Source of the DNA: Candidatus Nomurabacteria bacterium
GTDB lineage: Bacteria > Patescibacteriota > Minisyncoccia > Phycocordibacterales > UBA918
DNA: 64,000 nucleotides
Assembly (NCBI GenBank): GCA_023898525.1
Contig: CP060227.1
Location: forward strand, 645,836-709,835
Direction: 5' to 3'
In this document: in pieces, positions 1-64,000 of the stretch
How the letters are laid out: each line of letters begins with the position of its first letter
Position numbering within the stretch: position 1 is the first letter of the stretch
Position numbers and translations under genes: made by a program
The notes under the pieces: generated by a model
What the model was told of the DNA's origin: nothing
The model's database searches: none
What the model saw: only the letters and a program-made list of their open reading frames with translations

Positions 1-393
1 AGTCTGTAGTCCATAGTTAAAGGCGGTTCCTGCGCCCAGTCCGAGGATGACGGTGTCTATTTTGTTGGTCCTGCCTACTTTAGCGTTTGTTTGTATTTTA
101 TATTCATCGCTGGCTGGAATATATGAGACTGTAGTGGTTGCTATGCCGGCCACTTCAGTGATAACGCTGTTAGTTAATGTTTCGCCGTCCATTAACCTAA
201 AAGTAGCATCTTCCAAAGAAGATTCGGATGAGAGGTAAGTTTGTTTGGCTGAAGATAAGGAGCTGACTGCCAGCATATCACTTGTGATTGATCGACTAAG
301 CAAGAAGGTTAAAGCGCTAGAAGCCATTACAAAAAACATTATAAAAAGTAACATAGCTGCCCCGGTTTGTGATTGTTTATTATGTACTTGCAT
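1..393 (-). CDS. hypothetical secreted/pilus-associated protein (partial, runs off window start)
   Basis: Minus-strand ORF with ATG at 391-393 (MQVHNKQSQTGAAMLLFIMFFVMASSALTFLL..., hydrophobic N-terminus) that continues past position 1; heads the pilin/pilC/pilB cluster. Not in the supplied ORF track because it is open at the window edge. Confidence 0.3.
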   Translation of the reverse strand, partial: MQVHNKQSQTGAAMLLFIMFFVMASSALTFLLSRSITSDMLAVSSLSSAKQTYLSSESSLEDATFRLMDGETLTNSVITEVAGIATTTVSYIPASDEYKIQTNAKVGRTNKIDTVILGLGAGTAFNYGLQT

Positions 394-901
394 ATGAACC
401 TCTGATTATAGCGCCACCGCTCACTGACCATGTCTCGGTTTGGTTACCGATATTGGCTTCTAAATCCAGGCGAACTCGGATCAGTTCCTTGTTGTTTAAG
501 GTATAGTGATAAAAAGTTGACCCGACTACGTCTACATTGGCTGTAGTTAGAGTACTTTCTAAAACTCCATTTTTGTAGAGCTCTAATTGAGTGCCGTTTT
601 TCATAATTTTAGTACTGTTTGCATCCTGGGTTAAAATTATTACACCAGCGGTAGATGAGGCGAGTACACTTCCGGCTAAGGTAAGGGTGTCAGCCTGCCT
701 GGCTTCAATTAGTATTCTTTCTATAGCAGCTGTACCAGAAGCTAGTAATTCTTGTTTTAATTTATATTGCAGTAACAAATCGTTAAGAGAAAAAAGTAGA
801 CCAATAGCACCACCGCTAATCAAGACAAAAATAAATATATAAACTAAACTTTCTATTAAGGTAAAGCCGGCTTTGTTATTTTGTTTTAGATGTAATTTCA
901 T
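380..901 (-). CDS. prepilin-type N-terminal cleavage/methylation domain protein (pilin/pseudopilin)
   Basis: N-terminus MKLHLKQNNKAGFTLIESLVYIFIFVLIS: class III signal (G|FTLIE) followed by a hydrophobic helix, the hallmark of type IV pilins. Confidence 0.75.
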   Translation of the reverse strand: MKLHLKQNNKAGFTLIESLVYIFIFVLISGGAIGLLFSLNDLLLQYKLKQELLASGTAAIERILIEARQADTLTLAGSVLASSTAGVIILTQDANSTKIMKNGTQLELYKNGVLESTLTTANVDVVGSTFYHYTLNNKELIRVRLDLEANIGNQTETWSVSGGAIIRGSYAST

Positions 902-913
902 AGGCGGTGTTTA

Positions 914-1396
914 TTATGGAGTAGGCAGATTAGCTAGTAATGCCTTGTAAGTGGTGGTAGATTTTCCATCAGACACATAAATAAAAACCTTTCTCATATC
1001 TACGTCAGCCGTTGCTCCCGGGGTGGAAGAGGCCACAATATCGTTTGAACCGTCACGGTAAGCATATTGTAGTGAGAAACTGCGAGTGTAGTCATTGTTG
1101 ATTATTTCTGGAGTTCCAGAGATTGCTAAGGTAGTGGTTGATATATCAAGAAAATATGTAGTATCTAGAGACAGGCTGCTAATATTGGTCCAAGTTTCAT
1201 CCCGTAGAAGTCGTATTATTTCGTAGCCTTCTTCTGCCAAGTATATTTTTTTTGTTTCACTCAAGATAGTGTTTCTTGTGCTGGAAAATTGTGTGACAGA
1301 TAATCCAACAAAGATTCCAATTATAGTAATAATTGACACACCCAATATGACTTCAATTAATGAAAAGCCATTGTTATATTTTGTGGTCCAGTTCAT
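914..1396 (-). CDS. prepilin-type N-terminal cleavage/methylation domain protein (pilin/pseudopilin)
   Basis: N-terminus MNWTTKYNNGFSLIEVILGVSIITIIGIF matches the GFxxxE prepilin motif plus hydrophobic helix. Confidence 0.75.
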   Translation of the reverse strand: MNWTTKYNNGFSLIEVILGVSIITIIGIFVGLSVTQFSSTRNTILSETKKIYLAEEGYEIIRLLRDETWTNISSLSLDTTYFLDISTTTLAISGTPEIINNDYTRSFSLQYAYRDGSNDIVASSTPGATADVDMRKVFIYVSDGKSTTTYKALLANLPTP

Positions 1397-1401
1397 TTCT
1401 T

Positions 1402-1842
1402 TTATTCTACCAGACCAGCTTCCTGAATAGTGATGGTGGTGGTGGAATTTAGAGCAGTGTCTCCCACTGCTATCGTGCCGGTGGCACTAGGAACACCGGT
1501 TAAGCGGGCAAACATAATATCGCTAGAACTATCTGATAACTGTGTCAGGAGATTGGTTCTCAAAAAAGTGAAAGTTAGATTGTTTGGGTCTGACGGGTTA
1601 TATGAAGCACCTTCAAATACAGTAATGCTACTAGTTGCAACATGGACACCGAATTGTGTATCGGTTTCTGCCGAGAGAGTTTTTTGTCTAGCCTCTTTAA
1701 TTAGAGAAGAAATTTCTAAAGCATTGGAGCGGGCTATTTGCAAATCTCGGTATTCTTTTAAAGACGAAAAACTCCAGAGAGCCAATAGAGTCATTAAAAG
1801 AAGTGTTACCAGCAGTTCAATTAATGTAAAGCCATTTTGCAT
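1402..1842 (-). CDS. prepilin-type N-terminal cleavage/methylation domain protein (pilin)
   Basis: N-terminus MQNGFTLIELLVTLLLMTLLALWS, a canonical type IV pilin leader and helix. Confidence 0.8.
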   Translation of the reverse strand: MQNGFTLIELLVTLLLMTLLALWSFSSLKEYRDLQIARSNALEISSLIKEARQKTLSAETDTQFGVHVATSSITVFEGASYNPSDPNNLTFTFLRTNLLTQLSDSSSDIMFARLTGVPSATGTIAVGDTALNSTTTITIQEAGLVE

Positions 1843-1852
1843 AAGTTAAGGT

Positions 1853-3085
1853 TTATCCGCCAAGACCATCTGAGATTGAATAGATAGGAGATATAACTGC
1901 TAAGGCAAAGAAGCCAACACTGGCACCGATTACAACCATTAAAAGCGGTTCAATAATAGTCGACATGTCTTTAGTTTTTCTTTCCACCTCACCTTCATAA
2001 AAAACAGCTAACTCGCCCATCATGCCGGATATTTTTCCAGTTTCTTCACCCACCAAAATCATTTCTCCTACTAAAATAGGGTATAGCTCGGAATGTTCAA
2101 TAAATGTGTCGGATAAAGCAGAGCCCTTTTCAACCGAATCGCGAGCCTGTTTGATGACTTTTTTGTAGTATACATTTTGAATAACATCAGTTGTTATTTC
2201 AAGTGATTGCACCACATCTACACCAGAATCAAGAAGAGAAGCTAAGGTCCGAGCGGTTTGGGCAGAGTTGGCCTCCTTAGCCATGGTACCGATAAGTGGT
2301 AGTCTGACTACGGTCCAAGAGAAAATCTTTCGACCGATTTTGGTTCTAAGAAAATAAATTACTCCCGCTACTAAACCTATTAAGCCTCCGATTGTAAGAA
2401 GAATATTGTTGTTAATAAAATTACTTAAAGCAATAAAAAACTTTGTTGAGGCCGGTAGTTCCATATCGCCATTCTCAAAAACAGAGAGCAGAGTTGGCAT
2501 TACATAAATCATCATCAAGATTCCTATGACCACCATGATGGAAATAACAATAGCCGGGTAGATCATGGCACTTTTTATTCGTTTTTTCAGACTGGAAGAT
2601 CGCTCCATCTGTATGGCAAGAGTTTGTAGTGCCTCAGCCAGTCGCCCGCTTTCCTCTCCGGCCCGCACCATGGCCACGTACATGTCGTTGAAGGTCTCTG
2701 GAAACTCTTTAAGAGCAGCATTAAACTGGTCACCATTGTTTATTTTTTCTACCAGTACCGCGATTGTTCCTTTTAAGCGCGGATTGTCTGTTTGTCTCTG
2801 GATAACTGACAATGATCTGGTTAGGGTTAATCCAGCAGTAATCATTGAACCGAGGTTTCGTGTGACCATGACCAACTCGTCAGCGGAAACTCGGCTAAGT
2901 AAGTAATTTATCTTTTCAATATTTAGCAATCTAACCAATTTTAAGGAAGATTCTTCTTCGATGCTTGCGACTTTGTGGCCGGCTTGTCTAGCTATATCAT
3001 AAACAGCGTATCGGTCGTCAGCGGTAACGGTTTCGGTTACGTTTTTGCCCTCCTCATCTTCACCGGTGTACTTAAAGGTCGGCAT
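1853..3085 (-). CDS. pilC: type IV pilus assembly platform protein PilC / GspF family
   Basis: 410 aa with polytopic membrane segments and two GspF-like repeats; directly downstream of the PilB ATPase in the same operon. Confidence 0.85.
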   Translation of the reverse strand: MPTFKYTGEDEEGKNVTETVTADDRYAVYDIARQAGHKVASIEEESSLKLVRLLNIEKINYLLSRVSADELVMVTRNLGSMITAGLTLTRSLSVIQRQTDNPRLKGTIAVLVEKINNGDQFNAALKEFPETFNDMYVAMVRAGEESGRLAEALQTLAIQMERSSSLKKRIKSAMIYPAIVISIMVVIGILMMIYVMPTLLSVFENGDMELPASTKFFIALSNFINNNILLTIGGLIGLVAGVIYFLRTKIGRKIFSWTVVRLPLIGTMAKEANSAQTARTLASLLDSGVDVVQSLEITTDVIQNVYYKKVIKQARDSVEKGSALSDTFIEHSELYPILVGEMILVGEETGKISGMMGELAVFYEGEVERKTKDMSTIIEPLLMVVIGASVGFFALAVISPIYSISDGLGG

Positions 3086-3088
3086 ATT

Positions 3089-4909
3089 TTATTCATTGAT
3101 TACTCGTAGAACTTCCTCAATACTAGTGAGTCCACGAGCTGCTTTGTAGATACCGTCTTCTATCATAGTTAACATCCCTTCTTTCCGAGCTTGTTTTTCT
3201 ATATCGTCACTGGTTTTTCCGGAAATAACCATTTCTTTTATGGTTGGAGAGACTTCAAGTACTTCATGTATACCCATGCGTCCCTTGTATCCATCTTCTG
3301 TTTCGCCTTTTTCTTTAGGTCGGAAAAATTCTACATCATTCCAAGTGGCATCATCTTTGATTATCTTTTCTTCTTTTAGAGTGTTAAGAACTATGTCCAT
3401 GTCTACTCGATCGGCTAGTTCTGAGCGTTCTGATTTTGATAAAGTGTATGGAATTTTATCATCAGCTAATTTGCGGACTAAGCGTTGTCCAATCGCAACC
3501 CGTAGAGTTGAAACTAATAAGAAAGATTCAACCCCCATATCAATCAAACGAGCCACTGTTCCGGAAGCTGAATTGGTGTGGACGGTCGCTAGCACCAAAT
3601 GTCCAGTCAAAGCGGCGTTTATGGCTAGGCTAGCAGTTTCCTCGTCACGAATCTCCCCTACCATAATAATGTCTGGGTCCTGACGCATTAGTGACCTGAG
3701 TCCAGCGGCAAAAGTAAAACCAATATCCGGCTTAACCTGGCTTTGGTTGATTCTAGGCATTTGGTATTCAATCGGATCTTCAATGGTTGAGATATTAACT
3801 TCTGGAGTGTTAAGTAAATCAAGTACGGTATACAAGGTGGTAGATTTACCGGAACCAGTTGGACCGGTTACCAATATAATACCGGTGGTAGCTCGGGTTG
3901 CTTTATGGATTCGATCCAAGGTAGAGCCGTGAAATCCAATTCCTTCAAGTGAAAAACCGCTACGGTTTTCTCTAAGTAGACGCATTACTATTTTTTCTCC
4001 GTAGAAAACCGGTAGCATAGAGACACGAAAAGCCACCTTTTGCCCGTCCATTTCCATCTTAAAGCGACCGTCTTGTGGTAAGCGCTTTTGGTCCAACTTC
4101 AGGTTAGACAAAACCTTTATTCTGGCCGCAATGGTGCCGGCGGCATGTTTTGGTAGCTTCATCGCGTCGCTTAATATACCGTCGATCCGATAACGTACAA
4201 TCACCTCTTCCTCATTTGGTTCAATATGTATATCAGACGCACCTTGAATAATGGCATGTCTTAGTAAGGTGTCAACAATTCTCACTACCGGTAAATCTTC
4301 AGCGATTTTCTTGAGGTCTTTTTCACTCAACTCTTCCCCGTTCTCTTCCGCGATTACTTTTAGCGCTGAAGCATCTTTCATAATAATGTCACCAAATTCA
4401 TCTTTTAGATTTTTCTGGTACTGACGCAGAGCAGTCCGCATTGATTCGGTGTCAGTGAGGCGTGGGAGGATTTTAAAGCCCACTTTCTTTTTAACAAAGT
4501 CAATCGCTGGTAGATCGTTGGTATCAAGCATGGCCACCTCAAGCTCCTTGTCGGTTTTTTTGTAAGCGATGATGTTGTGATTTCGGGCGACTGGCTCTGG
4601 TATCAGAGAAAGAATTTCAAAATCAATTTTAACGTTTTTAAGTGAGATAAAAGGAATACCAAGGACATACGACTCAATGCGTCGCATATCGTCTTCGGTC
4701 ATATAGCCTTGTGAAATAAAGGCTTCAGCCAAAGTCCGACGCTCATCCTTGGCGACTTTTTCAGCAGACGCAATATCAGCCTTCTTGATGAGACCGGCAT
4801 CAAGTACAAAACGTTTCAGTTGTTCATCTTGTATACGCACAACAATTCCCAAAGAGCTTTTAGGCCTCTTATGGTTCCATTGTATCATCAAAAAATTTTG
4901 TCTTAACAA
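3089..4909 (-). CDS. pilB: type IV pilus assembly ATPase PilB / GspE family
   Basis: 606 aa; Walker A LVTGPTGSGKSTTLY, Asp/His boxes, and C-terminal Cys-containing region of GspE/PilB secretion ATPases. Confidence 0.9.
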   Translation of the reverse strand: MLRQNFLMIQWNHKRPKSSLGIVVRIQDEQLKRFVLDAGLIKKADIASAEKVAKDERRTLAEAFISQGYMTEDDMRRIESYVLGIPFISLKNVKIDFEILSLIPEPVARNHNIIAYKKTDKELEVAMLDTNDLPAIDFVKKKVGFKILPRLTDTESMRTALRQYQKNLKDEFGDIIMKDASALKVIAEENGEELSEKDLKKIAEDLPVVRIVDTLLRHAIIQGASDIHIEPNEEEVIVRYRIDGILSDAMKLPKHAAGTIAARIKVLSNLKLDQKRLPQDGRFKMEMDGQKVAFRVSMLPVFYGEKIVMRLLRENRSGFSLEGIGFHGSTLDRIHKATRATTGIILVTGPTGSGKSTTLYTVLDLLNTPEVNISTIEDPIEYQMPRINQSQVKPDIGFTFAAGLRSLMRQDPDIIMVGEIRDEETASLAINAALTGHLVLATVHTNSASGTVARLIDMGVESFLLVSTLRVAIGQRLVRKLADDKIPYTLSKSERSELADRVDMDIVLNTLKEEKIIKDDATWNDVEFFRPKEKGETEDGYKGRMGIHEVLEVSPTIKEMVISGKTSDDIEKQARKEGMLTMIEDGIYKAARGLTSIEEVLRVINE

Positions 4910-4960
4910 AATTTACACAGGATAAGAAAACAGCTTACTTTTACTTAAGTAAGCTGTTTT

Positions 4961-5320
4961 TCATAAGACGAAAACCAATAACAAGTAAGAGGTCAAAAGT
5001 GGAATAACCACACTCCATGGCGTCAGTACTATTGTAAGAGCTATTACTGCAAGTACAGTAACAAAAATAAGAGCTAGGCACCCGGCAACTATAACTAAAT
5101 GTTTATCGCTTACATGATGAAACCACAATCTCCCTCCTGTACCATAAAAAACATATACAGCTTTTCCTAAACTTTCTCGTAGATGTTTATAGAAAAAGAT
5201 TTTAAAGTTGTGAAATTTTTCGCAAACCTTAAAGTTAAATTTCCAAATCAGATCATAAATAAAGAGACTTACTCCCCATCTTTTAAGGTCGACAAACATA
5301 TCTTCAATAATTTTTCTCAC
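4961..5320 (-). CDS. hypothetical small membrane protein
   Basis: 119-aa ORF with a strongly hydrophobic C-terminal half; no recognisable domain. Confidence 0.35.
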   Translation of the reverse strand: MRKIIEDMFVDLKRWGVSLFIYDLIWKFNFKVCEKFHNFKIFFYKHLRESLGKAVYVFYGTGGRLWFHHVSDKHLVIVAGCLALIFVTVLAVIALTIVLTPWSVVIPLLTSYLLLVFVL

Positions 5321-5455
5321 TTATTTTCTCCTTAAAATAAAAGGACATGAGTCAAAAGCAAAACGATTCGTATTAAAGCATTTAAATAAATAAAAGCAAC
5401 AAATTTTCCTAAATTTATACTAATCTGTAAAAACCAATGTTAAAATAACTACTAT

Positions 5456-5755
5456 ATGAAAGAATCTATACCAAACAATCAAGAAAATCTTACCCAAAAT
5501 CAGACCTTTAGGTACATTTGTGGTTTGGTAGAAAAAACCCCAACAGAAATGTTGCGAATTTTAGAGGAAAAAGATACTGATAACCAAATATTAAATTTAA
5601 TTACAAATTTAATGTCAGAATATGAAAAGAATGATCCTAATAGTCAACCTGTTAAGAATAAAGGGGGTATGGCTATTGCAGAGGCAATAAAAATGCGGAA
5701 AGAGACAGAAAACCAGTTTGTTGCGGTACTTGAATCTATACTACAGAAAGAGTAA
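5456..5755 (+). CDS. hypothetical protein
   Basis: 99-aa ORF in an otherwise ORF-free stretch; no recognisable motif. Confidence 0.4.
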   Translation: MKESIPNNQENLTQNQTFRYICGLVEKTPTEMLRILEEKDTDNQILNLITNLMSEYEKNDPNSQPVKNKGGMAIAEAIKMRKETENQFVAVLESILQKE

Positions 5756-5794
5756 TCATACATTTTAGCTACGTAGCTTTACATTCCCTCAATC

Positions 5795-5845
5795 TGGTAT
5801 ATAATACAACCACTGATTGAATGCTCGGCGTCCGCCGGGCATTCT
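5795..5845 (+). promoter_or_regulatory. putative extended -10 promoter plus GC-rich leader hairpin upstream of nusA
   Basis: TGgTATATAAT around 5795-5805, then hairpin gaatgctcggcg..cgccgggcattc (5818-5845) about 80 nt before the nusA start. Confidence 0.25.
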
Positions 5846-5926
5846 TCGTGAGGGTGAAATTATGTTGATAATAAAGGATGTTTTATCCATTGAAATTAGT
5901 TTTTAAAAGATAATCAAAGAAATACC

Positions 5927-7318
5927 ATGTTTGACTTAAAAGTTATAAACTCGGTCTTGGCTGAACTTGAGGAAGAAAGAGGAATTCCTAAAGAAAGAAT
6001 GATTGATGCGATCGAGCAGTCGCTCGCCACTGCCTACAAAAAGGAGTTTGGGAAGCGTGGGCAGATTATTACCGCTGACTTTGATCTGAATACTGGTGAT
6101 GTTACTTTCAATCAGGTTAAGATCGTGGTTGATGAAAGTATGTTGAAGCCAGAGGCTAGTGAAGATGAAGAGGAGGTTGAGGCTGAGGTGGAAGAAACTG
6201 AAAGTGAAGAAGATACTAGAGTTCGGTTTGATGAAGAGAAGCACATAATGATCAATACTGCACGTATGATCAAGAAAGATGTTGAGTTGGGCGAAGAGTT
6301 GGTCTTCCCTCTTGAATCCAAAGATGAGTTTGGTCGAATTGCGGCTCAGACGGCTAAGCAAGTGATTGTGCAAAAAATGCGGGAAGCAGAAAAAGAAGCT
6401 GCTTTTGCTGAGTTTGGACAGAAAGCTGGCGATATCGTGGTTGGTCAGGTGCAGCGTTTTGAGCGCGGTAATCTATACGTGGATCTTGGTCGAGTGACTG
6501 CTCTCATGCCTTACGAAGAGCAAATTCCTAAAGAAAGATTTAAGCCGGGAGAGCGGATTCGCGCTATTTTGCTGGCTGTCGAGGAAACTCCGCGGGGTAT
6601 TTTCTTGAAACTCTCACGTTCTCACCCTGATTTCCTTACTGGGCTATTTACCATTGAAGCCCCTGAGCTTCAGACTGGCGCTGTCGAGGTAAAGGCGGTT
6701 GCACGTGAAGCTGGTTCACGTTCTAAGATTGCTGTCTACGCTCAAGATCAACACATTGATCCGGTTGGTTCAATGGTTGGTCAGCGGGGTGTACGAGTAT
6801 CAACTGTGATGAGTGAGTTGGGCGGTGAGAAGATCGATATCATCGAATGGTCACCAGAACCAGCTGAGTTTATTGAGGATTCATTATCACCAGCTGAGGT
6901 TATGGAGATTCAGATTGTGTCTGAACCTGATGAAGAAGCTGGTGAACGAGGACATGCGATTGCTATCGTTTCTCCTGATCAGCAGTCTTTGGCGATTGGT
7001 CGCGGTGGACAGAATGTTCGATTGGCGGCCAAGCTGACCGGTTGGAAGATTGATATTGTGTCAGCGCAAGGTGGCGAGGAACTGGCTACAGCAGACGAGA
7101 CCGGGCACGTTGAGATTGAAGCTCCGGCTGACACTCCGGTTGGTGAGGACATTGATGTTTTGGAAAACGAAGATGCTACCACCACGAAAGAAGAGTTATC
7201 AAGCGATGATGAGCCAACTAAAGATCGTGACGTAAATCCTGATGATGAAGAGTTCGATGAGATTGACACACCGGAGGAGGCCGAAGCTGAATTAGCAGAT
7301 ACAGAAGATAAAAAATAA
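5927..7318 (+). CDS. nusA: transcription termination/antitermination factor NusA
   Basis: N-terminal domain MFDLKVINSVLAELEEERGIPKERMIDAIEQSLATAYKK, S1 and tandem KH regions (GQRGVRVSTV..., IGRGGQNVRLAAKLTGWKIDI); acidic insert and acidic C-terminal tail. Confidence 0.9.
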   Translation: MFDLKVINSVLAELEEERGIPKERMIDAIEQSLATAYKKEFGKRGQIITADFDLNTGDVTFNQVKIVVDESMLKPEASEDEEEVEAEVEETESEEDTRVRFDEEKHIMINTARMIKKDVELGEELVFPLESKDEFGRIAAQTAKQVIVQKMREAEKEAAFAEFGQKAGDIVVGQVQRFERGNLYVDLGRVTALMPYEEQIPKERFKPGERIRAILLAVEETPRGIFLKLSRSHPDFLTGLFTIEAPELQTGAVEVKAVAREAGSRSKIAVYAQDQHIDPVGSMVGQRGVRVSTVMSELGGEKIDIIEWSPEPAEFIEDSLSPAEVMEIQIVSEPDEEAGERGHAIAIVSPDQQSLAIGRGGQNVRLAAKLTGWKIDIVSAQGGEELATADETGHVEIEAPADTPVGEDIDVLENEDATTTKEELSSDDEPTKDRDVNPDDEEFDEIDTPEEAEAELADTEDKK

Positions 7319-7323
7319 TTTTT

Positions 7324-7851
7324 ATGAATCTACTACATGATATAGACCCGGGAAATAAGGAAGCAATGAATGTTATTGTCGAAATTCCTAAATTTTCTAA
7401 GAACAAATACGAAATCGACAAAGAAACCGGTATGATCGCTCTTGATCGGGTGATGCACACAGCTCAGGACTACCCTTTTGATTATGGTTTTGTACCACAG
7501 ACTTTGTTCGATGACGGTGATGCACTGGATGTAGTTTTGCTTACTACTTACCCACTGGCTCTGGGGATCTTGGTAAAGGCGCGTCCGGTCGGAATTATGG
7601 AAATGGTTGACGGGGGTGAACGTGACGATAAGGTGTTGGCGGTACCAGTAGACGACCCACGGTTTGATGAAGTACGAGATTTAAAAGACGTAAACAAGCA
7701 CTTTGTCAAAGAAATGACTCACTTTTTTGAAACCTACAAGAAGGTGCAAAATAAGGAAGTGTCAGTCGGAGAGTGGCGTGGTAAAGAAGAAGCTATGCAA
7801 GCCTTTGAAAAGAGTCGCGAAATGTATGAGGCTGATAAAACCAAGGCGTAA
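7324..7851 (+). CDS. ppa: inorganic pyrophosphatase
   Basis: Family I PPase motifs: EIPKFSKNKYEIDKETG, DGDALDVVLL, and overall 175-aa length. Confidence 0.9.
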   Translation: MNLLHDIDPGNKEAMNVIVEIPKFSKNKYEIDKETGMIALDRVMHTAQDYPFDYGFVPQTLFDDGDALDVVLLTTYPLALGILVKARPVGIMEMVDGGERDDKVLAVPVDDPRFDEVRDLKDVNKHFVKEMTHFFETYKKVQNKEVSVGEWRGKEEAMQAFEKSREMYEADKTKA

Positions 7852-7921
7852 ATTATTGCGTAACTTAGCTTTTGTGTATACCCCTGTTTGCCTACGGCAA
7901 ACAGGGGTATACTAATATTTA

Positions 7922-8617
7922 ATGACTACCAAAAGTGCCTTTCTTTCTTCAATTATCGTATGTATAACCAGTATTCTACTAGTAGTGTTTTTTACCAGCT
8001 CGGTTGCAATAGCGCAGACTGGTGAAGAAGAAATGTCTTCAGCCACTACTACGGAAACTTCTTTAGAAGACGAAACTGCAAGTGTATCTACAACCACTTT
8101 AGCTACGACGACGAGTGTAAATTCTGGTACCAGTTCGTCGGTTGAGTCGGCGGCTGCTTTAAATCCATCAACTGTTACTCCCTCAGAATTTACTCTTAGC
8201 AAAAGCAAGCAACAACGTGTAACCAATCTTGCAGCCAATATAAGTAACCGGATGGAGGCCGCTATGGCAAGACATGAAAATATTATTAAGCGGTTAAATT
8301 CTCGCCTGTCAAAAATGGAACAGTCTGGGTTAAATACAGATGCTGCTAAGGTGCAGTTAGAGACCGCAGTCAATACATTGGCTGAAGCAAAATCAAGTAT
8401 TCAAGATATCGATAAGCTGGTTTACAACACTGTCACCTCGGTTACACCAAAGGTGGAGTGGTTGTTGCTTCGTGATACATATGTAAATACAGCTGAGTTA
8501 ATAAGAGAAACCCAAGCGGAGCTTTCGGATACGGTGACGATGTTAAAAACAGCTACTCTGATACCGGATGAAGTCGATGACAACAGCTTGTCTTCGTCGA
8601 CAGAGTTCATTGAGTAA
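7922..8617 (+). CDS. hypothetical secreted protein with Ser/Thr-rich low-complexity region
   Basis: N-terminal hydrophobic signal-anchor (FLSSIIVCITSILLVVFFTSSVA), S/T-rich stretch, coiled-coil-like C-terminus. Confidence 0.5.
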   Translation: MTTKSAFLSSIIVCITSILLVVFFTSSVAIAQTGEEEMSSATTTETSLEDETASVSTTTLATTTSVNSGTSSSVESAAALNPSTVTPSEFTLSKSKQQRVTNLAANISNRMEAAMARHENIIKRLNSRLSKMEQSGLNTDAAKVQLETAVNTLAEAKSSIQDIDKLVYNTVTSVTPKVEWLLLRDTYVNTAELIRETQAELSDTVTMLKTATLIPDEVDDNSLSSSTEFIE

Positions 8618-8626
8618 TAATATTTT

Positions 8627-8956
8627 ATGAAAGAAAAACCAGACTTACCTATCGCTAACATTACTATACCCAAGTATTTTTTTCTGACTGTCTTGATATT
8701 GGTGATGCTGGGTCTTGTTGTGGCTTGGTACTTATCGACCAAGCCGACGGGGGTAGCTGATATAGAGATAGTGCCAGCTCGTCCAACTGCAGAGGTAAAC
8801 AAGGAGCCGGAGAGTGCAACCGCCTACGCTCAAGTACAGAGCTTTGGTGTGATGAGTACATCGGACGAGCTTTCGGCCATTGAAGCTGATCTTGAGAGTA
8901 CCAATCTAGATGCTTTGGTTTCGGAGTTGAATGCGATTGAGGCGGAGCTGGAGTAA
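8627..8956 (+). CDS. hypothetical membrane-anchored protein
   Basis: Single TM (YFFLTVLILVMLGLVVAWYL) then acidic helical tail; co-directional with the upstream gene. The overlapping minus ORF 8664-9035 has aberrant composition and is rejected. Confidence 0.45.
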   Translation: MKEKPDLPIANITIPKYFFLTVLILVMLGLVVAWYLSTKPTGVADIEIVPARPTAEVNKEPESATAYAQVQSFGVMSTSDELSAIEADLESTNLDALVSELNAIEAELE

Positions 8957-9012
8957 AATAAACCACCGCTTTGCGATAGCGGTGGAATTTCATTACAAAA
9001 TCTATGGCCGTG

Positions 9013-9282
9013 TTAAATGTCGTTAAAGTGAACATTTAAACCATAGTATTCATTTATTATTTTTTTGAAGAATGCAGTCAGTGCTTCAAAGGCCCGACTG
9101 TCTCTTTTTTGATACGCGTTATTTACCAAGACGTAAAGTAGCGCGATCTTTTTATTACTGTCCAAAATAGCGCACAACGTTTCTGGCAAACCAGCCTTAG
9201 CTTCTTCTATATCAGACTCTGATATAGAGTTAAGTGTACGCACTAAGTCTCCGCTAAAAACTAAAGGATCATAAGTCTGCAT
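9013..9282 (-). CDS. hypothetical protein
   Basis: 89-aa ORF, no motif. Confidence 0.35.
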   Translation of the reverse strand: MQTYDPLVFSGDLVRTLNSISESDIEEAKAGLPETLCAILDSNKKIALLYVLVNNAYQKRDSRAFEALTAFFKKIINEYYGLNVHFNDI

Positions 9283-9407
9283 TTTCGTTCTCCCAAAAAT
9301 TCAGTTAGACAGACTGATAGTCTAACACTAAAATATAGATTGTCAATAGCAAAAAACCTTTGTTTTAATTTGCATTTATTTCAGATATCCGTACACTACC
9401 CCATACT

Positions 9408-10598
9408 ATGTCTACACATTCACATAATCACAATATAGATTTTAAGACTGCTTTTACAGTCACTAACGAAGAAAAATCACAGGTAAAGATTACCGGTGAA
9501 ATCCCTTATGAGGAACTGGCCAAGGAAAGATTAGCGGCTATTAAGTCACTAGGAAAAAATGTTGAAATAGACGGCTTTCGAAAGGGTCATGTACCCGAAG
9601 CTGTTTTGGTAAAACACATTGGTGAAATGGCTATTTTGACCGAAATGGCTGAACGTTCTATCTCCCACATGTACCCTCATATATTGGAGGAGCATAAGAT
9701 CGACGCGATTGGTTACCCAAAAATCGAAATTACTAAGATTGCTCCCGAAAATCCACTGGGCTTCACGGCTACCGTAGCGATCATACCGGAGGTTGGGTTG
9801 CCTGACTACAAAAAAATCGCTACTGCTCACAATGCAGAGAAGGGGTCAGCTGATGTGACTGATACGGAGCTAGAGGACAAGATCAAGGATATACTGCGTC
9901 AAAAAGCAGCTTATGAGCGATTGCAGAAAAAAGCTGCTCAAAAGCCTGATTCGACCGAAGTAACCGACCTTCCTACTCCGGAAACTGTGAACAAGGAAGA
10001 TGAAGAGCTTGATATTGCGGAATTAACCGACGAAGTAGCTAAATCGCTTGGTCAGCCGGGACAATTTACTGACGTGGCTGATTTCAAGGCTAAGTTGCGT
10101 GAGCATTTAGAAATAGAAAAAAAGCGTGAGGTAGCGGCAAACCATCGAGCAAAACTAACTGACGCTATTATTGAAATGAGTACTATCGAGTTGCCGCAGA
10201 TCTTGATTGATTCTGAGCTCAACCAAATGTTTGCACAGATGGAAGAAGATTTGAAGCGGTCTAATCTCAAAATGGAAGATTATCTAAATCATATTAAGAA
10301 GACTAAAGAAGAAATCCAAAAAGAGTGGACTCCAGCCGCCGAAAAAAGAGCAAAACTACAACTAATCTTGAATGAAATTGCTAAAAAGGAAAAGATTATA
10401 CCTGATGCGGAATTGGTAGAAAAGCAGGTAAAAGAATTATTGGAAATGTACAAAGATGCAGACGAAATGAGAGTTCGTACGTATGTCGGTACAATTTTAA
10501 CCAACGAAGCAGTTCTGGCGATGTTGGAAGGAAGAGACGACGAAAAGAAAGAAGATAATAAAGATAAAAAGAAAAAGGATAAGGAGGAATCGAAATAA
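9408..10598 (+). CDS. tig: trigger factor (ribosome-associated chaperone) with Lys-rich C-terminal tail
   Basis: N-terminal ribosome-binding domain signature GFRKGHVPEAVLVKHIG; trigger-factor-like three-domain length. Confidence 0.85.
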   Translation: MSTHSHNHNIDFKTAFTVTNEEKSQVKITGEIPYEELAKERLAAIKSLGKNVEIDGFRKGHVPEAVLVKHIGEMAILTEMAERSISHMYPHILEEHKIDAIGYPKIEITKIAPENPLGFTATVAIIPEVGLPDYKKIATAHNAEKGSADVTDTELEDKIKDILRQKAAYERLQKKAAQKPDSTEVTDLPTPETVNKEDEELDIAELTDEVAKSLGQPGQFTDVADFKAKLREHLEIEKKREVAANHRAKLTDAIIEMSTIELPQILIDSELNQMFAQMEEDLKRSNLKMEDYLNHIKKTKEEIQKEWTPAAEKRAKLQLILNEIAKKEKIIPDAELVEKQVKELLEMYKDADEMRVRTYVGTILTNEAVLAMLEGRDDEKKEDNKDKKKKDKEESK

Positions 10599-10607
10599 TA
10601 TGTGGTG

Positions 10608-10643
10608 AAAAAACTGGGCGTCCGTAGGGCGCCCAGTTTTTTC
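10608..10643 (+). terminator. intrinsic terminator after tig (GTAG-loop hairpin)
   Basis: ctgggcgtcc-GTAG-ggcgcccag followed by tttttt. Confidence 0.7.
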
Positions 10644-10678
10644 TTTACGTTCGCTCTAAATCTGCTAACATAATAACC

Positions 10679-11287
10679 ATGGAAAATAAATCACAAACAG
10701 AAAAAATTCAATCTACCTTGGTACCGATGGTAATCGAAAAAACCCAAGGTGGTGAGCGAGCTTTTGATATTTATTCACGCTTACTCAAAGAACGAATCAT
10801 ATTTATAACCGGTCAGATTGAAGACCATATGGCTAATCTGGTGGTGGCGCAGCTTTTGTTTTTAGAGGCTGAAGATCCTAAAAAAGACATAATTATCTAC
10901 GTCAATTCCCCAGGCGGTAGCGTAACGGCGGGTATGGCTATTATCGACACGATGCACCATATCAAGCCGGACGTGGCGACAGCTTGTGTAGGTATGGCAG
11001 CTTCAATGGGTTCCATGATTCTTTCTCAAGGAGCTAAAGGCAAGCGCTATATTCTGCCAAATGCTGAAGTGATGATTCATCAGCCAATGGGCGGCGCTTA
11101 TGGGCAGGCTACGGATATCGATATCACAGCCAAGCATATCTTGAAGACTAGAGATCGTTTAAACAGAATGTTGGCCAAAGCTACCGGTCAAAAACTAAGT
11201 AAAATTGAGCAAGATGTTGAACGAGACTTCTTTATGGATGCTGAGGAAGCTAAAGCGTATGGTTTGATAGATCAGATTTATAAATAA
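10679..11287 (+). CDS. clpP: ATP-dependent Clp protease proteolytic subunit
   Basis: [54 protein letters not shown], the ClpP catalytic Ser region (GMAASMGS) and His motif. Confidence 0.92.
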
Positions 11288-11469
11288 TCTATCTTTCATG
11301 AAGTAAAACAATAAAGGGCCGCGAGCTTCGCTCGTGGCCCTTTATTGTTTTACTGTCTCGTTTTATGTTTTACAACCTGCTATAATTTTGCTAAGGTACG
11401 CTCGCCTATCAGTCACGGTTGAAAAGACATTGATTTTACGAATATTTAGTAATTATATAAACACAGACC

Positions 11470-12999
11470 ATGCCATCATTAACTACTGTGCTTATGCTCA
11501 TTGCAATCCTTGGGCTAGGCATAGCTGCTGGCTACTATCTGCGCTATCTCCAGGCTCTGTCAAAGAAAACATCGATAGAAATAGAAATTAAGGAACGCCT
11601 AGTTGAAGCAGATAAGCATGCCATCGAAATAATCGAGAAGGCCGAGGAAAAAGCGTTAGTAATTGAGGAAGAGGCCAAAAAAGAAAGAAGGAGTCGAGAA
11701 GAAAAACTGGCTCTCAAAGAGGAACACCTTTTAAAAAGAGAGGATCTTTTTGATAATCGTCAGATTGATTTAGATTCACAACGTGAAGCTTTGCAAAGTA
11801 AAATCCAGGAAGTTAAAAGTATTAAACTTCAATTAGACGAAAGAAAAAACGAGATTGAAACTAAGTTTGAAGAAGTTGCTGGTCTATCTAAAGATGAGGC
11901 CTATAACTTAATTATCAGTAAAGTTGAAGCGGAACGGGCTGAAGATCTACGTCAACATATAGAAAAGATAGACCGCTTGGGTACAGAGAAGTTTGAGGCG
12001 GAAGCCCAGAATATTCTCCTGGCTGCTATTCATCGTCTTGGCAACAATATGCCTACTAATGTCATGACTTCGCACGTAGAGATTCCGAGTGATGACCTAA
12101 AAGGTAAGGTTATTGGTAAAGAAGGTCGTAATGTTCGAGCCTTTGAGCGAGCAACTGGAGTCGATGTTTTGATTGATGAAACACCCGGTTATATTGTTCT
12201 ATCTTCTTTTGATCCGATTCGTCGTGAAATCGCTCGGGTTGCGCTTGAGGCTCTACTCAAAGATGGTCGTATCCAACCAGCTAAGATTGAAGAGTCAGTA
12301 GACAATGCCCGCAAGGAAGTGGCTACCATAGTAAGGAAGATGGGTGAAAAAGCCACTTATGACGCTGATGTGCCAAATCTTCACCCAGATTTAGTTAATA
12401 TTGTCGGTCGGCTACATTTTCGTACTAGCTATGGTCAAAATGTGCTCTGGCATTCAGTGGAAATGGCTCATATTGCAGCGATTATTGCAGAGGAGGTGGG
12501 TGCTGATGTGGCGGTAGCTAGAGCGGGAGCTCTACTGCATGATATTGGTAAAACAGTCAGTCATGAGGTGGCAGGTACTCATGTGGAGATTGGTATTCGG
12601 ATTCTACAAAAATACGGGGTTGATGAAAAAGTCATTTTGGCGATGCGAGCCCATCACGAAGAGTATCCATATGAAACCCCTGAGTCGATTATTGTTCAGG
12701 TGGCTGACGCCATCTCAGGGGGAAGGCCTGGGGCTAGACGTGACTCGATTGAAAATTATGTCAAACGCTTGGGAGATTTAGAGACCATTGCCACAGCCAT
12801 CAAGGGGGTAGATAAAGCGTTTGCCATTGCCGCTGGACGGGAGGTGCGGGTTTTGGTAAATCCTGAGTCACTGACTGATTTTGAAACTCATACTTTAGCT
12901 CGCACTATAGCGACAAATATAGAATCAAAACTACGTTATCCTGGTGAAATCAAGGTCCACGTGATCCGTGAGACCAGAGTCATTAGTTACGCTAGATAA
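11470..12999 (+). CDS. rny: ribonuclease Y
   Basis: N-terminal TM, coiled-coil, KH domain (KGKVIGKEGRNVRAFERATGVDVLIDETPG) and HD domain (HSVEMAHIAAIIAEEVGADV...LLHDIGK). Confidence 0.9.
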   Translation: MPSLTTVLMLIAILGLGIAAGYYLRYLQALSKKTSIEIEIKERLVEADKHAIEIIEKAEEKALVIEEEAKKERRSREEKLALKEEHLLKREDLFDNRQIDLDSQREALQSKIQEVKSIKLQLDERKNEIETKFEEVAGLSKDEAYNLIISKVEAERAEDLRQHIEKIDRLGTEKFEAEAQNILLAAIHRLGNNMPTNVMTSHVEIPSDDLKGKVIGKEGRNVRAFERATGVDVLIDETPGYIVLSSFDPIRREIARVALEALLKDGRIQPAKIEESVDNARKEVATIVRKMGEKATYDADVPNLHPDLVNIVGRLHFRTSYGQNVLWHSVEMAHIAAIIAEEVGADVAVARAGALLHDIGKTVSHEVAGTHVEIGIRILQKYGVDEKVILAMRAHHEEYPYETPESIIVQVADAISGGRPGARRDSIENYVKRLGDLETIATAIKGVDKAFAIAAGREVRVLVNPESLTDFETHTLARTIATNIESKLRYPGEIKVHVIRETRVISYAR

Positions 13000-13006
13000 A
13001 TCTTCT

Positions 13007-13038
13007 TTTAAGTAATAAAAACCCCACAGCGTAGCTGT
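13007..13038. terminator. bidirectional terminator between rny and pheA-like gene (GTAG loop)
   Basis: aaaa-ccccacagc-GTAG-ctgtgggg-ttttt between convergent genes. Confidence 0.7.
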
Positions 13039-13048
13039 GGGGTTTTTA

Positions 13049-13606
13049 TTACTTTTTCGCCACGACAAAAGTTGTGTAATTAAATTTTAGATCTTGAATT
13101 GACTCTTCAATAATATCTAAGTCGTAGAGTTTAGCGCATTGTTTGGCGGCGATGATGGCGGTTGTTTCTGGTAGTAGGCCAGCCTGTAAATCAATGGCAG
13201 CTTGCGCTGTATCAGCATATGGCACTATATCCACTTCCGGCCACTTACGCTTTATGTACATTCGGCATTGTTTTAAGGCTTGATCGTGAGAAGAGATACT
13301 GTTTATTTGTGAGGCGGTAACCCCCTTTTTTACCAATAGAGTGTGGTGGATATCGAGTTCAAACATTTCTTCAATCTGGAACTGATATTTCGCCATAGCG
13401 TACACGGCTTCGATTACAATACCACCGTTACTATTTTCGATTGGAAATACACCGCGCTCAATGAGCCCTTCGTTTAGTTGATTCAAAACATTCTCGGCTG
13501 AAACAAGCGGCAAAATCACCCCTTCAGGTAAATTGTGCTTCTTTAAATACATCTCTCCGGCCTGCTCTGAAAAGCTGCCAGAAGCTCCCATTACACCAAT
13601 TTTCAT
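13049..13606 (-). CDS. pheA: prephenate dehydratase catalytic (PDT) domain protein, no ACT domain
   Basis: MKIGVMGASGSFSEQAGEMY..., FPIENSNGG, HHTLLV, SHDQALKQCRMYI, YTTFVV align along the PDT domain of PheA; 185 aa ends before the regulatory ACT domain. Confidence 0.6.
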   Translation of the reverse strand: MKIGVMGASGSFSEQAGEMYLKKHNLPEGVILPLVSAENVLNQLNEGLIERGVFPIENSNGGIVIEAVYAMAKYQFQIEEMFELDIHHTLLVKKGVTASQINSISSHDQALKQCRMYIKRKWPEVDIVPYADTAQAAIDLQAGLLPETTAIIAAKQCAKLYDLDIIEESIQDLKFNYTTFVVAKK

Positions 13607-13795
13607 ATCGCCACATCATAACACAACCTAACCTGGAAAAAGTTTCAAAAAAATTACAGCACAAAAAATGTAAACAGGTAAGACGTGGCAGCTTATATAG
13701 CTTGCTATATAATGTAGACAAGCCATTTTACAGGCGCGTGTGAGTAAAACCTCTACACATTTTAATCGCTCTAAAAATATAATTTTTCAGAATCT

Positions 13796-14068
13796 ATGAA
13801 TAAAGCAGACATCATCAGTGCCGTACATGAAGTACTTGGTTCAACAAAGGCTGATGCAGAGCGCGCAGTTGATAAAGTTTTTAGCAGTATTGAAGCAGCC
13901 ATGAAAGATGGTGACGCTGTATCAATCGCTGGCTTCGGTATATTTGAAGCTAAGCTTCGAGCTAAGCGTGAAGCTCGTAATCCACGAACTGGTGAAACAG
14001 TTATGGTGCCAGCAATGCGAGTGCCAAAGTTCCGAGCTGCTAAGGCTCTAAAAGACTCAGTTAAATAA
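13796..14068 (+). CDS. hup: DNA-binding protein HU
   Basis: 90 aa, MNKADIISAVHE...GFGIFEAKLRAKREARNPRTGETVMVPAMRVPKFRAAKALKDSV, the classic HU/IHF fold signature. Confidence 0.9.
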   Translation: MNKADIISAVHEVLGSTKADAERAVDKVFSSIEAAMKDGDAVSIAGFGIFEAKLRAKREARNPRTGETVMVPAMRVPKFRAAKALKDSVK

Positions 14069-14085
14069 ACCTGAGTGTAATAAGG

Positions 14086-14123
14086 AAAAAACTGGGCGCC
14101 CCGTAGGGGCGCCCAGTTTTTTC
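14086..14123 (+). terminator. intrinsic terminator after hup (GTAG loop; near-identical to the tig terminator)
   Basis: aaaaactgggcgcccc-GTAG-gggcgcccag-tttttt. Confidence 0.75.
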
Positions 14124-14302
14124 CTTATCCACACTAGTATCAGTAATCTAGTCATGATAAAATTACTAACGTAGCGGAGGTAATACGCTATGTGGAAATA
14201 CGAAGTATTCCTCGCTATTTCCCATCACAATTGTAAAAATCCCCTCAGCCATGGGGATTTTTACTTTCCAACCTCTAAACCCCTTCATGTTACTATTAAT
14301 TT

Positions 14303-15115
14303 ATGTTTACAGTTATTATCAACGACTGTCGCGATGACAATGCGCGAGCTCGCCAGACCAGTCGGGTTGGATCACTGGCTTCAACAAACATCTCCTTTAT
14401 TGGAGTGGATAGCGACCTAGAGGCTGGCATGCAACTAATTGACGTTCTTGATGCCACTACCGGCCGTGAAGGCTTGGTATTGGTTAATGTGGCCCCTCGT
14501 GGAGACCATGCCAGTAAATGGGAAAACGGCACCCCTTTTGCTTATTTTTGGTACAAAAAAACTCTAGTCATTACATCTGTCGATGGATTTGCTTTATCAG
14601 CTGTTAAAAAATTAAATTTAACGAACCAAATAAATTTGTTAGATATCCACGAAACTACAGAGGCTATGTTGAAGGCCAATTTTATTACAGAGGCAGAGGC
14701 GAAGCGCATTCCCTACAGTCAGTTTCGTAGTTTTGATTTTACTCCCAGAGCCGGTGTATTTATGATGCAAGGAAATCATCTGCCAAGTGCAAGTTTTGAT
14801 TTAGATGACGTACCGGATTTACCAAGGGCTGTCTGGGCCATTGATAATTTTGGCAATTGTAAGACAACTCTAACCCCTGAAGATATAGATACGAACAAAG
14901 AAACGCAAACACGCTATGGCTCACTTCCCTATTTTGAAAAATTACGTGATTTATCTGACGGAGAAACAGCCCTTGTTAGAGGCAGCTCAGGCCTAGACGA
15001 TACTCGTTTTCTGGCTGTAATTACTCAAAGACGCAGCTTTGCTAAAAATAACAACGTAATGATTGGTGATGATGTTTTCGAAGATAAGTCCTATTTTAGA
15101 CAAGCAACAGAATAG
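14303..15115 (+). CDS. hypothetical protein (weak resemblance to the DUF62 / SAM hydroxide adenosyltransferase fold)
   Basis: 270-aa ORF; N-terminal hhVhINDCRDDN...G and central GLVLVNVAPRGDH resemble the DUF62 layout, but the match is weak. Confidence 0.4.
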   Translation: MFTVIINDCRDDNARARQTSRVGSLASTNISFIGVDSDLEAGMQLIDVLDATTGREGLVLVNVAPRGDHASKWENGTPFAYFWYKKTLVITSVDGFALSAVKKLNLTNQINLLDIHETTEAMLKANFITEAEAKRIPYSQFRSFDFTPRAGVFMMQGNHLPSASFDLDDVPDLPRAVWAIDNFGNCKTTLTPEDIDTNKETQTRYGSLPYFEKLRDLSDGETALVRGSSGLDDTRFLAVITQRRSFAKNNNVMIGDDVFEDKSYFRQATE

Positions 15116-15123
15116 AGATAATA

Positions 15124-15348
15124 TTATATTAAACCACCAAATGAAACCATATAAGTATTTATAAAAGCTGGGATAACAAAAGCCAGTCCTATCATCGGCA
15201 GTACCACAACCGCTATAGTGGTCCACATAGTTATTAAAAAATACTTCCTTGTCTTTTCTACCGACTCATAAATAGCTTCTATTTTCTCTCCTTGTTGATC
15301 TAGTTGTTCTTTGATGGATCGTTCCATAATTAAAATATATTGTAACAT
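15124..15348 (-). CDS. small membrane protein
   Basis: 74 aa with two hydrophobic helices after a charged N-terminus. Confidence 0.35.
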   Translation of the reverse strand: MLQYILIMERSIKEQLDQQGEKIEAIYESVEKTRKYFLITMWTTIAVVVLPMIGLAFVIPAFINTYMVSFGGLI

Positions 15349-15420
15349 TGTGTGTCATTTTTAAGCAAAAATTATAGGCGCAATTTTTAATTGCGCCTAT
15401 ATAAAACATATACAATTCTT

Positions 15421-15948
15421 CTATGAAACTTTTTTAAGTATAAAGAAATGTCCAGAACTATAACACGATGTTTCTTGATTAGTGCGGGGCTTGATATCAT
15501 AAATACTTAAGCCAGAACCATGTAATGATTCTACATGAATTGTATATCTGCAATTCTCTTTTGTTATGATTTCAAAATTAAGCACAGCTAACATATTACC
15601 AAACTGGTCTTCAGTGTCAGCCAAATATAAGAGAAAAGCTAAGGCTTCCCCGGGTGACAAAAAGGCTAAATCTTCCTCTGCTCCCTCCTGGAAAATGTCT
15701 ACGTCGTTTTTAGAACTCACTTGATTTGAATTTACAGTAACAAGTAATGGCTTAAATTTCCTACATACAGCATCCTCTTCGATAAGACCAAAAAAAGTTT
15801 CCAATATTTGTAACGGAGGGTATGATCCAAACCTTGGTTGCACCAAGTTATCAAAGACGTCAATCCCAGATATGTTTAGTATTTTTTTTAAATCATCAAC
15901 TGAGTCCGGTATAGATATCAGCTCAAGAGTTTTAGTCATTATTTCCAC
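15421..15948 (-). CDS. hypothetical protein
   Basis: 175-aa ORF, no motif. Confidence 0.45.
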   Translation of the reverse strand: MEIMTKTLELISIPDSVDDLKKILNISGIDVFDNLVQPRFGSYPPLQILETFFGLIEEDAVCRKFKPLLVTVNSNQVSSKNDVDIFQEGAEEDLAFLSPGEALAFLLYLADTEDQFGNMLAVLNFEIITKENCRYTIHVESLHGSGLSIYDIKPRTNQETSCYSSGHFFILKKVS

Positions 15949-16047
15949 CTCTCAAAAGTTATTTGTCGAATTTACACTAAATCTAGCAACTCTTATATCA
16001 CAAAATACAAGCACTCGCTACAGCCATGTAGCGAGTGTGATATGAGG

Positions 16048-16731
16048 TTAAGCAATATTCCAGATAACCGCTCCTCTTCTAGCCTTTTCTTTTACAAACC
16101 GCCAGATCTTGGCATCATAAAAAGGAGCGGAGGGATACGGAGGGTATTCTCTAGCCACTTCCTCGGATTTTTCAATGACCGTGTACTCTACATCATGTAG
16201 CAAAAAACCCAAACTGACTCCACATACTTTAGTCTTTGGCCAAGCTTCTTTTAAACAGCCAAAAGTAGTCCCAGAACCAACCGCTACCCACACTTCTTCG
16301 GGAGAAGTAATTGTTTCTTTCGCCAATTTTATCAATTCAGTCCGAAATAACTCACAATTAAATCCGATTGGTAAGTGGAAGGCTTCATTCTCTCTAGCCC
16401 AATTTTTCACCAAGTTGCCCACTTCATGTTGTTTTCTGACTTTATTAGCAAAATGAAAGAAAACATTCGGAAAATCTTTTAGATACTCAGTTACGTATGT
16501 ATATCTTGGGTTACCAGCTAAAAATATATGCGCTTCTTTTCCCATCTTCATCGCAGCTATAGCTAAAGCCAGACCAGAGTGACCATACTCATGGACCGCA
16601 CAAGCTATTTTAATTTCTGAAATATGGCGCAAGGCCTCTTCCAGTGCCAAATGTTTAATTCCACCGGGAACCAAATCACCCCGTACCACCCTAAAACCAT
16701 CTATTTTATGAACCGATAATTTATTCATCAT
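16048..16731 (-). CDS. PLP-dependent fold-type II enzyme-like protein (ACC deaminase / D-cysteine desulfhydrase-like, short)
   Basis: VVRGDLVPGGIKHLALEEAL fits the GGNK(PLP-Lys)xRKLE motif; later glycine-rich VWVAVGSGTTFGCL loop; only 227 aa, so a truncated or minimal form. Confidence 0.45.
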   Translation of the reverse strand: MMNKLSVHKIDGFRVVRGDLVPGGIKHLALEEALRHISEIKIACAVHEYGHSGLALAIAAMKMGKEAHIFLAGNPRYTYVTEYLKDFPNVFFHFANKVRKQHEVGNLVKNWARENEAFHLPIGFNCELFRTELIKLAKETITSPEEVWVAVGSGTTFGCLKEAWPKTKVCGVSLGFLLHDVEYTVIEKSEEVAREYPPYPSAPFYDAKIWRFVKEKARRGAVIWNIA

Positions 16732-17146
16732 CTTCTCCTACTAAAGTTAACCTACTTTTACTTCCTTCTGCTCTAAAGTCGTTGCCAATAGCTATAATTA
16801 CTAACTCTGATAAAGCATCAATGGCATGTGGTACATTACTGGGAATCAAGTATATAAGACCGGCTTTCAAGTCAATCTTGGTATCAAGATAAGTCAAAAT
16901 ACCAAGACCGTATGTCACCACCAAAATATGCGATCCAACATGAGTATGAAGACCGACTTTTTCACCAGCGGCAAAGCGTATCAAGCTAGCACCAAAGGGT
17001 TTATCGCCGCTTTGGTCAAAAATTAACGACAATGCTGTTGCATCACTCTTTACCATTTGAATTGGTTGCTCGCCTTTCATCGGTGTTAGTACCCTATCCT
17101 TCATCTCTGCCCAAGTAGCTGATTGAAAATTATTAAATGCGTTCAT
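16721..17146 (-). CDS. cupin domain protein
   Basis: GEKVGLHTHVGSHILVVTYGLGILTYLD...LIYLIPSNVPHAID, the two cupin motifs; start moved to MNAFNN (17146) because the longer ORF would overlap the divergent TrmB gene. Confidence 0.55.
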   Translation of the reverse strand: MNAFNNFQSATWAEMKDRVLTPMKGEQPIQMVKSDATALSLIFDQSGDKPFGASLIRFAAGEKVGLHTHVGSHILVVTYGLGILTYLDTKIDLKAGLIYLIPSNVPHAIDALSELVIIAIGNDFRAEGSKSRLTLVGEDDE

Positions 17147-17249
17147 AATTCTATTCTTGACTTTAAAACAGTCCACCAATATACTTACAAATAAATAACG
17201 AGTGGCAAATACCACCACAGAGTGATAAGGGTCACCATAAATAGCAAAT

Positions 17250-18011
17250 ATGGAATACCAAGAAATACTACAGACATTAGGCTTAGCCAAAAATGAAGCC
17301 AAGATTTACGAGACTTTGATTCGTCGCGGAAATTCTTCGGTTAGTACAATATCTGAAAAATCAGGGGTACATAGACGCAACGTCTATGATTCTTTAAATC
17401 GTCTTATGGAAAAAGGATTAGTTATTGAAGTAGTAGATTCCAAAGAAAACATTTATCAAGCAGTCGAACCTAGAAAATTACAAGAAATTTTAGCCGAAAA
17501 AACCAAGCAACTTGAAGCCGCCCTCCCCTCTCTCGATAAACTTTACTTTAGTACGCCATCTGAATACCGAGTACAAACCTACCGTGGCAAGGAGGGTTGG
17601 AAACAATACATGAGAGACATACTGCTGGTAGAAAAGCCTTTCTATTCAATTGCTGCTCAAGGAGCCTGGCTTGATGAACGAGTAACCAACTTCATCCCCG
17701 GATTTCTCACCGGGTTAAAGAAAAAGAAAATAAAAATGTATCATTTATTTGATTATGAAGTAAAAGCAGCTAGCCACCCGATTATTCAGCATGTAGGTAA
17801 ACATTATAAGTTTTTACCAAAAAAGTACGCCACTACTTCCGGTATCGATATCTTTGGCGACCGAGTAAATATCATGCACCATCAATATCTCGGTCAAGTC
17901 GGTGAAGTTGATGAGATCATGTTTACTGTTATTCAAAATCAAAACCTAGCCGACTCTTTCAGAACCTGGTTTCAGTACATGTGGGACTTTTGTCCTGAGA
18001 TTAAAGACTGA
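17250..18011 (+). CDS. TrmB-family transcriptional regulator
   Basis: N-terminal winged HTH LGLAKNEAKIYETLIRRGNSSVSTISEKSGVHRRNVYDSLNRLMEKGLV plus C-terminal TrmB-like domain. Confidence 0.75.
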   Translation: MEYQEILQTLGLAKNEAKIYETLIRRGNSSVSTISEKSGVHRRNVYDSLNRLMEKGLVIEVVDSKENIYQAVEPRKLQEILAEKTKQLEAALPSLDKLYFSTPSEYRVQTYRGKEGWKQYMRDILLVEKPFYSIAAQGAWLDERVTNFIPGFLTGLKKKKIKMYHLFDYEVKAASHPIIQHVGKHYKFLPKKYATTSGIDIFGDRVNIMHHQYLGQVGEVDEIMFTVIQNQNLADSFRTWFQYMWDFCPEIKD

Positions 18012-18027
18012 TTAATATAAATAACAA

Positions 18028-18462
18028 TTACCATCCAAACTCTGAATAAGTAATATTATTCCTATAATTTTCAATACCGGCTTTCATGAAGTCAATTGTG
18101 TTGTCTGGTAAATTATCTAAATCAAACCAATCAAGACCATCACATTTATGTGGCTCACAGTTTTTTATCTCGCCCTTGTATGATTTTGTGGTCATAAAAA
18201 AATCTACACGTACATCTTTCTTATTATCCCTATACATCACATGAACCACTTCCAGATCTTCTGGTTTTATATCAATTCCAATTTCTTCTTTTGTTTCCCT
18301 GGCACAGCCTTCCTTGGCTGTTTCGGCGTTCTCTATGTGTCCAGCGGGAACTCCATAAAACCCATCCATAAAACCGGTTTTGAAACGACGCCCTAATAGA
18401 ATCTTATTGTCTTTAATTAACAGTAAGTATACTGAACCGACGCAAGTAAAATCTTTTTTCAT
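18028..18462 (-). CDS. NUDIX hydrolase
   Basis: Nudix box GVPAGHIENAETAKEGCARETKEEIGI (GX5EX7REUXEEXGU). Confidence 0.8.
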   Translation of the reverse strand: MKKDFTCVGSVYLLLIKDNKILLGRRFKTGFMDGFYGVPAGHIENAETAKEGCARETKEEIGIDIKPEDLEVVHVMYRDNKKDVRVDFFMTTKSYKGEIKNCEPHKCDGLDWFDLDNLPDNTIDFMKAGIENYRNNITYSEFGW

Positions 18463-18547
18463 TTCTACAAGTGTAGCAAATGCAAAACTTGAAGCAAGTT
18501 GCGCACAATACGGGTGTACTTTGGTTAACTTTTAAAGGTACATTATT

Positions 18548-19041
18548 ATGAAAACAGACATTAACAAAGAACCATCATTCAGAGGAACTGGAGAAGACAT
18601 TCCCCACGAAGGTGCGGAAATAATTGAAAGAAATGCCATCAACGCTGTCGTTTGTAACCCAAAAACAGGTAGATATATGCTATTAAAATGGAAAGATCTA
18701 CCTTGGATAGCTTTTGTTTCAGGTGGAATTGAAAAAGGACAGACTGCCGAAGAAGCGGTCAGAACTGAAGTCAAGCAGGAAACCGGTTACATAAACCTTA
18801 AACTCATAAGCGTATTACCTCGCTACAATGCCTTGTTTTGGCACGGAGGAAAAAAGGTGAATTGATTAGCTAGATTTCAAATTTCTTATTTGAACTAATA
18901 GATTACGAAAAGGTTGAGGTTGATTCAGACGAACTGGCTCGTCATGAGGAGATTTGGCTAACTTTGGATGAACTTAAGAAAACAGATTTACAAGAAGGTC
19001 CACGATTCCTTTTGGATCATATAATTCAACAAGGATTGTAG
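18548..19041 (+). pseudogene. NUDIX hydrolase, apparently frameshifted (two reading-frame segments)
   Basis: 18548-18865 encodes the Nudix box AEEAVRTEVKQETGY then stops right after a GGAAAAAAGG homopolymer; the C-terminal-like segment (DYEKVEVDSDELARHEEIWLTLDELKK...) continues in a different frame from 18874 to 19041. Confidence 0.45.
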
Positions 19042-19119
19042 CCCGCCTATCTGACACGATAAAACCCGCACGGTAGTAGATTGTGCGGGTTTTTGCTGGA
19101 TTAGCTTTAGTTCATTGAG

Positions 19120-19623
19120 TCAAGCTCTAATAAAGATGTGATGTGTCGAATCACCAAAAGTATAAACTTGGATAATCTGATATGTTTTAAACGCAATTAT
19201 TTTGCGATAAATCAGACACTTATACTTATCTGGTAATCCAAGCGGCTTTTCTTCTACAGTAAAATTATGGTGCCAGGTTATGATGTTCTTGTAGAATTTA
19301 TCTAATAAAAGAACACTGGTTGGTAAAAAGACTATAAGCAAGGTTTTGGTCAGTGATAAATCACTGAAAAAATACAATGTTAAGGTACCCACGACCAATA
19401 TTTCACACAGCCACCAAAATAACCTAAACCATCTAAAGTTTCTGAGCTCTATTATGAGCCTCAGCCACCCTGGTGCCACCCTGTAAGTAAAATATTCATA
19501 GCAAGTATCTGCAGGATGTAACCTTAAACTTTCCAAGTACACCCATTCTTGATCCAATTGCTCAGCTAATATAGCAGCTTCCGTTCTGGCCTCTTCTGTG
19601 TCTACATGTTCTGGTATACCCAT
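19120..19623 (-). CDS. hypothetical membrane protein
   Basis: 167 aa with 2-3 TM helices and W/F-rich segments. Confidence 0.5.
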   Translation of the reverse strand: MGIPEHVDTEEARTEAAILAEQLDQEWVYLESLRLHPADTCYEYFTYRVAPGWLRLIIELRNFRWFRLFWWLCEILVVGTLTLYFFSDLSLTKTLLIVFLPTSVLLLDKFYKNIITWHHNFTVEEKPLGLPDKYKCLIYRKIIAFKTYQIIQVYTFGDSTHHIFIRA

Positions 19624-19772
19624 TTTTCACTTCTCCTATTAGAAGTTAAAGAAAAAACAAATTACTACGTCTACTGACTGAGATTATACTATTTTGAGGG
19701 TTTGTAAAGATACAATGGCCAATAATAAAAAGAGTGTGAATCACGTTTGAAACACACTCTTTTGGTTTATTA

Positions 19773-20060
19773 TTAGTGATGATGGTGAAGGCCTCCGGAA
19801 ATTAAGCCAAAGGTAATACCACTAAGAATAGCTGACCAAATACCAAAAAATGGATCATAGACAGTGCCATACCCTGGGTAGGGGTCAGCAAATATTATCG
19901 GATCATTATAATATCCCCAGTAACCAGGCTGTGGCGGTATGTTGTATCCGTAGTCATAATAACCACCCATTCCTCCATAATAAGGATGAGGTGTAATAAC
20001 ACAGGCTGATGAAAATGACGCCATTATTAACACCGTAACAACAATTATTAATTTTTTCAT
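19773..20060 (-). CDS. small secreted Tyr/Gly/Pro-rich protein with C-terminal HHHH
   Basis: Signal peptide MKKLIIVVTVLIMASFSSA, YGGMGGYYDYGYN...PGYWGYYNDP low-complexity core, hydrophobic segment and terminal His4. Confidence 0.5.
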   Translation of the reverse strand: MKKLIIVVTVLIMASFSSACVITPHPYYGGMGGYYDYGYNIPPQPGYWGYYNDPIIFADPYPGYGTVYDPFFGIWSAILSGITFGLISGGLHHHH

Positions 20061-20155
20061 GATGAAACCTCCCGTAAAAAGAAACGTTTAGAACAATTTT
20101 ATCTTTATTTAATAGTTTAGTTTGGAAGAATTGTCAACTCATGTCTTTGAAATGA

Positions 20156-20590
20156 TTAGTAAGTGTTACTTTTTTTATGGTGATTAGTTTTAAACATTTC
20201 CGCCAACTTTAAAACACTGGGAAATACATCAAGCTTCCTACAATCTTCCAAGTCAACAAAACGAAGTTCTGTACACTCGTCAGATGGAGTGAAGTTTAAA
20301 TCTTCTAATGTAGTTTCGTATAAAACATTAGCAAACCTAACACCATCACTCTCTCGCCTATCTGTAAGAAAGTAACTGGGTGTATCCGCTACAAAAGTAA
20401 CCTTAAGTCCTGTCTCTTCTTTAATCTCACGTTTTAGATCTTCTTGTGCTGACATACCCCAATCTAATCCTCCGCCAAGTAGTTCCCAGTTACCGTTTTC
20501 TTCTTTGGCAACAAGAAATTTGTTCTTGGTCTCATTTAGAACCAACGCCTTTACACTAACACGATAAAAACACTCGGGTATTGAACTCAT
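20156..20590 (-). CDS. NUDIX hydrolase
   Basis: Nudix box GGGLDWGMSAQEDLKREIKEETGLKV. Confidence 0.8.
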   Translation of the reverse strand: MSSIPECFYRVSVKALVLNETKNKFLVAKEENGNWELLGGGLDWGMSAQEDLKREIKEETGLKVTFVADTPSYFLTDRRESDGVRFANVLYETTLEDLNFTPSDECTELRFVDLEDCRKLDVFPSVLKLAEMFKTNHHKKSNTY

Positions 20591-20689
20591 ATGAAAATAT
20601 TTAGGTTTTTAAGAGGTGCCAAGACGCGTTGTCTCCGGCTCTGTGTGAAGATAGTTTACTTGATTTGATAGAAGATAGCAAAATTGTTT

Positions 20690-21246
20690 ATTCAAAGAAT
20701 ATACCCCACCTTTCAAGGTGGGGCTATTTCGATACAATAGTAGGTAATGTCACCAATTATAAAAAAGTCACACAGTGCTAGTGAACTAGTCTACCACTTT
20801 GTTTTCCCTGTGAAATACAGAAGAAAGATATTTACCGAAGAAAACGAACCAACCCTGAAGGAGTTAGCTTTGGAATTAGAAAAACGTTACGAACTCCACT
20901 TTTTAGAGATAGGTATAGATAAAGATCATGTTCACTTTCTTATCCAAGCAATTCCAAGCTATGCTCCTTCGTATATTGCCAATACTGTTAAAGGAAACAT
21001 TACTAAACGTTTTTTCTTGGCTCATCCAGAGGTAAAGATCTTTCTCTGGGGTGGTAACCTTTGGACTGATGGCTATTACGTTAATACTGTCGGTAACGCT
21101 AATATGTCTATTGTTAAAAACTACGTACAGAATCAAGGTTTACCTGAATACAAACAATTACACCACCAAACTCTCTCGTTGTTTTAACTTAAAACTCTCT
21201 TCATGTGCCACTGATACCCCGTGTCTTCAGGCCGGGGTAGTTCATT
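20690..21246 (+). mobile_element. IS200/IS605-family insertion sequence, copy A (557 bp, identical to 27229-27785)
   Basis: 557-bp exact repeat with subterminal hairpins (ccccacctttcaaggtgggg at the left end; accccgtgtcttcaggccggggt at the right end) enclosing a Y1 transposase. Confidence 0.8.
20747..21187 (+). CDS. tnpA: IS200/IS605 family transposase TnpA (HUH Y1 transposase)
   Basis: 146 aa; HUH motif DHVHFLIQ and catalytic Tyr region TDGYYVNTVGN; 100% identical to 27286-27726. Confidence 0.85.
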   Translation: MSPIIKKSHSASELVYHFVFPVKYRRKIFTEENEPTLKELALELEKRYELHFLEIGIDKDHVHFLIQAIPSYAPSYIANTVKGNITKRFFLAHPEVKIFLWGGNLWTDGYYVNTVGNANMSIVKNYVQNQGLPEYKQLHHQTLSLF

Positions 21247-21299
21247 GACCCTATAAACCCCCAGCACAGCTGGGGTGTACATTTAAAGACAACGTCGTA

Positions 21300-21860
21300 T
21301 TACGATTAAGTCCTCCCTGACAAGGGAGGACTTAATCGCTTAATACATAATACGTATGTCATATCACAAACGTACCATTAGAACATTATCACACTGTTTC
21401 TACGATCTGATATATCACATCGTCTGGACACCTAAATACCGAGGTAAGGTACTGGATAAACCAAAAGTAAAACAAGAAGTCAGTCGCACCATAGGTCAAA
21501 TATGCAAATGGAAACAGTGGGAAATAATAGAGTTAAACATCCAAGATGATCATATCCATCTTATACTTTTAACTTCACCACGTTACTCCATATCGTATGT
21601 GATGCAAATAATCAAAGGAAAATCATCAGCTTGGATGAAGAAGAAAATCAAAAACACCGATAAACTCTATGATCGAGGTTCACTCTGGGCCAGAGGTTAT
21701 TTTGTATCAAGTATTGGTCTAGATGAACACCTGATACGTCGCTACGTACGTCATCAGTACGATAAGAATCAACTAGAACAACCATCGTTGTTTAATCTCT
21801 TTAAGTGATGCTGGCATCGCCAGCTATTATGAAGCCACTGGACCTTAGTCCGGTGGTTTG
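21300..21860 (+). mobile_element. second, divergent IS200/IS605-family element
   Basis: Left hairpin ttaagtcctccc-tgacaa-gggaggacttaa (21310-21339), right-end hairpins (gctggcatcgccagc, ccactggaccttagtccggtgg) flanking a distinct TnpA; boundaries approximate. Confidence 0.6.
21356..21808 (+). CDS. tnpA: IS200/IS605 family transposase TnpA (second, divergent paralog)
   Basis: YDLIYHIVWTPKYR..., HUH motif DDHIHLIL, Tyr region WARGYFVSSIG. Confidence 0.8.
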   Translation: MSYHKRTIRTLSHCFYDLIYHIVWTPKYRGKVLDKPKVKQEVSRTIGQICKWKQWEIIELNIQDDHIHLILLTSPRYSISYVMQIIKGKSSAWMKKKIKNTDKLYDRGSLWARGYFVSSIGLDEHLIRRYVRHQYDKNQLEQPSLFNLFK

Positions 21861-22132
21861 TCACTTCCTGATGTAAATTTGTATAATTTTCTGTCGTCTG
21901 ACCAGGTTTCTAATGTGCACTGAATATCACTAAAAACAATTATATACTCCCCTATCAAGGGGTACATATTTTTCATATATTTATAGTTTGGATATACTTC
22001 TGGTTCTTTTTTATTAGTCATAAAAGGTTGGGTATATTTATCATATATAAAATAATTCCAACTTAAACATGAGGCCACAATTTTACAGATTATTCTATAG
22101 AAATATCTTCTGGTTTCCAAAAACATCTGCAA
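21845..22132 (-). CDS. hypothetical protein
   Basis: 95-aa ORF overlapping the 3' end of the next gene by about 40 nt; weak. Confidence 0.25.
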   Translation of the reverse strand: MQMFLETRRYFYRIICKIVASCLSWNYFIYDKYTQPFMTNKKEPEVYPNYKYMKNMYPLIGEYIIVFSDIQCTLETWSDDRKLYKFTSGSDKPPD

Positions 22133-22560
22133 TGTTTACTTTTACAATCTCTAATATGAGCATTATTCATGACAAATGAAATTTCTTTAGGAGTAGAAAA
22201 AGGATATGCTTTTTGACTCATTTCCTTACATATGTCACAAACGTACTCATCCTCTGCAGTAAATAATCGAACGCTTTTTACAACTCCTGATTGTGACATA
22301 TGCCTTATGTTGTTTCTAGCTTCATGTAGAGAACCCTCATAATCTTGACCATTATTTTTTAATGCCCATTCATGCATAATAAAAGGTAAATCTGATTTCT
22401 TAACCCATTTCTTTTCTCCAGAAACTAAAGTTCTTGCATAGATATCCTCACCACATTTTGGACATTTTTTCTTTCTTGTTGGATTACTTACGTCCGTATT
22501 GCAATAAGGACAATTTGTATATGTTTTTAAAACGGTTTCCTTTTTGAATAAGCCAAACAT
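22090..22560 (-). CDS. hypothetical zinc-ribbon protein
   Basis: Start reassigned to MFGLFKK (22560) because the longer ORF reads through the repeat element; CPYC..CPKC N-terminal zinc ribbon and C-terminal CDIC...CKSKHCRC cysteine cluster. Confidence 0.5.
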   Translation of the reverse strand: MFGLFKKETVLKTYTNCPYCNTDVSNPTRKKKCPKCGEDIYARTLVSGEKKWVKKSDLPFIMHEWALKNNGQDYEGSLHEARNNIRHMSQSGVVKSVRLFTAEDEYVCDICKEMSQKAYPFSTPKEISFVMNNAHIRDCKSKHCRCFWKPEDISIE

Positions 22561-22580
22561 TATATATTGATTATAACAAA

Positions 22581-22735
22581 GCGGGTGAGAAGAATCGGTC
22601 ACCTTCGCATCAATATTTTGTTCGACCAAGGGTCTCCAAAATATTGTGCTACGCGACCCCGTCGCTTCATACCGAAGCAAAAAGTGTTTTGCTTCAGGCT
22701 TCGCATGAAGCTCTTTTCGATTCTTCTCACCCGCA
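22581..22735. repeat. tRNA-Gly(TCC) 3'-end-associated structured element, copy 1
   Basis: Termini are a direct 17-nt copy (gcgggtgagaagaatcg, identical to 30607-30623 inside tRNA-Gly-TCC) and an inverted copy (cgattcttctcacccgca) of the tRNA 3' end; ~120-bp core shared with 43461-43608, with compensatory changes in three stems. Confidence 0.7.
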
Positions 22736-22786
22736 CAAATGGCCGGCCGAAACGCGAAAGCGTTTCGGCCGGCCATTTGTGCGGGC
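22730..22786. other. perfect GC-rich inverted repeat (26-bp arms)
   Basis: cccgcacaaatggccggccgaaacgc-gaaag-gcgtttcggccggccatttgtgcggg, starting inside the inverted tRNA-end fragment; lies just 3' of the minus-strand CYTH gene. Confidence 0.6.
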
Positions 22787-22849
22787 TATTCAACGATGTT
22801 CGAACTTTTTTAATGAAAATGACCACCCCAAATTGAGGTGGCCAAGGAA

Positions 22850-23455
22850 TTATTGGAATGGATTTTCCATTCCAAAAGTAATTAAAGGTGTTCCGTTATT
22901 GATTACATCTTTTGAAACACCGTATTTATCTTCATAGAGCTGGTCTACCGCGCAAAACTTTGCATCAGACCACTGAAACCCCAGTTTTTCAGACACTGTT
23001 CTCACAACATCCTCTGAAACACCCTCAACCTCCACGAATGAATCGAGAAATGGCCATGTGTCTATTGTCACTTCGACACCATCAAGCAACCAAAGCTCCC
23101 TCAAGGTTTCTTGATAAGCCTTTCGTACACACCCAAGCGACTCGAGCAAGAGTTCAGCGTTTTCGAATGAGTCCACTTGTACACAGACCTCTTTTTGGTC
23201 ATGTATAGCATCACCTCCTACTGATTTAACACTGACTGTGATTTTATCTGACTCGTCTCGTACACGAGCCCATCCATTTACCACCTGCGAGGTTGCTGGA
23301 AGATTGAAAACACTTCTCTTCTGCAAGAATTCACTCTTTTGAAGTTTCGCTCCAGCAGATGAAAGTTTTTCTCTGATTATCTCTTTATCCACCTTAACAA
23401 AGGTAGCTTCGTATTCGATTTGCATATTTTCTCCAACTGGTTTCAAATTCTCCAC
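22850..23455 (-). CDS. CYTH-domain protein (triphosphate tunnel metalloenzyme / class IV adenylyl cyclase-like)
   Basis: N-terminal MQIEYEATFVKV (ExE-type strand) and C-terminal acidic strand VTIDTWPFLDSFVEVEGVSED typical of CYTH; paralogous to the next gene. Confidence 0.6.
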   Translation of the reverse strand: MENLKPVGENMQIEYEATFVKVDKEIIREKLSSAGAKLQKSEFLQKRSVFNLPATSQVVNGWARVRDESDKITVSVKSVGGDAIHDQKEVCVQVDSFENAELLLESLGCVRKAYQETLRELWLLDGVEVTIDTWPFLDSFVEVEGVSEDVVRTVSEKLGFQWSDAKFCAVDQLYEDKYGVSKDVINNGTPLITFGMENPFQ

Positions 23456-23497
23456 AAAATTTATATCACAAATATTGTGTTTGTAAATATCTAGAAA

Positions 23498-24049
23498 TTA
23501 TTCGCACTTATCGAATGTAAAGTAACGGAAGTTCGACACATCGTAACCATAATTCTCAATAATTTTCTTTGGGTCTATAAAAAGCGCCTTGTTCCAATCT
23601 AATCCTAACTTTTCAGCAATATCTTTGACGTGTTGCTCTGTATCTCCCTCAATTTCAAGCATTGGTGGTATTTTTGGCCAAGAATCAATATCTAATACCA
23701 CGCCATCAAACTTAATCTTTCTCCTCTTTTTCTGCTGAACTCTGAAAGGTATAAGTTCCATTTTTTCTAAAAAGGCTTTGAGCTGCTCTGGCTTATCTAC
23801 TGTAAATTCTATTTCTTCTGCACCATCAATTGTATCTGCTGTGATTTGCTTGTGGGTAAAAATGTGTTTTCCATCATAGCTTCTAATACGTGCGTATCTT
23901 CCAGTAGGACTCCAAGTCAAATCCTTATCATAAAAAATTGTCTCCTCGAGCAAATGTTCACCCAAATCAACACCGCCAAGTGAAACAGCTTTTGCAACAA
24001 TCTCCTCGATGTCTATCTCAATAAATCTTGCTTCTATTTCAGTTACCAT
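23498..24049 (-). CDS. CYTH-domain protein (triphosphate tunnel metalloenzyme / class IV adenylyl cyclase-like)
   Basis: MVTEIEARFIEIDIEEI (ExExK/R motif), RYARIRSYDGKHIFTHK, VVLDIDSWPKIPPMLEIEGDTEQ, the CYTH signature strands. Confidence 0.75.
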   Translation of the reverse strand: MVTEIEARFIEIDIEEIVAKAVSLGGVDLGEHLLEETIFYDKDLTWSPTGRYARIRSYDGKHIFTHKQITADTIDGAEEIEFTVDKPEQLKAFLEKMELIPFRVQQKKRRKIKFDGVVLDIDSWPKIPPMLEIEGDTEQHVKDIAEKLGLDWNKALFIDPKKIIENYGYDVSNFRYFTFDKCE

Positions 24050-24057
24050 ATATCTCT

Positions 24058-25098
24058 TTAATTATCTCTTCTAATAACCATCATTTGTTTTGTGTCTCTA
24101 ATACCAGCATTTGTCATACTGTCCATAAATTGACTGTACTCTTTGCGTTCAACAGATTCTGAAGACTCAATCACCAAAGATTTTTGTTCGTCTGAAAGCG
24201 AAACCACCATTTCTATCATTTCTCCAAGACTACGATAAGTATAAATTTCAGACCCCTCCCTTCTTTGCCAAGCGTCAAAAATAAAAGATTCCTGACCTAG
24301 TTCTTGAATAGCAGACTCAAGTCTTGACTGCTCGTACGCACCAGACTCGATTTCACCTAAAATATGTTTGAGTGATTCTCCATATTTTTGAAGTAACGCA
24401 TAATCTAGAAAAGAAACGACGTGTCTCTGCATTTCTCGATGGTAGTGGACTGAAGCAACAGCCTCTGCTCCCTCTCCAATATTCCACATTTCATCAGATA
24501 CCTGATTTACCTTAAGAAATTTCTCTCTAAAGCCACTATCAAAATTTTTTAAGAAGTCTATTAGCGCCGGATTATACTCACCAGATAACAACTCTTGTGA
24601 ATTATCAGGCAGTCCAACATCACGATAAAAAATACGACCACCTTCAGTTAAGTGTGCCGTAAGCTTATCAAAAACTTCTCTCAAGTAGTCACTAACACTT
24701 ACAGTTCCTTCAAGAAAATCTTTATTGTATGAGATAACTTCGTGAATAACCGCAGAAACATTTATCGCAGAAAATGACCTTTCCGCAAACGGAAGCGCTG
24801 TTAAATTGGCAGCTACTCCAAACACTTTATCTTCTGGCTTATGAACACGTCTAACTAATGGTTCTAGAATATCAATTGCATACACTTCTAAATCAGGGTC
24901 TTTTATATCACGTTTTATTTTTTCAACCCCTTGACCACCACCAACACCAACCTCCATAACCCGAACCGTTCCGTCAATCCTGGGTAGCGACTCAGAATCT
25001 AATGCTTTAATGAGCATTCCAACCTTTTCATCAATACCGCCTTTAAGCTGTTCAAGATATTCCGTGTCACCTTTTTCGTTTTTTGAGAAAGTTTCCAT
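24058..25098 (-). CDS. class I SAM-dependent methyltransferase with large uncharacterised C-terminal domain
   Basis: Rossmann motif I VMEVGVGGGQGVEKI, acidic motif II (VYAIDI); start set to METFSK (25098), which follows a terminator hairpin; about 200 aa of unassigned C-terminal sequence. Confidence 0.7.
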   Translation of the reverse strand: METFSKNEKGDTEYLEQLKGGIDEKVGMLIKALDSESLPRIDGTVRVMEVGVGGGQGVEKIKRDIKDPDLEVYAIDILEPLVRRVHKPEDKVFGVAANLTALPFAERSFSAINVSAVIHEVISYNKDFLEGTVSVSDYLREVFDKLTAHLTEGGRIFYRDVGLPDNSQELLSGEYNPALIDFLKNFDSGFREKFLKVNQVSDEMWNIGEGAEAVASVHYHREMQRHVVSFLDYALLQKYGESLKHILGEIESGAYEQSRLESAIQELGQESFIFDAWQRREGSEIYTYRSLGEMIEMVVSLSDEQKSLVIESSESVERKEYSQFMDSMTNAGIRDTKQMMVIRRDN

Positions 25099-25127
25099 AA
25101 AAAAGCAGAGGGTACTAGCCCCTCTGC
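25099..25127 (-). terminator. intrinsic terminator between tmk-like gene and methyltransferase (minus strand)
   Basis: gcagagggtactagcccctctgc hairpin followed by a T-run on the minus strand. Confidence 0.55.
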
Positions 25128-25148
25128 CCAATCATACTATGCTCATCA

Positions 25149-25694
25149 CTAGAATGCCATTTTAACGACCATTTCTGTACATTGCTCAACTGAAAAACTC
25201 TTAGTGTCGAGCGAAACAAATGGCTGCTTTTCAAGAACCAAATTCCTGAACAAAGCTTGTGTTAAATCAAACTGTTTATCCAGAACTCTTTTGTCACCAG
25301 CATCCATACCTCGAGCAACTATCCGCTGGATTTGTGTGTCGGCGTCAGCCACCAAAAGTACAGTCAGGTCTGGTTTAAGAATGGTTGCAAAATCATCGTC
25401 AGTGACCGTTGCACCCATTACCTGATGATAAGTGAGTGTGCTAATCCAGTAGCGGTCACATATCACGTGTTTACCAGAACGCACTAACTCGGAAACCTCT
25501 TCTGAAGCATCCTGAATTGCATTCCGATAGAAAGCATAGTGTTCATCAGCACTAGCATCTCTATGCAACTTTTCGCTGTATTTTTGATACTTCTTCGGCG
25601 GCGTAGCATATGCAACCCCGCCAACCTTATCAGCGATACGTGTAACTAGCGTGCTTTTTCCTGTGCCATCAGCACCTTCAAGTACAAGGAACAT
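25149..25694 (-). CDS. tmk: thymidylate kinase-like P-loop kinase
   Basis: MFLVLEGADGTGKSTLV P-loop, DRYWISTLTYHQ (Tmk DRY/NMP-binding-like), lid-like RIVARGMDAGDKR; 181 aa, shorter than typical Tmk. Confidence 0.7.
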   Translation of the reverse strand: MFLVLEGADGTGKSTLVTRIADKVGGVAYATPPKKYQKYSEKLHRDASADEHYAFYRNAIQDASEEVSELVRSGKHVICDRYWISTLTYHQVMGATVTDDDFATILKPDLTVLLVADADTQIQRIVARGMDAGDKRVLDKQFDLTQALFRNLVLEKQPFVSLDTKSFSVEQCTEMVVKMAF

Positions 25695-25748
25695 TTTTCA
25701 CCTCCAGATTTAAGGAAAATTTGCTAGCGTAAAAATAGTACAATAATT

Positions 25749-26300
25749 TTAATATGTCAATGTTTGTTTCTCAATCTCAGAAAGGACAGTTGAGACGGAG
25801 ATTTTAAAATTGTCACCAACCTGAACCCTATATAAAGGTAGTTCAGCATCTTCAAACACATCATCTACAAGTTGGTCGCGTTCCATACGGCTAGGCTTGT
25901 TGTGTGAACTTCCATCCAGCTCAATTGCAATTAGTGGTGTCATCTTGTCGTTACAAATCAAAAAATCAACGTGTTTAGGTAGTATCTGGTTACGCCTCTG
26001 ATAGTAACCATTTCCGTTCACTACATCCACTATGTCAGCTATACGCATTTTAGGAAAAATAAATAAATTGTCTGGTAGGCCAGATAGTAAAGATTGAAAT
26101 AGAGCCATTTCACTATCGTTCATGACCACTGCTTTCTTTTTGTATTCACGTTGCTTTTCAATAACCACTTCTTTAACCACCTTTTGTTTAAAGGGCGAAA
26201 TTAACTTAAAGAATAGCCACTTAATGAACAAAGCACAAAGCAGCAAGAAAATGACCAGAAAGACCAGATTGAAAAGTAGTTGTAGTAAGTTAGTTTCCAT
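25749..26300 (-). CDS. membrane-anchored DUF2726-domain protein (restriction-endonuclease-like fold)
   Basis: N-terminal TM, then ALFQSLLSGLPDNLFIFPKMRIADIV...VDFLICNDKMTPLIAIELDGSSHNKPSRMERDQLVDDVFEDAELPLYR, matching the DUF2726 pattern (VDFvlcD...PllaIElDdssH...R). Confidence 0.6.
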   Translation of the reverse strand: METNLLQLLFNLVFLVIFLLLCALFIKWLFFKLISPFKQKVVKEVVIEKQREYKKKAVVMNDSEMALFQSLLSGLPDNLFIFPKMRIADIVDVVNGNGYYQRRNQILPKHVDFLICNDKMTPLIAIELDGSSHNKPSRMERDQLVDDVFEDAELPLYRVQVGDNFKISVSTVLSEIEKQTLTY

Positions 26301-26355
26301 ACCTGCTAACTATAGTATGTAGAACCAGAGGTAGCAATTACATACGCTGTGTGTA

Positions 26356-26562
26356 ATGAAACCACGGTTACTAGTTAAGTTTGGAAATACAATCCGTAAA
26401 CTACGAGAGGAGCGTGGTTTGTCCCAAGAACGGTTAGGTGAGATAGCCAAAGTTCACCGCACCTATGTAGGAATGATAGAGCGTGCAGAAAAGAACATCA
26501 CTTTCACAAACATTGAAAAATTTGCAAAAGCCCTTAAAGTAGACATCAAAGACTTATTTTAA
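26356..26562 (+). CDS. XRE-family helix-turn-helix transcriptional regulator
   Basis: 68 aa; NTIRKLREERGLSQERLGEIAKVHRTYVGMIERAEKN, canonical HTH_XRE; divergent from the DUF2726 gene. Confidence 0.8.
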   Translation: MKPRLLVKFGNTIRKLREERGLSQERLGEIAKVHRTYVGMIERAEKNITFTNIEKFAKALKVDIKDLF

Positions 26563-26564
26563 GG

Positions 26565-27320
26565 ATGGAAACTGCAAATATACTAGACAGAAAACTTGCT
26601 GCTATAGAAACCAGTCAGACTGACACTGACTGTTTTAAGCATATCCACGGCTACATAAAATACATACTCGAAACACCAGAGCTGAAAGCAATTCTTGATA
26701 CTGAAGAAAAAGATTTCTACAGAAAAGTTAAGTTCACAGATGACAATATCAAACTAGAACAAGCTAATTATTATCAAGCGTATTTTGTTGCATCGTACGT
26801 CCGTATTTATCTCCCAATCGAACACTACTGGAACAGCAACGAACAAGATGAAAAACAAGACCCTGTTGCACTGCTTTTAATTTGGGGGCCAAAACACCCA
26901 CGAACTATGAAATGGGTGAACGGTCATGATTTCTTTTCTAAAAGAGAACAGCTCAAACAACTTAAAAGCTATTGGCAGTGGTTTGATGGTCAGCGTGATT
27001 TTTACATCAGTGAAATCAAAAACCTACACCTTGCCTTGATTACAGAATTATCTAAACAGAAAGCATTGCCAACTGTGGCCGATGAAAAGCCAGATGTTTT
27101 TCAGATGAACTTAGAAACAGGCGACTTTAATCTTGGTGGTGTTACTGGAACGTTGAACATAACAACCCAAGAATTTAGAGTGATGGCAAAATTATATACA
27201 GCACCCAATCATCGTATGCCATATCTTGATTCAAAGAATATACCCCACCTTTCAAGGTGGGGCTATTTCGATACAATAGTAGGTAATGTCACCAATTATA
27301 AAAAAGTCACACAGTGCTAG
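26565..27320 (+). CDS. hypothetical protein; C-terminal ~25 aa encoded by the IS200 left end
   Basis: 251-aa ORF immediately after the XRE gene; its last residues (...NIPHLSRWGYFDTIVGNVTNYKKVTQC) come from IS200 copy B, suggesting IS insertion into the gene's 3' end. Confidence 0.5.
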   Translation: METANILDRKLAAIETSQTDTDCFKHIHGYIKYILETPELKAILDTEEKDFYRKVKFTDDNIKLEQANYYQAYFVASYVRIYLPIEHYWNSNEQDEKQDPVALLLIWGPKHPRTMKWVNGHDFFSKREQLKQLKSYWQWFDGQRDFYISEIKNLHLALITELSKQKALPTVADEKPDVFQMNLETGDFNLGGVTGTLNITTQEFRVMAKLYTAPNHRMPYLDSKNIPHLSRWGYFDTIVGNVTNYKKVTQC

Positions 27321-27785
27321 TGAACTAGTCTACCACTTTGTTTTCCCTGTGAAATACAGAAGAAAGATATTTACCGAAGAAAACGAACCAACCCTGAAGG
27401 AGTTAGCTTTGGAATTAGAAAAACGTTACGAACTCCACTTTTTAGAGATAGGTATAGATAAAGATCATGTTCACTTTCTTATCCAAGCAATTCCAAGCTA
27501 TGCTCCTTCGTATATTGCCAATACTGTTAAAGGAAACATTACTAAACGTTTTTTCTTGGCTCATCCAGAGGTAAAGATCTTTCTCTGGGGTGGTAACCTT
27601 TGGACTGATGGCTATTACGTTAATACTGTCGGTAACGCTAATATGTCTATTGTTAAAAACTACGTACAGAATCAAGGTTTACCTGAATACAAACAATTAC
27701 ACCACCAAACTCTCTCGTTGTTTTAACTTAAAACTCTCTTCATGTGCCACTGATACCCCGTGTCTTCAGGCCGGGGTAGTTCATT
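27229..27785 (+). mobile_element. IS200/IS605-family insertion sequence, copy B (identical to 20690-21246)
   Basis: 557-bp exact duplicate including both terminal hairpins. Confidence 0.8.
27286..27726 (+). CDS. tnpA: IS200/IS605 family transposase TnpA
   Basis: Identical to 20747-21187. Confidence 0.85.
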   Translation: MSPIIKKSHSASELVYHFVFPVKYRRKIFTEENEPTLKELALELEKRYELHFLEIGIDKDHVHFLIQAIPSYAPSYIANTVKGNITKRFFLAHPEVKIFLWGGNLWTDGYYVNTVGNANMSIVKNYVQNQGLPEYKQLHHQTLSLF

Positions 27786-28149
27786 GGTTAGATGCCTGAA
27801 AACAAATGCCACAGAGGCTTCAAAAACAGATAAAAGAATGCTTGGTACAGTGATTCGTAACATTAAAAGACAGCTTGGTATTCTTCCAGAAGATAAACGA
27901 GTGAACGAGGACATCTTCCATAATGAAATGAAGTTTGGCTATCGGCTTGAAATAAAAGGTTAATTTCTTTTCCATAACATTTCCATATCTTTTCCGTACC
28001 CTTTCGAGGGTCTTTTTTATATCGTGCTGGCATGAGTTTCAGCCAAGGATTAGTAGAACAGTACCAGCGATACATGGAACGTCGTTGTGGGGTTTGTATT
28101 ACTCACGAACAGGCGCAGCTACACCTTGCTTCCTTAGCACGACTCTATA

Positions 28150-28262
28150 CAGCAATTTCTTTTTCGCAAGACTCTGGCGGTGGTCGCGTGCGGCTTTCGC
28201 CTCACCCTCACCCCGAGGCGGGGTGAGGCGAAAGGCCGCGTCGCGGCCTTTCTGCGCAGCAG
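28150..28262. promoter_or_regulatory. GC-rich nested inverted repeats upstream of Rep: candidate rolling-circle origin
   Basis: cctcaccctcaccccgaggcggggtgagg and ggccgcgtcgcggcc hairpins in an otherwise AT-rich locus, 40-150 nt upstream of the HUH Rep start. Confidence 0.35.
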
Positions 28263-28303
28263 AAAGTGACTTGATTTTATATACACATAGTTCGACATCA
28301 TTT

Positions 28304-29146
28304 ATGAGTAGACCACGCACCAGTCATTACAAAATTGTTATTTCAGGACACATTGTTGAGGCAATGCAGTATGCCAAAGCAGTTGGCTACAGTCTTGAGT
28401 CAAGTAAAAAGCAGGCACCGTATCGCAAACGACGAGCTTTAGCTGAGCAAGAGATAACGGCTAGTTCACTCAGTCGGACAAAGAACAGGCTAATTCGATT
28501 GGTGAACGCTAATTGTTTTATGTGGACTGATATAGACGGACAGATAATTAAACCGCAGTTTCTGACCTACACTATCCACGAAAATATTAAGACAGTTGAA
28601 CAAGCTAACCCGCTTTTCACCAACTACATCAAACGACTGAATTACCATACCTACGGCACTAAAGCATCGGTAATTAAATACGTGGTTGTGCCTGAGTTTC
28701 AAAAACGTGGGGCAGTTCACTATCATGCAGTGTTCTTTAACCTGCCTATGATTAACTCGAGGAGAGAATATAAAACGGGTGAGTTTGCAAAAGTTTGGGA
28801 ACATGGATATATCAAAAAACGAAACATAAGCAAAGTACCAAATGTTGGTTTGTATATGACTAAGTATATGACCAAAGATGCCATGGATAGACGACTAGTT
28901 GGCAGAAAGAAATATTTTTCTAGTCGAGGCTTGTTAAAACCAGAGGTAATTACCTATGAACATTTAGCGGGGGATATGATGGACTACTTGTCAGAACTAA
29001 AACCAATGCACGCTTATATCACGTCACCTAATGATGAACGTCCGTTTGTTGAGAACCCTACTTTTTGCGCGACATACAATCTATCCACTGAACAGTTGCA
29101 TGATTTACGAAATTTCTATACCCTCGATAGTGCTAACTTAAGGTAG
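28304..29146 (+). CDS. HUH-superfamily rolling-circle replication initiator (Rep)
   Basis: HUH motif GAVHYHAVFFN and Tyr motif GLYMTKYMTKD (YxxKY). Start set to MSRPRT (28304); the upstream extension of the ORF spans the GC palindromes. Confidence 0.7.
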   Translation: MSRPRTSHYKIVISGHIVEAMQYAKAVGYSLESSKKQAPYRKRRALAEQEITASSLSRTKNRLIRLVNANCFMWTDIDGQIIKPQFLTYTIHENIKTVEQANPLFTNYIKRLNYHTYGTKASVIKYVVVPEFQKRGAVHYHAVFFNLPMINSRREYKTGEFAKVWEHGYIKKRNISKVPNVGLYMTKYMTKDAMDRRLVGRKKYFSSRGLLKPEVITYEHLAGDMMDYLSELKPMHAYITSPNDERPFVENPTFCATYNLSTEQLHDLRNFYTLDSANLR

Positions 29147-29149
29147 CGT

Positions 29150-30614
29150 ATGAAATACATCCTTTATTGTCGAAAATCACAAGAGTCAGAGGATAGACAA
29201 GTGCAGTCACTTGAGGCGCAAGAGCGTGAACTGAATGACTTTGCTAAACGTCATAGTTTGGACATTGTTGGTGTGTATCATGAGAGTCGGTCTGCTAAGA
29301 CGGTCGGTCGTCCAGTATTCAATGAGGTGATTAAGAAAATACAATCAGGCAAGGCTGATGGTTTGCTTTGTTGGAAACTAGACCGCTTAGCGCGTAATTT
29401 CATAGATGGTGGGCTTGTCATTGACCTATTGCAGCACTCAGTCATTAAAAGTATTCAAACCCCTGCTAAAGAATATCTACCAACTGACCCTGTATATCTG
29501 ATGGTGTTTGAGCTTGGCGTGGCTAATCAATTTTCTCGCGACCTGTCTGAAAACGTAAAGCGTGGCAATCGTGAGAAAATTCGCAATGGTGGCTGGCCTG
29601 GATTAGCACCTTTTGGTTATCTAAACGATAAGGCAGAGAAAACGCTTTATGTTGACCCCGACCGTGGGCCATACGTACAGCAGATGTATGAACTCTACGC
29701 CACTGGTTTGTATAGTCTTAAAGAGCTGTCCAATGAGCTTTATGAGCGAGGATTACGCACCAAGCAAGGCAACAAAGTCCATTGCGGTACCATCAGACAT
29801 ATTTTGCGTAACCCAATGTATCACGGCGTGATTCGCTACCGTGGCAGCTATTACCCAGCTAACTTTACTAGCATTACCACCAAAGACCTTGTACGACAAA
29901 AGCATGAACGTCATGGACGGTAGTGCAAAACCGCGGAAGCAAAAGCACCTCTTTCCCTTAACTGGATTGTTTACCTGTGGTGTCTGCGGATATGCCGTGA
30001 CCGCAGAGAAACAAAAAGGTTACACGTACTACCACTGCACTAACGGCAAGGGAATTTGTGACCAAAAGAAACTATTCATTCGTGAGGAAAAACTTGATGA
30101 GCAACTGGCACCAATCTTTGATGATGTTGCATTTGACGAGGAACTAATTGAAATGATGTATCAGGCGGCACTTGAGCAAATGGAACATGACGACCAGTTC
30201 AACACCGCAGCTATTGAGAAACTAGAAAAGGAATTGGCCGCAATCAAACTAAAAGATAATCGCTTACTTGATGCTTTCTTAGCTGAAAATATTGAAAAGG
30301 ATATTTACGATGCAAAACAGGCAGAAATAAAGCATGAACGGATTGCACTAGAGAAACAATTAGCTGGAATGCGCCAAAATCACCAAAACCCCTACGCAAC
30401 TATCGAACGGGCAAAAGAGTTGTTTTTGTTTAGTAATAGAGCCAAATCTGAGTATGCGAATGCCGTTCCTGAGCGAAAACAAGAAATCGCTTATGAGTTA
30501 CTATCGAACGCTTTACTGAAAGACCGAAAAATGGCTCAACCACAACTTAAAAGCCCTTACGATATGCTCGCAAGGACTCCTAAGAATGCTGATTTTGCAA
30601 TTATGTGCGGGTGA
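29150..30614 (+). pseudogene. large serine recombinase with apparent frameshift near 29860-29900; 3' end overlaps tRNA-Gly
   Basis: 29150-29923 encodes the resolvase catalytic domain (YCRKSQESEDRQVQSLEAQ...LDRLARN) and recombinase domain; the zinc-ribbon/coiled-coil part (HLFPLTGLFTCGVCGY..., LFDKV-like TLYDKSMNVMDGSAKPRK) is in a different frame (29841-30614). The TGA stop at 30612-30614 lies inside the tRNA-Gly 3' end. Confidence 0.6.
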
Positions 30615-30676
30615 GAAGAATCGAACTCCCGACTACTGCTTGGAAGGCAGTCGTTTTACCACTAAACTACACCCGC
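30606..30676 (-). tRNA. tRNA-Gly (anticodon TCC)
   Basis: Reverse complement GCGGGTG-TA-GTTT-AGTGGTA-AAAC-G-ACTGC-CTTCCAA-GCAGT-AGTC-GGGAG-TTCGATT-CTTCT-CACCCGC-A folds as a 71-nt cloverleaf with U33 and anticodon UCC; no encoded CCA. Confidence 0.8.
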
Positions 30677-30765
30677 AAATATACATTTCATTTTTTCCTC
30701 TTTTGCGTGAGAAACTATAGCATTTTTATCCTAAAATTTCCACAAAACCTGATATACTTGTCTCT

Positions 30766-31851
30766 ATGCATTATCTTGTCGACCTGGTTACGGCTGTACT
30801 TGTAGGATACTTGGCGTTTACTAATTTTTTGGCAGATAAACTAGAGGTTGTCTTTTTGGCTTCTGAGGAGATTACTATCCCGATAGAATATGGAGGAGAA
30901 ATCACCCTTCCCTCTTTACCAGCTCCGATTGAAGAGGCTGGCTTGTCCGATCTTCTTTTAAAGAGTAAAGAATACCAGCAAGCGGCAACGATCGGCTCAA
31001 GTGTTAATCGTACTATTACCGACCCAGCAAAAGCTCTGGTTAATATTTATTGTACATTTACCAGCTCTAGCACTATACGTACCACTACCGGTACCGGATT
31101 TTTTGTTCACAGTGATGGTGTCATTATGACCAATGCGCATGTAGCTCAATATTTATTGCTTGATGACACAGATTTATTTGGTGAAGCAGAATGTTTAATC
31201 CGCACTGGTAACCCTGCTAAAGCTGAGTATGTCGCCGAGTTGCTTTATATATCCCCGAGCTGGATACAAAAGAACGCCAGCACCATCGATTCCTCGTCTC
31301 CGAATGGTACAGGAGAGCGTGATTATGCTCTTTTGTATGTTACGAAGTCGATCACAAATACACCTTTACCGGCAAGGTTCCCAGCCTTGGCGGTTAATAT
31401 TGATTTACTGCCGGTCAGTTATCGGGGGCATAAAGTTCAGGCGGGTGGTTATCCGGCCACAGATCTATTAAATGGTGATACGAATAGCCCGCTTATACCT
31501 AAAATAGCTTCAACAACCGTTTCAGAGCTTTACACCTTCGGATCTAACTATGCTGATGTCTTTTCGGTTCGCGGTAGCGTGGTCGGGGCGGCGGGTTCCT
31601 CTGGTGGTCCAATCGTAGACGTAGACGGACGGGTTGTGGGTATGATTGTAACGCGTGGTGATGATAGTATTGATGGAGCCGGCAGCCTCAGGGCTATTAC
31701 CCTTTCACATATTCACCGAACCATAATGGACGAGACTGGATTTTCATTGGCCAGAAATCTTGGCGGTAATCTAGAACAGCGTTCGTTGATTTTTTCACAG
31801 ACATTAGCTCCTTTTTTGGTCAGAATACTTTCTGAGGAAATTAGTCACTAA
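30766..31851 (+). CDS. trypsin-like (S1 family) serine protease, membrane-anchored
   Basis: His active-site region TGTGFFVHSDGVIMTNAHVAQ and Ser active-site GSSGGPIVDVDGRVVGMIV; N-terminal hydrophobic anchor. Confidence 0.7.
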   Translation: MHYLVDLVTAVLVGYLAFTNFLADKLEVVFLASEEITIPIEYGGEITLPSLPAPIEEAGLSDLLLKSKEYQQAATIGSSVNRTITDPAKALVNIYCTFTSSSTIRTTTGTGFFVHSDGVIMTNAHVAQYLLLDDTDLFGEAECLIRTGNPAKAEYVAELLYISPSWIQKNASTIDSSSPNGTGERDYALLYVTKSITNTPLPARFPALAVNIDLLPVSYRGHKVQAGGYPATDLLNGDTNSPLIPKIASTTVSELYTFGSNYADVFSVRGSVVGAAGSSGGPIVDVDGRVVGMIVTRGDDSIDGAGSLRAITLSHIHRTIMDETGFSLARNLGGNLEQRSLIFSQTLAPFLVRILSEEISH

Positions 31852-31964
31852 TTCACAGTTTTTATTTGATGTTACATTTAAGTGACGTTAACATACATGT
31901 CTACATAACTTTTGTTATAAGTTATGTGTGTGTTCTTTTAAACAATTGATCATTGTTTTAAGGA

Positions 31965-31995
31965 AACCGCGAGTATTTTAGTACTCGCGGTTTTC
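31965..31995. terminator. bidirectional terminator between protease and glutamine amidotransferase genes
   Basis: aaaccgcgagta-ttttag-tactcgcggtttt. Confidence 0.6.
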
Positions 31996-32778
31996 CTATT
32001 GTGTTGTGCCTACATGCTTAAATTCGTCCGATTTCACTCTGTTTGCCACCATTTTACTAAAATTAAACAGTATCTTATTTGACTGTATGTCGTCTTTAAA
32101 TATTTCTTCTACAGCCGCACCGTCTGGTAAATACCCAGGAGATTCTTTTATTCTTCCCATCATATCGCCATAGGTTAGTTCTGGGTGAAATTGTACGGTG
32201 TAAATATTTTTCTTGTAGCGTAGTGCTGAAACTTCACACTTATCACCCCCGCTCATTAATAATACTGCGTTATCTGGAATCCGATCCAGTATATCTTTGT
32301 GCGCATAATGAGCATCAAAGGTATCAGGTAAATCAGTAAATAAAAAATACTCATTCTTATCAACTAAAAGCTTAACTTGGTGTGTACATGTCTTTTTCTG
32401 TTGTTCTGAGTAGCACACTTGGGCCCCGGCAAAAGCGCCTAGCAACTGATGTCCATAACAGATACCAAGGGTTGGGATATCATTATCAAAAATATATTGA
32501 AACAGTGGTCGTAATTGACCTAAAAGTTCGTAAGAAATACGTCTTTTTTCATCGTCTTCACAGCGATTACCATCAAAATCAAATTCTCCGGAACCACCCA
32601 AAATAACCCCATCATAGCCAGACATTATGACTTCCGGAAAATTCCAGTCGATAGTCTTATCTAGAGCGTCAATAAAGTCTACGTCTGTATTCCCTTTTAT
32701 TTCACGCCGTATACAAGTCTGCTCCTGCTCAATTGAAGCTTGGTTTTTTCTGAATTGTATACTAAGGATTTTTTTCAT
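31996..32778 (-). CDS. class I glutamine amidotransferase-like protein
   Basis: GATase1 catalytic Cys motif DIPTLGICYGHQLL and His region VQFHPE. Confidence 0.7.
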   Translation of the reverse strand: MKKILSIQFRKNQASIEQEQTCIRREIKGNTDVDFIDALDKTIDWNFPEVIMSGYDGVILGGSGEFDFDGNRCEDDEKRRISYELLGQLRPLFQYIFDNDIPTLGICYGHQLLGAFAGAQVCYSEQQKKTCTHQVKLLVDKNEYFLFTDLPDTFDAHYAHKDILDRIPDNAVLLMSGGDKCEVSALRYKKNIYTVQFHPELTYGDMMGRIKESPGYLPDGAAVEEIFKDDIQSNKILFNFSKMVANRVKSDEFKHVGTTQ

Positions 32779-32845
32779 GATAAAAATAAATTATAAACAA
32801 AAGTTGTGGTTGCGTAAAATCAAGGACTCTAAGTGACTGTTAAAA

Positions 32846-32880
32846 CAAAAGAACCGACCTAAAGGTCGGTTCTTTTGTTT
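32846..32880 (-). terminator. intrinsic terminator after MscS-family gene
   Basis: aaaagaaccgacc-taaa-ggtcggttctttt. Confidence 0.6.
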
Positions 32881-33055
32881 AAAGTATTCTAGCTACCTAC
32901 ACGCCAACCGACCAGCTTGTGTAGCTGAAAATCCAAAAGAGCACAATAGCAATAACTTGCTTTACTTCTGTATTTGGAACGGTTGTGGCAATAGCTTGCA
33001 TAATTTCAAGTATAATCAGTTTTAGTTTACTGTCAATTTTTGCTCAAAATAAAAC

Positions 33056-34165
33056 TTAGGTAATAGACTTTGTCAAAATAGTCTGGGTTGGGTAAGCAAA
33101 TTCTATCCCTAGCTTTTGGAAGCGCTCCATCAAAGAGAAGTTGAATATTTGTTGCACATTAAGGTAATCGTTGTGGTCTGGTGATTCAATGTAATAAACA
33201 ATCTCAAAGGTTAAAGAAAAATCGCCAAAGGTAGTGAAGTGGACTCTGTCTAATCTACCACCTTCCAGATTATTAAATATCTCTATCACTTCGGTTTCAA
33301 TTTGCTTTAATTTCCCGAGCGGTGTTTCATAAAGTACACCAATTTTGGTCACTATGCGGCGCTCCTGCATTTTCTTGTAGTTATTTACTCGGGCGGAAGT
33401 CAGCTCCATGTTGGAAATAACTAGTTCCTCTCCTTGTAGAGTCTTTATTCTGGTTGATTTGACGCCAATCTTTTGAATGGTACCAGAGTCGTTTCCTACT
33501 ACCACGAAGTCCCCAATCCGGAACGGTCGGTCCAAGTAAATAGAGAATGAAGCAAAAAGGTCAGATAAAATTCCCTGCAAGGCCAAAGCGACGGCCAAAC
33601 CGCCTATACCTAAGCCGGCCAAGAGTGAGGTAACCTCAATTCCTAGGTTAGAAAGTATAAATAGTATACCTAGTACCCATAGTATGATCCGTGCTGCCAG
33701 ATCCACCATATGAGAAGCGGTGGCTGATCCCGGATCTACTTCCCCATCACCGTCATTGTCTCTCTCTAGAAAGCGTGAAGAAAAGTAGCTCACAAATTTA
33801 AGAGCAATTTCTATCAACTGCCAGACGACTGCAAATAGAAAGACCGCGGTAATTGTTTTATCAAACCAATTTGGTACAGAAACCATTTGTAAGGCGAAGA
33901 ATAGCGAGGCGATAGTATAGACCCAGACTCTGATTCCCTGCACGGCAGCGATAACCACATCATCGATATCGGTGCCGGTCTTGCTTGAAAGTTTATGCAA
34001 ATGCTTTATCACTACATTGCGTATTACCCAAAAAGCAAGGGTGAGAACTATAAAAACAATAAAAGCCGCCAACCAAGAACCAACTTGTAGCTCACCTAAT
34101 ACAGGTAGAGTGTAGGTGGCATTGGACAGGGAGGCTAAAAAATTATTGGTATCAAACGGGTTCAT
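33056..34165 (-). CDS. mechanosensitive ion channel (MscS family) protein
   Basis: Multiple N-terminal TMs, then LGIGGLAVALALQGILSDLFASFSIYLDRPFRIGDFVVVGNDSGTIQKIGVKSTRIKT, the MscS TM3/beta-domain signature. Confidence 0.85.
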   Translation of the reverse strand: MNPFDTNNFLASLSNATYTLPVLGELQVGSWLAAFIVFIVLTLAFWVIRNVVIKHLHKLSSKTGTDIDDVVIAAVQGIRVWVYTIASLFFALQMVSVPNWFDKTITAVFLFAVVWQLIEIALKFVSYFSSRFLERDNDGDGEVDPGSATASHMVDLAARIILWVLGILFILSNLGIEVTSLLAGLGIGGLAVALALQGILSDLFASFSIYLDRPFRIGDFVVVGNDSGTIQKIGVKSTRIKTLQGEELVISNMELTSARVNNYKKMQERRIVTKIGVLYETPLGKLKQIETEVIEIFNNLEGGRLDRVHFTTFGDFSLTFEIVYYIESPDHNDYLNVQQIFNFSLMERFQKLGIEFAYPTQTILTKSIT

Positions 34166-34285
34166 AAATATGTGTAATATAAAAATTGAGTGTTAATTTA
34201 GTAACCCTAGCAAATACCAATAAAAATAACAACAAGCCACATCTTGTTGCTGATGTGGCCTTGGTTTAATTTAGTATAAGGGTTT

Positions 34286-34495
34286 TTAGTATGACTTCTT
34301 GACTTTCACGGGATGATCACTTATTCCTTCATGTTCGAAACATGGAAGTTTACGTTTACAGACACCATTGGTGTCAAAAAGTTTGTCACCTCCTTTTCCG
34401 ACCAGGCCTTGATCTATCTTTTCGTAGGTTTGATCTGAATGATTAAGCACTACACCACTCACAGTTGAATCACCTTTTTTATCTGACATTTGCAT
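34286..34495 (-). CDS. small hypothetical protein
   Basis: 69-aa ORF immediately downstream (minus strand) of repeat module A. Confidence 0.3.
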   Translation of the reverse strand: MQMSDKKGDSTVSGVVLNHSDQTYEKIDQGLVGKGGDKLFDTNGVCKRKLPCFEHEGISDHPVKVKKSY

Positions 34496-34570
34496 TCCCC
34501 TTCTAAAATTATTTAAAGGACTTTCCTCTTACCCCGCAAGGGATAAGTATATTTTCAATCTATAATCGTT

Positions 34571-34680
34571 GTGATTACGGACTGATGAAAAATTTTTGTA
34601 AGAAAATTTTTCATCAGTCAACAATTCCTCTCTACCAGAAACAAAACCGGCCCTTTTTGGGCCGGTTTTGTTTCTGGTTG
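34571..34680. repeat. palindrome + terminator-like hairpin module, copy A
   Basis: ttacg-gactgatgaaaaattttt-gtaa-gaaaatttttcatcagtc-aacaa (34579-34618), then ccagaaacaaaaccggccc-ttttt-gggccggttttgtttctgg (34634-34678). Confidence 0.7.
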
Positions 34681-35130
34681 TTCTAAATATATTTTTATAT
34701 ATTTGAACCGACAAACCGACCCTGATCGCTGACAATCCACCCGAGCACGAGAACAATCACTCGCATGGTGCGCTTGAATGAGTAAATGTTTGTCGAATTA
34801 CTCTGCATAAGTTTTAGTATATACCCATAAAGATGAGTGTCAAATATTTTTCCACTGCTTGATTATAAATATAACCGCACATGATCTGGTCGTGTGCGGT
34901 TATTGATTTGATAATATGGGAGTGCCTATTTGTCTCCATGGGTAGTCTCTCGTTGGATTATTTTTTGACGCGTTTCAATAAACTTTGCCATTATTTTTGC
35001 CCTCCTTAATCCTTCGTCAATAGGCTCTGTTGTGTCAGTTGGCAATTGGTTTTGAAATTGGTTAGTATCTTTTTTGTCCATTATCTTCCCCTTAAGTAGG
35101 ATTATATTAAAAGAACTATATTCAGCCGTT

Positions 35131-35240
35131 TGATTACGGACTGATGAAAAATTTTCTTAAGAAAATTTTTCATCAGTCAATAAATTGTGAAGTAGAACAA
35201 AAATCCGGCCAGTGGCCGGATTTTTGTTCTACTTCGCATT
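35131..35240. repeat. palindrome + terminator-like hairpin module, copy B
   Basis: ttacg-gactgatgaaaaattttcttaagaaaatttttcatcagtc-aataa (35139-35178), then gaagtagaacaaaaatccggcc-agtg-gccggatttttgttctacttc (35190-35237). Confidence 0.7.
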
Positions 35241-35392
35241 TTCTTATTTCATTAAAAACAAAACCGACCAGCTCATAAAGCCAATAATAATGCTAATAAT
35301 TGAAATAATTATTTGCGGTATAAAGCTATATGAAATGGTCGCTGTTTTCGCCCTCATCATTACAGTATATTTGGTATGTCTATTAGTGTCAA

Positions 35393-36475
35393 ATATATGT
35401 ACGATCTCACCACCTTTGAGACTCTATCTCATAATGTTCTCTATAATACTCCATGGGCGACAAAAGACCCAGTCCTTCATGCGGTCTCTCATGGTTATAC
35501 CAATACAACCATTCATTCAGTGAATCATTGAAGTCAGGAATACTATCTCGAAGCAGGGATCGGTGATAAATAATGTGTTCTTCTTGAACGGTACGATTGA
35601 ATCGCTCTATATAGGCATTCATCTTAGGACAACGTGGATAAGTGTGATAATGGTTGATGTTAAGAGTTAAACAAGCTTCGTGGAAGTATTTAGCGAATTC
35701 TGAACCATTATCAGTCTGTATCTCATCTATACTAAAAGGGGTATAGTGTATAAGTTGTTTTAGAAAGTCTCGAGCACTATTTGAAGAATGACTGGTATAA
35801 GTACGAGCGTAAGCAAACCGTCTTTCTATGTCTATGGCGGTGAGTATGTACCGTTTAGTGCCATCTATGTGTCTCACGATAGTGTCTATCTCCAAACCTT
35901 GTTTTTGTGGTCTTCTTTGTTTTTTAACCTTGGTTTTTCTTTGTTCTTTGTGTGTACCACTCTTAGCGTACCAAGAGAGCTTAACTGGATTCGGTAGTCT
36001 ACCTAGTTCTTTAAGATCACTGATACAGCGATTAACATAGGAAACTGACACCTTGAATCCTTCCTTCTTCAATAGCGGTACCAGCTTTTTCCCACCAATC
36101 CGTGGTCGCTTAGTACGCCAGTTGATAATAGCTTGCTCTAGTGGTGGTGATATCTGTCTCACTCTTCGTTTCTTAGGAGCAGTACTCTTGGGGTCTAGGG
36201 CTTGGATATTACCATTACTATCATTTAGTTCTTTTTGCCATCTAAATAAAGTTGGTCTAGATACGCCAAAAGCATCTTTGGTGGTATTAGTACCATGTTT
36301 TTGCCAAAACGTGAGTATTTTAACTCTTCTTTCGACCTCCTGTTTGTTTTTCATTGTCTGCCACTTTAGAGCACTATCAGCCGCTTTGGCAAACCCTCTG
36401 GTGTTCCTTAAAATGTTATGTATTCTCATTACTCCTTATTTAAGGAGTCTCATATGTATGTGAGATTATTCAATA
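35393..36475 (-). mobile_element. IS481-family insertion sequence
   Basis: Single 340-aa DDE transposase flanked by imperfect terminal inverted repeats (atctcac...tgagactc motifs at both ends); boundaries approximate. Confidence 0.6.
35407..36429 (-). CDS. IS481-family DDE transposase (integrase core domain)
   Basis: N-terminal HTH, rve core with D(LTAIDIERRF), D(QTDNGSEF), E(YIERFNRTVQEE) spacing. Confidence 0.8.
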   Translation of the reverse strand: MRIHNILRNTRGFAKAADSALKWQTMKNKQEVERRVKILTFWQKHGTNTTKDAFGVSRPTLFRWQKELNDSNGNIQALDPKSTAPKKRRVRQISPPLEQAIINWRTKRPRIGGKKLVPLLKKEGFKVSVSYVNRCISDLKELGRLPNPVKLSWYAKSGTHKEQRKTKVKKQRRPQKQGLEIDTIVRHIDGTKRYILTAIDIERRFAYARTYTSHSSNSARDFLKQLIHYTPFSIDEIQTDNGSEFAKYFHEACLTLNINHYHTYPRCPKMNAYIERFNRTVQEEHIIYHRSLLRDSIPDFNDSLNEWLYWYNHERPHEGLGLLSPMEYYREHYEIESQRW

Positions 36476-36532
36476 TAAAAAAGAAAGCCGCGAGATAAAT
36501 TCGCGGCTAAAAAGATACTGCAACACAATTGA

Positions 36533-37084
36533 TCAGGCGGTCGCTACAGATGTGGCTAAAGCCGTCTCTGCCGGAGGTGATACTTTTAAATACTCAATAT
36601 CACTTACAAATAGCCATTTTGCGTTATCTGCACATGAGTTATATAAGCCGAGATCTGGGTATAAGCCTATATCACCTTGACTGTTCCTGTAGAGTAGTAA
36701 TATGGACCCTTTTGTCGTCTTTAAGCCCTCAAGTTTGAAGGTATCACCGTATACAAAGTAGTTCTCATCTTGTAACAGGTATTTCTGCAAGATATCTGAG
36801 TGAACAGAACAGATGGCATACATCAGTCCGTCAGGTAGTTTTTGCAGACTGCATTTCTCTGCCGAGTCAAATACATCTCCTCTATTCGCGATATTATCCT
36901 CAGACAATTTCTTAAGCTCACCAATTGAAAGACACTTAATCGAAACATTGATTATATCGACATTATTAACATTACTTAGCTGAAAAATCTGTTTTTGATT
37001 TTGTAAAGAATCAGCTATTATTACAGGTTGACTTGTAGAACCTACTCCTAAATGAACTGTTATAATTGGCCACATAAAATTCAT
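36533..37084 (-). CDS. hypothetical protein
   Basis: 183-aa ORF downstream (minus strand) of repeat module C; no motif. Confidence 0.45.
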   Translation of the reverse strand: MNFMWPIITVHLGVGSTSQPVIIADSLQNQKQIFQLSNVNNVDIINVSIKCLSIGELKKLSEDNIANRGDVFDSAEKCSLQKLPDGLMYAICSVHSDILQKYLLQDENYFVYGDTFKLEGLKTTKGSILLLYRNSQGDIGLYPDLGLYNSCADNAKWLFVSDIEYLKVSPPAETALATSVATA

Positions 37085-37273
37085 GATCGTTCTCCTTTAA
37101 AATGCTGTTTAAAAAATAAATCTTTAATCACAGCCGTAGGTACTAATTTAAATTGTAAATAAGTAACTGCGGCTGTGATCAATAGTGCACATGGGAACGT
37201 CGATGTCTGATGATTGTGATAAGTTTTAAAGTACACTACTTCTTCCCTATCTGGGCAAGTTTTGGTCCGTCTT

Positions 37274-37376
37274 TGGTTACGGACCGGTGGAAAATTTTTA
37301 AGCTTAAAAATTTTCCACCGGTCAACAATCATAACTAACAAAAAAACCGGCTCTTGGCCGGTTTTTTTGTTAGTTT
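37274..37376. repeat. palindrome + terminator-like hairpin module, copy C (covarying stem)
   Basis: ttacg-gaccggtggaaaatttttaagcttaaaaattttccaccggtc-aacaa (perfect 42-nt palindrome, 37282-37323), then ctaacaaaaaaaccggc-tctt-ggccggtttttttgttag (37336-37374). Confidence 0.7.
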
Positions 37377-37520
37377 ACACTCACTAATTAAAACAACCGA
37401 CCGAGCCGCTCACCAAAAAACCAAAAATATACAAATGTACTCATTGGCTTCATGTTTACATCAGTTATTTTATTAGTCTGCATTGCCTTAAGTATATTCC
37501 CTTTTTAATAAGTGTCAAAT

Positions 37521-38942
37521 TTAGTTTCGTCGGTCTGTTGTTGTTGTTTGGTCTGATGATTCAGTATTCTTAGTACTGGTGCCGGTGTCTTCATCAATTT
37601 CCATCGGTTCTGAACTGGTACTAGTAGTGCTGGTGGTAACTTCAGTCGTTGTAGCCGTATCTGGTAAGCCCGTCTCTTTATCAGCGTTTATGAGTTTAAT
37701 GATTTTGTCTTCATCAGCATCAAGAGCTACCCAAGAATCTTGTAGTAGAGCGTGAATTTCATGAATTGATGATTCAGCTTCACCTAAGTCATACTCTTCA
37801 GATTCAGGATTCAAGTTGAGTGTGTCTAGCTTTTCTTCACTTTCCCTTACTACCTGACTAATTTTATCATTTATTTCTAGTGAATCACTCGTTTCCAAGG
37901 CTTTATTTATGTAAAGGATAAGTCTTTCACTTTCCTTGACCAAGGTTTGTACTTGCTCACGCCTTTCTTCTTCGGTAAGGGTTACAGGTACGATCTCATC
38001 TACGGTCAGAGTTTCTCTAACGTCAATATTGGTCATAAAGACAATCAGCTTCTGTATCTTCTGTAGCGTTTCAACTAGCCCTTCCCTAGTTTCAGTGGTG
38101 GCAGATTCTGGATCTTGGATCAAGGTTGCGGTTTTCCGTTCAATATCTTCTAATCGTCTTTTTATATCAGCTTTTTCTTCGTCAGTAGCATTTTCTTCAA
38201 TATTATTTAAAAGCTCATAAGCTCGTGTCGTTTCACTTTCTACCCTACCTATCAAGCGCTCATATGATGGTAATTCTTCTGACTCAGAAAGATGCGACAT
38301 AGCTAGAACATCTACAATCTTGTCGGTGTTATTTTTGGGTGTAGTGCTGGCTTTTTGAGTACTTTTCAGTGAAGTGGATTGGATATCCAGAGTAGTGTCT
38401 AGTTGAATGGTGGCTAAAATAGCTGCTTCTTCATCGGTTTGTTTTATGTTCTCTATTTCCTTTCTGGCGTTTTCGCTGTGTACACGAACCGCTTCTGCAA
38501 CACTTTCTTCAATTTCTTCAGTCATCTTTCCCTCACTAGCCAGCAGTCTTGCTTCGGCAATACGGCGGTTTAGACGCTCTGTTTCCCAAACAACCTTATC
38601 GTAAGAGCTTCTAGCTAAAGTGCCACGGACTTCTTCGTTAAGATTTACTTTGACTGAGTACAAAACATCACCTGGCACAGCTCTCTCAGCTACATATGGT
38701 ATAACCAAAACTAGGGTTGCCATCACTGCTCCAGACCATTGTAAAAACTTCCACTTATGAATATGTAAAGTCTTTACAACCATGTCTTGAGCAACATTTT
38801 CGGAAGAAATAACAGTATTTGTCTTAGGTAATGGATGGTATTCCATATACGAAACCAACCGCTCACGCAGCTCACGCTTTTCACCCTCTTTCATTTTGAG
38901 TGAGTCGGCTTTCTTATTTAATTGTTCGCTAAAGCGTTTCAT
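37521..38942 (-). CDS. putative anti-sigma factor-like membrane protein with long coiled-coil, Thr-rich extracytoplasmic region
   Basis: Directly downstream of, and 2 nt from, the ECF sigma gene; cytoplasmic N-terminus, single TM (WSGAVMATLVLVIPYVAE), long coiled-coil, Thr-rich C-terminus. Confidence 0.5.
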   Translation of the reverse strand: MKRFSEQLNKKADSLKMKEGEKRELRERLVSYMEYHPLPKTNTVISSENVAQDMVVKTLHIHKWKFLQWSGAVMATLVLVIPYVAERAVPGDVLYSVKVNLNEEVRGTLARSSYDKVVWETERLNRRIAEARLLASEGKMTEEIEESVAEAVRVHSENARKEIENIKQTDEEAAILATIQLDTTLDIQSTSLKSTQKASTTPKNNTDKIVDVLAMSHLSESEELPSYERLIGRVESETTRAYELLNNIEENATDEEKADIKRRLEDIERKTATLIQDPESATTETREGLVETLQKIQKLIVFMTNIDVRETLTVDEIVPVTLTEEERREQVQTLVKESERLILYINKALETSDSLEINDKISQVVRESEEKLDTLNLNPESEEYDLGEAESSIHEIHALLQDSWVALDADEDKIIKLINADKETGLPDTATTTEVTTSTTSTSSEPMEIDEDTGTSTKNTESSDQTTTTDRRN

Positions 38943-38943
38943 T

Positions 38944-39537
38944 TTATTTTTTTCCTTTTTTTATTACCTCACTTTTTTCTTCCATCTTATCTCTCAACAT
39001 CTTTAGCCCACGATGCAGTCGGACAGAAACCACATTTTCTGATTCTTCAATCAACTCACTTATCTCTTTTGGACCTAACCCATCCACAAACCTAAAGGTT
39101 ATAACTTCTCGGTACGTATCTGGTAATTCAGCAAGCAATTCAAAAGCTTTTCGACCGTCAATTGTTGCTGCCAACGCTTCGGTATTATTTTCGGTCAAGT
39201 CAGCAAACGAACCCTCGTCCACTCCCTCAGCTTCAAATAATGAATCCAGTGATAACTCTTTTTGCTTACGGTATGAGTCAATTATCAAATTATTCAAAAC
39301 TTTATATAAAAATGACCGATAAGCATCTATTTTGTGCCCTGCTCTAATGTATGTCCACACTTTAGTAAAAGTGTCTTGAACAATATCAATCGCTTTTTCA
39401 CGGTTGTTAACACGAATAACAGCGTGGCGAAACAGTGCATCGCTATATTCATCGAAAGCTTTTAAAAAACTATCCTCTTGGCTTTCAGTTATGTCGTCTG
39501 TCTGTTTTCGACCCGCCATATGAAAACCATTATACAA
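38944..39537 (-). CDS. RNA polymerase sigma-70 family (ECF-type) sigma factor
   Basis: Region 2 IVQDTFTKVWTYIRAGHKIDAYRSFLYKVLNNLIIDSYRK and region 4 HTH (EVITFRFVDGLGPKEISELIEESENVVSVRLHRGLKML). Confidence 0.8.
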   Translation of the reverse strand: MYNGFHMAGRKQTDDITESQEDSFLKAFDEYSDALFRHAVIRVNNREKAIDIVQDTFTKVWTYIRAGHKIDAYRSFLYKVLNNLIIDSYRKQKELSLDSLFEAEGVDEGSFADLTENNTEALAATIDGRKAFELLAELPDTYREVITFRFVDGLGPKEISELIEESENVVSVRLHRGLKMLRDKMEEKSEVIKKGKK

Positions 39538-39590
39538 GTAGACGTACCGATACCCTAATTCTTACTGACAACTTGAAAAATGATAAACTC

Positions 39591-40217
39591 TTAGTATTTT
39601 GATCTAATACCTTCTACTAATTCTGGGAATTCTGTTAATAGAAAGTGGTTTTTGTCCTCAAAAGACACAAGATTAGCCTCCTCTAGATGATTTCTGTAGT
39701 TTAAAAACTCCTCATAAGGCACTACGAAATCGTCTTTTGAATGCCATATATTCACCTCCTTAACCTGTTGACTTAAATCGGAGAGTTTGTCCATGTTAAA
39801 TAGAAAACTAGCACAGTCTTCCCCGCTCGAATGAGGCTTGACCTCCCCGCTTGGTGCTCCTAAGATATATAGTGATTTTATTTTGTGGGGAAATTTATTT
39901 TCACTTAGATATTTGGCCAAGAACACCCCTCCGAGTGACCAGCCTACTAAGGTTACCTCATCCCTAATAAACTCAAGATGTCGCTCAAACCATATTTTCC
40001 ACTCCTCATATCTGGCGTTTTGTTTGTTTGGCATGGAAGGTGAAAAAACCTCGAAATCGTCTCCTAAATCTTCAGCTAAAGTGGCCGGCCAAAAGCTTTT
40101 CGTTTCTGCACCAGGCAAATTCCTTATTGGCATTGTACGAAGTGCTTGGAGGAAATCCTCGTGTTTGGAGTATGAGTCACCGCCATGTATGTATAGTACT
40201 TGCTTTTTCATAACCAC
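39591..40217 (-). CDS. alpha/beta-fold serine hydrolase (YdeN/RBBP9-like)
   Basis: GxSxG nucleophile elbow VTLVGWSLGGVF; size and His/Asp placement consistent with small esterases. Confidence 0.65.
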   Translation of the reverse strand: MVMKKQVLYIHGGDSYSKHEDFLQALRTMPIRNLPGAETKSFWPATLAEDLGDDFEVFSPSMPNKQNARYEEWKIWFERHLEFIRDEVTLVGWSLGGVFLAKYLSENKFPHKIKSLYILGAPSGEVKPHSSGEDCASFLFNMDKLSDLSQQVKEVNIWHSKDDFVVPYEEFLNYRNHLEEANLVSFEDKNHFLLTEFPELVEGIRSKY

Positions 40218-41140
40218 TCATTTCTGCGGAACAATATCACTAATGAAATAAGCATAATGGTACTAAATCCTAAGATGATGAAAAACATGCTTGGATTGTC
40301 TTGCATTGGCAATGCAACATTCATACCGTACATTGAGGTTATAACTAGTGGTATGGTCAAAAGAATTGTCAAAACAGTAAGTATTTTTAGGGCGTTATTA
40401 AGACGGCTGGTCATGATGGCCTCAATTGAACCGCGAATATTTTGAATGGTGGTAAGAACTGATCGGGCGGAATTTACCACCTGACTATTGGCTATAACCA
40501 GGTCTTGCATAATCTCTAGATCTTCTTCAAAAAAATGCATGTAACTGTTATTGCCTGTCACCTTCTGTAGCCAGGTGTTGGTCGGGACTAAAGCGTCTAC
40601 CATATTATTGAGGCTACTTTCATATCCTACCAGTCTTTCGATATCCTTTGGTCCAATCCGACTAAGCCTTACACGGTCTTTGTGCACCGCTTTTTGCAGA
40701 CGCTTGAGCTCGCGATCAAAAGAATTAGTAAAAATGCTCATCAAATGTATGAAAAACTTGGTTTTTTGGGTAGTGTGAACTGTCTCATGACCGGAAATTA
40801 TTCGACTAAACTGAGGTACCTCTCGAATATGAATGGTCATGACAAAAGTACTGCCTACTACTATTAGTATAGGTGCGGTAACGTCAACCTGGTTTTGGTT
40901 CTCTGCTCGATACGGATACCTGGTAAAAAAGTAAGTAGCGTTGTCGGTCTTCTCCATTCTAGGTATTTCGTACAAGTCTTTAGCATCAGCCAAAATATCT
41001 TCATCTAGTGAAAACTTCTCTACTAGCTCACTCAACTCATTATCGGTAGGTTCTGATACATTGATCCAGACACCAGAACGTGGCTTATCGATTTGTTTTA
41101 GTGAGTCATCTTTAAGGGTACGGAAATAGTATGTGATCAT
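40208..41140 (-). CDS. corA: CorA-family magnesium/cobalt transporter
   Basis: C-terminal two TMs with signature YGMNV; ends at a TGA stop, overlapping the next gene. Confidence 0.85.
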   Translation of the reverse strand: MITYYFRTLKDDSLKQIDKPRSGVWINVSEPTDNELSELVEKFSLDEDILADAKDLYEIPRMEKTDNATYFFTRYPYRAENQNQVDVTAPILIVVGSTFVMTIHIREVPQFSRIISGHETVHTTQKTKFFIHLMSIFTNSFDRELKRLQKAVHKDRVRLSRIGPKDIERLVGYESSLNNMVDALVPTNTWLQKVTGNNSYMHFFEEDLEIMQDLVIANSQVVNSARSVLTTIQNIRGSIEAIMTSRLNNALKILTVLTILLTIPLVITSMYGMNVALPMQDNPSMFFIILGFSTIMLISLVILFRRNEWL

Positions 41141-41266
41141 CGTCTAATATAATGCCCTATTTAGAGGTATTTGCAAAATAGGTATCTGAATAAAATCTAG
41201 TTTAGAGAACATAAACACTCGCTTTTTTTTAAAATGAGTGTTATTATCATCGCACAAAAAAATAAT

Positions 41267-41302
41267 CGGGGTGTAGCATAGTGGTAGTGTACGCGGTTTG
41301 GG
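41267..41302 (+). repeat. 36-nt exact copy of tRNA-Pro 5' half (positions 1-36, through the anticodon)
   Basis: cggggtgtagcatagtggtagtgtacgcggtttggg, identical to 41407-41442; a further 11-nt copy (cggggtgtaagc) sits in a hairpin at 41337-41366. Confidence 0.8.
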
Positions 41303-41406
41303 GTTCTTTTTTAATTTCATAGCCTTTTTAGTTAAGTCGGGGTGTAAGCAAAAGCTTTCACCCCCGAGCTCGAAACTTAAATGCAGTTTGCGCTTAATTT
41401 CTCGCT

Positions 41407-41477
41407 CGGGGTGTAGCATAGTGGTAGTGTACGCGGTTTGGGACCGTGCGGCCCGGGTTCGATTCCCGGCTCCCCGA
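41407..41477 (+). tRNA. tRNA-Pro (anticodon TGG)
   Basis: CGGGGTG-TA-GCAT-AGTGGTA-GTGT-A-CGCGG-TTTGGGA-CCGTG-CGGC-CCGGG-TTCGATT-CCCGG-CTCCCCG-A; one U-U mismatch in the acceptor stem; anticodon UGG. Confidence 0.75.
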
Positions 41478-41592
41478 CTTAGCCTGAAAGGTTATGAAAT
41501 TAGAAAGGAATTAGTAATAGTAAACAAAAATTAACGTGACTCAAATAAAGAATTTGGGCAGTTCTTTATTTTAGTTTAAAAACAACAAAAAT

Positions 41593-41606
41593 GTTCCACG
41601 TGAAAC
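41593..41606. promoter_or_regulatory. GTTCCACGTGAAAC palindromic motif (copy 1), candidate operator
   Basis: Exact 14-mer repeated at 42147-42160, inverted copy at 41711-41723, CACATG variants at 41617 and 42078; flank the yraN-like gene. Confidence 0.35.
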
Positions 41607-41666
41607 ATATATTTATCGTTACACATGAAACGAAAATAAATATTTATACAATTATAATTGCAGCAA

Positions 41667-42092
41667 TTAATCCAATATAACATTCGGTATATATTTTACC
41701 GTAGAAAACTTTTCACGTGGAACAACTTTTACAGCCACAACATCAATTTGCCAGTCTAAATCACACTTATTTTCTGTTAACCAGGATTCTATAGTTCTAG
41801 CCAGCTTTTTTATCTTAAATTCATGAACATTATCCTCCGGACGCCAAGTTTCATGTGTAACACCAGTTATAAGATCGGATTTTGTTTTATATGAAACCGT
41901 TTTTACCTCAATGAAATGTATTTTATCTGTTCTACGTGTAACAATGTCAATTTCACCCCATTTTTTAAGGTAATTGTATTGAACTACCTTAAATCCTTTG
42001 TTTTCCAGGTATTTACCGGCTAATTTCTCTCCTAAGTAACCTATTTCTTTATTTTTCTGCTTTTTGCTTAGATTCCGTTGCACATGGAACAT
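41667..42092 (-). CDS. yraN: YraN/UPF0102-family endonuclease
   Basis: GYLGEKLAGKYLENKGFKVVQYNYLKKWGEIDIVTRR...IHFIEVKT, the UPF0102 Holliday-junction-resolvase-like signature. Confidence 0.75.
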   Translation of the reverse strand: MFHVQRNLSKKQKNKEIGYLGEKLAGKYLENKGFKVVQYNYLKKWGEIDIVTRRTDKIHFIEVKTVSYKTKSDLITGVTHETWRPEDNVHEFKIKKLARTIESWLTENKCDLDWQIDVVAVKVVPREKFSTVKYIPNVILD

Positions 42093-42146
42093 TATAGCAT
42101 TACTGCAAGTGTAATATTTCGTTTCTTATGGAACAATAATTATAAC

Positions 42147-42160
42147 GTTCCACGTGAAAC
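42147..42160. promoter_or_regulatory. GTTCCACGTGAAAC palindromic motif (copy 2), candidate operator in the yraN upstream region
   Basis: Exact duplicate of 41593-41606, 55 nt upstream of the yraN start codon. Confidence 0.35.
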
Positions 42161-42455
42161 GCTTAATATTTAGAAATAATTGTTACATATATAAAGGACG
42201 TTATTTAAAGCCATATATTGTTTTGTCCTTTATAAAAGACATTGTCCGTTATCCACCTATACACTGTCTTTTCCACAGAAATCGTTGTTATTTATTTGTT
42301 GTCTCGTCAGCAAATACATTTCCACTATTGCGTACAATTGTTGCTTTATTTTCTCTAAAAAATAGTTTATTGTATCAGTAAAGGTCCCCCCCCGATGACA
42401 AGAACCCCTGGGTTCTTCCGCAAGGATAGTCGGGGGGGTCATTGTTTTTATATAT

Positions 42456-43196
42456 TTAATAAAAATACTTTTCTCCGTTTCTAAAAATATCAAACTCACT
42501 CTTAACATTGTGCTTAATCTCGTTGTATGGACGTAATTCATTATCAGTCCATTTCTTTTTCATGGCCCAACAACAATAATCTGCTATTTGGCAATTAACA
42601 TCTGACTTAGTCGAATGAAAATACATGTAGGGAACTAAACCAAAATGTGATTTTATATATTGCTTGATAGACTTAGTGACAAATTCTCTTTTTTTATTAG
42701 GTAACGCTTGATCTAATACTACCACGACCTTTTTTATACCTAAAGATGCTCGAATTTTTAAATATCGGTGACAGACATACTTCAATAAAGTTTCACATAA
42801 TTGTTTATAAAATTTTTCGTGAACCTGTTCAGTTTTAATCTTTAAAAATCCAGTTTTACTACTTTCGGCCATAACTTCTTCATATAAAGTAAAATTGGCT
42901 TTTCTTTTCTCTGCTATAACACTATCTATTTCATAGTCTGGAAGATCTTTAATTTTTTCGTAAAACTTGTTGCGTACCACTTGTGCATCAACAGTGGCGT
43001 GAAAATATTCAATATTATAACCTTCACAAAGAAGTTCATAACGTGCAGAAAGAGGTAAGTCTCGTCTATTTAAAGGATGAATTGTACTAGCTGCGGTCAA
43101 TATAAAAAACTTACTTCCTTTGTTTGAAAAAGTAAAATCACCTGATTCATCAATAAATATATAAAGTATATTATCTTTTTTCTCTTGTTCTGCCAT
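42456..43196 (-). CDS. DUF3800-domain protein
   Basis: N-terminal NILYIFIDESGDF, the DUF3800 hallmark; start set to MAEQEKK (43196). Confidence 0.55.
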   Translation of the reverse strand: MAEQEKKDNILYIFIDESGDFTFSNKGSKFFILTAASTIHPLNRRDLPLSARYELLCEGYNIEYFHATVDAQVVRNKFYEKIKDLPDYEIDSVIAEKRKANFTLYEEVMAESSKTGFLKIKTEQVHEKFYKQLCETLLKYVCHRYLKIRASLGIKKVVVVLDQALPNKKREFVTKSIKQYIKSHFGLVPYMYFHSTKSDVNCQIADYCCWAMKKKWTDNELRPYNEIKHNVKSEFDIFRNGEKYFY

Positions 43197-43460
43197 AAAG
43201 ATTAAAACATTATAGCAGTTTAGTAGCACGCCCCTTAGAACGAAACTTATACAGGGAGAATCGTCCCGGAATAGCGGCTATTTTGTTTCGTTTCACTCAC
43301 AAAATAGACTCGCTTTCCTGGACGGCTTCTCCTCGTTTTGTTCGCTAAGAAAGCTCACAAAACATCGTCCGAAGCTTCGATTCTCCACGTAAAGCATGAA
43401 AATTTTGCTCTGGCCGTACGAACAAAAATGGCGCCAATTGTATCGATGTTTTTATAGAAA

Positions 43461-43608
43461 GAGGGAGAATCGGTCACCTTCGCATCAATATTTTGTTCGT
43501 TCTGCGAACTCCAAAATATTGTGCTACGCGACCTCGTCGTTCCGTTCTGATTCTTCGTACCTCAGAATCAGGCTTCGCACGGAACTCTTTTCGATTCTCC
43601 CTGGCCGC
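43461..43608. repeat. tRNA-Gly(GCC) 3'-end-associated structured element, copy 2
   Basis: Termini agggagaatcg (direct) and cgattctccctggccgc (inverted) match the adjacent tRNA-Gly-GCC 3' end; conserved core with covarying stems relative to 22581-22735. Confidence 0.7.
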
Positions 43609-43620
43609 TACCAACGGCAA

Positions 43621-43650
43621 AGGCCCAGAAAGTATCCACTTTCTGGGCCT
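43621..43650 (-). terminator. hairpin terminator immediately 3' of tRNA-Gly(GCC)
   Basis: aggcccagaaagt-atcc-actttctgggcct. Confidence 0.55.
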
Positions 43651-43659
43651 GCCGATTGG

Positions 43660-43730
43660 TGCGGCCAGGGAGAATCGAACTCCCGACTAATCCTTGGCAA
43701 GGACTCATTATACCACTTAACCATGGCCGC
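43660..43730 (-). tRNA. tRNA-Gly (anticodon GCC)
   Basis: Reverse complement GCGGCCA-TG-GTTA-AGTGGTA-TAAT-G-AGTCC-TTGCCAA-GGATT-AGTC-GGGAG-TTCGATT-CTCCC-TGGCCGC-A; anticodon GCC. Confidence 0.85.
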
Positions 43731-43739
43731 ATTTTATAT

Positions 43740-44420
43740 TTATTTTTGTAGGTCTTTTGAAGCTAACTCAAGCCAATGCATAAGCTTTTTCTTCAAAAGC
43801 GTACTGCCGATTATAGTATTACCAACGCCAAAATGCAACGCCTTTTTACTACCACCGTTAATAAATTGGTTTTTGTAAAATTGACTGACTGATAACTTAA
43901 TCTTTCTACTCCAATGTTTCATCGCTTTTACCTCATCCATATCAGGGTAGAGAAGTAACCAAAATCTAAACGATGATTTTTCTACTCCCAAAAACTCCGT
44001 AGCGAATTTTATAAAAATACTATGCAGTTCAGTTTGGCCAGTGGTAAGGCGGATAAGGTTCTTGTGTTTCATATCACCCTCACACCTATAGAGCATTAGG
44101 CCAGAGACAAACAACGGGGAATTAAGGTAATGCTTATACTCAGTCTCTGCCAAACGCAAAATCTCCTTATATTGAGCCGTTCTTTCGGCATTTCGTGCTT
44201 TGTTTACCAGCTTTATTCTTCCTACATTATCTTTATACGCTCTATCTAGATTAGTCTTGGCTATACGTTTAGAAAACCCTTCATCTTTAAGCCAATTTGA
44301 GACCGTGCCACGCGAAACATCACAGATCTTAGCAATTTCGGTGTAAGTAAAACCACGTTTTCTAAAAGCTATAGCTTGTTCATATGCTTCTTTTTTATAA
44401 GTTACGCGTGAATTTACCAT
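43740..44420 (-). CDS. hypothetical protein with N-terminal helix-turn-helix
   Basis: GFTYTEIAKICDVSRGTVSNWLKDEG resembles a sigma-70 region-4/Sin-type HTH; the rest unassigned. Confidence 0.45.
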   Translation of the reverse strand: MVNSRVTYKKEAYEQAIAFRKRGFTYTEIAKICDVSRGTVSNWLKDEGFSKRIAKTNLDRAYKDNVGRIKLVNKARNAERTAQYKEILRLAETEYKHYLNSPLFVSGLMLYRCEGDMKHKNLIRLTTGQTELHSIFIKFATEFLGVEKSSFRFWLLLYPDMDEVKAMKHWSRKIKLSVSQFYKNQFINGGSKKALHFGVGNTIIGSTLLKKKLMHWLELASKDLQK

Positions 44421-44487
44421 ACCAAAGTTTGTATATTATATACTACTACAGTTGTTCATTTTTAGGTTATAAACAATGCATCCAAAC

Positions 44488-44522
44488 AAAAAACCTCCCT
44501 ACACGAGTTTTCGTGAGGGAGG
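44488..44522 (-). terminator. intrinsic terminator after the 313-aa gene
   Basis: aaaaacctccctcacga-gttt-tcgtgagggaggtt. Confidence 0.6.
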
Positions 44523-44530
44523 TTGTAATA

Positions 44531-45472
44531 TTAAGAAAGATATAATTCCATAAATCGAATTAAGAGCTTTCTTTTTACATCCAAAACATCAGGCACCTTA
44601 TCGTAAAGTTCTTTCACCACCAGCCTATCCTTAGTAATTTCAGCTTCACGCAATACTAACTCAATAACCTTATCTTGCCAGATTTGTTGAGATTTTGTTC
44701 TCTTAGGTGATTCCTGATACTTTTTAAGAGCACTATCCAATGAAAGACATTCAGGAGCATTTCTTTGAGCATCTTCGTCAGCTAACTCAATCAGCCTATC
44801 ATTCCATATTTTATTGCCAACTCCTCCGCCATAGTACCTTTGTGTTTTTTTAGCCGCTTCTTCAATAGAAGTGCATAGCGGAGCTTGTATGCGCGCATCC
44901 TGTTCATAGAGTTGATTTATATTAAGATACCATACGTTAAGTATCTCAGCGGGCGGCTCGGCACTTCCAAGGCGTAAGTAACCCATACTCCAATCCGAAA
45001 GGTATTTAAGTAGAGCTTGCCTTATTTCTGGATATGACTTATAACCACTTGCTTCTTTTCTTACAAGATCTATAGCCATCTGCTTGAAGTAATCTGAGAC
45101 GTCTTTTTTTATACTCTTTAACCTATAGTACAAAATATAAGCTTCAATTGATTTGTCACACACATAATTCAATGGAAGTTCCAATAAACGCATTAAGGCT
45201 TTTTTACCAAGTTCTCCGTGTTCAATACCCATCCAAACTAATTCACGGGTATAAGAGAAAGGTATCTGTGGCAATACTCCGTCCACTTTCTGTGTACATA
45301 ATGTCTCCGCACGCTTAAACCAAACCGAAACAATACTACTGCCACGCGGAGAAATTCTTATTTCATTTATCACTTCCTTTATATCCTTACAAGCTTTAGC
45401 CTTGATTGATATTCTTACCAACAGTAACACTTCATGTAACGTAGCAATATAATTCTTAATATCATCAAACAT
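44531..45472 (-). CDS. hypothetical protein with internal tandem repeat
   Basis: 313 aa; repeated segment ...KIWNDRLIELADEDAQRNAPECLSLDSALKKYQ / ...QIWQDKVIELVLREAE. Confidence 0.45.
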   Translation of the reverse strand: MFDDIKNYIATLHEVLLLVRISIKAKACKDIKEVINEIRISPRGSSIVSVWFKRAETLCTQKVDGVLPQIPFSYTRELVWMGIEHGELGKKALMRLLELPLNYVCDKSIEAYILYYRLKSIKKDVSDYFKQMAIDLVRKEASGYKSYPEIRQALLKYLSDWSMGYLRLGSAEPPAEILNVWYLNINQLYEQDARIQAPLCTSIEEAAKKTQRYYGGGVGNKIWNDRLIELADEDAQRNAPECLSLDSALKKYQESPKRTKSQQIWQDKVIELVLREAEITKDRLVVKELYDKVPDVLDVKRKLLIRFMELYLS

Positions 45473-45880
45473 TTTAGTCTCCTTATTTTTAGAGAAATTT
45501 CACATTAACCACACAGCCATTTTCCGCAATTCTAATATCTAGTATTTTTACATATGACCGTTCTCTTATGGGTTTTATAATCATAAACGTATCATTCTTT
45601 GTTACTCTAATAGAATCGTTTATACCATAAGATCTGAATAGACGGGTGATGGTAACTGTTTTATTTTCATGACATCACGTAATCATCACTTGACTTATTT
45701 TTTCACCTATAAAGTTATAACCAGTATAAACACTACCTCCCAACCTCACTTCTTTAGTTTCACCCAAAGCCATAACAGGAAAGGTGAGCGCGAGTACAAA
45801 AAGAAATAACAGAAATTTAAGTTTCATTTTAGATCTCCTTCTTTTGTTAAAAACTCCAACATTTAAAGAAAATTGGAATT

Positions 45881-46159
45881 TTAGATTTTAGAATAGGCTA
45901 CTGTTAATACTAAAATGCACAACATTATCATCGCCATGACTAATCTTATTAGGAACCCATATTTACTCTGTTCAGCATCTTTTTCCTTCAGTATATCTTT
46001 CTCGCCAGACAATGCCGCATCAATTCTCTCGAAATAAATATCGATCGCTCTGGAAATAAGTCCTGAAAGCACAAAAGCTAGAACAAATAGACAGTATTTT
46101 ATAATATAAGCATATTCGGACATTTTTATCTCCTTTATTATCAATGAACCAGTCAACAA
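45881..46159 (-). CDS. small membrane protein
   Basis: 92 aa with two hydrophobic helices. Confidence 0.35.
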   Translation of the reverse strand: MLTGSLIIKEIKMSEYAYIIKYCLFVLAFVLSGLISRAIDIYFERIDAALSGEKDILKEKDAEQSKYGFLIRLVMAMIMLCILVLTVAYSKI

Positions 46160-46328
46160 ACTTCATGTATTGCTGACTTGGCAGTATTAGACCACGAAAT
46201 AGTGTTTTTGCGGCAAGTGTGCGACAAAATTTTATCCAATAAAAACCTAAATTAACGTTATATTTGGTATTGTGTATATTATGTCGGTTTATATCGACAA
46301 TAATTTGTATCAGTGCTATGCTTTCTCT

Positions 46329-47120
46329 ATGGAAAAAGAGAGATTAATAAAGACTATTCATAAAGCTGGACTGTCTGAAAAGGCGGCGGCTGTTTATGTG
46401 ACCCTACTCACCGAGGATGGCGCTTTTCCTTCTCATATAGCCAAACAAACCAAGATCAAAAGGAGTACCGTCTACGACATCTTACTAGAGCTTAGTATCA
46501 AAGGTTTGGTTAGTGAACTTAAAAAACGAAACAAAAGCTTTTATGTAGTAGAAAACCCCAAAAGACTTATCCGCCTAGGAGAAAAGAAGATAATTAACGC
46601 CAAAGAAGACCAGCAAATACTGCAGGATATCTTTCCGGAAATTGAAGGGCTTTATTCCGGAGTTACCAATCGACCAAAGGTTTCGTACTTTGAAGGAGTT
46701 GAGGGGGTAATGTCTATATACGGAGACCACTTAGCGACCAAAACAAAGTACGAGATGCTTGGGTTTGTAAATGTGGCTGAGCTAATGGAGTTTTTACCTC
46801 TAAAAGATTATCGGGAATACGTAAAAGCAAAAGAAAAAATCGGTATCACCACCAGAGGTATTATACCCGACACTAAAGAAGACCGTTCCTACGAAAAAAC
46901 CGTCTATTTAACGGCCAAGAAAAAGATTATTCCAACCGTACGATATATACCAAAAGCGGACTTCAATTGGAAAGCCGACCTTACCATCTATGACAAAAAC
47001 AAAGTCTCAGTGGTCACTTTTGATAAAGAAAGAATTACGGGCATCATTATAGAAAACGAGACAATTTACGGAATGATGAAAATGATCTTTGAACTGGCTT
47101 GGAAGGGAGCGGGGAAGTAG
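46329..47120 (+). CDS. TrmB-family transcriptional regulator
   Basis: Start at MEKERLIK (46329); HTH LSEKAAAVYVTLLTEDGAFPSHIAKQTKIKRSTVYDILLELSIKGLV plus TrmB-like C-terminal domain. Confidence 0.6.
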   Translation: MEKERLIKTIHKAGLSEKAAAVYVTLLTEDGAFPSHIAKQTKIKRSTVYDILLELSIKGLVSELKKRNKSFYVVENPKRLIRLGEKKIINAKEDQQILQDIFPEIEGLYSGVTNRPKVSYFEGVEGVMSIYGDHLATKTKYEMLGFVNVAELMEFLPLKDYREYVKAKEKIGITTRGIIPDTKEDRSYEKTVYLTAKKKIIPTVRYIPKADFNWKADLTIYDKNKVSVVTFDKERITGIIIENETIYGMMKMIFELAWKGAGK

Positions 47121-47256
47121 TTGGTTTATTTTCTTTATAAAAGACGAAAATCGAGTTTGTATTACATAAAAAATAACCGAGGAACGACCTTTTCCTGTCG
47201 CTACTCGCTCCTCTTTAAGGTCGCACCTCCGTTATTTTTTAACCACCCCTCACAAA

Positions 47257-48012
47257 CTACATAGAATCCCACAAAAGATCATAAACAAGCTTATGAAAAT
47301 CAGCTAATTCCTTGGATTCCATTACTATCGCCATTGATTCTTTCCATGAGGCAATTAGGACTTTGTTGTTGTAAACATTGATTTCCGGGCTAAAAGTCAT
47401 TTTTTCTTCCGGTAAGAACTTAGTAGTGCGCATTTCCTCGCTGTCTTTACTAGCGCGGTCAAAAGAAGCTTCATTTTGGGGAAGGATGGCTCTAATATGA
47501 ATATTCGCCTCAGCTCGGCGTTTGTAGTAATCGGGGAAGAAATTGGGGAGACCTTTGTGCATTTCCTCCACGTTGGCATAGGCTCGTATTAGTCCATCAG
47601 CTTGCAGAGAGTCTTCATAGGCCTCACGCATGCCTTTTTCACCCTCATAGAAACGGACTTTTGGCTTGTTGACCGAATGGAGATTTTGGATTGAGATCAA
47701 TTTTGGCATTATTTTACTGACTTTCTCTTTCTGAAGGTCAATTTTTTTGCTAAATTCACGTTTTTCTCGCTCCAGATAATCAATAAGCTTATCCGGAGAT
47801 AGGGCATAGTAGTAGGTTTTACCGGCTTTTTTGATCTTAGAAACCACCCCTTTATGCATTAGAGTCTCCAAAATATCATAAACCGTCGTTCGATTGACGT
47901 CGGTCTCTTTGGCTATCAGTGAAGCAGTAGCTTGATCGGACTTAATTATAGCTAAATATATCTCTACTTCTTTTTCAGAAAAACCTAATTCTTCTAATAT
48001 TTCTTTTATCAT
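47257..48012 (-). CDS. TrmB-family transcriptional regulator
   Basis: LGFSEKEVEIYLAIIKSDQATASLIAKETDVNRTTVYDILETLMHKGVV HTH; domain order as in 17250-18011. Confidence 0.75.
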   Translation of the reverse strand: MIKEILEELGFSEKEVEIYLAIIKSDQATASLIAKETDVNRTTVYDILETLMHKGVVSKIKKAGKTYYYALSPDKLIDYLEREKREFSKKIDLQKEKVSKIMPKLISIQNLHSVNKPKVRFYEGEKGMREAYEDSLQADGLIRAYANVEEMHKGLPNFFPDYYKRRAEANIHIRAILPQNEASFDRASKDSEEMRTTKFLPEEKMTFSPEINVYNNKVLIASWKESMAIVMESKELADFHKLVYDLLWDSM

Positions 48013-48195
48013 TACCTCATCTTAGCAGATTGTTGTGGATTTGTCACCGACAGTTATTTATTGATATTTAAGGAGTAAATATACAGTATTACCATATAAA
48101 TTTATATATACTCGACATTACTTAGTATTAAGTAATAAAATCATAATTAGTCAATAAGTTCTTTGACTAATTCTTACATCTAAAAGGAGACTGGC

Positions 48196-48480
48196 ATGAA
48201 TAATAAAGTATCTTCTTTTCCTTGGCCTTTAATGGTTTTGCTATTAATAACGGTTGGATTAGCGTTTTTATCAGATTATTACGACAACAACACCGAGCCT
48301 AGGAAAAGTTGTATTCCTAAAGAAACAAGAGTAAATATAACCTACTTCCCATGTACTGGCGAAAAACTCTTCGACAAATTAGAAGAGTTGGGTATTTCTA
48401 ACGTATCCTGTGTAAATTGCACAGCAAGGGGATGTTACGTGACTTTGAGCAAGGAGAAGAAAGATGATCAAGAAATATAA
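48196..48480 (+). CDS. small secreted Cys-containing protein
   Basis: Signal-anchor then six Cys; first gene of a three-gene small-protein operon. Confidence 0.4.
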   Translation: MNNKVSSFPWPLMVLLLITVGLAFLSDYYDNNTEPRKSCIPKETRVNITYFPCTGEKLFDKLEELGISNVSCVNCTARGCYVTLSKEKKDDQEI

Positions 48481-48754
48481 CTGGGTACTAAGTAAGGACA
48501 TAGAAGCATATCTTTTATTCGTGCAATTCTGCGTATTGATGACATGTCTATACTATGCCCCTCCAAAACCTATAGGGCTTATTCCTACAATAATCTATAT
48601 TTTAGGAGTAAACGCCACAGGATCATACGTTATGGCCGTGTTATTTTGGTTAGCCAACTGGAGAGAAAGGTTTATACCTCTAGTTATCTTTAGTGTTTCA
48701 CTCACCATACTCTTTGTTTTATTGTTATTTATCCAAGGAGGTTATCATGCGTAG
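48464..48754 (+). CDS. small membrane protein
   Basis: 96 aa with three hydrophobic helices; overlaps its neighbours by a few nt (operon). Confidence 0.4.
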   Translation: MIKKYNWVLSKDIEAYLLFVQFCVLMTCLYYAPPKPIGLIPTIIYILGVNATGSYVMAVLFWLANWRERFIPLVIFSVSLTILFVLLLFIQGGYHA

Positions 48755-49076
48755 TGAGGACTATTGGGAAGAAGAACAAAAAATAGACAGGATCTACAAA
48801 GTCTGCATATGGATATGGTGTATATTGCCATTTGTAATAGCGGTGTGTTTTAACTTTCTACCAGATAAGACTGTTGGGAAACCGACTTACTTTTTAGTCA
48901 CCGTATTGCTTATTGTGGCGATGCATACCTATTTCTTTGCCACAGTATCTCTCAAGGTGTATGTGTTTGATGTGCAAAGTAGCTCGTTAAAATGTCGCTT
49001 TATTGTACTCAATTGTATTAGTGTCTTGGGAACAGTTCTACTTTCTCTAGTATTGTTGTTGCTAAACTGGTTGTAA
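48747..49076 (+). CDS. small membrane protein
   Basis: Start at MRSEDYW, preceded by the Shine-Dalgarno aaggagg (48735-48741); three TM helices. Confidence 0.45.
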   Translation: MRSEDYWEEEQKIDRIYKVCIWIWCILPFVIAVCFNFLPDKTVGKPTYFLVTVLLIVAMHTYFFATVSLKVYVFDVQSSSLKCRFIVLNCISVLGTVLLSLVLLLLNWL

Positions 49077-49140
49077 TCAAAACCCAAGTTTGACCTTATA
49101 GTCAGACTTGGGTTTTATTTTGCCTCATATAGACTCTTGG

Positions 49141-49413
49141 TTAATCTTTCTCACCCATAACAAATTGACAACCATTTGGTCCGGCCGTGGTCGAATGCGG
49201 GGCATTGGCTGGAATATTTGCTCGATCTCCGGCTTTAAGTTCTTTTGTTTCACCGTTTATCGTCACTTCCAGCATACCTTCGGTTACAAAAAGCGCCACG
49301 TTATACGAATGAGTATGTGTTTCATGGGTAGCACCTGAAGCTTCACTTTCCTCGTAAATAGTTATGAAACCTTCTTTTTCTAGGGTTTGTATACAGCGCT
49401 CGGAGAGTTCCAT
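49141..49413 (-). CDS. cupin domain protein
   Basis: 90 aa; THETHTHSYNVALFVTEGMLEVTINGE...AGDRANIPANAPH, the two cupin motifs. Confidence 0.6.
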   Translation of the reverse strand: MELSERCIQTLEKEGFITIYEESEASGATHETHTHSYNVALFVTEGMLEVTINGETKELKAGDRANIPANAPHSTTAGPNGCQFVMGEKD

Positions 49414-49835
49414 GCTTTGATTCTACCACAAATAGCAAAGATTCTGTGTTTCACTTATAAAATAAACGTCTCAACGACTTTTTTGTTTAGTTTTAGTTAA
49501 AATACTGCTTTTCTACCTACCCCTATCGTGAGCGCTTGGGTAAAAAATTAAAGTTTCATAGGTGAGAAGAGGGTGAGGAACGGTTTATCTAAAAAAATAC
49601 AGAATATTAAGTCAACATTCAAAATATTGACCGGCTCCAGGAGCAGTTATATATTATAAATATGAACAAGAGCTCTACTAAAAAAACAAAAAAAATAGTT
49701 GATTCCATAGAAAAAAAATATGGTGTTGATTTGCAATACAAAACAGACAAAGAACTTCACGATCACCTAAAGAAAAGTGGTGTTCCGTCACTTTCTCGTC
49801 TTCTTAAAATAGTTCATCAGTAATAAACTTATTCC

Positions 49836-50372
49836 ATGGAGACTAACTTTATAGTCGATAATAAGTTAAGAAAACGCATAGAAGATTCGGTTGAATATAT
49901 TTTGTTTCTATACATAACTACCGAAAATCACAAAAGTAACACCTACAAATCAGAAACTAACCGAGTAATAGTTTTATATTGTGTTGCCATAATGGAAGCG
50001 TTGATGTTTCTAATATACGAAGAACAAGAGAAAAGGATACAAAAGTTGGAATATAAAGAAAGTATTATCGTACCTAAAAAGTATAATCATAAAGATTATA
50101 AAAATGGTGAAGTAGTAATATCGGTACGGTGTAGTAAAGAAAAAACTGAACCAGAAATCGGTTTTGTGGAACTATTAGATTTTCTCAAGGACTGTAAAGT
50201 ACTTAAAGAAGAAACTGTGACTAGAATTAAGAATATTAACCAGCAGAGAAATACGTTTCATCTTAGAAAGAATAACTTACCCGATTGTAGCAAAGAAGAC
50301 GTTGAAGAAGCTCTCTCACTTCTTTTTTTAACGATAGAACACACCCCACGGTTTATAAGAAAAGGTAACTGA
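49836..50372 (+). CDS. hypothetical protein
   Basis: 178-aa ORF, no motif; a 53-aa Lys-rich ORF (49662-49823) lies just upstream. Confidence 0.45.
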   Translation: METNFIVDNKLRKRIEDSVEYILFLYITTENHKSNTYKSETNRVIVLYCVAIMEALMFLIYEEQEKRIQKLEYKESIIVPKKYNHKDYKNGEVVISVRCSKEKTEPEIGFVELLDFLKDCKVLKEETVTRIKNINQQRNTFHLRKNNLPDCSKEDVEEALSLLFLTIEHTPRFIRKGN

Positions 50373-51050
50373 CTACACTTTTCTTAATTTCAAATTCAAG
50401 CGGCTGGAATACTCGCCATTTTTAGCATCATATTTAAGACAAAGTTCTTCAGGTATCATTGGTTTTGAAACTTCAACCACTTCAAAACCAACACTTCTAA
50501 ATATTCTTAAATATTCAGTCTCCGATCGGTGTACAGGATTTATCTTTATACCCGTATCGCCAATTTCGTCTTGATAACGTTTGTTATCAACACTTTCTAA
50601 AGAAAACTGTTTACAAATTTTGTCTGGATTAGGTACTGAAACAATTAAGAAACCATCAGTTTTGGTTATTTTATAAAGACGTTTCACAGTTGATTCCAAA
50701 TCTTCGATAAACTGAAGTGAAAGTTTTGCAAAAATAACATCGTATACTCCCAACTCATATGGAACAGAGTCATTGCCATCCCAAACCACAAACTTAACTT
50801 CCGGATTTTTAATTCTTGCCATATCTATCATGGGCGCTACGTCTGTTCCTATAACACTGTCTGCTTTTTCAGTTAGTAGTGAAGTAAATTCTCCTGTCCC
50901 ACAACCAAAATCCAGCATTGATCCAACATCGGCTGGCAATAGTTCCACAAGATCAGGAAAATTGACCTCGTACTCATACCAAGCCCAATCTCTATCAACG
51001 GCTTTTTCTGCGTACTCTGCAATAGTTTTGTTATCTAGCCATTCATTCAT
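50373..51050 (-). CDS. class I SAM-dependent methyltransferase
   Basis: Motif I MLDFGCGTGEFTSLL, post-I acidic residue (GTDVAP); start at MNEWLDNK (51050). Confidence 0.75.
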   Translation of the reverse strand: MNEWLDNKTIAEYAEKAVDRDWAWYEYEVNFPDLVELLPADVGSMLDFGCGTGEFTSLLTEKADSVIGTDVAPMIDMARIKNPEVKFVVWDGNDSVPYELGVYDVIFAKLSLQFIEDLESTVKRLYKITKTDGFLIVSVPNPDKICKQFSLESVDNKRYQDEIGDTGIKINPVHRSETEYLRIFRSVGFEVVEVSKPMIPEELCLKYDAKNGEYSSRLNLKLRKV

Positions 51051-51364
51051 GGGTTTATGGTAGCATGCAATCTTTTTGTTTGATATAAATTTCACTATAA
51101 AAAGAATCTTGCCACCAGGACTCGGCGGCAATTCTAAGTAAAATCTATAGTTTGAAATGCCATTTTCAAATTACACCACATAATTCATATACTGTACGTA
51201 TGTTGCAGGGGAAACTAGTTGATATAATACAAACACAAATAGCCTGCAGTAGTTGAAAATTACAGGCTGTTTGTAAATTTATTCAACGAGTGAATACTTC
51301 GAGTATACATCAAGTAAAAATTTGGTCAACGAGAGGTATTCACACATAAAACTTTGTAATAAAT

Positions 51365-51571
51365 ATGCAAACAAGAATACGAGGAAATAGAGATGGATTA
51401 AATAGACGAAACGAAAGTTACAATTTCAAAGGAAGGAATTATAGTAGATCTAAAATGGTAAAAAGGGTAGAGAGAGGACTTCATCCTGAAAATATGGTTG
51501 TAAAAATAAATAATCGTAAGTACGTTAAAGATAAACCAGATTCTTCAAAAAGGGATAATGTTAATCGTTAA
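51365..51571 (+). CDS. small basic hypothetical protein
   Basis: 68 aa, Arg/Lys/Asn-rich; no motif. Confidence 0.3.
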   Translation: MQTRIRGNRDGLNRRNESYNFKGRNYSRSKMVKRVERGLHPENMVVKINNRKYVKDKPDSSKRDNVNR

Positions 51572-51806
51572 GTAAAAACTTCCTTTTCGTATAATCAGGA
51601 ATTATTTGTGGTCACGAATCACTAAGTATATTTGTTCGTCTACGACTCCAAATCTACTAAGTGTTCTCGACCCGCCAGGACTCGCTCCTTACAGGAGCAG
51701 TACCCCAATTGGCTGGATTGGTTCGCTCCACTCCCAATCCAGCTCAATCGGGCTTCGAGTCGTGCTACGGCTTTTTCTTCCACTATCGTTTCAGAAAAAC
51801 CCTGCA

Positions 51807-51880
51807 CCTGGCGGGTGCACAGAAAATGTTAAAGACCAGCGTTTTAGCTGGTCTTTAACATTTTCTGTGCACCCGCCAGG
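51807..51880. repeat. perfect 34-bp-arm inverted repeat whose right arm is the tRNA-Arg 3' end plus 3' trailer
   Basis: cctggcgggtgcacagaaaatgttaaagaccagc-gtttta-gctggtctttaacattttctgtgcacccgccagg; direct copy of the tRNA 3' end (cccgccaggactcg) again at 51671-51684. Confidence 0.8.
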
Positions 51881-51939
51881 ACTCGAACCCAGAACGACTG
51901 ATCCGAAGTCAGTTGTGATATCCATTTCACCACGGGTGC
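51868..51939 (-). tRNA. tRNA-Arg (anticodon TCG)
   Basis: Reverse complement GCACCCG-TG-GTGA-AATGGATA-TCAC-A-ACTGA-CTTCGGA-TCAGT-CGTT-CTGGG-TTCGAGT-CCTGG-CGGGTGC-A; anticodon UCG. Confidence 0.8.
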
Positions 51940-52028
51940 ATCTATTTATTTGCTTCCGCTATCTTTCAGTGTCTAACATCATACGGTAAATATAGGAAAA
52001 AGCAACGATTTTCTGTTACAATGACCAC

Positions 52029-53504
52029 ATGATCAATCCTCAAGATATACCATTATTTGTACGAAGAGTTGGAGACGAGCTAGAAAAAGCTGGTTTTGAG
52101 GCTTATTTGGTAGGTGGTTGCGTACGCGACCTACTTTTGGGTAAAAAGCCAAAAGACTGGGACTTCACCACCAACGCTCACCCAGACCAAATTCAAGCTA
52201 TTTTTCCAGACAGTTTTTGCAATAATGACTATGGTACGGTCGGAGTGAAAAACAGTGATGAAGAAGCTGAAGCTAGTCTACAAGTAGTCGAAGTTACCCC
52301 GTACCGCAGCGAAGGGGAATACAGTGACAAAAGACGTCCAGACAGCGTTACTTTTGGTGTTTCTTTGGAAGAAGACCTAGCTAGACGAGATTTTACTGTC
52401 AACGCTATCGCTTACCGCATAAAAGACCAAAAAACCGTTGATTTATATGACGGAGTTGAAGATTTGAAAGCCAAACGCCTAAAGGCAGTCGGTGACCCAG
52501 ACAAACGTTTTTCAGAGGATGCTCTTCGTATGATGCGCGCGGTCAGGCTAGCGGCTGAGCTTGATTTTGTTATAGAAGGGGAAACTCTTGCTGGTGTTAC
52601 TAAAAACGCTGCATTACTCAAAGAAATAGCGATTGAAAGAATCACCACAGAGTTTGTGAGAATCATTGATTCAAACAACCCAATGCAAGGGATCGTCTTC
52701 CTAGAAAAGCTTAACTTACTTGAATATATCATTCCTGAACTACGAGAGGGGATTGGCTGTGAGCAGGGCGGTATTCACGCCTATGACGTCTTTGAGCACT
52801 TACTACGCACTATGCAAGCAGCGGCTGACAAGGGTTATTCCACCACCATGCGTATCGCCGCCTTACTACACGATGTAGGTAAGCCAGCCACTAGACGAAC
52901 TGGCGGCAAGAACAAAATGTATACTTTCTTTGGCCACGAAGTGGTAGGAGCGAGAATGACAAGAAAAATCCTAGACCGCCTTAAATATCCACGCGAAGAG
53001 TCACAAATTATCGAAAAATTAGTACGTTGGCACATGTTTTTTGCTGATCCGGACCAGATCACACTATCAGCAGTGCGTCGCACTATTGTCCGAATCGGAG
53101 AGGATCAGATTCAAAACCTCCTTAATTTAAGAGTTTGTGACCGTATTGGTACCGGTAGACCAAAAGAGCAACCATTTAGATTCCGTAAATACAAAGCCAT
53201 GGTAGACGAAGCGCTTCGTGACCCGATATCAGTCAAAATGCTGAAGATAAATGGCAACCGCATCATGGAAATAACCGCTGAAAAACCAGGGAAGAAGCTA
53301 GGTTATGTCCTCCATGCTCTTTTGGAAGAAGTGTTAAACGATCCTAGTAAAAACACCGGAGAATACCTAGAAACCAAGGTTTTAGAGCTCTATAAGCTAC
53401 CTGAGGAGGAATTAAAGGCGTTAGCCGACGCTGGCAAAGAAAAACAAGCCGAGGAAGAAGCTGAGGCTCTAAAGGAGATAGCGAGGGAACATAAAGTGGG
53501 GTAA
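52029..53504 (+). CDS. cca: CCA-adding tRNA nucleotidyltransferase (class II, with HD domain and C-terminal extension)
   Basis: Head motif GGCVRDLLLGKKPKDWDFTT, RRDFTVNA, HD region (LLHDVGKP); 491 aa. Confidence 0.85.
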   Translation: MINPQDIPLFVRRVGDELEKAGFEAYLVGGCVRDLLLGKKPKDWDFTTNAHPDQIQAIFPDSFCNNDYGTVGVKNSDEEAEASLQVVEVTPYRSEGEYSDKRRPDSVTFGVSLEEDLARRDFTVNAIAYRIKDQKTVDLYDGVEDLKAKRLKAVGDPDKRFSEDALRMMRAVRLAAELDFVIEGETLAGVTKNAALLKEIAIERITTEFVRIIDSNNPMQGIVFLEKLNLLEYIIPELREGIGCEQGGIHAYDVFEHLLRTMQAAADKGYSTTMRIAALLHDVGKPATRRTGGKNKMYTFFGHEVVGARMTRKILDRLKYPREESQIIEKLVRWHMFFADPDQITLSAVRRTIVRIGEDQIQNLLNLRVCDRIGTGRPKEQPFRFRKYKAMVDEALRDPISVKMLKINGNRIMEITAEKPGKKLGYVLHALLEEVLNDPSKNTGEYLETKVLELYKLPEEELKALADAGKEKQAEEEAEALKEIAREHKVG

Positions 53505-53546
53505 AAAAATCAGCACCCTCGTTTCTACAACAGAGGGTGCTTTTAT
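53505..53546 (+). terminator. intrinsic terminator after cca
   Basis: aaaaaaatc-agcaccctc-gtttctacaaca-gagggtgct-tttat. Confidence 0.65.
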
Positions 53547-54237
53547 AATGAATGAACAAATTGACTATAATAGGTAGTAAATACCTAGAATACCTATTAT
53601 AATCCCTACCACTAACCAAAACTTGACACCTACTCGATTTTTCTGAGCCATCTTTTCCTCCCGAATAAACTGGTATAAGTAATTACAATTATAACATCTG
53701 CATAGTTAAATTATACAAAGAAAAAAGGCCTGGGGGAATCGAGAGTGAAGATGTGGTTTGTTTCACTGCCGATGCCCTCAGGCCTTTGATTAAGATGAGC
53801 TTTATATTATTGGTGGGTATCGTACCCAAGTTGGCGCTTATTTAAAATTTGAAGCTAACCTTGATCCAAAGCTCTACGTTGTTGTTTTGAGAAATAAATG
53901 TCTCTTATACATTATTTTGAAAGAGTTGTTCTTCAAAATTTAGGATAAGGATATTTCTCTTAGGTGGGATGTTATGAACATTTTTTGTTTTGAGTTATTG
54001 GAGGTAATCTCAATTGTTTTTATAATGTACTCTTTAAGAGGTATCTCCAGAGTTTTGTTTCAAAATTCATTTTGATACAAAACTCTGGAGATTCCTGCTC
54101 GCCCTCTCTGGGCCTACGTATATAGTATGTCCTTTATAAAAGTCTGTAAAGGACAGATGTGTGTATAACTGGGGATAACATTAGGGGCATGTCCTTTATA
54201 AAGGACATGCCCCTGGCAACGTTGTAATTCAATGTTA

Positions 54238-55029
54238 TTACACAGCCAGCTCAATGGAGACCGGACAGTGATCTGAACCCATGACCTCAGCGTGTATCCT
54301 GGCGTATTTGACTAAGGGAACTAGGTCATTACTAATTAGAAAATAATCAATTCTCCAACCTACATTTCTAGCTCGGGCGTTGGCAAAATGAGACCACCAA
54401 GTGTAGTGACCGTTGTCCTTTTCGAATAGTCTTAGTGTGTCAACAAATCCACTTTCTACTATGTGGTCAAAACCGGTACGTTCCTCAGTGGTAAAGCCCT
54501 TTTTGCCCTTATTTTCCTTTGGTCTAGCGAGATCTAGTTCTGTATGGGCAACATTCAAATCTCCGCCAAAAATGACCGGCTTACTTTTTTGCAGTTCTAG
54601 TATATATGTTAGAAAAGCTTTATCCCAGGCTTCGCGCATGGGAAGGCGTGAAAGATCGTCTTTGGCGTTTGGGGTGTAGACAGAAGTGACGAAATAACCT
54701 TCAAATTCAAGAACAATTACCCGTCCTTCTTCGTTAGTGTCGCCGTATACATCTTTGAGGAAGAATTGTTTTTCTATATGTTCCGGTAGGCCGCAATAGA
54801 CTTCAAGGGGGGTGTGTTTGGTAAAAATAGCGGTTCCTGAATAACCTTTTCGCTTGGCTGAGCACCAATATTCTTCATATTCTTCAAAATCAACCTCGAT
54901 TTGGTCATGATTTGCCTTGGTTTCTTGCAAACATAGGATATCTGGCTGATGGTCTTTGATAAAAGCCTGCAAGGCTCCTTTTTTATAGACTGAGCGGATG
55001 CCATTTACGTTCCATGAGTAGATTTTCAT
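54238..55029 (-). CDS. xth: exodeoxyribonuclease III (Xth/APE1 family AP endonuclease)
   Basis: Start at MKIYSWNVNGIRS (55029); QETKAN, DILCLQE and C-terminal SDHCPV motifs of the EEP nuclease family. Confidence 0.88.
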   Translation of the reverse strand: MKIYSWNVNGIRSVYKKGALQAFIKDHQPDILCLQETKANHDQIEVDFEEYEEYWCSAKRKGYSGTAIFTKHTPLEVYCGLPEHIEKQFFLKDVYGDTNEEGRVIVLEFEGYFVTSVYTPNAKDDLSRLPMREAWDKAFLTYILELQKSKPVIFGGDLNVAHTELDLARPKENKGKKGFTTEERTGFDHIVESGFVDTLRLFEKDNGHYTWWSHFANARARNVGWRIDYFLISNDLVPLVKYARIHAEVMGSDHCPVSIELAV

Positions 55030-55122
55030 GGGTATAATATAGCATAAAGGTGGGGTTCGGTGCCGTAGGCGCCGAACAAACGGCTTTTCATAATGGTGAT
55101 TATTTAATATAATTATTGTTAT

Positions 55123-55518
55123 ATGGACAATAATCAAAATAACCAAGAAGCAGCTAGTGAAAATACTAGTAATACCACCAACACTGCGGAGAGAACAACG
55201 AGCAACGAATCATCCTACGTGTTAAATCACACTACCATGATGGCGTCTTTATCATATTTAGGTCCGCTGGTACTTATTCCGCTTCTAACTAATCGCGATA
55301 ACCCTTTTGTACTCTTCCATATCAAGCAAGGATTGATAATTATCGCGATTGGTTTGATTGCACATTTCTTCTTTATGATTATGTGGCTTTATCCAATATT
55401 AACGTTGATTGATATAGTCCTTTTTATCTTTTCCGTTATAGGTATCCTTAATTCTCTACAAAAGAAAGAAGCACCATTGCCGTTTATTGGGCAATTGGCG
55501 ACCCATATAAAACTATAA
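55123..55518 (+). CDS. small membrane protein (DUF4870-like)
   Basis: N-terminal polar low-complexity stretch, then LSYLGPLVLIPLL and three TMs. Confidence 0.4.
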   Translation: MDNNQNNQEAASENTSNTTNTAERTTSNESSYVLNHTTMMASLSYLGPLVLIPLLTNRDNPFVLFHIKQGLIIIAIGLIAHFFFMIMWLYPILTLIDIVLFIFSVIGILNSLQKKEAPLPFIGQLATHIKL

Positions 55519-55652
55519 TTGTCTCTTTACCCTTGTATTTAAATCTAATTATGATTTAATAACGGAAGCGAAACCAACTCCTTGAGGTAAGGTGTGAAAA
55601 CATTGATCAGGTGAAGTGACGTTTTGTAGTTAAAAAGTATAAATAAAAAATA

Positions 55653-55880
55653 ATGACAGGAACAATTGTTCGCAAGCGCGATAATGGTTATGGTTTTATC
55701 AAGCCAGACCAAGAGGGTGAAAAGGATGTATTCTTTCACGCTCAATCATTAGTAGATGTTGCTTTTGACGACCTACAAGAAGGAGACCGAGTTTCTTTTG
55801 ATGTAGAAGAAGGTCAAAAAGGTCCAGCTGCTGCTAATGTTCGCCGTAGCGATACTCCAGCTCCAACTCCAGCTGCATAG
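55653..55880 (+). CDS. cspA: cold-shock protein (CspA family)
   Basis: MTGTIVRKRDNGYGFIKPDQEGEKDVFFHAQSL, RNP1/RNP2 motifs of the cold-shock domain. Confidence 0.9.
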   Translation: MTGTIVRKRDNGYGFIKPDQEGEKDVFFHAQSLVDVAFDDLQEGDRVSFDVEEGQKGPAAANVRRSDTPAPTPAA

Positions 55881-55897
55881 TAGGGTTGAAAGCTAAT

Positions 55898-55934
55898 AAA
55901 CACAAAGCCGTGGTTTAACCGCGGCTTTGTGTTT
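55898..55934 (+). terminator. intrinsic terminator after cspA
   Basis: aaacacaaagccg-tggtttaa-ccgcggctttgtgttt. Confidence 0.65.
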
Positions 55935-55979
55935 ATTAGTTTGGATGAAAAACTATTTGGACGTGTATACTTATAGTTA

Positions 55980-56375
55980 ATGCTCTTTGTTTCGATCTTA
56001 CATCACTATTTATTGTGGCATTATTCTAAGGCCTTCGCGGAGATTTTTCATGTTTGGAATAACTTTTTTTGGTTTGTCGTTCACTTTTTTTCACTGCCCC
56101 AACTTGTCAAATCTTATTTTGCACCTTGGAAAAGGATAGTTGAAGATCGTGGTAAAAAATTTAATTTTGAAGATTGGGCCGGGTATATCATTATTGGCAT
56201 TGTTTCACGAATTATCGGGATTATTCTTCGTACGATAGTGATTCTGGTAGGAACAGCGTTATTGGTACTTCTTTGTGTTGGGATTGTTGTGGTTTATTTG
56301 TTTTGGCTTTTTGCTCCAGCTTTTTTGGTAGCTAGTTTGGTCTATGGTTTTGTTTTAATGTTTTCTTACTCATAA
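55980..56375 (+). CDS. small polytopic membrane protein
   Basis: 131 aa with four predicted TMs; immediately upstream of the Clp ATPase gene. Confidence 0.45.
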   Translation: MLFVSILHHYLLWHYSKAFAEIFHVWNNFFWFVVHFFSLPQLVKSYFAPWKRIVEDRGKKFNFEDWAGYIIIGIVSRIIGIILRTIVILVGTALLVLLCVGIVVVYLFWLFAPAFLVASLVYGFVLMFSYS

Positions 56376-56384
56376 TATTTAGGT

Positions 56385-58820
56385 ATGTATACTCTGGCTG
56401 AAGACATAAAAAAATATGCACCTGTACTTTCATTAGTAAAGATACTTTCAAGGCGTACTCTAAGTACGTTACGAATAATATTTTTTACTCTAGCTGTCAT
56501 CGCCGCTCTTGTAGCTGTCGGGTTTCATTACTTTATACCGACCGCACCAATTTCTTTGTTGTTAGGCATAAGTTTGATTTTTTCTGGTCTTTGGCTTGAG
56601 CAGCTTTTAATTTTTAGTTATCACAACAGCTACTATTTCTTTGGCCTCAATTCTATTATCGGTCTGGAAGATGAAAATATAGCTGGCGCAACTTATGAAG
56701 TGGCTGAGGCCATTGGTAGACAAAAAAACGACATTACTAAAGCCTTCTGCACTTCAAGGCTCGGGACTATTGTGCTTTTGCGGGCGGGGATTAGTGCCGA
56801 TATGCTTGACACTTTCTTTAGGTCTCAGAGAGCTCTTATTTCTACTGATATGGTACCACTTCCGTCTAATCAGATTTTTACTTTGATTACGCTTGGTAAA
56901 TATATTTTGCAGCAAGATAGTGCTTTTAAAAAACTGCTGAAGGAAAATGGTGTTGCCGACGAAATTTTTGTTGGTTCATTGGAGTGGGTTGTTGGTAGTC
57001 ACTTACAAGAAAAACGTCTTGAACGCTGGTGGGGTAAGGATAATTTGTCGAAAACTCAAGGAATTGGTCGCGAGTGGGCCTTTGGTACTGCTTATATTTT
57101 GCAAAAGTTTTCTCGTAGTCTACAGGTTGGGGCTGTTTACTCTGGTTTGTCTGATGGTGACTCAGCTTTTACTAATGAAAAAATTGAGGAAATTGAGGTT
57201 GCTTTAGCTAGAGCAAAGGCGTCCAACGTACTTATTATTGGTGAAGCGGGCGTGGGCAAGATTGACTTGTTGCTTGAGGTCAATAGGCGGATTCGTCTAG
57301 GTAAGTCACTGAGTGCGATTGAGAACAAACAAATGATCCTACTTGATACCAGTCGTTTATTTGCTACCCATCATGACAAACAGGCTTTAGAACTAACAAT
57401 CCTTCAGCTTTTTACCGAAGCAACAAAAGCCGGCAATGTTATTATGGTCATTGAAAATCTAAGCACTTTAATTCGTGAGGCTGAAGCAATGGGTGTATTT
57501 ATTCCAGAACTGATTGACCCTTACTTGGCTACGGACAACCTCCATGTGGTTGCTACTGACACGCCCGGTTCTTATCATACACATCTAGAACCGCTCGGGG
57601 CTTTCGCTAGACGTTTTGCTGAAGTGTTGATTGATGAACCAAATCTGGCTAGTACTACCAGAGTACTCCAAGGAGTGGCGCTCCAAAATGAAAACCGTTA
57701 TCAAACCTTGTTTACCTATGCCGCACTTAAGGCGGTCACTGAGTCGGCAGACCGCTATATTGTTGAAGGGAAGATGCCAGACAAGGCGATTGAGCTTTTG
57801 ATTGATATTGCCACCAGAGCCAATCAAGCTGGGGTTGGTGTTATCACAGATGACTATGTTTATCAGGTGGTTAGTGACAAAACTGGTATTCCAGCTGGTC
57901 CAATAGAAGAAAAAGAACGTGACTTACTACTTAATCTGGAAGACAGGTTACATGAGCGGGTGATTGGTCAATTGGGAGCAATTGATGCGATTGCTGGAAC
58001 AATGCGTCGGGCAAGAGCTGGAATTCAGTCAGCTGACAAACCAATTGGCTCCTTTTTGTTTCTTGGTCCAACTGGTGTTGGAAAAACAGAGACGGCCAAA
58101 GCCTTGGCCTTTGTCTTCTTTGGCGACGAAAATAAAATGCATCGTATTGATATGTCTGAATTTAGTGGGGAAGATGCCTTGGAGCGGCTTATTGGTAATG
58201 GTGAAGAGTCTGGAATATTACCAGACATGTTGCGTGAGCATCCTTACGCTGTACTTTTGCTTGATGAGTTTGAAAAAGGATCAAAGGCTGTGCATGATGT
58301 ATTTCTTCAAATATTGGACGAAGGGGTGTTTACTGACGCTAGAGGTGAGAGAGTAAATGCTCGAAATACCATTATAATTGCCACCTCAAACGCTGGCAGT
58401 CAACTAATCATGGACACAATTGAACAAAGGAAAGAATTGTCGACCCTACAGCAAGAAATTGTTGACCATATTATAAAAGAAGGTATTTACCGTCCTGAGT
58501 TAGTCAATCGTTTTGATAATACAATAATATTTGAACCTCTCAAAATTGAAGAGCAGGGACAGGTGGCTGGTTTAATGCTTAAGGGGCTTTATGAAAGAAT
58601 TAAGGACAAGGGGTACGAACTTGTTGTTACTCGCGATTTAATGGATGTCTTGGTGGAAAAAGGTTACGACCCGCAATTTGGAGCTAGACCGATGCAGAGA
58701 GTTTTGCAAAATCTGATTGAAGAAAAGGTGGCGGAAAAGATGATCAGCGGAGAGGTTAAAGAAGGTGATACTATTACTCTAACCAAGGCTGATTTTAGTG
58801 AGGCAGAGCTAAGTAACTAG
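56385..58820 (+). CDS. membrane-anchored ClpA/ClpB/ClpC-family AAA+ ATPase with degenerate first nucleotide-binding domain
   Basis: Three to four N-terminal TMs; NBD1 Walker A GEAGVGKID (no Thr/Ser) and Walker B IMVIEN (no DE); NBD2 canonical GPTGVGKTETAKALA, LLLDEFEKG, sensor RPELVNRFD. Confidence 0.8.
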   Translation: MYTLAEDIKKYAPVLSLVKILSRRTLSTLRIIFFTLAVIAALVAVGFHYFIPTAPISLLLGISLIFSGLWLEQLLIFSYHNSYYFFGLNSIIGLEDENIAGATYEVAEAIGRQKNDITKAFCTSRLGTIVLLRAGISADMLDTFFRSQRALISTDMVPLPSNQIFTLITLGKYILQQDSAFKKLLKENGVADEIFVGSLEWVVGSHLQEKRLERWWGKDNLSKTQGIGREWAFGTAYILQKFSRSLQVGAVYSGLSDGDSAFTNEKIEEIEVALARAKASNVLIIGEAGVGKIDLLLEVNRRIRLGKSLSAIENKQMILLDTSRLFATHHDKQALELTILQLFTEATKAGNVIMVIENLSTLIREAEAMGVFIPELIDPYLATDNLHVVATDTPGSYHTHLEPLGAFARRFAEVLIDEPNLASTTRVLQGVALQNENRYQTLFTYAALKAVTESADRYIVEGKMPDKAIELLIDIATRANQAGVGVITDDYVYQVVSDKTGIPAGPIEEKERDLLLNLEDRLHERVIGQLGAIDAIAGTMRRARAGIQSADKPIGSFLFLGPTGVGKTETAKALAFVFFGDENKMHRIDMSEFSGEDALERLIGNGEESGILPDMLREHPYAVLLLDEFEKGSKAVHDVFLQILDEGVFTDARGERVNARNTIIIATSNAGSQLIMDTIEQRKELSTLQQEIVDHIIKEGIYRPELVNRFDNTIIFEPLKIEEQGQVAGLMLKGLYERIKDKGYELVVTRDLMDVLVEKGYDPQFGARPMQRVLQNLIEEKVAEKMISGEVKEGDTITLTKADFSEAELSN

Positions 58821-58917
58821 TTTTTAAATATTTTAACACTTAAAAGTTAACAAGCTAATCATTATTTGATTAAGGATAATTAGTCAACCTTGGAGAACTA
58901 ACATATAATATGTATAT

Positions 58918-59859
58918 ATGAAAAATATTATAGTTATTATTGTAGTTGCATTATTGGTAATTGGGGGGGCGGTTTTTTATTTTTATTCTAATCAAGACGG
59001 TGCTTCTTACACTAAAGATGAAACAGAAAAAGTTGTTGTTCCGGATGTTGAGCCGGTAACATCTGATGACATGGTTGATGAGTCAGCTACTGCAGTTGAA
59101 GAAATGGATAGTCGAGGACCGATTAGTACTATTGGAAAATCAGCTGGTGGCGAGGATATCTTAGCTTATCACTTTGGCGACGGTGACCAAGAGCTAATTT
59201 TTGTTGGTGGTATTCATGGTGGTTATTCATGGAATACTGCCCTAATGTCTTTTGAGATGATTGATTGGCTGAAGAGTAATCCTAGCGTAGTTCCCGAAAA
59301 TGTAACAGTTACTGTTATTCCGGTACTTAATCCTGATGGTCTTAAAAAGGTAACGGGTACATCCGGTAAGTTTACCGCTGCTCAGGTTGTTGCTTCAGAT
59401 GCGGTAAAGACGGAAGGGCGTTTTAATGCCGACAATGTTGACTTAAATCGTAATTTTGATTGCGAGTGGCAGCCGGTTGGTACCTGGCAAGACCGAGAGG
59501 TTAGTGGAGGAAAAACCGTTTTCTCTGAGCCGGAGACCCAGGCTTTAAGAGACTATGTAAAGAAGAATCAGCCGACGGCAGTTGTTGCTTGGTATAGTGC
59601 GGCTGGTGGTGTGTATTCATCTAGTTGTAAAAATGGTATCTTGCCTGAAACTAAGACACTAACTAATTTATTTGCTAAGGCGGCTGGTTACCCAGCGTAT
59701 GAAGAGTTTAATTATTACGAAATAACCGGTGACATGGTTAACTGGTTAGCGGGACAGAATATTCCGGCCATTAGTGTTCTATTAACTACTCGTGAAAATA
59801 CTGAGTGGAGCAAGAACAGGGCTGGTATTGAAGCGGTCCTTAAGCACTACGCTGAATAA
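58918..59859 (+). CDS. M14-family zinc carboxypeptidase-like protein (paralog 1)
   Basis: Signal-anchor; FVGGIHGGYSWN, NPDGL, DLNRNFDCEW, FSEPETQALRDYV, the M14 zinc-binding and substrate motifs. Confidence 0.65.
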   Translation: MKNIIVIIVVALLVIGGAVFYFYSNQDGASYTKDETEKVVVPDVEPVTSDDMVDESATAVEEMDSRGPISTIGKSAGGEDILAYHFGDGDQELIFVGGIHGGYSWNTALMSFEMIDWLKSNPSVVPENVTVTVIPVLNPDGLKKVTGTSGKFTAAQVVASDAVKTEGRFNADNVDLNRNFDCEWQPVGTWQDREVSGGKTVFSEPETQALRDYVKKNQPTAVVAWYSAAGGVYSSSCKNGILPETKTLTNLFAKAAGYPAYEEFNYYEITGDMVNWLAGQNIPAISVLLTTRENTEWSKNRAGIEAVLKHYAE

Positions 59860-60785
59860 TGATAATGGATCAAGAACAAAAGAAATCACTGCCGCTAGTT
59901 ATCGTTCTAATAATTGGTGCGATTGCTATAGTGGCCGCTGGATTTATGCTGGTGGAAAAGAAAAAATCAACCTTGCCAGAAGTGTCAGATATAAGTACTT
60001 CGACTATTATCACTAGTGATGATACTGAGCCTTCTAATATAAGTACGGTGGGGCACTCGGTGGAAGGAAGGGTAATTGAAAGTTATTCTTTCGGCACGGG
60101 TGACACAACACTTTTGTTTGTTGGCGGTATACATGGCGGTTATGAATGGAACAGTACTCTTTTAGCTTATCAGTTTATTGATGAACTGGAGACCGATCGG
60201 ATTAAAGTACCAGATACATTGAAGATAGAAATTATTCCCGCTCTTAACCCTGACGGACTATATAAGATCGTTGGAAAAGAGGGACGTTTTACCGCCCAAG
60301 ATGTAATTTCTAGTGACGTTAATGTAATCGCTACTGGACGCTTCAATGCCAATAACGTTGACTTAAATCGTAACTTTGATTGTAAGTGGAAGCCAACTAG
60401 TACTTGGCGTGGCAAGGAAGTGGATGCTGGTGACAATGCTTTTTCAGAACCAGAAGCGGCTGCTCTTAGAAACTTTGTAGAAAAGACAGATCCAGCAGCT
60501 GTGGTCTTTTGGCACAGTCAGGCTAACGCGGTCTATGCTTCAGAGTGTGAAAATGGAATTCTGCCAGAGACATTATCTCTTATGAATACATACGCTAACG
60601 CTGCACTGTATAAGTCAGTTGATAGTTTTGATGCTTATCCAATTAGCGGTGATGCTGAGGGTTGGCTAGCTTCTATCGGGATTCCGGCCATCACAGTAGA
60701 GCTTAGTTCTCGTGAGGGAATGGATTGGTCTAAAAACAAAAAAGGTTTTGAGGCGGTGGTGGGGTTGTATAGTATAGCGAGGTAG
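59859..60785 (+). CDS. M14-family zinc carboxypeptidase-like protein (paralog 2)
   Basis: Same motif set (FVGGIHGGYEWN, NPDGL, DLNRNFDCKW, FSEPEAAALRNFV); tandem duplicate, start overlaps the previous stop. Confidence 0.65.
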   Translation: MIMDQEQKKSLPLVIVLIIGAIAIVAAGFMLVEKKKSTLPEVSDISTSTIITSDDTEPSNISTVGHSVEGRVIESYSFGTGDTTLLFVGGIHGGYEWNSTLLAYQFIDELETDRIKVPDTLKIEIIPALNPDGLYKIVGKEGRFTAQDVISSDVNVIATGRFNANNVDLNRNFDCKWKPTSTWRGKEVDAGDNAFSEPEAAALRNFVEKTDPAAVVFWHSQANAVYASECENGILPETLSLMNTYANAALYKSVDSFDAYPISGDAEGWLASIGIPAITVELSSREGMDWSKNKKGFEAVVGLYSIAR

Positions 60786-60804
60786 GGTGAAGAACGAATA
60801 AATT

Positions 60805-60839
60805 AAAACACCCCGCTGCCGTAGGCAGCGGGGTGTTTT
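60805..60839. terminator. bidirectional terminator (GTAG loop) between M14 paralog 2 and the large membrane protein gene
   Basis: aaaacaccccgctgcc-GTAG-gcagcggggtgtttt. Confidence 0.7.
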
Positions 60840-60846
60840 AGTTTAT

Positions 60847-63429
60847 TTAGACATCAAGATCGTCGGAGTTTTTACTGGTCTCTGAAGATGGTATGAAATC
60901 GTTTTTGTTATTTGGTGATTTATTAGTTAATCCTGCGTTTTGCTTTTCCAGTAGAGCGGTTGTGATAAACAGAACGCCAATTCCCAAGAAGGTAACGATA
61001 CGCCACAAGAGTTCCATGCTCCAGACGTCGATGATTACGAGTCGTGCTACCACAAATATCAACAAGGCTTGACCAGCTCGCTTGTAGTCACCCCTTTTAG
61101 TTCTCTTGCCATATTGGTATAAACCGAGTCCAATTACTGTGAAAACAAAGAGAGAAAGTGCCACTGCCTTGTCGGGATTTAAAAATGAATGTGTAAGTGA
61201 CCAAAAGTAGCCAACGGCAAAAAGTGAAGCGGTAATTAGAATGGTTTTGCTCCAGGATGTAACTTTTTCCCGATCTTCAGGGTTGGTGGTGCGATAATAC
61301 TTGCGTAGACCGACCCCGATTAAGGTCATGATTGTTATAACTATAAACAGACCCAGAGGTTTTATTACCTCAGATTGTTCCCAGCCAGAGAAGTCAAAGG
61401 AATCAAAAGATAATAATAATGGCAAAATTAGTGCCAGAAGAGCAACGCCAACCCACTTAAGATTAGTTTGCAGAATGGTAAATAGTGAGATAAGAGCATA
61501 AAGAATAATAATGTAAGAGCTGTAGGTTAAAACAGAACCAACAGGGTACGGTAACCAGCTATCAAAAATAGCTGACAAAGCAATGAATATATATGATATC
61601 GTAACCACAATCATTACACCCAACGAGCGCTTAAGAGATTGATTGTATTCGGCCGTGAATATTTGAGTAAAGAGTAGGGTGCTCAAAATCATTACACCAA
61701 ACATTACACCGACACCAAATCCGTGAATATGAAATATTCCCTCGCGCCAAGCTGGGGAGGTGAGGGAGGAAAGGCTGGCCATGATTGGAGGAATTAAGGT
61801 GAGACTGGTGGCTACAATTACTCGACTGGCTAGCTGACGATGAGTGGTGTAGTAAATTCCAGCGAGAGACATTAGTGCCCAAACAACATACAACATCACT
61901 AGGGCAGTATCGCCACTAAATATAGAAGAGGTGACTTGGGCTGACACACCTAAAGTGTAAAAATAACCAATGGCGCCAAATAGTCCGGCCAAGGGTCGGT
62001 TCCAGCGATAGACGGCCAAGGTTTTATTATGTGAAAGCCAAAGGGCACTGATGATAAACGAAGTCATAACTGAATAGAGGACAAAAGCGTCGGCGTGCAG
62101 GATTCCGTATTTCCAAGCGACTGTGTCGAAGGAAGAAAGAGAGGTGATGAGAGGTAATAGGTAGCCAAAAGCAACGAGGCGCATGACGCGTTCTGGTAAG
62201 CCAAGGTACGTGACGATAAAAAAGACAGCCGTAATTTCTATGGTGTAAGCTAAAATTTCTGTGAAGCCAGAGAATACAAAACTGGTGGCGATAAGGAGAC
62301 TGACCAGTGAAAAGGCAATATAAGTCGCGGTGATGTTGATTGGATAATTTCGTACCAAGGACAAATAAGCTACTCCCGCTAGAGCAATAGTTGCAATTGT
62401 AGTGGCCAATCCTGCACTAAGGGCAATTTGTGAAGCAAAGAAAACAAAAACCAGACCGGCAATAGCTAGACTAAGAACATCGGTGGTGCGTGCTTCCTTG
62501 GTTTTTATAAAACTCATGGTTACGCTAACGAAAAATAAAATAGTAAAGATGACAACAAAGAACCAAAGAACATTACCGTTCATGTAACTCAGAAGTCCTA
62601 ATTCATAAAAGCTGACACCCAACGTTAAGATCATCGACAGAGTTCGCCATTCTTGTTTGACGCCAACAAACAAAAGTCCAACCGATAAGATTAGTAGATA
62701 AGTGAGGATCCAAGCTCCTTCACCCGCGACTCCTACTAGCATTGGAATTAAGAGTCCGGCCAAGGCGGTCACGATTGCCAACCATTTGGTATTTGTTTGC
62801 CATGATACATATATAGTATAAACGAGACCAATGACAAGAAGACCAAGGGCCAATACTGGCGGTAGTGGTGTGGCGATAATTTTGGCAGTAAAAATGGTGG
62901 CACTGATGATTCCGGTACCAAGTGCGGTTAGTACTACATACTCAGTGGTTGATATACTGGCTCGATAAAAACCAACTAGATAGGCCAGTAAAGCCAAAAC
63001 AAAGCCAAGTAGAAGCAAAACCAGTGGTGAGAAAACGCTTTCTACCACCGCGTAAGTTACCAGCCAAACCGCGCCCAAGAAAAAGATGATGCTACCGATC
63101 TTGATTAGTGTGTTTTCTCTAAACCAACTGACGAGAAAGAATTCCTTGTCTTCTTCCTTAGATGCAACTTCATGTACAACTTTTGGTGCGTAGTCTACTT
63201 CAGTTGAAGATGCGAACTGGTCAGGTGTATTGTCAGTCTCGGTTTGGGCTGGTGGAGGTGGTGTAAGTGGAACGTTCTCACGTTGTTCACTTACCAGATC
63301 TTTTTCGTCGGAAGCAACAGCGGTGGAAATCAAAGGCTTTATTTTTTTCTCTAGCTCATTGAACCTCTCCTTAAGTTTTAAGTGTGATAAAAATAGCGCG
63401 AATAATAAAATCGTTAATATAAAAGTCAT
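60847..63429 (-). CDS. large polytopic membrane protein (DUF2339-like)
   Basis: 860 aa; N-terminal TM and coiled segment (ELEKKIKPL), then more than 20 predicted TM helices. Confidence 0.55.
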   Translation of the reverse strand: MTFILTILLFALFLSHLKLKERFNELEKKIKPLISTAVASDEKDLVSEQRENVPLTPPPPAQTETDNTPDQFASSTEVDYAPKVVHEVASKEEDKEFFLVSWFRENTLIKIGSIIFFLGAVWLVTYAVVESVFSPLVLLLLGFVLALLAYLVGFYRASISTTEYVVLTALGTGIISATIFTAKIIATPLPPVLALGLLVIGLVYTIYVSWQTNTKWLAIVTALAGLLIPMLVGVAGEGAWILTYLLILSVGLLFVGVKQEWRTLSMILTLGVSFYELGLLSYMNGNVLWFFVVIFTILFFVSVTMSFIKTKEARTTDVLSLAIAGLVFVFFASQIALSAGLATTIATIALAGVAYLSLVRNYPINITATYIAFSLVSLLIATSFVFSGFTEILAYTIEITAVFFIVTYLGLPERVMRLVAFGYLLPLITSLSSFDTVAWKYGILHADAFVLYSVMTSFIISALWLSHNKTLAVYRWNRPLAGLFGAIGYFYTLGVSAQVTSSIFSGDTALVMLYVVWALMSLAGIYYTTHRQLASRVIVATSLTLIPPIMASLSSLTSPAWREGIFHIHGFGVGVMFGVMILSTLLFTQIFTAEYNQSLKRSLGVMIVVTISYIFIALSAIFDSWLPYPVGSVLTYSSYIIILYALISLFTILQTNLKWVGVALLALILPLLLSFDSFDFSGWEQSEVIKPLGLFIVITIMTLIGVGLRKYYRTTNPEDREKVTSWSKTILITASLFAVGYFWSLTHSFLNPDKAVALSLFVFTVIGLGLYQYGKRTKRGDYKRAGQALLIFVVARLVIIDVWSMELLWRIVTFLGIGVLFITTALLEKQNAGLTNKSPNNKNDFIPSSETSKNSDDLDV

Positions 63430-63705
63430 GATAAATATAGATTATGCTTCTAGTATGAAACACGGATAAAGAATAGACAGTACTTTTTATCCCCAGTGAA
63501 AATGGAAAATGTGTGAGTTTGAAGTGTAAGGATGAAAAGCACCGCGCCTACGGCGCGGGACTTCCAAATAAAAATAACGAAGGTGCGACCTTGAGGAGAA
63601 GTCTGTGACGGAAAAGGTCGTTTTTTGGTTATTTTTATCAATATTCAATTCTTAGCACACATATCATATGTATAACCTTTTCAAAAATGCTATACTCTCG
63701 CCATT

Positions 63706-64000
63706 ATGGAAACTTGGTTTATTTTTGCGGTTGTATCCCTCGTCTTTTCCGGACTTCATATTTTTGGACAAAAAGTAGGAGTGGCCCGAAACTATAATTC
63801 TAATTTACTAAATGGTGTCAGCTCTGGAATAGCTTGAGTTGTTACTTTTATAATAGCTGGTTTCGTTGAAGGTTATAGTGAGATATCTTGGATAATCTTA
63901 GGTTTCGCTTTACTTAGTGGAGTAATATATCTATTTAATTCCAATTTACGCATGGATTCTCTCCGTTATATAGATACTACAATTGCTTTACCAATACATA
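63706..64000 (+). CDS. membrane protein (partial at window end) with in-frame TGA at 63835-63837; possible pseudogene
   Basis: METWFIFAVVSLVFSGLHIFGQK...GIA[TGA]VVTFIIAGFVEGYSEISWIILGF...; the hydrophobic frame continues through the stop. Confidence 0.25.

What the first reader, a model, noticed from the sequence alone, without database searches (positions are those of the whole stretch)
34560..37520. Three-member repeat family: conserved TTACG-flanked 40-bp palindrome with covarying arms followed by a long bidirectional terminator-like hairpin and a conserved tail
Modules sit at 34571-34680, 35131-35240 and 37274-37376. The palindrome arms differ between copies A/B (gactgatgaaaaattttt) and C (gaccggtggaaaattttt), yet each stays self-complementary, and the flanks ttacg...aacaa are conserved. 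Each is followed within 15-20 nt by a 17-22-bp GC-cored hairpin with A/T runs on both sides (aaaaccggccc...gggccggtttt; aaaatccggcc...ggccggatttt; aaaaaaaccggc...gccggttttttt). After that come an aaccgacc box and a partly conserved ~100-nt tail ending in agtgtcaaat (34839, 35387, 37504). On the minus strand each module lies 60-190 nt upstream of a small gene (34286-34495; an unlisted 51-aa ORF 34933-35088; 36533-37084). Options are a family of ~100-nt two-hairpin sRNAs, a riboregulatory leader/attenuator, a symmetric operator for a dimeric regulator, or a MITE. The IS481 element (35393-36475) abuts the tail of copy B.
Basis: seen in the sequence. Interest (0 to 1): 0.65.

Follow-up and report, generated by a model that had tools for sequence, protein, structure and literature searches.

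The report
Leaderless small-peptide cassettes with RNA hairpin
The repeats are real but belong to the opposite strand: each is a strong promoter driving a tiny gene for a greasy 27-37-residue peptide, then a terminator, then a long covarying RNA hairpin ahead of another small gene. This cassette is conserved in related uncultured Paceibacteria, matches no catalogued RNA or protein family, and probably acts as a ribosome-sensing attenuator.

Summary
The window holds four modules, not three; copy D (33036-32843) lacks the palindrome. At least ten more sit at syntenic positions in five related Paceibacteria genomes.

It is a near-consensus promoter (TTGACA-16/17-TATACT) with an ATG 6-8 nt after the -10 box. 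That ATG opens a leaderless ORF for a hydrophobic peptide: no stops in frame, against 32 and 23 in the other two frames.

The "bidirectional terminator" is this ORF's intrinsic terminator, and such long terminators are the norm in these genomes. The "aaccgacc box" (GGUCGGUU) lies in the last codons and is conserved whatever the reading frame. It can pair with the terminator's 5' arm or with the start of the ORF, which is an attenuator layout.

The palindrome is a covarying hairpin: 17 of 25 pairs changed on both sides. Its conserved flanks extend the stem through G·U pairs that are valid only in minus-strand RNA. A second, overlapping helix follows in every copy.

This is not a MITE and not a plus-strand sRNA, and no antitoxin RNA was found. 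What the attenuator senses and what the hairpin does remain inferred.

The parts
37491..37518 (-). Module C promoter, TTGACA-16-TATACT
   Evidence: 11 of 12 consensus match, among the top three in the region. The ATG lies 7 nt after the -10 box.
37388..37483 (-). Module C leaderless small ORF, 31 aa: MQTNKITDVNMKPMSTFVYFWFFGERLGRLF
   Evidence: Orthologues C' in L062 and F1 in L071 keep the frame.
37395..37402 (-). Module C box GGUCGGUU (region 2), inside the last codons
   Evidence: Conserved in all 14 modules whatever the frame. Pairs with the terminator 5' arm at -10.8 kcal/mol.
37333..37375 (-). Module C intrinsic terminator, 19-bp stem
37275..37331 (-). Module C hairpin P1: perfect palindrome 37282-37323 plus the flanking outer helix
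37264..37285 (-). Module C helix P2 (GGUCCGU / ACGGACC), overlapping the base of P1
36533..37084 (-). Downstream SD-led gene of module C, 183 aa, an orphan
   Evidence: A further long hairpin lies in its leader at 37124-37182 (I5).
35364..35392 (-). Module B promoter, TTGACA-17-TATACT
   Evidence: 11 of 12 match.
35244..35357 (-). Module B leaderless small ORF, 37 aa from the second ATG: MRAKTATISYSFIPQIIISIISIIIGFMSWSVLFLMK
35262..35269 (-). Module B box GGUCGGUU (region 2)
   Evidence: family D5 groups it with the terminator arms.: -15.4 kcal/mol with the terminator 5' arm.
35189..35235 (-). Module B intrinsic terminator, 22-23-bp stem
35131..35187 (-). Module B hairpin P1: perfect palindrome 35139-35178 plus flanks
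35123..35143 (-). Module B helix P2 (CAGUCCG / CGGCUG)
34926..35081 (-). Downstream SD-led gene of module B, 51 aa
34816..34843 (-). Module A promoter, TTGACA-16-TATACT
   Evidence: 11 of 12 match.
34695..34808 (-). Module A leaderless small ORF, 37 aa: MQSNSTNIYSFKRTMRVIVLVLGWIVSDQGRFVGSNI
34706..34722 (-). Module A box, doubled (GGGUCGGUUUGUCGGUU)
   Evidence: -18.1 kcal/mol with the terminator 5' arm, p = 0.003 against shuffles.
34634..34678 (-). Module A intrinsic terminator, 20-bp stem
34572..34627 (-). Module A hairpin P1: palindrome 34580-34619 plus flanks
34556..34588 (-). Module A helix P2: the end of the right arm plus its 3' flank pairs with L' (GAUUAUAGAUUGA)
34286..34495 (-). Downstream SD-led gene of module A, 69 aa
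33009..33036 (-).
32897..33001 (-). Module D leaderless small ORF, 34 aa: MQAIATTVPNTEVKQVIAIVLFWIFSYTSWSVGV. The box lies at 32906-32913.
   Evidence: Against D' in L062 there are 5 synonymous codon changes and a 2-codon in-frame indel.
32843..32880 (-). Module D intrinsic terminator. Its stem is AACCGACC/GGUCGGUU, so its 3' arm is identical to the box. No palindrome follows.
35397..36471 (-). IS element (rve/HTH_32 transposase ORF 35407-36429) inserted just upstream of module B's -35 box. It is not part of the cassette.
   Evidence: A 5-bp direct repeat (ATATT in sense) flanks it, read. It is absent at the same place in L062.

Best explanation
Each module is a minus-strand expression cassette that is conserved in a clade of Paceibacteria (Candidatus Nomurabacteria and relatives).

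Shown:
- A near-consensus sigma-70 promoter sits so close to an ATG (6-8 nt after the -10 box) that the mRNA must be leaderless.
- The mRNA encodes a 27-37-aa peptide with a polar N-terminus and a hydrophobic C-terminal half. The peptides form one family (MQxIATT...VLFWIFSY.SWSVGV).
- A strong intrinsic terminator follows 8-27 nt after the stop codon.
- In 12 of 14 modules a 50-55-nt hairpin (P1, the 'palindrome') follows, then an overlapping helix P2, and then a Shine-Dalgarno-led small gene that evolves fast.

Inferred, step 1. The cassette works as a ribosome-dependent transcription attenuator.
- The invariant box GGUCGGUU (region 2) lies in the last codons.
- It can pair with nt ~10-25 of the ORF (region 1) or with the 5' arm of the terminator (region 3).
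- A ribosome that reaches the stop codon covers the box, so the terminator forms. This yields abundant short peptide mRNA.
- A ribosome delayed early in the ORF leaves the box free to sequester the terminator arm, and RNA polymerase reads through.

Inferred, step 2. P1 and P2 act as RNA in that read-through transcript.
- The most likely role is as a double-stranded processing or stability element.
- For example, RNase III could cleave the 25-29-bp stem. The remaining 3' half would then refold with the downstream copy L' into a 5' hairpin.
- This would set how much of the downstream gene is expressed from the very strong upstream promoter.
For: Promoters
- The three or four best sigma-70-like sites in each region are the module promoters, at 11 of 12 consensus positions.
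- All 14 modules have an ATG 6-8 nt after the -10 box; one has it at 11 nt.

Coding
- There are 0 stops in the ORF frame against 32 and 23 in the other frames. Each ORF has about a 0.09 chance of staying open given its composition.
- The second codon position is the least variable: D/D' 11/3/8 and B/B' 6/2/6 differences by position. D and D' differ by five synonymous codon changes and an in-frame indel.
- The peptides align as one family, and the C-terminal half is hydrophobic.

Conservation
- Modules lie at syntenic positions after the ECF sigma/DUF5667 pair in L062, L064, L066, L071, L074 and L076.

Attenuator layout
- The box is invariant although it is read as W-S-V, G-R-F/L or other frames.
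- Box to terminator 5' arm duplexes are -8 to -21 kcal/mol. Each beats every other window of its own mRNA, and 13 of 14 reach p <= 0.05 against shuffles.
- In nascent-RNA folds the box pairs with the terminator arm in A, C and D.
- Region 1 pairs with region 2 in the minimum-energy fold of 11 of 14 modules.
- The box lies 5-23 nt before the stop codon, within a terminating ribosome's footprint.

P1 as sense-strand RNA
- 90.8% of cells are paired and 17 of 25 pairs changed on both sides; 0 of 500 shuffles reach this, and slid registers give 35-56%.
- G·U pairs valid only in the sense strand number 32, against 9 valid only in the antisense strand.
- The sense fold is more stable in 8 of 12 copies.

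P2
- Cognate duplexes average -13.3 kcal/mol against -8.2 for non-cognate ones, permutation p < 5e-5.

Read-through
- No other promoter is conserved between the terminator and P1, so P1-containing RNA must come from read-through (reading).
Against: - No transcript data exist. The transcription start, the leaderless translation and any read-through are all inferred.
- The terminators are very strong (12-23-bp stems, -25 to -40 kcal/mol) compared with the 8-12-bp antiterminator.
- In B, B' and D' the terminator arm changed (AUCCGGCC) without a compensating change in the box.
- In A', B and B' the nascent fold does not use the box to terminator pairing.
- The peptide shows no run of one regulatory amino acid, and its sequence is itself conserved. 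That fits a functional peptide as well as, or better than, a mere leader.
- The downstream genes are not homologous between genomes. Modules D and D' have no P1.
- In the window's own three copies the sense and antisense folds are equally stable.
- Five of 12 palindromes are perfect through the centre, which RNA cannot exploit and which hints at DNA-level symmetry.
- Removing the left arm does not change the predicted accessibility of the Shine-Dalgarno site.
- The RNase III role is pure inference.
Confidence: 0.45

Rival explanations
1. The small ORF is a stand-alone gene for a small membrane peptide, possibly a type I toxin-like or otherwise functional micropeptide. It has a constitutive strong terminator. 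The 5'-3' pairing of its mRNA tunes stability or translation rather than termination. P1 and P2 belong to the separate leader of the next gene, transcribed from a promoter I did not recognise or by basal read-through.
For: - The peptide family is conserved at the amino-acid level, with synonymous changes and a hydrophobic, transmembrane-like C-terminal half.
- It has a consensus promoter and a very strong terminator.
- Several paralogues lie in tandem, as with many type I toxin loci.
- A long-range 5'-3' helix in the mRNA recalls hok- and aapA-type toxin mRNAs (my own knowledge).
- D and D' exist without P1.
- The downstream genes are not conserved.
Against: - No antisense or divergent sRNA promoter is conserved.
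- There is no match to any toxin family in Pfam, NCBIfam or PADLOC, nor to any antitoxin RNA in Rfam.
- The box is conserved at the nucleotide level across reading frames and mimics the terminator's 3' arm. A plain small gene does not need that.
- No promoter is conserved between the terminator and P1.
Confidence: 0.3
2. The palindrome acts as double-stranded DNA. It would be a symmetric binding site or cruciform for a dimeric or tetrameric protein that controls the downstream gene's promoter. The conserved TTG(AC) at its left edge would serve as a -35 box.
For: - The palindromes are perfect, including the centre (TTAA, AGCT), in 5 of 12 copies.
- The inner core GAAAA(A)TTTT is conserved.
- TTGACT-18-GAAAAT scores 9 of 12 as a promoter in A, B and A'.
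- Other AT-centred perfect palindromes occur in these genomes.
Against: - The outer arms differ between copies within one genome but stay complementary: 14 of 18 inner pairs carry double changes. A single regulator would not tolerate this.
- The spacing from the putative -35 to the putative -10 would vary from 14 to 22 nt between copies, so a promoter there is not conserved.
- Diverged copies keep pairing by G·U only on the sense strand.
- Copy H has lost the inner core but keeps the outer stem.
- P2 co-varies with each copy's own right arm.
Confidence: 0.1
3. One reading: a ~100-nt plus-strand sRNA made of the palindrome hairpin plus the terminator hairpin, perhaps an antitoxin that overlaps the 3' end of the peptide mRNA, as in par RNA II.
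For: - The terminator has A and T runs on both sides, so it could stop plus-strand transcripts.
- Copy A has a TATAAT at 34561-34566, 8 nt before the conserved block.
- Weak promoter-like sites (8 of 12) lie with their -10 box in the aacaat flank in several copies.
Against: - No promoter is conserved. The required T at the last position of the aacaat hexamer is present in only 6 of 12 copies, and no hit exceeds 9 of 12.
- Copy C has none.
- The G·U asymmetry favours the other strand.
- A/T-extended terminators are generic in this genome.
- D and D' lack the palindrome yet keep the peptide unit.
Confidence: 0.05
4. A mobile repeat: a MITE or PATE derived from IS200/IS605, a REP element or an integron attC site.
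For: - There are several copies within 5 kb.
- There is a hairpin next to TTAC and a tail containing TCAA, which recalls IS608 ends (my own recollection).
- A Y1 transposase gene lies about 7 kb away on the contig.
Against: - The copies have no terminal inverted repeats and no target duplications.
- They sit at the same syntenic positions in six genomes whose neighbouring DUF5667 proteins are only ~55% identical.
- The 'TCAA' is part of the -35 box.
- Only these copies occur in 64 kb.
- No true copy was found among 185,579 representative genomes with the flank-plus-arm pattern.
- The stems lack the extrahelical bases and the GTTRRRY core of attC sites.
Confidence: 0.02

Closest known systems
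Leader-peptide (ribosome-dependent) transcription attenuators of the trp, thr, his and pheA type
   Same: - A short ORF directly upstream of an intrinsic terminator on the same strand as the next gene.
- A segment at the end of the ORF (region 2) that can pair with an upstream segment (region 1) or with the terminator's 5' arm (region 3).
- A stop codon placed so that a terminating ribosome masks region 2.
- Rfam Thr_leader and Phe_leader models give only sub-threshold hits of 24-27 bits against a 55-bit cut-off.
   Different: - The mRNA is leaderless.
- There is no run of one regulatory codon.
- The peptide sequence is itself conserved and hydrophobic.
- The terminators are much stronger than the antiterminator.
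- The downstream genes are tiny orphans rather than biosynthetic operons.
- An extra long hairpin lies between the terminator and the gene.
Leaderless short-ORF attenuators of mycobacteria (polycysteine small ORFs; bioRxiv 10.1101/834739, found)
   Same: An unannotated leaderless small ORF as the first cistron, whose translation controls expression of the downstream genes.
   Different: - Those ORFs are Cys-rich and respond to cysteine supply.
- In this cassette there is no amino-acid bias, the phylum is different (Patescibacteria), and there is a canonical terminator plus the P1/P2 structure.
- I took only the title and abstract from that paper.
Type I toxin-antitoxin loci such as par (Fst with RNA I/RNA II), hok/sok and aapA/IsoA (my own knowledge)
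   Same: - A hydrophobic peptide of fewer than 40 aa.
- A strong promoter and a highly structured mRNA with 5'-3' pairing.
- A bidirectional-looking terminator.
- Tandem paralogues.
   Different: - No antisense or convergent antitoxin RNA promoter is found.
- There is no similarity to known toxin or antitoxin families.
- The mRNA is leaderless.
- Toxicity is untested.
RNase III-processed leader hairpins, for example rpsO-pnp, the rnc leader and phage T7 R1.1 (my own knowledge)
   Same: A stem of about 22-29 bp, nearly perfect, placed between an upstream transcription unit and a downstream cistron.
   Different: - No cleavage data exist.
- There is an unusual third arm, L', that can re-pair with the 3' half of the stem.
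- The centre of the stem is perfectly palindromic in several copies.

Membership tests
Ribosome-dependent leader-peptide attenuator | A short translated ORF in the transcript upstream of the regulated gene, on the same strand | tested here: met
   The ORF is open in 14 of 14 modules, with 0 stops against 32 and 23 in the other frames, and shows a coding substitution pattern. Translation itself is not shown.
Ribosome-dependent leader-peptide attenuator | An intrinsic terminator between the leader ORF and the structural gene | tested here: met
   12-23-bp GC-cored stems followed by U tracts, 8-27 nt after the stop codon.
Ribosome-dependent leader-peptide attenuator | An antiterminator (2:3) that competes with the terminator (3:4), plus a 1:2 helix | tested here: inconclusive
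   The 2:3 duplex is -8 to -21 kcal/mol and beats the controls in 13 of 14 modules. The 1:2 helix appears in 11 of 14 minimum-energy folds. However, the nascent folds use 2:3 only in A, C, D and partly D' among the eight modules tested. There is also no compensating change in the box where the arm became AUCCGGCC.
Ribosome-dependent leader-peptide attenuator | Leader codons enriched for the amino acid or signal that is sensed | tested here: not met
   There is no shared run of one residue. Thr is only loosely enriched at codons 4-9, where it coincides with the RNA element ACAACC.
Ribosome-dependent leader-peptide attenuator | Conditional read-through in vivo | not testable with these tools
   No transcriptome data were available.
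Type I toxin-antitoxin system | A small hydrophobic toxin peptide | tested here: inconclusive
   The peptides are 27-37 aa. Maximum mean Kyte-Doolittle hydropathy over a 15-residue window is 1.6-2.7 in 11 of 14. Toxicity is unknown.
Type I toxin-antitoxin system | A cis-antisense or adjacent sRNA antitoxin with its own promoter | tested here: not met
   No antisense promoter is positionally conserved. The best recurring candidate scores 8-9 of 12 and lacks the last -10 base (the T at -7) in half of the copies.
Type I toxin-antitoxin system | Homology to a described toxin or antitoxin family | tested here: not met
   Pfam, NCBIfam and PADLOC gave no hit. Rfam gave tRNAs only at gathering score, and OrzO-P, AgrB and RNAI at 19-29 bits, below their cut-offs.
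MITE, PATE or REP mobile repeat | Terminal or subterminal inverted repeats at both ends, and target-site duplication or a specific target | tested here: not met
   The module ends are ATTTGACA... and ...GTAATCA, which are not inverted copies of each other, and there are no flanking direct repeats.
MITE, PATE or REP mobile repeat | Dispersed copies, with presence or absence varying between relatives | tested here: not met
   The modules lie at syntenic positions in six genomes. There are no other copies in the 64-kb window, and none of 50 pattern hits in representative genomes is palindromic.
Integron attC site | An imperfect palindrome with R''/L''/L'/R' boxes, a GTTRRRY core and extrahelical bases, with an IntI gene nearby | tested here: not met
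   The stems are perfect with no extrahelical bases, and the flank is GTTGACT/CCGTAAT rather than GTTRRRY/RYYYAAC. Pfam domains listed for the genes called within 10 kb on either side of the 183-aa gene show no integron integrase, only a serine recombinase about 6 kb away. I did not search specifically for IntI.
Any Rfam family | A score at or above the family's gathering threshold | tested here: not met
Palindromic operator of a dimeric regulator | The same half-site sequence at all sites of one genome | tested here: not met
   A and B against C differ at 3 of 17 arm positions, with compensation. Across the copies, 14 of 18 inner pairs carry double changes.

The most novel reading that the evidence does not exclude
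The cassette may be a previously undescribed kind of ribosome-gated riboregulator that is typical of Paceibacteria.

- A conserved leaderless hydrophobic peptide, possibly an arrest or sensor peptide, would control read-through of a strong terminator.
- The read-through RNA carries a three-arm switch (L-R-L'). Processing or refolding of this switch would decide the fate of fast-evolving downstream micro-genes.
- Alternatively, peptide and hairpin may form a new toxin-like module that is controlled without an antisense RNA.
Probability: 0.15. Interest if true: 0.7.

Novelty: new variant of a known kind. Interest (0 to 1): 0.5.

Why it matters
Patescibacteria (the candidate phyla radiation, CPR) are uncultured, and I know of very little work on how they regulate their genes.

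This locus gives a concrete and well-conserved example of several things:
- canonical sigma-70 promoters in this group;
- apparent leaderless translation of unannotated micro-proteins, which no gene caller found;
- a structured RNA with strong covariation that is absent from Rfam.

If the attenuator reading holds, it would extend leader-peptide control to a phylum with minimal metabolism, and to targets that are not biosynthetic genes. The peptide family and the hairpin are simple enough to test in a heterologous host.

If the reading does not hold, the cassette still adds a family of highly expressed membrane micro-peptides to CPR gene inventories.

Tried and rejected
- Representative genomes: I scanned them with TTACGGACNNNTGNAAAATTT. 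All 50 hits were single and non-palindromic, so they are chance matches.
- Metagenomes and viral contigs: I scanned for GGAC-N6-AAAATTTT-N2-12-AAAATTTT-N6-GTC. Nine loci matched in metagenomes and none in viral contigs. Most of the nine are perfect palindromes, but with other flanks (TTTCGGGACA...) and no cassette, so they are not the same family.
- Peptide homology: the word-index search refuses queries under 40 aa. The exhaustive search of 1.84 billion representative proteins with peptide D found nothing.
- Downstream proteins: Pfam, NCBIfam and PADLOC gave nothing useful. The 183-aa protein finds only itself, so I did not attempt a structure prediction because no alignment was available.
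- Antitoxin search: I looked for par-like complementarity between the plus-strand palindrome RNA and the 5' end of the peptide mRNA. A 10-of-13 match seen by eye in copy A is not reproduced in B or C.
- ECF-sigma promoter reading of the CGTAA flank: no AAC-type -35 box lies at 16-17 nt.
- Tiny ORF inside the palindrome (MKNFLKKIFHQSV...): the frame is not kept in copy E or in the C-type copies.
- Promoter inside the palindrome (TTGACT...GAAAAT): the spacing varies from 14 to 22 nt between copies.
- Shine-Dalgarno occlusion switch driven by presence or absence of the left arm: predicted accessibility does not change consistently.
- A relay pairing the terminator's 3' arm with the left arm of P1: only weak A-U complementarity by eye.

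Full report
**1. The observation**

The sequence is as described.
- The three palindromes are 34580-34619, 35139-35178 and 37282-37323. They have 17-21-nt arms with 100% complementarity. A and B are the same, and C differs at three positions per arm, each compensated.
- A degenerate 22-mer covering the flank and arm occurs six times, that is both strands of three sites, against 0.01 expected.
- Each palindrome is followed on the plus strand by a 19-23-bp hairpin (34634-34678, 35189-35235, 37333-37375) and by a block ending in ATTTGACACT, read on the minus strand.
- As RNA, the palindrome regions fold with z-scores of -4.7 to -6.8 on either strand.

**2. Re-reading on the minus strand**

- A promoter scan puts the three best sigma-70-like sites of the region in the 'tails': TTGACA-16/17-TATACT, matching 11 of 12 positions, on the minus strand.
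- An ATG lies 6-7 nt after each -10 box and opens an ORF of 37, 37 and 31 codons. Each ORF ends 8-16 nt before the big hairpin.
- The big hairpin is therefore the ORF's intrinsic terminator.
- Such long stems extended by A and T tracts are the usual terminator style in this genome and its relatives. The 'bidirectional' look is not special to these modules.
- An nhmmer profile of the three modules finds a fourth copy, D, at 33043-32823 (E = 4.5e-15). It has promoter, ORF (33001-32897) and terminator but no palindrome, and sits ahead of the glutamine amidotransferase (GATase) gene.

**3. Source and relatives**

- The window comes from MAG GCA_020632175.1, contig JACKGB010000006.1, named Candidatus Nomurabacteria.
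- I fetched syntenic loci through homologues of the neighbouring MscS and DUF5667 proteins. They are L062 (GCA_041389025.1), L064, L066 (GCA_964399295.1), L071 (L070, L072 and L073 carry the same locus; one base differs in L072), L074 and L076.
- The profile finds modules at corresponding places in all of them: four in L062, one in L064, one in L066, two in L071, one in L074 and one in L076 (sequences).
- L065, a more distant relative, has only a terminator at that place.
- With the window's four copies this makes 14 modules.
- DUF5667 is only ~55% identical between these genomes. The cassette is therefore old and vertically inherited, not a recently mobile repeat.

**4. The small ORF is coding and leaderless**

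- All 14 modules have a TTGACA-like box, a 16-18-nt spacer, TATACT (TATATT in one), and then an ATG after 6-8 nt (11 nt in one). That leaves no room for a Shine-Dalgarno site.
- The frame set by that ATG has no stop across the 14 ORFs, while the other two frames have 32 and 23. Each ORF has about a 0.09 chance of being open given its composition.
- Orthologous pairs differ least at the second codon position: D/D' 11/3/8 and B/B' 6/2/6.
- D and D' show five purely synonymous codon changes and a two-codon in-frame indel.
- The peptides align as one family with a polar N-terminal third and a hydrophobic C-terminal half, for example MQAIATTVPNTEVKQVIAIVLFWIFSYTSWSVGV.
- None was called by the public annotations, and none is found in protein databases.

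**5. The 'aaccgacc box'**

- On the minus strand the box is GGUCGGUU and lies 5-23 nt before the stop codon.
- It is present in all 14 modules. It is read as W-S-V in most, but as G-R-F or G-R-L in A, C and F1, so it is conserved as nucleic acid and not as peptide.
- It resembles the 3' arm of the terminator (GGYCGGUU), and the resemblance extends in a copy-specific way in A, B, C and I.
- It is complementary to the terminator's 5' arm. Those duplexes are -8 to -21 kcal/mol, always better than any other window of the same mRNA, and 13 of 14 reach p <= 0.05 against shuffles.
- In folds of the nascent RNA that lack the 3' arm, the box pairs with the terminator's 5' arm in A, C and D, but not in A', B or B'.
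- In folds of the mRNA body the box pairs with nt ~10-25 of the ORF in 11 of 14 modules.

Regions 1:2 and 3:4 against 2:3, with the stop codon placed so that a terminating ribosome covers region 2, is the layout of classical leader-peptide attenuators.

Caveats:
- The terminators are far stronger than the antiterminator.
- B, B' and D' changed the terminator arm without a compensating change in the box.
- There is no regulatory codon run.

**6. The palindrome is a covarying hairpin, best read as minus-strand RNA**

- Twelve modules have the hairpin.
- On an alignment of the twelve (A4) with a 7-bp outer and an 18-bp inner helix, 90.8% of cells pair and 17 of 25 pairs changed on both sides. In the inner helix 14 of 18 pairs did.
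- No shuffle out of 500 reaches these values, and sliding the register drops pairing to 35-56%.
They pair with each other through U·G and G·U pairs.
- Cells that pair only as sense RNA number 32, against 9 that would pair only as antisense RNA. For the inner helix without the degenerate copy H the count is 8 against 1.
- Sense folds are more stable than antisense folds in 8 of 12 copies, by up to 12 kcal/mol in the most diverged ones.
- The window's own three copies are perfect palindromes and do not discriminate between strands.
- One observation points the other way. Five copies are palindromic right through the centre (TTAA, AGCT), which RNA cannot use. That needs a DNA-level cause or a mutational cause such as template switching.

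**7. A second helix**

- In every module, the last ~9 nt of the right arm plus the 3' flank are complementary to an element L' that lies 5-25 nt downstream. L' is a degenerate copy of the left arm.
- Cognate duplexes average -13.3 kcal/mol against -8.2 for non-cognate pairs (permutation p < 5e-5).
- RNAs that lack the left arm fold into this helix, P2.
- P2 overlaps the base of P1, so the two compete or coexist with a shortened P1.
- I found no consistent effect on the accessibility of the Shine-Dalgarno site.

**8. What lies downstream**

- Every module is followed on the same strand by a gene. All have a good Shine-Dalgarno site except the GATase gene after D.
- These genes are small and evolve fast. 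The 183-aa and 184-aa proteins are 23% identical, and several are not detectably related between genomes.
- They have no family assignment.
- No promoter is conserved between the terminator and these genes.
- P1 must contain its left arm to form, and it appears to be selected as sense RNA. Together these imply that terminator read-through transcripts exist and matter. This is my main reason to prefer a regulated or leaky attenuator over a purely constitutive terminator.

**9. Rivals**

- Stand-alone micro-protein or type I toxin gene. This remains a serious alternative, because the peptide is conserved, the paralogues lie in tandem and the mRNA is structured. However, no antitoxin RNA promoter is conserved and no known toxin or antitoxin family matches.
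- DNA operator. This fits the central symmetry, but not the compensated divergence of the half-sites, the G·U asymmetry or P2.
- Plus-strand sRNA. It lacks a conserved promoter and is on the wrong strand for the wobble pairs.
- Mobile element (MITE, PATE, REP or attC). This is excluded by synteny, by the lack of terminal repeats and target duplications, and by the absence of dispersed copies.
- The IS element at about 35397-36471 is a separate, recent insertion with a 5-bp duplication. It is absent from L062.

**10. Verdict**

- The finding is a real, conserved, multi-part cassette.
- I am confident of the anatomy. The attenuator mechanism is plausible but unproven, at roughly 0.45. The role of the hairpin in RNA processing or stability is a guess.
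- Compared with known systems, it is a new variant of leader-peptide and structured-leader control. It has leaderless translation and an unusual three-arm hairpin, in a phylum where I know of little work on regulation.
- Interest is moderate, at 0.5.

Noticed in passing
window 35392-35396 and 36472-36476 (IS body about 35397-36471): The IS element (rve/HTH_32 transposase) is flanked by a 5-bp direct repeat, ATATT on the minus strand. It sits between the terminator of the 183-aa gene and the -35 box of module B. The same junction in L062 (8755-8793) is uninterrupted, so the insertion is recent and replaced the DNA upstream of a very strong promoter.
   Followed up: partly
window 54125-54152 and 54183-54214; L071 892-929: A different family of palindromes shares the core (AT)GTCCTTTATAAAGGAC(AT). 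There are two copies 60 nt apart in the window and one in a related genome. It looks like an operator, and I did not analyse it.
   Followed up: no
window 51807-51880, next to tRNA-Arg at 51867-51939 (minus strand): A perfect inverted repeat with 34-nt arms has a right arm that includes the last ~14 nt of the tRNA-Arg gene. A similar arrangement, with a terminator stem reaching into the 3' end of a tRNA, is visible in L076 at about 10010-10080. It could be a tRNA 3' processing or terminator design, or an integration scar.
   Followed up: no
window 37124-37182; L062 about 8100-8165: The leader of the C-type downstream gene holds a further long hairpin: 27-nt arms with 85% complementarity in the window. 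It differs in sequence from the equally long hairpin at the same place in L062, which suggests another covarying leader structure.
   Followed up: partly
window about 34519-34529 and 35102-35112 (minus strand); L062 about 8047-8057, 9074-9084 and 9651-9661; also L066 and L074 leaders: The motif AGTTCTTTAAA recurs in most downstream leaders, directly 5' of the Shine-Dalgarno site in L066 and L074 and 14-25 nt or more upstream of it in the window and L062. Its function is unknown. It may be a weak anti-SD or a protein site.
   Followed up: no
L064 4077-4112: A P1-like perfect palindrome (CGCGGTTTGTTTTGAAATTTTTCAAAACAAACCGCG, with a similar GAAATTTTTC core) lies upstream of a 405-aa gene with no peptide cassette in front of it. 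Hairpins of this style may therefore also occur on their own.
   Followed up: no
L053-L061 (metagenome hits): Unrelated metagenome contigs carry ~50-bp perfect palindromes of the form TTTCGGGACA-N-ATGAAAATTTTT...AAAAATTTTCAT-N-TGTCCCGAAA. Some have extra TTTCGGGACA repeats nearby, and in L061 the palindrome sits just upstream of a consensus promoter. This seems to be a separate family of unknown function.
   Followed up: no
window 32779-32800 (minus strand), upstream of the GATase gene 32778-31996: The GATase gene after module D has a TATAAT 11 nt before its ATG and no Shine-Dalgarno site. This suggests that leaderless or near-leaderless translation is used for ordinary genes in this organism too.
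   Followed up: no

What the first reader, a model, noticed from the sequence alone, without database searches (positions are those of the whole stretch)
41267..41477. Partial 5' copies of tRNA-Pro stacked upstream of the intact gene
An exact 36-nt copy of tRNA-Pro positions 1-36 (acceptor, D-arm, and anticodon stem-loop up to the anticodon's third base) lies 140 nt upstream of the intact tRNA. A further 11-nt copy of the 5' end (cggggtgtaagc) sits in a hairpin (tcggggtg...cacccccga, 41337-41366) between them. Duplication of a tRNA 5' half ending exactly at the anticodon is the footprint expected from integration or excision events that use the anticodon loop as crossover, or from replication slippage. 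The flanking region (yraN-like nuclease with CACGTG palindromes, DUF3800 protein, then the tRNA-Gly(GCC) module) looks accessory.
Basis: seen in the sequence. Interest (0 to 1): 0.5.

Follow-up and report, generated by a model that had tools for sequence, protein, structure and literature searches.

The report
Leftover half of nested tRNA-Pro gene
The partial tRNA-Pro copy is real, but it is not a fresh integration scar: it is the truncated left arm of an undescribed "tRNA inside a split tRNA" arrangement that recurs, with strongly co-varying RNA helices, at the same conserved locus in about twenty candidate-phyla-radiation bacteria.

Summary
A 37-nt exact direct repeat (41266-41302 = 41406-41442) covers one upstream T plus tRNA-Pro(UGG) nt 1-36, and an independent Logan contig breaks exactly where a repeat longer than the assembler's word size (taken to be 31) would break it.

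There is no island, integrase or tandem array, and the locus is a conserved syntenic block rather than accessory DNA.

The 103 nt between the copies hold two things:
- The 5' strand of a leader-trailer helix that pairs with the tRNA's trailer.
- A leader hairpin motif (UGUAAGC...GCUUUCA) conserved in 29 related loci.

In 20 related loci the same layout recurs: 5' half, helix strand, intact tRNA-Pro, helix strand, two small hairpins, 3' half (nt 40-71), then the ordinary trailer. The helix pairs in 92% of cells, with 21 of 30 pairs changed on both sides. The two hairpins pair in 96%.

The window lineage has lost the hairpins and the 3' half. Its two nearest relatives have the simple gene, which deletion between the repeats would explain.

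Best reading: a vestigial arm of an old, RNA-level-conserved nested tRNA-Pro unit. What the unit does is unknown.

The parts
41218..41247 (+). Promoter-like block (CTCGC, T8 run, ..., TGtTATTAT) that drives the whole unit
   Evidence: It aligns almost base for base with the blocks upstream of tRNA-Pro in the nearest relatives L039 and L031. A strict regex finds it in 27 of 71 loci. The generic sigma-70 scan did not call it. Its function as a promoter is inferred.
41266..41302 (+). Outer 5' half: T plus tRNA-Pro nt 1-36 (acceptor 5' strand, D arm, anticodon-stem 5' strand, UUUGGG)
   Evidence: 100% direct repeat of 41406-41442. A homologous 5' half sits at the same place in 19 other loci, and in 17 of the 20 loci at least 30 of 36 nt are identical to the local tRNA.
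41303..41342 (+). 5' strand of the leader-trailer helix (stemL); its last 6 nt, TCGGGG, are shared with the leader hairpin
   Evidence: Inverted repeat with 41472-41510. It pairs in the minimum-energy fold, z = -7.1. Covariation across 17 loci.
41337..41367 (+). Leader hairpin ('hairpin B', an acceptor-stem-like minihelix CGGGGUG-UAAGC-loop-GCUUU-CACCCCCGA)
   Evidence: Sequence read. The motif TGTAAGC...GCTTTCA is invariant in 29 related loci upstream of tRNA-Pro.
41368..41406 (+). Rest of the conserved leader (GAGCTCGAAA ... TTTCTCGCT) directly abutting the tRNA
   Evidence: It aligns with the L031, L042 and L065 leaders. Local inverted repeat 41362-41375 / 41398-41411.
41407..41477 (+). Intact tRNA-Pro(UGG), no encoded CCA
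   Evidence: ARAGORN. Rfam RF00005 60.7 bits. Identity of 83-100% to the tRNA-Pro of 67 Patescibacteria species.
41472..41510 (+). 3' strand of the leader-trailer helix (stemR): the last 6 nt of the tRNA plus a 33-nt trailer
   Evidence: Inverted repeat with 41304-41342. Fold. Covariation. Simple-type relatives instead have a trailer that mostly starts CAAAT/CAAAA.
41539..41575 (+). AT-rich hairpin plus T-rich tail: probable remnant of the ancestral tRNA-Pro trailer/terminator that follows the outer 3' half in relatives
   Evidence: Inverted repeat 41539-41552 / 41562-41575, 93%. The resemblance to the L062 terminator (..ttctgggcagttttt) was judged by eye and is weak. The terminator scan did not call it.

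Best explanation
The 36-nt copy is the left (5') arm of an old 'tRNA-in-a-split-tRNA' transcription unit that is typical of a clade of Patescibacteria.

Canonical form of the unit:
- A resident tRNA-Pro gene is interrupted just after its anticodon.
- The interrupting cassette holds a complete tRNA-Pro. Its acceptor stem is prolonged by a roughly 30-bp leader-trailer helix.
- Two small hairpins follow. The first has an anticodon-loop-like loop, (C/U)UGGG(A/G).
- The resident gene's 3' half (nt 40-71) comes next, then its normal trailer.
- The whole unit is read from one promoter upstream of the 5' half.

How it most likely works: the helix forms in the RNA and probably serves maturation of the inner, working tRNA.

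State of the window lineage:
- The right side (both hairpins and the 3' half) has been deleted.
- A conserved leader hairpin sits between the helix strand and the tRNA.
- The 5' half can therefore no longer pair with a partner.
- It is most likely a transcribed vestige, kept identical to the gene by gene conversion. It can be removed by recombination between the repeats, which would explain the simple gene in the two nearest relatives.

Shown: the repeat, the helix and its covariation, the recurrence in relatives, the synteny, and the absence of a mobile element.
Inferred: the origin by insertion, the processing role of the helix, gene conversion, and the vestigial status of the window's 5' half.
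For: - Repeat and inverted repeat.
- Fold: the leader-trailer helix appears in the minimum-energy fold, -107 kcal/mol, z = -7.1.
- Recurrence: 67 species loci carry this tRNA. 15 of them, 4 metagenome contigs and the window have the 5' half and/or helix.
- Leader-trailer duplex energy: -31 to -53 kcal/mol in nested loci against -10 to -28 in simple ones.
- Helix covariation: 30 pairs, 92.4% of cells paired, 21 pairs changed on both sides, 0 of 500 shuffles as high, slid controls 33-51%.
- Strand: G-U in the tRNA-sense strand fills 31 cells at 13 positions; A-C fills 8 cells at 4 positions. This points to RNA pairing on the sense strand.
- Two hairpins: 96.1% paired, 12 of 14 pairs changed on both sides, 0 of 500 shuffles as high.
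- Covariance model of the two hairpins: it hits 17 nested loci (E <= 3e-9, two of them not in the training set), no simple locus, and not the window.
- RNAalifold on four complete examples predicts an outer acceptor stem, the long helix, the inner cloverleaf, both hairpins and an outer T arm (single folds).
- Ancestral context: the outer 3' half is followed by the CAAAT-type trailer of simple genes.
- Nearest relatives: they share the promoter block. L039 has promoter then tRNA. L031 has promoter, leader hairpin, tRNA.
- Synteny is conserved.
- No tRNA-Pro copies lie more than 600 nt away.
Against: - No expression or processing data exist, so the role of the helix is inferred.
- The outer 5' half is very well kept in 17 of 20 loci across deep divergence. 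The two outer-specific hairpins co-vary. The outer part may therefore be functional rather than vestigial.
- Direction of change (loss in L039/L031 versus gain in the window) is not resolved. Nested loci are scattered on a rough neighbour-joining tree, and cassette similarity correlates only weakly with protein similarity, r = 0.26.
- Alignment A1 was made from hand-trimmed pieces, with the leader hairpin cut out of WIN, L042 and L065. Four rows are partly out of register in mid-helix. The tested structure was derived from these same sequences, which favours it over the slid controls.
- The sequences are related, so the shuffle control overstates significance.
Confidence: 0.6

Rival explanations
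1. The nested unit is a functional composite RNA. After RNase P and a 3' nuclease cut out the inner tRNA, the two outer pieces stay paired through the long helix and the outer acceptor stem. Together they form a two-piece tRNA-Pro-like scaffold with acceptor stem, D arm, T arm, the retained UGG bases and an anticodon-loop-mimic hairpin. That scaffold would have its own job, for example binding ProRS or a tRNA enzyme, or acting as a decoy. In the window the 5' half would be a recently orphaned or still partly functional part of it.
For: - The outer-specific hairpins co-vary strongly. They cannot be maintained by conversion from the tRNA.
- The consensus fold contains an outer acceptor stem and T arm.
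- In L017 the outer acceptor pair 6:67 is C-G on both halves while the inner pair is U-A.
- The outer 5' half is identical or nearly identical to the gene in most loci.
- A structured module (GTCTTGCGA-hairpin-TCTCACCC) replaces the T loop of many outer 3' halves, and its hairpin co-varies by eye.
Against: - Substitutions in outer 5' halves often break D-stem or acceptor pairing: L049, L079, L062, L036, L022.
- Five lineages, the window among them, have lost the 3' half.
- Bases 37-39 are always missing, so the outer part cannot become a decoding tRNA.
- The L017 pair may simply be the ancestral state shared by both halves.
- There are no expression data.
Confidence: 0.25
2. Recent footprint of a mobile element that integrated or excised using the anticodon loop as crossover, or a replication-slippage duplication private to this genome.
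For: - A direct repeat ending in the anticodon loop.
- The nearest relatives L039 and L031 lack it, and L039 looks like a precise empty site.
- tRNA fragments from integrations are common in prokaryotes (PMC9897764).
Against: - Only 103 nt lie between the copies, with no ORF or integrase.
- The duplicated part is the 5' part, not the 3' part.
- The same layout occurs in about 20 divergent genomes at the same syntenic site, with co-varying intervening RNA.
- There is no tandem array.
- This tRNA has no hits in viral contigs.
Confidence: 0.07
3. The upstream 5' half and the leader hairpin act as competing pairing partners for the tRNA's 3' strand. This would be a conformational switch or attenuator that tunes how much mature tRNA-Pro is made.
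For: - Three copies of TCGGGGTGTA can each pair with the single CCCCGA 3' strand.
- In the minimum-energy fold the tRNA 3' end pairs with the leader hairpin's 5' strand rather than with its own 5' end.
Against: - This rests on thermodynamic prediction only.
- No terminator-like site lies between the copies.
- Canonical relatives lack the leader hairpin at this position.
Confidence: 0.06
4. Assembly artefact (collapsed or chimeric repeat in the MAG).
For: No single independent contig spans both copies. Both Logan contigs stop at or near the repeat.
Against: - The Logan contig starts with exactly k-1 = 30 nt of the repeat, as a true repeat of 31 nt or more would cause (k=31 is from my own knowledge).
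- An identical sequence is in the NCBI MAG.
- The same part order is found in other species' assemblies.
Confidence: 0.02

Closest known systems
Partial tRNA genes left at integration sites of mobile elements (attL/attR duplications; Williams 2002 as cited in PMC9897764)
   Same: A fragment identical to part of a tRNA gene lies beside the intact gene. The breakpoint is in the anticodon loop, a classic crossover sublocation. Relatives also carry 3'-half and 3'-end copies downstream.
   Different: There is no element or integrase between the copies (103 nt). The window's copy is the 5' part. The intervening sequence is conserved, co-varying RNA shared by about 20 species at a syntenic site. Bases 37-39 are missing at the right junction, so there is no conserved overlap on both sides.
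Leader-trailer helices of rRNA precursors (RNase III processing stalks; PMC11404451)
   Same: Complementary leader and trailer segments enclose a mature stable RNA. The helix is about 30 bp with bulges, is supported by covariation, and has G-U pairs on the transcribed strand.
   Different: It encloses a single tRNA, not an rRNA. It directly prolongs the acceptor stem. It is itself embedded between two tRNA halves. Cleavage by RNase III is untested.
Group I introns in anticodon loops of Patescibacteria tRNA genes (PMC13011429)
   Same: Same phylum, and the same kind of site (anticodon loop) interrupted by structured RNA.
   Different: No group I model match. The insert is far too small (103 nt in the window). 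It contains a whole tRNA. The flanking halves cannot be joined into a complete tRNA.
Split and permuted tRNA genes (Nanoarchaeum equitans, Cyanidioschyzon merolae) and tmRNA / two-piece tmRNA topology (from my own knowledge)
   Same: tRNA halves are separated by other RNA. The 5' and 3' ends could pair into an acceptor/T-arm module while the anticodon arm is replaced by a large insert.
   Different: An intact gene copy is present and is clearly the working tRNA. No bulge-helix-bulge motif or tag reading frame was seen. The host is bacterial, and no splicing endonuclease is expected in bacteria (from my own knowledge).

Membership tests
tRNA fragment from site-specific integration of a mobile element | Direct repeat identical to part of the tRNA, next to the intact gene | tested here: met
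   37-nt 100% repeat.
tRNA fragment from site-specific integration of a mobile element | An integrated element (usually kb-scale, with an integrase) lies between the fragment and the gene | tested here: not met
   The gap is 103 nt and holds only spurious ORFs that overlap the tRNA. No tRNA-Pro copies lie more than 600 nt away in any locus.
tRNA fragment from site-specific integration of a mobile element | The duplicated segment runs from the crossover to the 3' end of the gene | tested here: not met
   The window copy is nt 1-36, the 5' part. Relatives do carry 3' copies downstream.
tRNA fragment from site-specific integration of a mobile element | Close relatives show a precise empty site | tested here: inconclusive
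   L039 has the promoter abutting the intact tRNA. Deletion between the 37-nt repeats predicts the same outcome.
Group I intron in a tRNA anticodon loop | Match to a group I intron covariance model / P3-P9 core of about 200 nt or more | tested here: not met
   Only tRNA hits at gathering score in the window and in 16 loci. Nothing in the permissive scan of 41100-43800. The insert is 103 nt.
Group I intron in a tRNA anticodon loop | The flanking exons join into a complete tRNA | tested here: not met
   The outer 3' half always starts at nt 40, so ACC (nt 37-39) is missing. The window has no separate 3' half.
Leader-trailer processing helix (rRNA type) | Complementary leader and trailer of at least about 17 bp enclosing the mature RNA | tested here: met
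   39-nt inverted repeat, 82%. Present in the fold. 30 pairs in the alignment.
Leader-trailer processing helix (rRNA type) | Pairing supported by covariation | tested here: met
   92.4% paired, 21 of 30 pairs changed on both sides, 0 of 500 shuffles as high. G-U bias on the sense strand.
Leader-trailer processing helix (rRNA type) | Encloses an rRNA and is cut by RNase III / needed for biogenesis | not testable with these tools
   It encloses a tRNA, so the claim is 'works like', not membership. Cleavage needs an experiment.
Split / permuted tRNA gene | The halves are the only source of that tRNA and are joined after transcription | tested here: not met
   An intact tRNA-Pro lies between them. 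The halves lack nt 37-39.
Split / permuted tRNA gene | Bulge-helix-bulge motif at the junction | not tested
   No explicit search for this motif was run.
Slippage-type tandem duplication | Head-to-tail repeat units covering the duplicated stretch | tested here: not met
   TRF finds no array at 41266-41478. Only 37 of the 140 nt are repeated.

The most novel reading that the evidence does not exclude
A clade of Patescibacteria encodes a previously undescribed composite RNA. It is a tRNA-Pro split in its anticodon loop that carries, on a long co-varying helix, a second complete tRNA-Pro plus an anticodon-loop-mimic hairpin. After the inner tRNA is released, the outer pieces would persist as a two-piece tRNA-like RNA with its own function. 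This would be one member of a wider, also undescribed habit in these genomes of capping small structured RNAs with copies of the neighbouring tRNA's ends. Such copies are seen downstream of tRNA-Gly, tRNA-Arg and tRNA-Pro.
Probability: 0.3. Interest if true: 0.8.

Novelty: new variant of a known kind. Interest (0 to 1): 0.6.

Why it matters
- Annotation. Partial tRNA copies are normally read as scars of mobile elements. Here the same signature marks a conserved, structured, single-promoter unit in genomes that are otherwise extremely streamlined. Automatic 'island at tRNA' calls would be wrong in this clade.
- tRNA maturation. A tRNA enclosed by an rRNA-style leader-trailer helix suggests an unusual maturation route in bacteria with reduced RNase sets.
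- New RNA class. If the outer halves are functional, this would be a new class of tRNA-scaffolded RNA.
- Genome dynamics. The locus is also a clean natural example of how short tRNA-derived repeats drive gain, loss and reshuffling of leader elements between close relatives.

Tried and rejected
- The first genome scan used a mistyped tRNA pattern (one T too many) and found nothing. The corrected pattern was checked on the window and then found 67 loci.
- The viral-contig scan for this tRNA gave 0 hits, so there is no sign of a phage source.
- The metagenome scan for the 5'-half/helix junction gave only 9 hits. Four are coding-sequence coincidences and one duplicates L062.
- Rfam found nothing but tRNAs. 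This covered gathering thresholds on the window and 16 loci, and permissive scans of 41100-43800, 22300-23000 and 51500-52100. Sub-threshold microRNA hits merely reflect long hairpins.
- Literature searches found nothing on nested or half tRNA-Pro genes in this phylum. The group I intron paper does not mention tRNA-Pro.
- The attempt to decide vertical descent versus horizontal spread of the cassette was inconclusive (neighbour-joining tree; cassette versus protein identity, r = 0.26).
- A possible pseudoknot between the first hairpin's loop and the trailer start was considered. It was dropped because the apparent covariation (L036) is not followed in L062, L077 or L078.
- Covariation of the leader hairpin could not be assessed because its upper stem is invariant.
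- Splicing of the outer halves into a working tRNA was rejected because nt 37-39 are always absent.
- Hammerhead-type junction motifs were looked for by eye in the hairpin region and not seen. No tool test was run for this.

Full report
**1. Observation**

The window holds tRNA-Pro(UGG) at 41407-41477/8 (ARAGORN; Rfam 60.7 bits). The repeat finder reports a 37-nt, 100% identical direct repeat at 41266-41302 and 41406-41442. It is one upstream T plus tRNA nt 1-36. ARAGORN places the anticodon at nt 33-35, so the copy ends one base past the anticodon.

TCGGGGTGTA occurs three times (41266, 41337, 41406) against 0.05 expected. The middle copy opens a hairpin at 41337-41367.

41304-41342, directly after the partial copy, is the reverse complement (39 nt, 82%) of 41472-41510. 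That stretch is the last six bases of the tRNA plus its trailer. Folded as RNA, 41255-41520 gives a long leader-trailer helix around the hairpin and the tRNA (-107 kcal/mol, z = -7.1).

**2. Is it real?**

- The same sequence is in MAG GCA_020632175.1.
- A Logan contig from another run begins with exactly 30 nt of repeat copy A. That is the break expected in a k=31 graph at a true repeat of 31 nt or more (the value of k is from my own knowledge).
- No independent contig spans both copies.
- The same order of parts is found in other species' assemblies.

**3. Context**

The neighbours are CorA, a UPF0102/YraN-type nuclease, a DUF3800 protein, an HTH protein and tRNA-Gly(GCC).

A degenerate tRNA-Pro pattern found 67 species loci, all Patescibacteria MAGs by record title. 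An earlier mistyped pattern had found nothing.

tblastn shows that the block DUF5667-sigma-hydrolase-CorA | tRNA-Pro | UPF0102 | HTH is syntenic in most of these loci. Only DUF3800 is private to the window. The locus is therefore core, not accessory.

**4. The partial copies recur**

Fifteen of the 67 species loci, four metagenome contigs and the window share one layout. From 5' to 3' it reads:

- a 5' half (nt 1-36);
- a helix strand beginning GGTTC;
- the intact tRNA-Pro;
- the complementary helix strand ending GAACC;
- hairpin 1 (AACAATC-UGGGA-GATTGTT);
- hairpin 2 (CUUUC-GGA-GAAAG);
- a 3' half starting at nt 40;
- the CAAAT-type trailer and terminator that follow simple tRNA-Pro genes.

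Supporting numbers:

- Leader-trailer duplex energy separates nested loci (-31 to -53 kcal/mol) from simple ones (-10 to -28).
- No tRNA-Pro copy lies more than 600 nt from the gene in any locus, so there is no kb-scale island.
- Only tRNA-Pro has upstream 5' halves.
- Downstream copies of the last 20-25 nt are common for tRNA-Gly, tRNA-Arg and tRNA-Pro.

**5. RNA-level conservation**

I aligned 17 loci (A1). The pieces were hand-trimmed, and the leader hairpin was cut out of WIN, L042 and L065.

- The leader-trailer helix (30 pairs) is 92.4% paired.
- 21 pairs are changed on both sides.
- 0 of 500 shuffles reach the observed values.
- Slid controls pair in only 33-51% of cells.
- Mismatches are mostly G-U on the tRNA-sense strand: 31 cells at 13 positions. 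A-C fills 8 cells at 4 positions. This argues for pairing in the sense transcript rather than a purely DNA-level palindrome.

The two hairpins (A2) are 96.1% paired, with 12 of 14 pairs changed on both sides. A covariance model of them hits 17 nested loci (E <= 3e-9). Two of those loci carry an ~85-nt insertion and were not in the training set. The model hits no simple locus and not the window.

RNAalifold on four complete examples predicts an outer acceptor stem, the long helix, the inner cloverleaf, both hairpins and an outer T arm (single folds).

No Rfam family other than tRNA matches.

**6. The 'third copy'**

The hairpin at 41337-41367 belongs to a leader element found upstream of tRNA-Pro in 29 loci. 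Its core TGTAAGC...GCTTTCA is invariant. It looks like an acceptor-stem minihelix.

Its position varies between relatives. It sits upstream of the 5' half in L036, L077 and L079. It sits between helix strand and tRNA in WIN, L042 and L065. It is alone in front of the tRNA in L031 and many simple loci.

**7. The window compared with its nearest relatives**

L039 and L031 (CorA 82% identical) share the window's promoter-like block almost base for base.

- L039: promoter, then the tRNA directly.
- L031: promoter, leader hairpin, tRNA.
- Window: promoter, 5' half, helix strand, leader hairpin, tRNA.

Recombination between the 37-nt repeats would turn the window form into the L039 form. Recombination between the 10-nt TCGGGGTGTA repeats would turn it into the L031 form. 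This is inference.

Downstream, the window keeps the helix strand but lacks both hairpins and the 3' half. It is a truncated variant, as are L073, L008, L061 and L069.

**8. Vestige or functional?**

For a functional outer part:
- The outer 5' half matches the local tRNA at 36 of 36 nt in six loci and at 30 or more in 17 of 20.
- The outer-specific hairpins co-vary.

For a vestige:
- Substitutions in the outer 5' half often break tRNA pairings.
- Bases 37-39 are always missing.
- The 3' half has been lost several times.

I favour homogenisation by gene conversion for the halves and selection on the helix and hairpins. A functional two-piece tRNA-like scaffold is not excluded.

A rough neighbour-joining tree scatters the nested loci. 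Cassette similarity tracks host similarity only weakly (r = 0.26). Old origin with many losses is plausible but unproven.

**9. Comparison with known systems**

- Integration scars (PMC9897764). The repeat and the anticodon-loop breakpoint fit. The missing element, the 5' polarity and the conserved insert do not.
- Group I introns of Patescibacteria tRNAs (PMC13011429). The site and phylum are shared. The model match, size and spliceability fail.
- rRNA leader-trailer helices (PMC11404451). This is the best functional analogue for the helix, but here the helix encloses a tRNA.
- Slippage. TRF finds no array at the tRNA-Pro locus.

**10. Verdict**

The window's copy is most likely the orphaned left arm of a conserved nested tRNA-Pro unit whose leader-trailer helix works at the RNA level. 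The architecture itself appears undescribed and deserves expression and processing experiments.

Noticed in passing
window 51807-51880 (tRNA-Arg(TCG) at 51867-51939, minus strand): A perfect 34-bp palindrome with a 6-nt loop. One arm is the last 14 nt of tRNA-Arg plus 20 nt of trailer. Only sub-threshold hairpin (microRNA model) hits in Rfam. Further downstream (about 51700-51760) lies a hairpin motif, CGAAGCCCGATTGAGCTGGATT...CCAGCCAATTGGGGTAC, that also occurs downstream of tRNA-Pro in L018 and L021.
   Followed up: partly
window 43460-43622 and 22585-22745 (minus strand); tRNA-Gly(GCC) at 43657-43730: Two paralogous copies of a structured element of about 145 nt. They share 51 predicted pairs, 11 with compensatory changes between just two copies. 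Each is closed by a helix made of an antisense plus a sense copy of a tRNA-Gly T-arm/3' end. The copy next to tRNA-Gly(GCC) carries GCC-type ends. The other carries TCC-type ends although tRNA-Gly(TCC) lies 8 kb away. Each is preceded by a long palindrome (43590-43679; 22730-22785 is perfect at 26 bp). No Rfam match.
   Followed up: partly
L006-L065, many loci (e.g. L010 1555-1800, L047 1095-1400); window tRNA-Arg and tRNA-Gly: Direct copies of the last 15-25 nt of tRNA-Gly(GCC/TCC), tRNA-Arg and tRNA-Pro lie 125-315 nt downstream of the gene in a large share of these genomes (20 of 44 tRNA-Gly(GCC), 30 of 69 tRNA-Pro). An inverted T-loop copy (GGGAATCGAA) often precedes them. This looks like a general habit of ending small structured RNAs with the neighbouring tRNA's 3' end, or like arrays of tiny att-flanked remnants.
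   Followed up: partly
window 41594-42160, in and around the UPF0102/YraN gene (41667-42092, minus): Six copies of a 15-nt motif related to the palindrome GTTCCACGTGGAAC. The same motif flanks the UPF0102 gene downstream of tRNA-Pro in many relatives (seen in L013, L031, L039, L044, L062, L063, L065). It may be a protein-binding or regulatory site.
   Followed up: no
window 42456-43229 (minus) and 42386-42443 (plus): The DUF3800 gene is the only gene of the block absent from all 67 related loci, so it is a lineage-specific insertion. Next to it is a sub-threshold match to the Rfam DUF3800-IX RNA motif (27 bits against a gathering score of 36.8, E = 0.008).
   Followed up: no
L024, L036, L042, L049, L052, L077, L078 downstream of tRNA-Pro; L016 3449 after tRNA-Gly: A recurrent module, GTCTTGCGA - variable hairpin (stems differ with compensating changes, by eye) - TCTCACCC, replaces the T loop in many outer 3' halves. 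It is followed by the acceptor 3' strand of the local tRNA.
   Followed up: partly
L052 168-302 and L034 3679-3744: Hairpin 1 of the nested unit itself carries an insertion of about 85 nt right after the UGGG of its anticodon-like loop. This is the same relative position at which the outer tRNA is interrupted. The insert contains CGCAAGAC, which is complementary to the GTCTTGCG module further downstream.
   Followed up: no
window 20687-20986 and 27226-27525: A 300-nt perfect direct repeat 6.5 kb apart.
   Followed up: no
window 34572-36429: An IS-type transposase gene (rve integrase core, 35407-36429, minus). Next to it is a set of long inverted and direct repeats (34572-34624, 35131-35258).
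   Followed up: no

Follow-up and report, generated by a model that had tools for sequence, protein, structure and literature searches.

A folded, protein-less module behind tRNA-Gly(GCC) of a Candidatus Nomurabacteria bacterium: tRNA companion or mobile cassette?

Candidate-phyla-radiation bacteria have genomes of about 1 Mb and are thought to be poor in mobile elements. In a 64-kb stretch of a Candidatus Nomurabacteria genome (in the following, the window), the tRNA-Gly(GCC) gene is followed by a folded module, here called module A, that is framed by an inverted and a direct copy of the tRNA's own 3' end. An earlier note on this DNA had taken the layout as the native neighbourhood of tRNA-Gly genes in this genome. 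The question is thus whether module A is an inherited companion of the tRNA or a unit that moves. On balance, we consider module A to be probably a protein-less mobile cassette of about 190-210 bp that inserts at the 3' parts of tRNA genes (at least four or five families in Patescibacteria).

Along the minus strand, the order is tRNA-Gly(GCC), a hairpin, the inverted copy of the tRNA end (A'), the folded core and the direct copy (A) (Table 1). This order, as given in the earlier note, is borne out by ARAGORN, Rfam, the sequence and an inverted-repeat search, and the arrangement is uninterrupted here. A' is 2 bases longer than the limits given before, and base 43461 mismatches the tRNA, i.e., the direct copy stops one base earlier. 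Its length of 11 nt compares with 19-20 nt at most other loci. Arm complementarity extends through the trailer (30-nt arms, 87% in the inverted-repeat search), such that tRNA 3' end, trailer, hairpin and A' form a single long palindrome (43590-43679) with the hairpin at its centre. No gene was found between the tRNA and the distal copy, and a scan of 43150-43850 revealed neither a promoter-like site nor a U-tract terminator between the tRNA and module A. The label of a terminator, which had been attached to the hairpin, is not supported at this locus: only TTT follows the stem, where an intrinsic terminator has a GC-rich stem and a U-tract, and no terminator-like site came up anywhere in the scanned stretch. 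T-runs do occur at some other loci (L005, L002).

Table 1. Positions of the cassette parts, tRNA genes and island in the window. Strand and basis are given where available.
Feature	Position	Strand	Basis
tRNA-Gly(GCC), CCA encoded	43657..43730	-	ARAGORN; Rfam tRNA 65 bits; sequence
Segment A (copied source), 3' part of tRNA-Gly(GCC), T-loop to CCA	43657-43679	-	
Hairpin aggcccagaaagt/actttctgggcct, 13-bp arms, 4-nt loop	43621..43650	-	sequence
A' gcggccagggagaatcgaa, 19-nt exact Watson-Crick complement of tRNA positions 54-72	43590..43608	-	sequence; inverted-repeat search
P2 arm of module A, variable, at least 3 unrelated versions among copies	43539..43585	-	fold; alignments
P3 arm of module A, GGUCGCGUAGCAC...GAUGCGAAGGUGACC	43472..43533	-	fold; covariation; covariance model R1
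Distal direct copy A, cgattctccct, from T-loop C56, 11 nt exact	43462..43472	-	sequence
Cassette B, second cassette after tRNA-Gly(GCC)	43252..43419	-	sequence; fold z-score -5.5
Cassette B split A', first part gtacggccag	43419-43410	-	
Cassette B hairpin inserted within A'	43409-43387	-	
Cassette B split A', second part ggagaatcgaa	43386-43376	-	
Cassette B direct copy gattctccctg, 11 nt	43262-43252	-	
Module A copy 2	22581..22737	-	exact core matches; inverted repeats; fold; R1 138 bits
Copy 2 A', matches tRNA-Gly(TCC), 22 nt exact	22716-22737	-	
Copy 2 direct copy, matches tRNA-Gly(TCC)	22581-22597	-	
Hairpin preceding copy 2	22730-22785	-	
tRNA-Gly(TCC)	30605-30676		
Island between tRNA-Gly(TCC) and its cassette, 7.8 kb	22786..30604	-	8-bp cccgcaca repeats at bounds
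tRNA-Arg(TCG) locus: tRNA end, hairpin, A', cassette C, direct copy, D-type hairpin	51610..51939	-	
tRNA-Arg(TCG) A' in two parts	51807-51820 + 51754-51761	-	inverted-repeat search
tRNA-Arg(TCG) locus direct copy after cassette C	51671-51684	-	

In the predicted fold, A' provides the 5' strand and the distal copy the 3' strand of a closing helix P1, which corresponds to the acceptor and T-stem helix of the local tRNA. The P3 arm is almost invariant among copies, with an invariant G.U pair and a covarying tip. A structure alignment has 94.7% of its cells paired and compensatory changes at 15 pairs, values reached by 0 of 500 shuffles. Module A shows fold z-scores of -6.3 and -10.8, and its fold under DNA parameters is very stable as well (z-score -12.8). 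The sense strand folds better (-62.5 vs -55 kcal/mol); together with the invariant G.U pair, these predicted energies favour a single strand that is read in the direction of the tRNA. P1 covaries with the local tRNA among module A copies, which is no independent evidence for an RNA helix since both arms derive from the same tRNA sequence. A' also has an alternative partner, the tRNA 3' end: in the predicted minimum-free-energy fold of the full co-transcript it pairs with the tRNA itself (long hairpin) and not with the distal copy, and such pairing would destroy the cloverleaf unless folding is kinetically controlled. Using Rfam 15, only tRNA passes the gathering threshold in the window, nothing credible appears in 43100-43800 at E<=10, and at E<=0.01 no family covers any cassette type in eight other loci.

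The recurrence of the core within the window is not due to chance, i.e., two core sequences (a 25- and a 34-mer) recur exactly in copy 2, with 0 matches in 100 shuffles. The earlier note had proposed the tRNA-Gly(GCC) locus as the comparison for this displaced copy, and it serves as such: copy 2 is module A keyed to tRNA-Gly(TCC), from which an island separates it. The island carries a split large serine recombinase, a HUH Rep and an IS200 copy; its junction repeats fall between A and the hairpin. At its tRNA-Gly(TCC), Parcubacteria OLB19 (L001) combines the same hairpin with module A and lacks the island. Given its own 8-bp repeats and this absence from OLB19, the island is a later, separate insertion. 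The T-stem of tRNA-Gly(TCC) (gggag/cttct) contains two G.U pairs, but A' reads agaag; likewise, L001 shows ggggg vs agagg in A'. A' therefore departs from the 5' strands of the tRNA and is the Watson-Crick complement of A. The palindrome at this tRNA continues into the genomic trailer (gcacaaatgg) and does not match the mature CCA end, i.e., it was copied from DNA or a primary transcript and not from mature tRNA.

We compared the tRNA-Gly(GCC) locus among relatives, defining an orthologous locus by an HTH gene (homologue of the protein at 43740-44420), tRNA-Gly(GCC) and a UPF0102 gene. Six relatives with these flanking genes are empty and show a plain hairpin only after the tRNA (L024/25, L028, L030/31, L032, L041/42, L043/44), with tRNA-Pro and CorA further on where the locus reaches that far. 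Another six genomes, the window's included, are filled, each with one of four cassette types; L022, L026, L040 and L045 hold different cassettes or the window's two in reverse order (A-B in the window vs B-A in L026). At tRNA-Arg(TCG), three genomes are filled and four empty. The module is thus no native neighbour of tRNA-Gly; its absence from relatives with conserved synteny is the very outcome that the earlier note had named as speaking against its suggestion. An exclusive tie to tRNA-Gly fails as well, since module A also follows tRNAs for Val, Met, Arg and probably Ala and extends to distant lineages, among them Saccharibacteria. The HTH proteins of the compared genomes are only 70-80% identical to the window's, which leaves the exact insertion junctions unreadable, and no excised form or strain-level polymorphism was seen among the loci compared.

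Pattern scans and the covariance model R1 place module A only in Patescibacteria MAGs and metagenome contigs. R1 matches 22 copies. Of 14 metagenome matches, 4 (L007, L010, L011, L017) fall within GC-rich coding DNA and were left out as chance. Wherever the upstream flank is on the contig, module A sits just 3' of a tRNA on the same strand, and its arms match this local tRNA, starting in the T-loop and ending 1-2 nt beyond the discriminator. Direct repeats start at C56 (T54 in cassette C of L001) and end 1-2 nt past the discriminator; in L002, L003, L005, L006, L012, L013 and L015 distal copy and local tRNA are identical over 19-20 nt. The tRNAs themselves are left intact, scoring 57-73 bits. 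L008 and L015 carry units in tandem (period of 208 nt), L003 has an orphan one 1.5 kb away from its tRNA, and truncated or decayed copies persist in L009 and L026. L005 (Gly-TCC) and L006 (Gly-GCC) share near-identical trailer, hairpin, A' and core and differ in their local A copies.

Module A is not the only such unit. A second cassette (B), missed by the earlier note, occupies the same intergenic region; its core, located between the second part of A' and the direct copy, differs from module A. In L026, cassette B adjoins the tRNA directly and module A comes second. Cassette C is also present in L001 and L032. Altogether, cassette-type flanks are found at 3/4 tRNAs of the window. In several cassette types and some module A copies, a small extra hairpin splits A' at the acceptor/T-stem boundary or no more than 3 nt from it. 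Whether the long hairpin belongs to the cassette or to the tRNA is a point on which the evidence conflicts: it accompanies the core in L005 and L006 as well as in the window and L026, while at tRNA-Arg an empty site (L024) has a hairpin similar to the tRNA-proximal one of filled sites.

The reading of module A as a mobile cassette, on balance the probable one, brings these observations together. The unit comprises trailer and hairpin, A' and the conserved folded core, bracketed by direct copies (A) of the local tRNA; units stack in arrays in both orders, some orthologous sites have them and others do not, and copies are more decayed the further they lie from the tRNA. There is no ORF inside the ~200 bp units, and neither a recombinase nor a transposase nor a reverse transcriptase accompanies the cassettes, whose neighbours are unrelated housekeeping genes; the enzyme that moves them is thus a postulate. 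Encoded elsewhere, it would insert the unit at A, either by site-specific recombination in the T-loop, as tRNA-targeting integrases do, or by a staggered cut that duplicates A. Homogenisation of the inverted repeats may later keep A' complementary to the chosen tRNA end. The unit would be transcribed by read-through from the tRNA promoter. In the resulting RNA, A' and the distal A are expected to form a 12-17-bp helix with one strand identical to the tRNA's acceptor/T-stem stack and the core in place of the T-loop. With an end like that of a tRNA, the structured RNA could be trimmed and stabilised by RNase P, RNase Z and the CCA-adding enzyme; its job may be carried by the invariant P3 arm.

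More tentatively, the cassettes could represent an undescribed class of mobile elements in Patescibacteria. It would consist of gene-less cassettes of ~200 nt, each a structured RNA whose closing helix imitates the acceptor/T-stem of the adjoining tRNA; they would home in on tRNA genes and form integron-like arrays, with targeting and copying of the tRNA end guided by A' (as RNA or hairpin) and not by an element-borne sequence-specific integrase. In a literature search on miniature elements linked to tRNAs and on structured RNAs in Patescibacteria, no match was found. With small non-coding cassettes at most tRNA genes of a single window and orthologous loci that differ among relatives, the cassettes form a dynamic and so far unannotated layer of these genomes. 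The pairing of features is unusual, i.e., tRNA-site-specific insertion is combined with a conserved protein-free folded RNA that ends in a copy of the local tRNA. Should this RNA be processed like a tRNA, non-coding RNAs would here have a natural expression system guided by tRNAs; insertion guided by the inverted copy, if confirmed, would be a new targeting principle. Repeated tRNA 3' ends and long palindromes will mislead tRNA-based island finders, assembly and annotation in these genomes.

Known systems share parts of this layout. A tRNA-like end recalls that of non-coding RNAs (tmRNA domain, YrlA, tRNA minihelix), where the strand of the closing helix is likewise a real acceptor and T-stem followed by a discriminator, and some cassettes branch where nt 8-48 would leave the helix. 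In the cassettes, however, the whole core replaces the T-loop, the mimic copies whichever tRNA adjoins, and no Rfam match to tmRNA or Y-RNA-like families was obtained. Casposons and CRISPR-spacer acquisition (Cas1 family) also duplicate the target segment on both sides, casposons insert at tRNA 3' ends, and the cassette arrays, too, seem to grow at the anchor-proximal end. Here, no Cas1 was seen, the unit spans 200 bp and not kilobases, and the duplication measures 19-20 nt vs 14-15 bp in casposons.

An alternative that we rate as rather unlikely takes the cassettes as single-stranded-DNA elements that use a folded hairpin for integration, in the manner of CTXphi or integron attC sites. Folded in the single strand, the A-hairpin-A' segment would imitate the double-stranded tRNA 3' end, one strand would be exchanged with the tRNA gene by a host tyrosine recombinase, and replication would fix the product; the core would then serve as an origin or recognition structure and be no RNA gene. 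By our derivation, the layout A, loop, A', rest of the element, A is exactly the product of one strand exchange between hairpin and duplex. The very stable DNA-parameter fold agrees with this, and DNA hairpins tolerate G.T pairs, too. Moreover, the long hairpins of window copy 1, L001 and L014 share an additional A that stays unpaired at the discriminator position and recalls the extrahelical bases of attC, and the hairpin loop is flipped between the window and L032. Against it, an element bearing its own A/A' could not switch tRNAs without producing a chimeric tRNA, but a single lineage is found behind Gly-TCC and behind Gly-GCC, in each case with the A that fits the local tRNA. The A' stem ends at T54, such that the 5' half of the T-arm, which a T-loop recombinase would need, is missing from the hairpin. 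The cassettes carry no Rep or recombinase gene, and nothing similar occurs in the viral contigs, phages and plasmids searched (see below).

Both model systems match in part only. Like attC arrays, the cassettes are short promoter-less units stacked in variable order at a fixed site, each with an imperfect palindrome that folds in single strand and with most decay furthest from the anchor. Unlike them, the anchor is a tRNA gene and not attI, the inter-unit repeat is a tRNA 3' end, there is no ORF cargo, and no IntI was found in the window or loci. The attC boxes R''/R' (RYYYAAC ... GTTRRRY) are absent as such, i.e., the T-loop GTTCGAT agrees with GTTRRRY at 6/7 positions only, in an order reversed relative to the palindrome. 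With the hairpin-attP of CTXphi/IMEX, module A shares a direct repeat at both ends and an inverted copy beside one junction; it differs in its target (a tRNA gene, not dif), in having no phage genes, and in a hairpin sequence that varies by locus.

It is also quite improbable that the units are deletion remnants of larger integrated elements, i.e., prophages or islands at tRNA genes of which the att-proximal end survives, encoding a phage or island ncRNA. Tyrosine-integrase elements classically leave direct repeats that span T-loop and tRNA 3' end as their scar (reportedly Williams 2002). Tandem integrations accumulate at tRNA genes, and copy 2 sits at the far end of an 8-kb recombinase-bearing island, which is however the later, separate insertion described above. 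More than 20 loci show the same sharp unit limits and are never joined to integrase or phage genes, and units of different families alternate at a spacing of about 200 bp, both of which argues against deletion remnants. Furthermore, the core has no true match among 2.9 million viral contigs of IMG/VR (seven 15-mer matches are chance) and none among 50,697 phage records of INPHARED or 72,556 plasmids of PLSDB; an origin as phage or plasmid is rejected on the same grounds. P4-type T-loop-class integrative elements and CIME-like derivatives do resemble the cassettes: they insert 3' of an intact tRNA, with a direct repeat from the T-loop to just past the tRNA 3' end (19-20 nt in the cassettes), accrete in tandem at one tRNA and are present or absent at orthologous loci. 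Direct repeats of the tRNA end as well as occupied and empty sites are found here, an internal integrase is not, and none of the 30 window ORFs scanned is a tyrosine recombinase. The cassette differs in spanning only ~200 bp without integrase or any other gene, in its extra inverted copy, in a conserved content that is a folded non-coding core, and in the occurrence of one core at no fewer than five different tRNAs.

The view that started this study, a native and vertically inherited tRNA companion, is already refuted as stated by the empty orthologous sites. In this reading, the module would be a cis-acting processing or regulatory RNA whose A' switches between the tRNA 3' end and the distal copy. 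The A/A'/A design does permit two exclusive pairings, the stretch from tRNA to module has no promoter or terminator, and such flanks are common among the window's tRNAs. Nevertheless, the gaps and unrelated or reversed cassettes at orthologous loci, the spread of one core over at least five tRNAs in distant lineages and the persistence of truncated copies make it very improbable. A regulatory side effect of the cassette on its host tRNA is possible.

We likewise give little credence to a retroelement-type unit that spreads by reverse transcription, with A' as tRNA primer-binding site or an A'/A helix like retron a1/a2: A' complements the last 19-22 nt of the tRNA, i.e., the length of a retroviral primer-binding site, and the terminal inverted repeats with short arm and long hairpin resemble retron msr-msd (P1, P2 and P3 topology, by resemblance only), but no reverse transcriptase is near any copy (no RT domain near either window copy or in L001-L005), the tRNA-Gly(TCC) palindrome runs into the trailer and not the CCA, for which reasons the retron or primer-binding-site identity is rejected, and no group II introns are reported for the phylum (PMC13011429), which counts against it, too.

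Further identities were tried and rejected. An internally deleted tRNA pseudogene is at odds with A', which complements A and does not copy the tRNA 5' strands with their G.U pairs. Despite three genes for Y1 transposases in the window, an IS200/IS605 derivative is rejected, as the cassette shows no relation to the ends and hairpins of the 561-bp IS. A MITE or non-autonomous transposon would have terminal inverted repeats that stay constant, short target duplications of fixed length and an autonomous partner; here, the inverted ends (A'/A) vary with the neighbouring tRNA, and no partner was found. Bridge-RNA (IS110) or omega-RNA (TnpB/IscB) guides were set aside, since A' and A complement each other and not adjacent half-sites, and no such gene is nearby. 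Group I introns in Patescibacteria tRNAs lie at position 35/36 and are much larger than the cassettes (PMC13011429), which rejects this identity as well. Finally, DUF3800-associated motifs are a set of structured RNAs that are not related to one another and whose function is unknown (Weinberg et al. 2017, PMC5737381). A DUF3800-linked RNA was rejected because the gene is found at the window locus only, is absent from the genes checked on both sides of module A in L001-L005, and no Rfam DUF3800 model matches. The likeness to these motifs lies in the DUF3800 gene of the window (42456-43229), which directly follows cassette B.

The minus-strand sequence bears out the order described in the earlier note for the tRNA-Gly(GCC) locus, i.e., tRNA, hairpin, inverted copy (A') of the tRNA's 3' part, core and direct copy (A) of that part. 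We refer to this gene-less cassette of about 200 nt as module A. In an inverted-repeat search (repeat I7), the trailer is also complementary, with arms of 30 nt (87%). Since the arms extend across the trailer, a single palindrome of about 90 nt reaches from the tRNA 3' end to the inverted copy, with the trailer and hairpin inside it. The label of the hairpin as a terminator is unsupported at this locus: it is followed by TTT alone, and a consensus scan of 43150-43850 returned 0 terminator-like and 0 promoter-like sites. Hairpins of this type may belong either to the cassette or to the tRNA.

Coordinates of the features discussed (window positions)
Feature	Position	Strand	Remark
tRNA-Gly(GCC)	43730-43657	minus	CCA encoded
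Hairpin 3' of tRNA-Gly(GCC)	43650-43621	minus	
A' (gcggccagggagaatcgaa)	43608-43590	minus	reverse complement, without mismatch, of tRNA positions T54-72 (19 nt)
Folded core of module A	between A' and distal A	minus	about 120 nt
Distal A (cgattctccct)	43472-43462	minus	direct copy, 11 nt, from T-loop C56 on
HTH_23 domain protein	43740-44420	minus	upstream of tRNA-Gly(GCC)
DUF3800 gene	42456-43229	minus	directly 3' of cassette B
Second copy of core	22581-22737		exact
tRNA-Gly(TCC)	30605-30676		no encoded CCA
Island	22786-30604		7.8 kb, between tRNA-Gly(TCC) and its hairpin + module A; 8-bp cccgcaca repeats at bounds
Large serine recombinase of island	29150-29923, 29841-30614		two overlapping ORFs; stop codon within tRNA-Gly(TCC) 3' end
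HUH Rep of island	28085-29146		ORF2/G2P type
IS200-like elements	20687-21247, 27226-27786		561 bp, identical; hairpin ends, Y1 transposase
Third Y1 transposase gene	21356-21808		different from the other two
tRNA-Arg(TCG) array	51610-51939	minus	cassette C + D-type hairpin
tRNA-Pro(TGG) 5' half, both occurrences	41266-41302, 41406-41442	plus	exact, 37 nt
DDE (rve-type) transposase gene and adjoining repeat cluster	34575-35258, 35407-36429		long inverted/direct repeats, 45-nt arms

The stretch from A' to A is predicted to fold on its own into a three-way junction (z-scores of -6.3 and -10.8 for the two window copies), with A' paired to A in P1, a variable arm P2 and a long arm P3 (GGUCGCGUAGCAC...GAUGCGAAGGUGACC). 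Within a covariance-model alignment of 19 distinct copies, standard pairs fill 94.7% of the cells and 15/37 pairs show changes on both sides. None of 500 shuffles matches these values, and slid controls drop to 33-45% paired. P3 is nearly invariant, including an invariant G.U pair, while its tip covaries with four pair types; P2 occurs in at least three unrelated versions. The antisense fold is weaker (-55 vs. -62.5 kcal/mol). The core is constrained as a single-stranded fold, on the strand of the tRNA. Along one strand, P1 has the sequence of the T-stem and acceptor 3' strands. It therefore rebuilds the 12-bp acceptor/T-stem stack and adds 5 bp formed by T-loop bases, the core taking the position of the T-loop. 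Because both arms copy one tRNA, covariation within P1 does not independently prove that this helix forms in RNA.

Together, a scan across 185,579 species genomes, a scan of metagenome contigs and the covariance model of module A (R1) yielded 22 copies. The pattern scans demanded two conserved P3 strings and missed the copies at tRNA-Arg of locus L015, such that the family is wider than sampled. All copies stem from Patescibacteria MAGs (Parcubacteria, Nomurabacteria, Paceibacteria, Saccharibacteria; the window genome is itself a Candidatus Nomurabacteria MAG) or from unassigned metagenome contigs. Beyond the window, the module is found at Gly-TCC (L001, L005), Gly-GCC (L006), Met-CAT (L002), Val-TAC (L003, L004, L009, L012, L013), Arg-TCT (L015) and a tRNA with an Ala-type anticodon loop (L019). 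Wherever the contig includes the upstream flank, it lies directly 3' of a same-strand tRNA, either singly or within an array beginning at that tRNA; no common flanking protein genes were found among the neighbours compared. At each locus, GGTGAC is followed by the 3' part of the local tRNA, a distal A of usually 19-20 nt that reaches from C56 to 1-2 nt beyond the discriminator. A' follows the local tRNA unevenly: its match is perfect over 16-22 nt in both window copies, L001, L012 and L019, and just 8-12 nt long in L002, L005, L006 and L013. At 4982-5260 (+) of L009, the direct copies 3' of tRNA-Val retain the acceptor strand atcgcgc; the functional tRNA now reads atcgccc with a compensating 5' strand. 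These distal copies may record an earlier form of the tRNA end.

The HTH_23 gene is a useful synteny anchor. Its protein has 781 homologues at E<=0.001, of which the best 120 are 62-80% identical, and it adjoins tRNA-Gly(GCC) in every locus checked; the order HTH, tRNA-Gly(GCC), UPF0102, tRNA-Pro, CorA is kept in loci of sufficient length. Among the window genome and eleven relatives (HTH proteins 70-80% identical to the window's; insertion junctions approximate), six loci are empty and six filled, with four cassette types. The empty ones (L024/25, L028, L030/31, L032, L041/42, L043/44) show a plain hairpin and no A'/A copies. The filled ones carry module A and then cassette B (window), the reverse order with a truncated module A (L026), module A and another unit (L006), cassette E (L022, L040) or a C-related cassette (L045). 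Likewise, tRNA-Arg(TCG) carries cassettes in the window, L032 and L022 and none in L024, L028, L031 and L006. The unit has been inserted at the 3' part of a tRNA, and copies of that part bracket it. Of the earlier interpretation, the layout and the comparison with a displaced copy hold. The module is not native to tRNA-Gly, since six orthologous loci are empty with their flanking genes kept, an outcome named beforehand as a refutation; nor is it specific for tRNA-Gly.

The displaced copy at tRNA-Gly(TCC) is confirmed. The core recurs exactly (0 matches in 100 shuffles), and its arms match tRNA-Gly(TCC) exactly over 22 and 17 nt (inverted repeat I21). In the Parcubacteria genome OLB19 (L001), the same tRNA is followed by this hairpin and by module A without the island, which makes the island a separate, later element. 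Besides the recombinase and Rep genes, the island carries an IS200 copy, a thymidylate-kinase-like gene (by sequence judgement only), two CYTH genes and a methyltransferase; it may be an integrated single-stranded-DNA replicon. All three Y1 transposase genes lie within 7 kb.

As an overall picture, we lean towards a gene-less unit that is inserted at A by an enzyme acting in trans, read through from the tRNA and processed into an RNA. The enzyme would be encoded elsewhere. T-loop-class tRNA integrases have the same repeat limits as the cassettes, from the T-loop to just beyond the tRNA 3' end. In L005 and L006, trailer, hairpin, A' and core are near-identical at two different tRNAs, each direct copy being locally exact. 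With one lineage at both Gly-TCC and Gly-GCC and locally correct repeats, target duplication or crossover in the shared T-loop fits better than a tRNA end borne by the element. A' may assist target recognition and might be homogenised afterwards against the selected tRNA end, which would account for both perfect and decayed versions. Given that neither a promoter nor a U-tract lies in between, transcription from the tRNA promoter probably reads through into the unit. P1 could then act as a minihelix-like substrate for RNase P, RNase Z and the CCA-adding enzyme, and its processing would give a stable RNA with its function seated in P3. No Rfam family matches any cassette type, no similar DNA was found in IMG/VR, phage or plasmid collections, and literature searches returned no description of such tRNA-end cassettes. 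Among tRNA-targeted integrative elements they are best classed as a new variant, gene-less and with an undescribed structured RNA; their targeting mode may be new in kind, with reasonable though less than even odds.

Among the alternatives, a single-stranded-DNA element with a hairpin attachment site is unlikely. In its favour, the hairpin loop at tRNA-Arg(TCG) is flipped, reading taaaac in the window vs. its reverse complement gtttta in L032. An IS200 derivative was rejected, as the IS200 ends in the window are unrelated to the cassette. Remnants of larger islands are quite improbable; an island does adjoin module A at tRNA-Gly(TCC), and OLB19 has the module without it. Given the empty orthologous sites, a native regulatory partner of the tRNA is very improbable. 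A DUF3800-linked RNA was rejected as well. Eleven unrelated RNA motifs without explanation are known next to DUF3800 genes (PMC5737381); none of these is matched by cassette B, and the DUF3800 association fails at the other module A loci checked.

A retroelement, with A' as a primer-binding site, is scarcely credible: at tRNA-Gly(TCC) the palindrome runs into the genomic trailer gcacaaatgg and not into CCA, which makes DNA or the primary transcript the template instead of mature tRNA. No reverse transcriptase, integrase or transposase linked to the cassettes was found among the neighbouring genes checked. The T-stem of this tRNA (gggag/cttct) contains two G.U pairs, while A' reads agaag; as in L001, A' is the Watson-Crick complement of A and not a copy of the tRNA 5' strands. 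This points to inverted duplication of A and rules out an internally deleted tRNA gene. In several cassette types (B in the window and L026, C in L001, E in L022, A in L004 and L015, and the orphan of L003), a small extra hairpin splits A' at, or at most 3 nt from, the acceptor/T-stem boundary. At this boundary, nucleotides 8-48 depart from the helix in a real tRNA. The extra hairpin weakly supports selection for an RNA shaped like a tRNA; alternatively, it could just break an over-long DNA palindrome.

Cassette units accumulate and turn over. Whole units stand in tandem in L008 and L015 (period 208 nt), the array of L004 reads A, D, A, and an orphan unit in L003 lies 1.5 kb away from its tRNA-Val. 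In the window and L026, the unit nearest the tRNA is intact and the distal one more decayed. Cassette-type flanks are present on 3/4 window tRNAs. At tRNA-Arg(TCG), a perfect palindrome with 34-nt arms takes in the last 14 nt of the tRNA, followed by cassette C (shared with L001 and L032; 14-nt direct copy) and then a D-type hairpin (GGGTCGAGAAC...GATTCGTGACCAC) common to L004, L009, L019 and L022. Within different cassettes (L003 ~5657-5712, L014 103-157, L022 252-305, L040 ~2221-2266), a mini-insert of about 55 nt (CACCACAAG...AGGTC) that forms a small hairpin is found at varying positions. It splits ggggtaatcg|aaaccgcc in cassette E of L040 and is absent from E in L022, and thus resembles a mobile insertion inside the cassettes, smaller again than these.

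Elsewhere in the window, the DDE transposase gene and its repeat cluster probably mark an insertion sequence whose neighbours are degenerate. The 5' half of tRNA-Pro(TGG), up to the anticodon, is copied 103 nt upstream of the gene and may be the scar of an anticodon-loop insertion in which the 5' half, rather than the 3' end, was duplicated.
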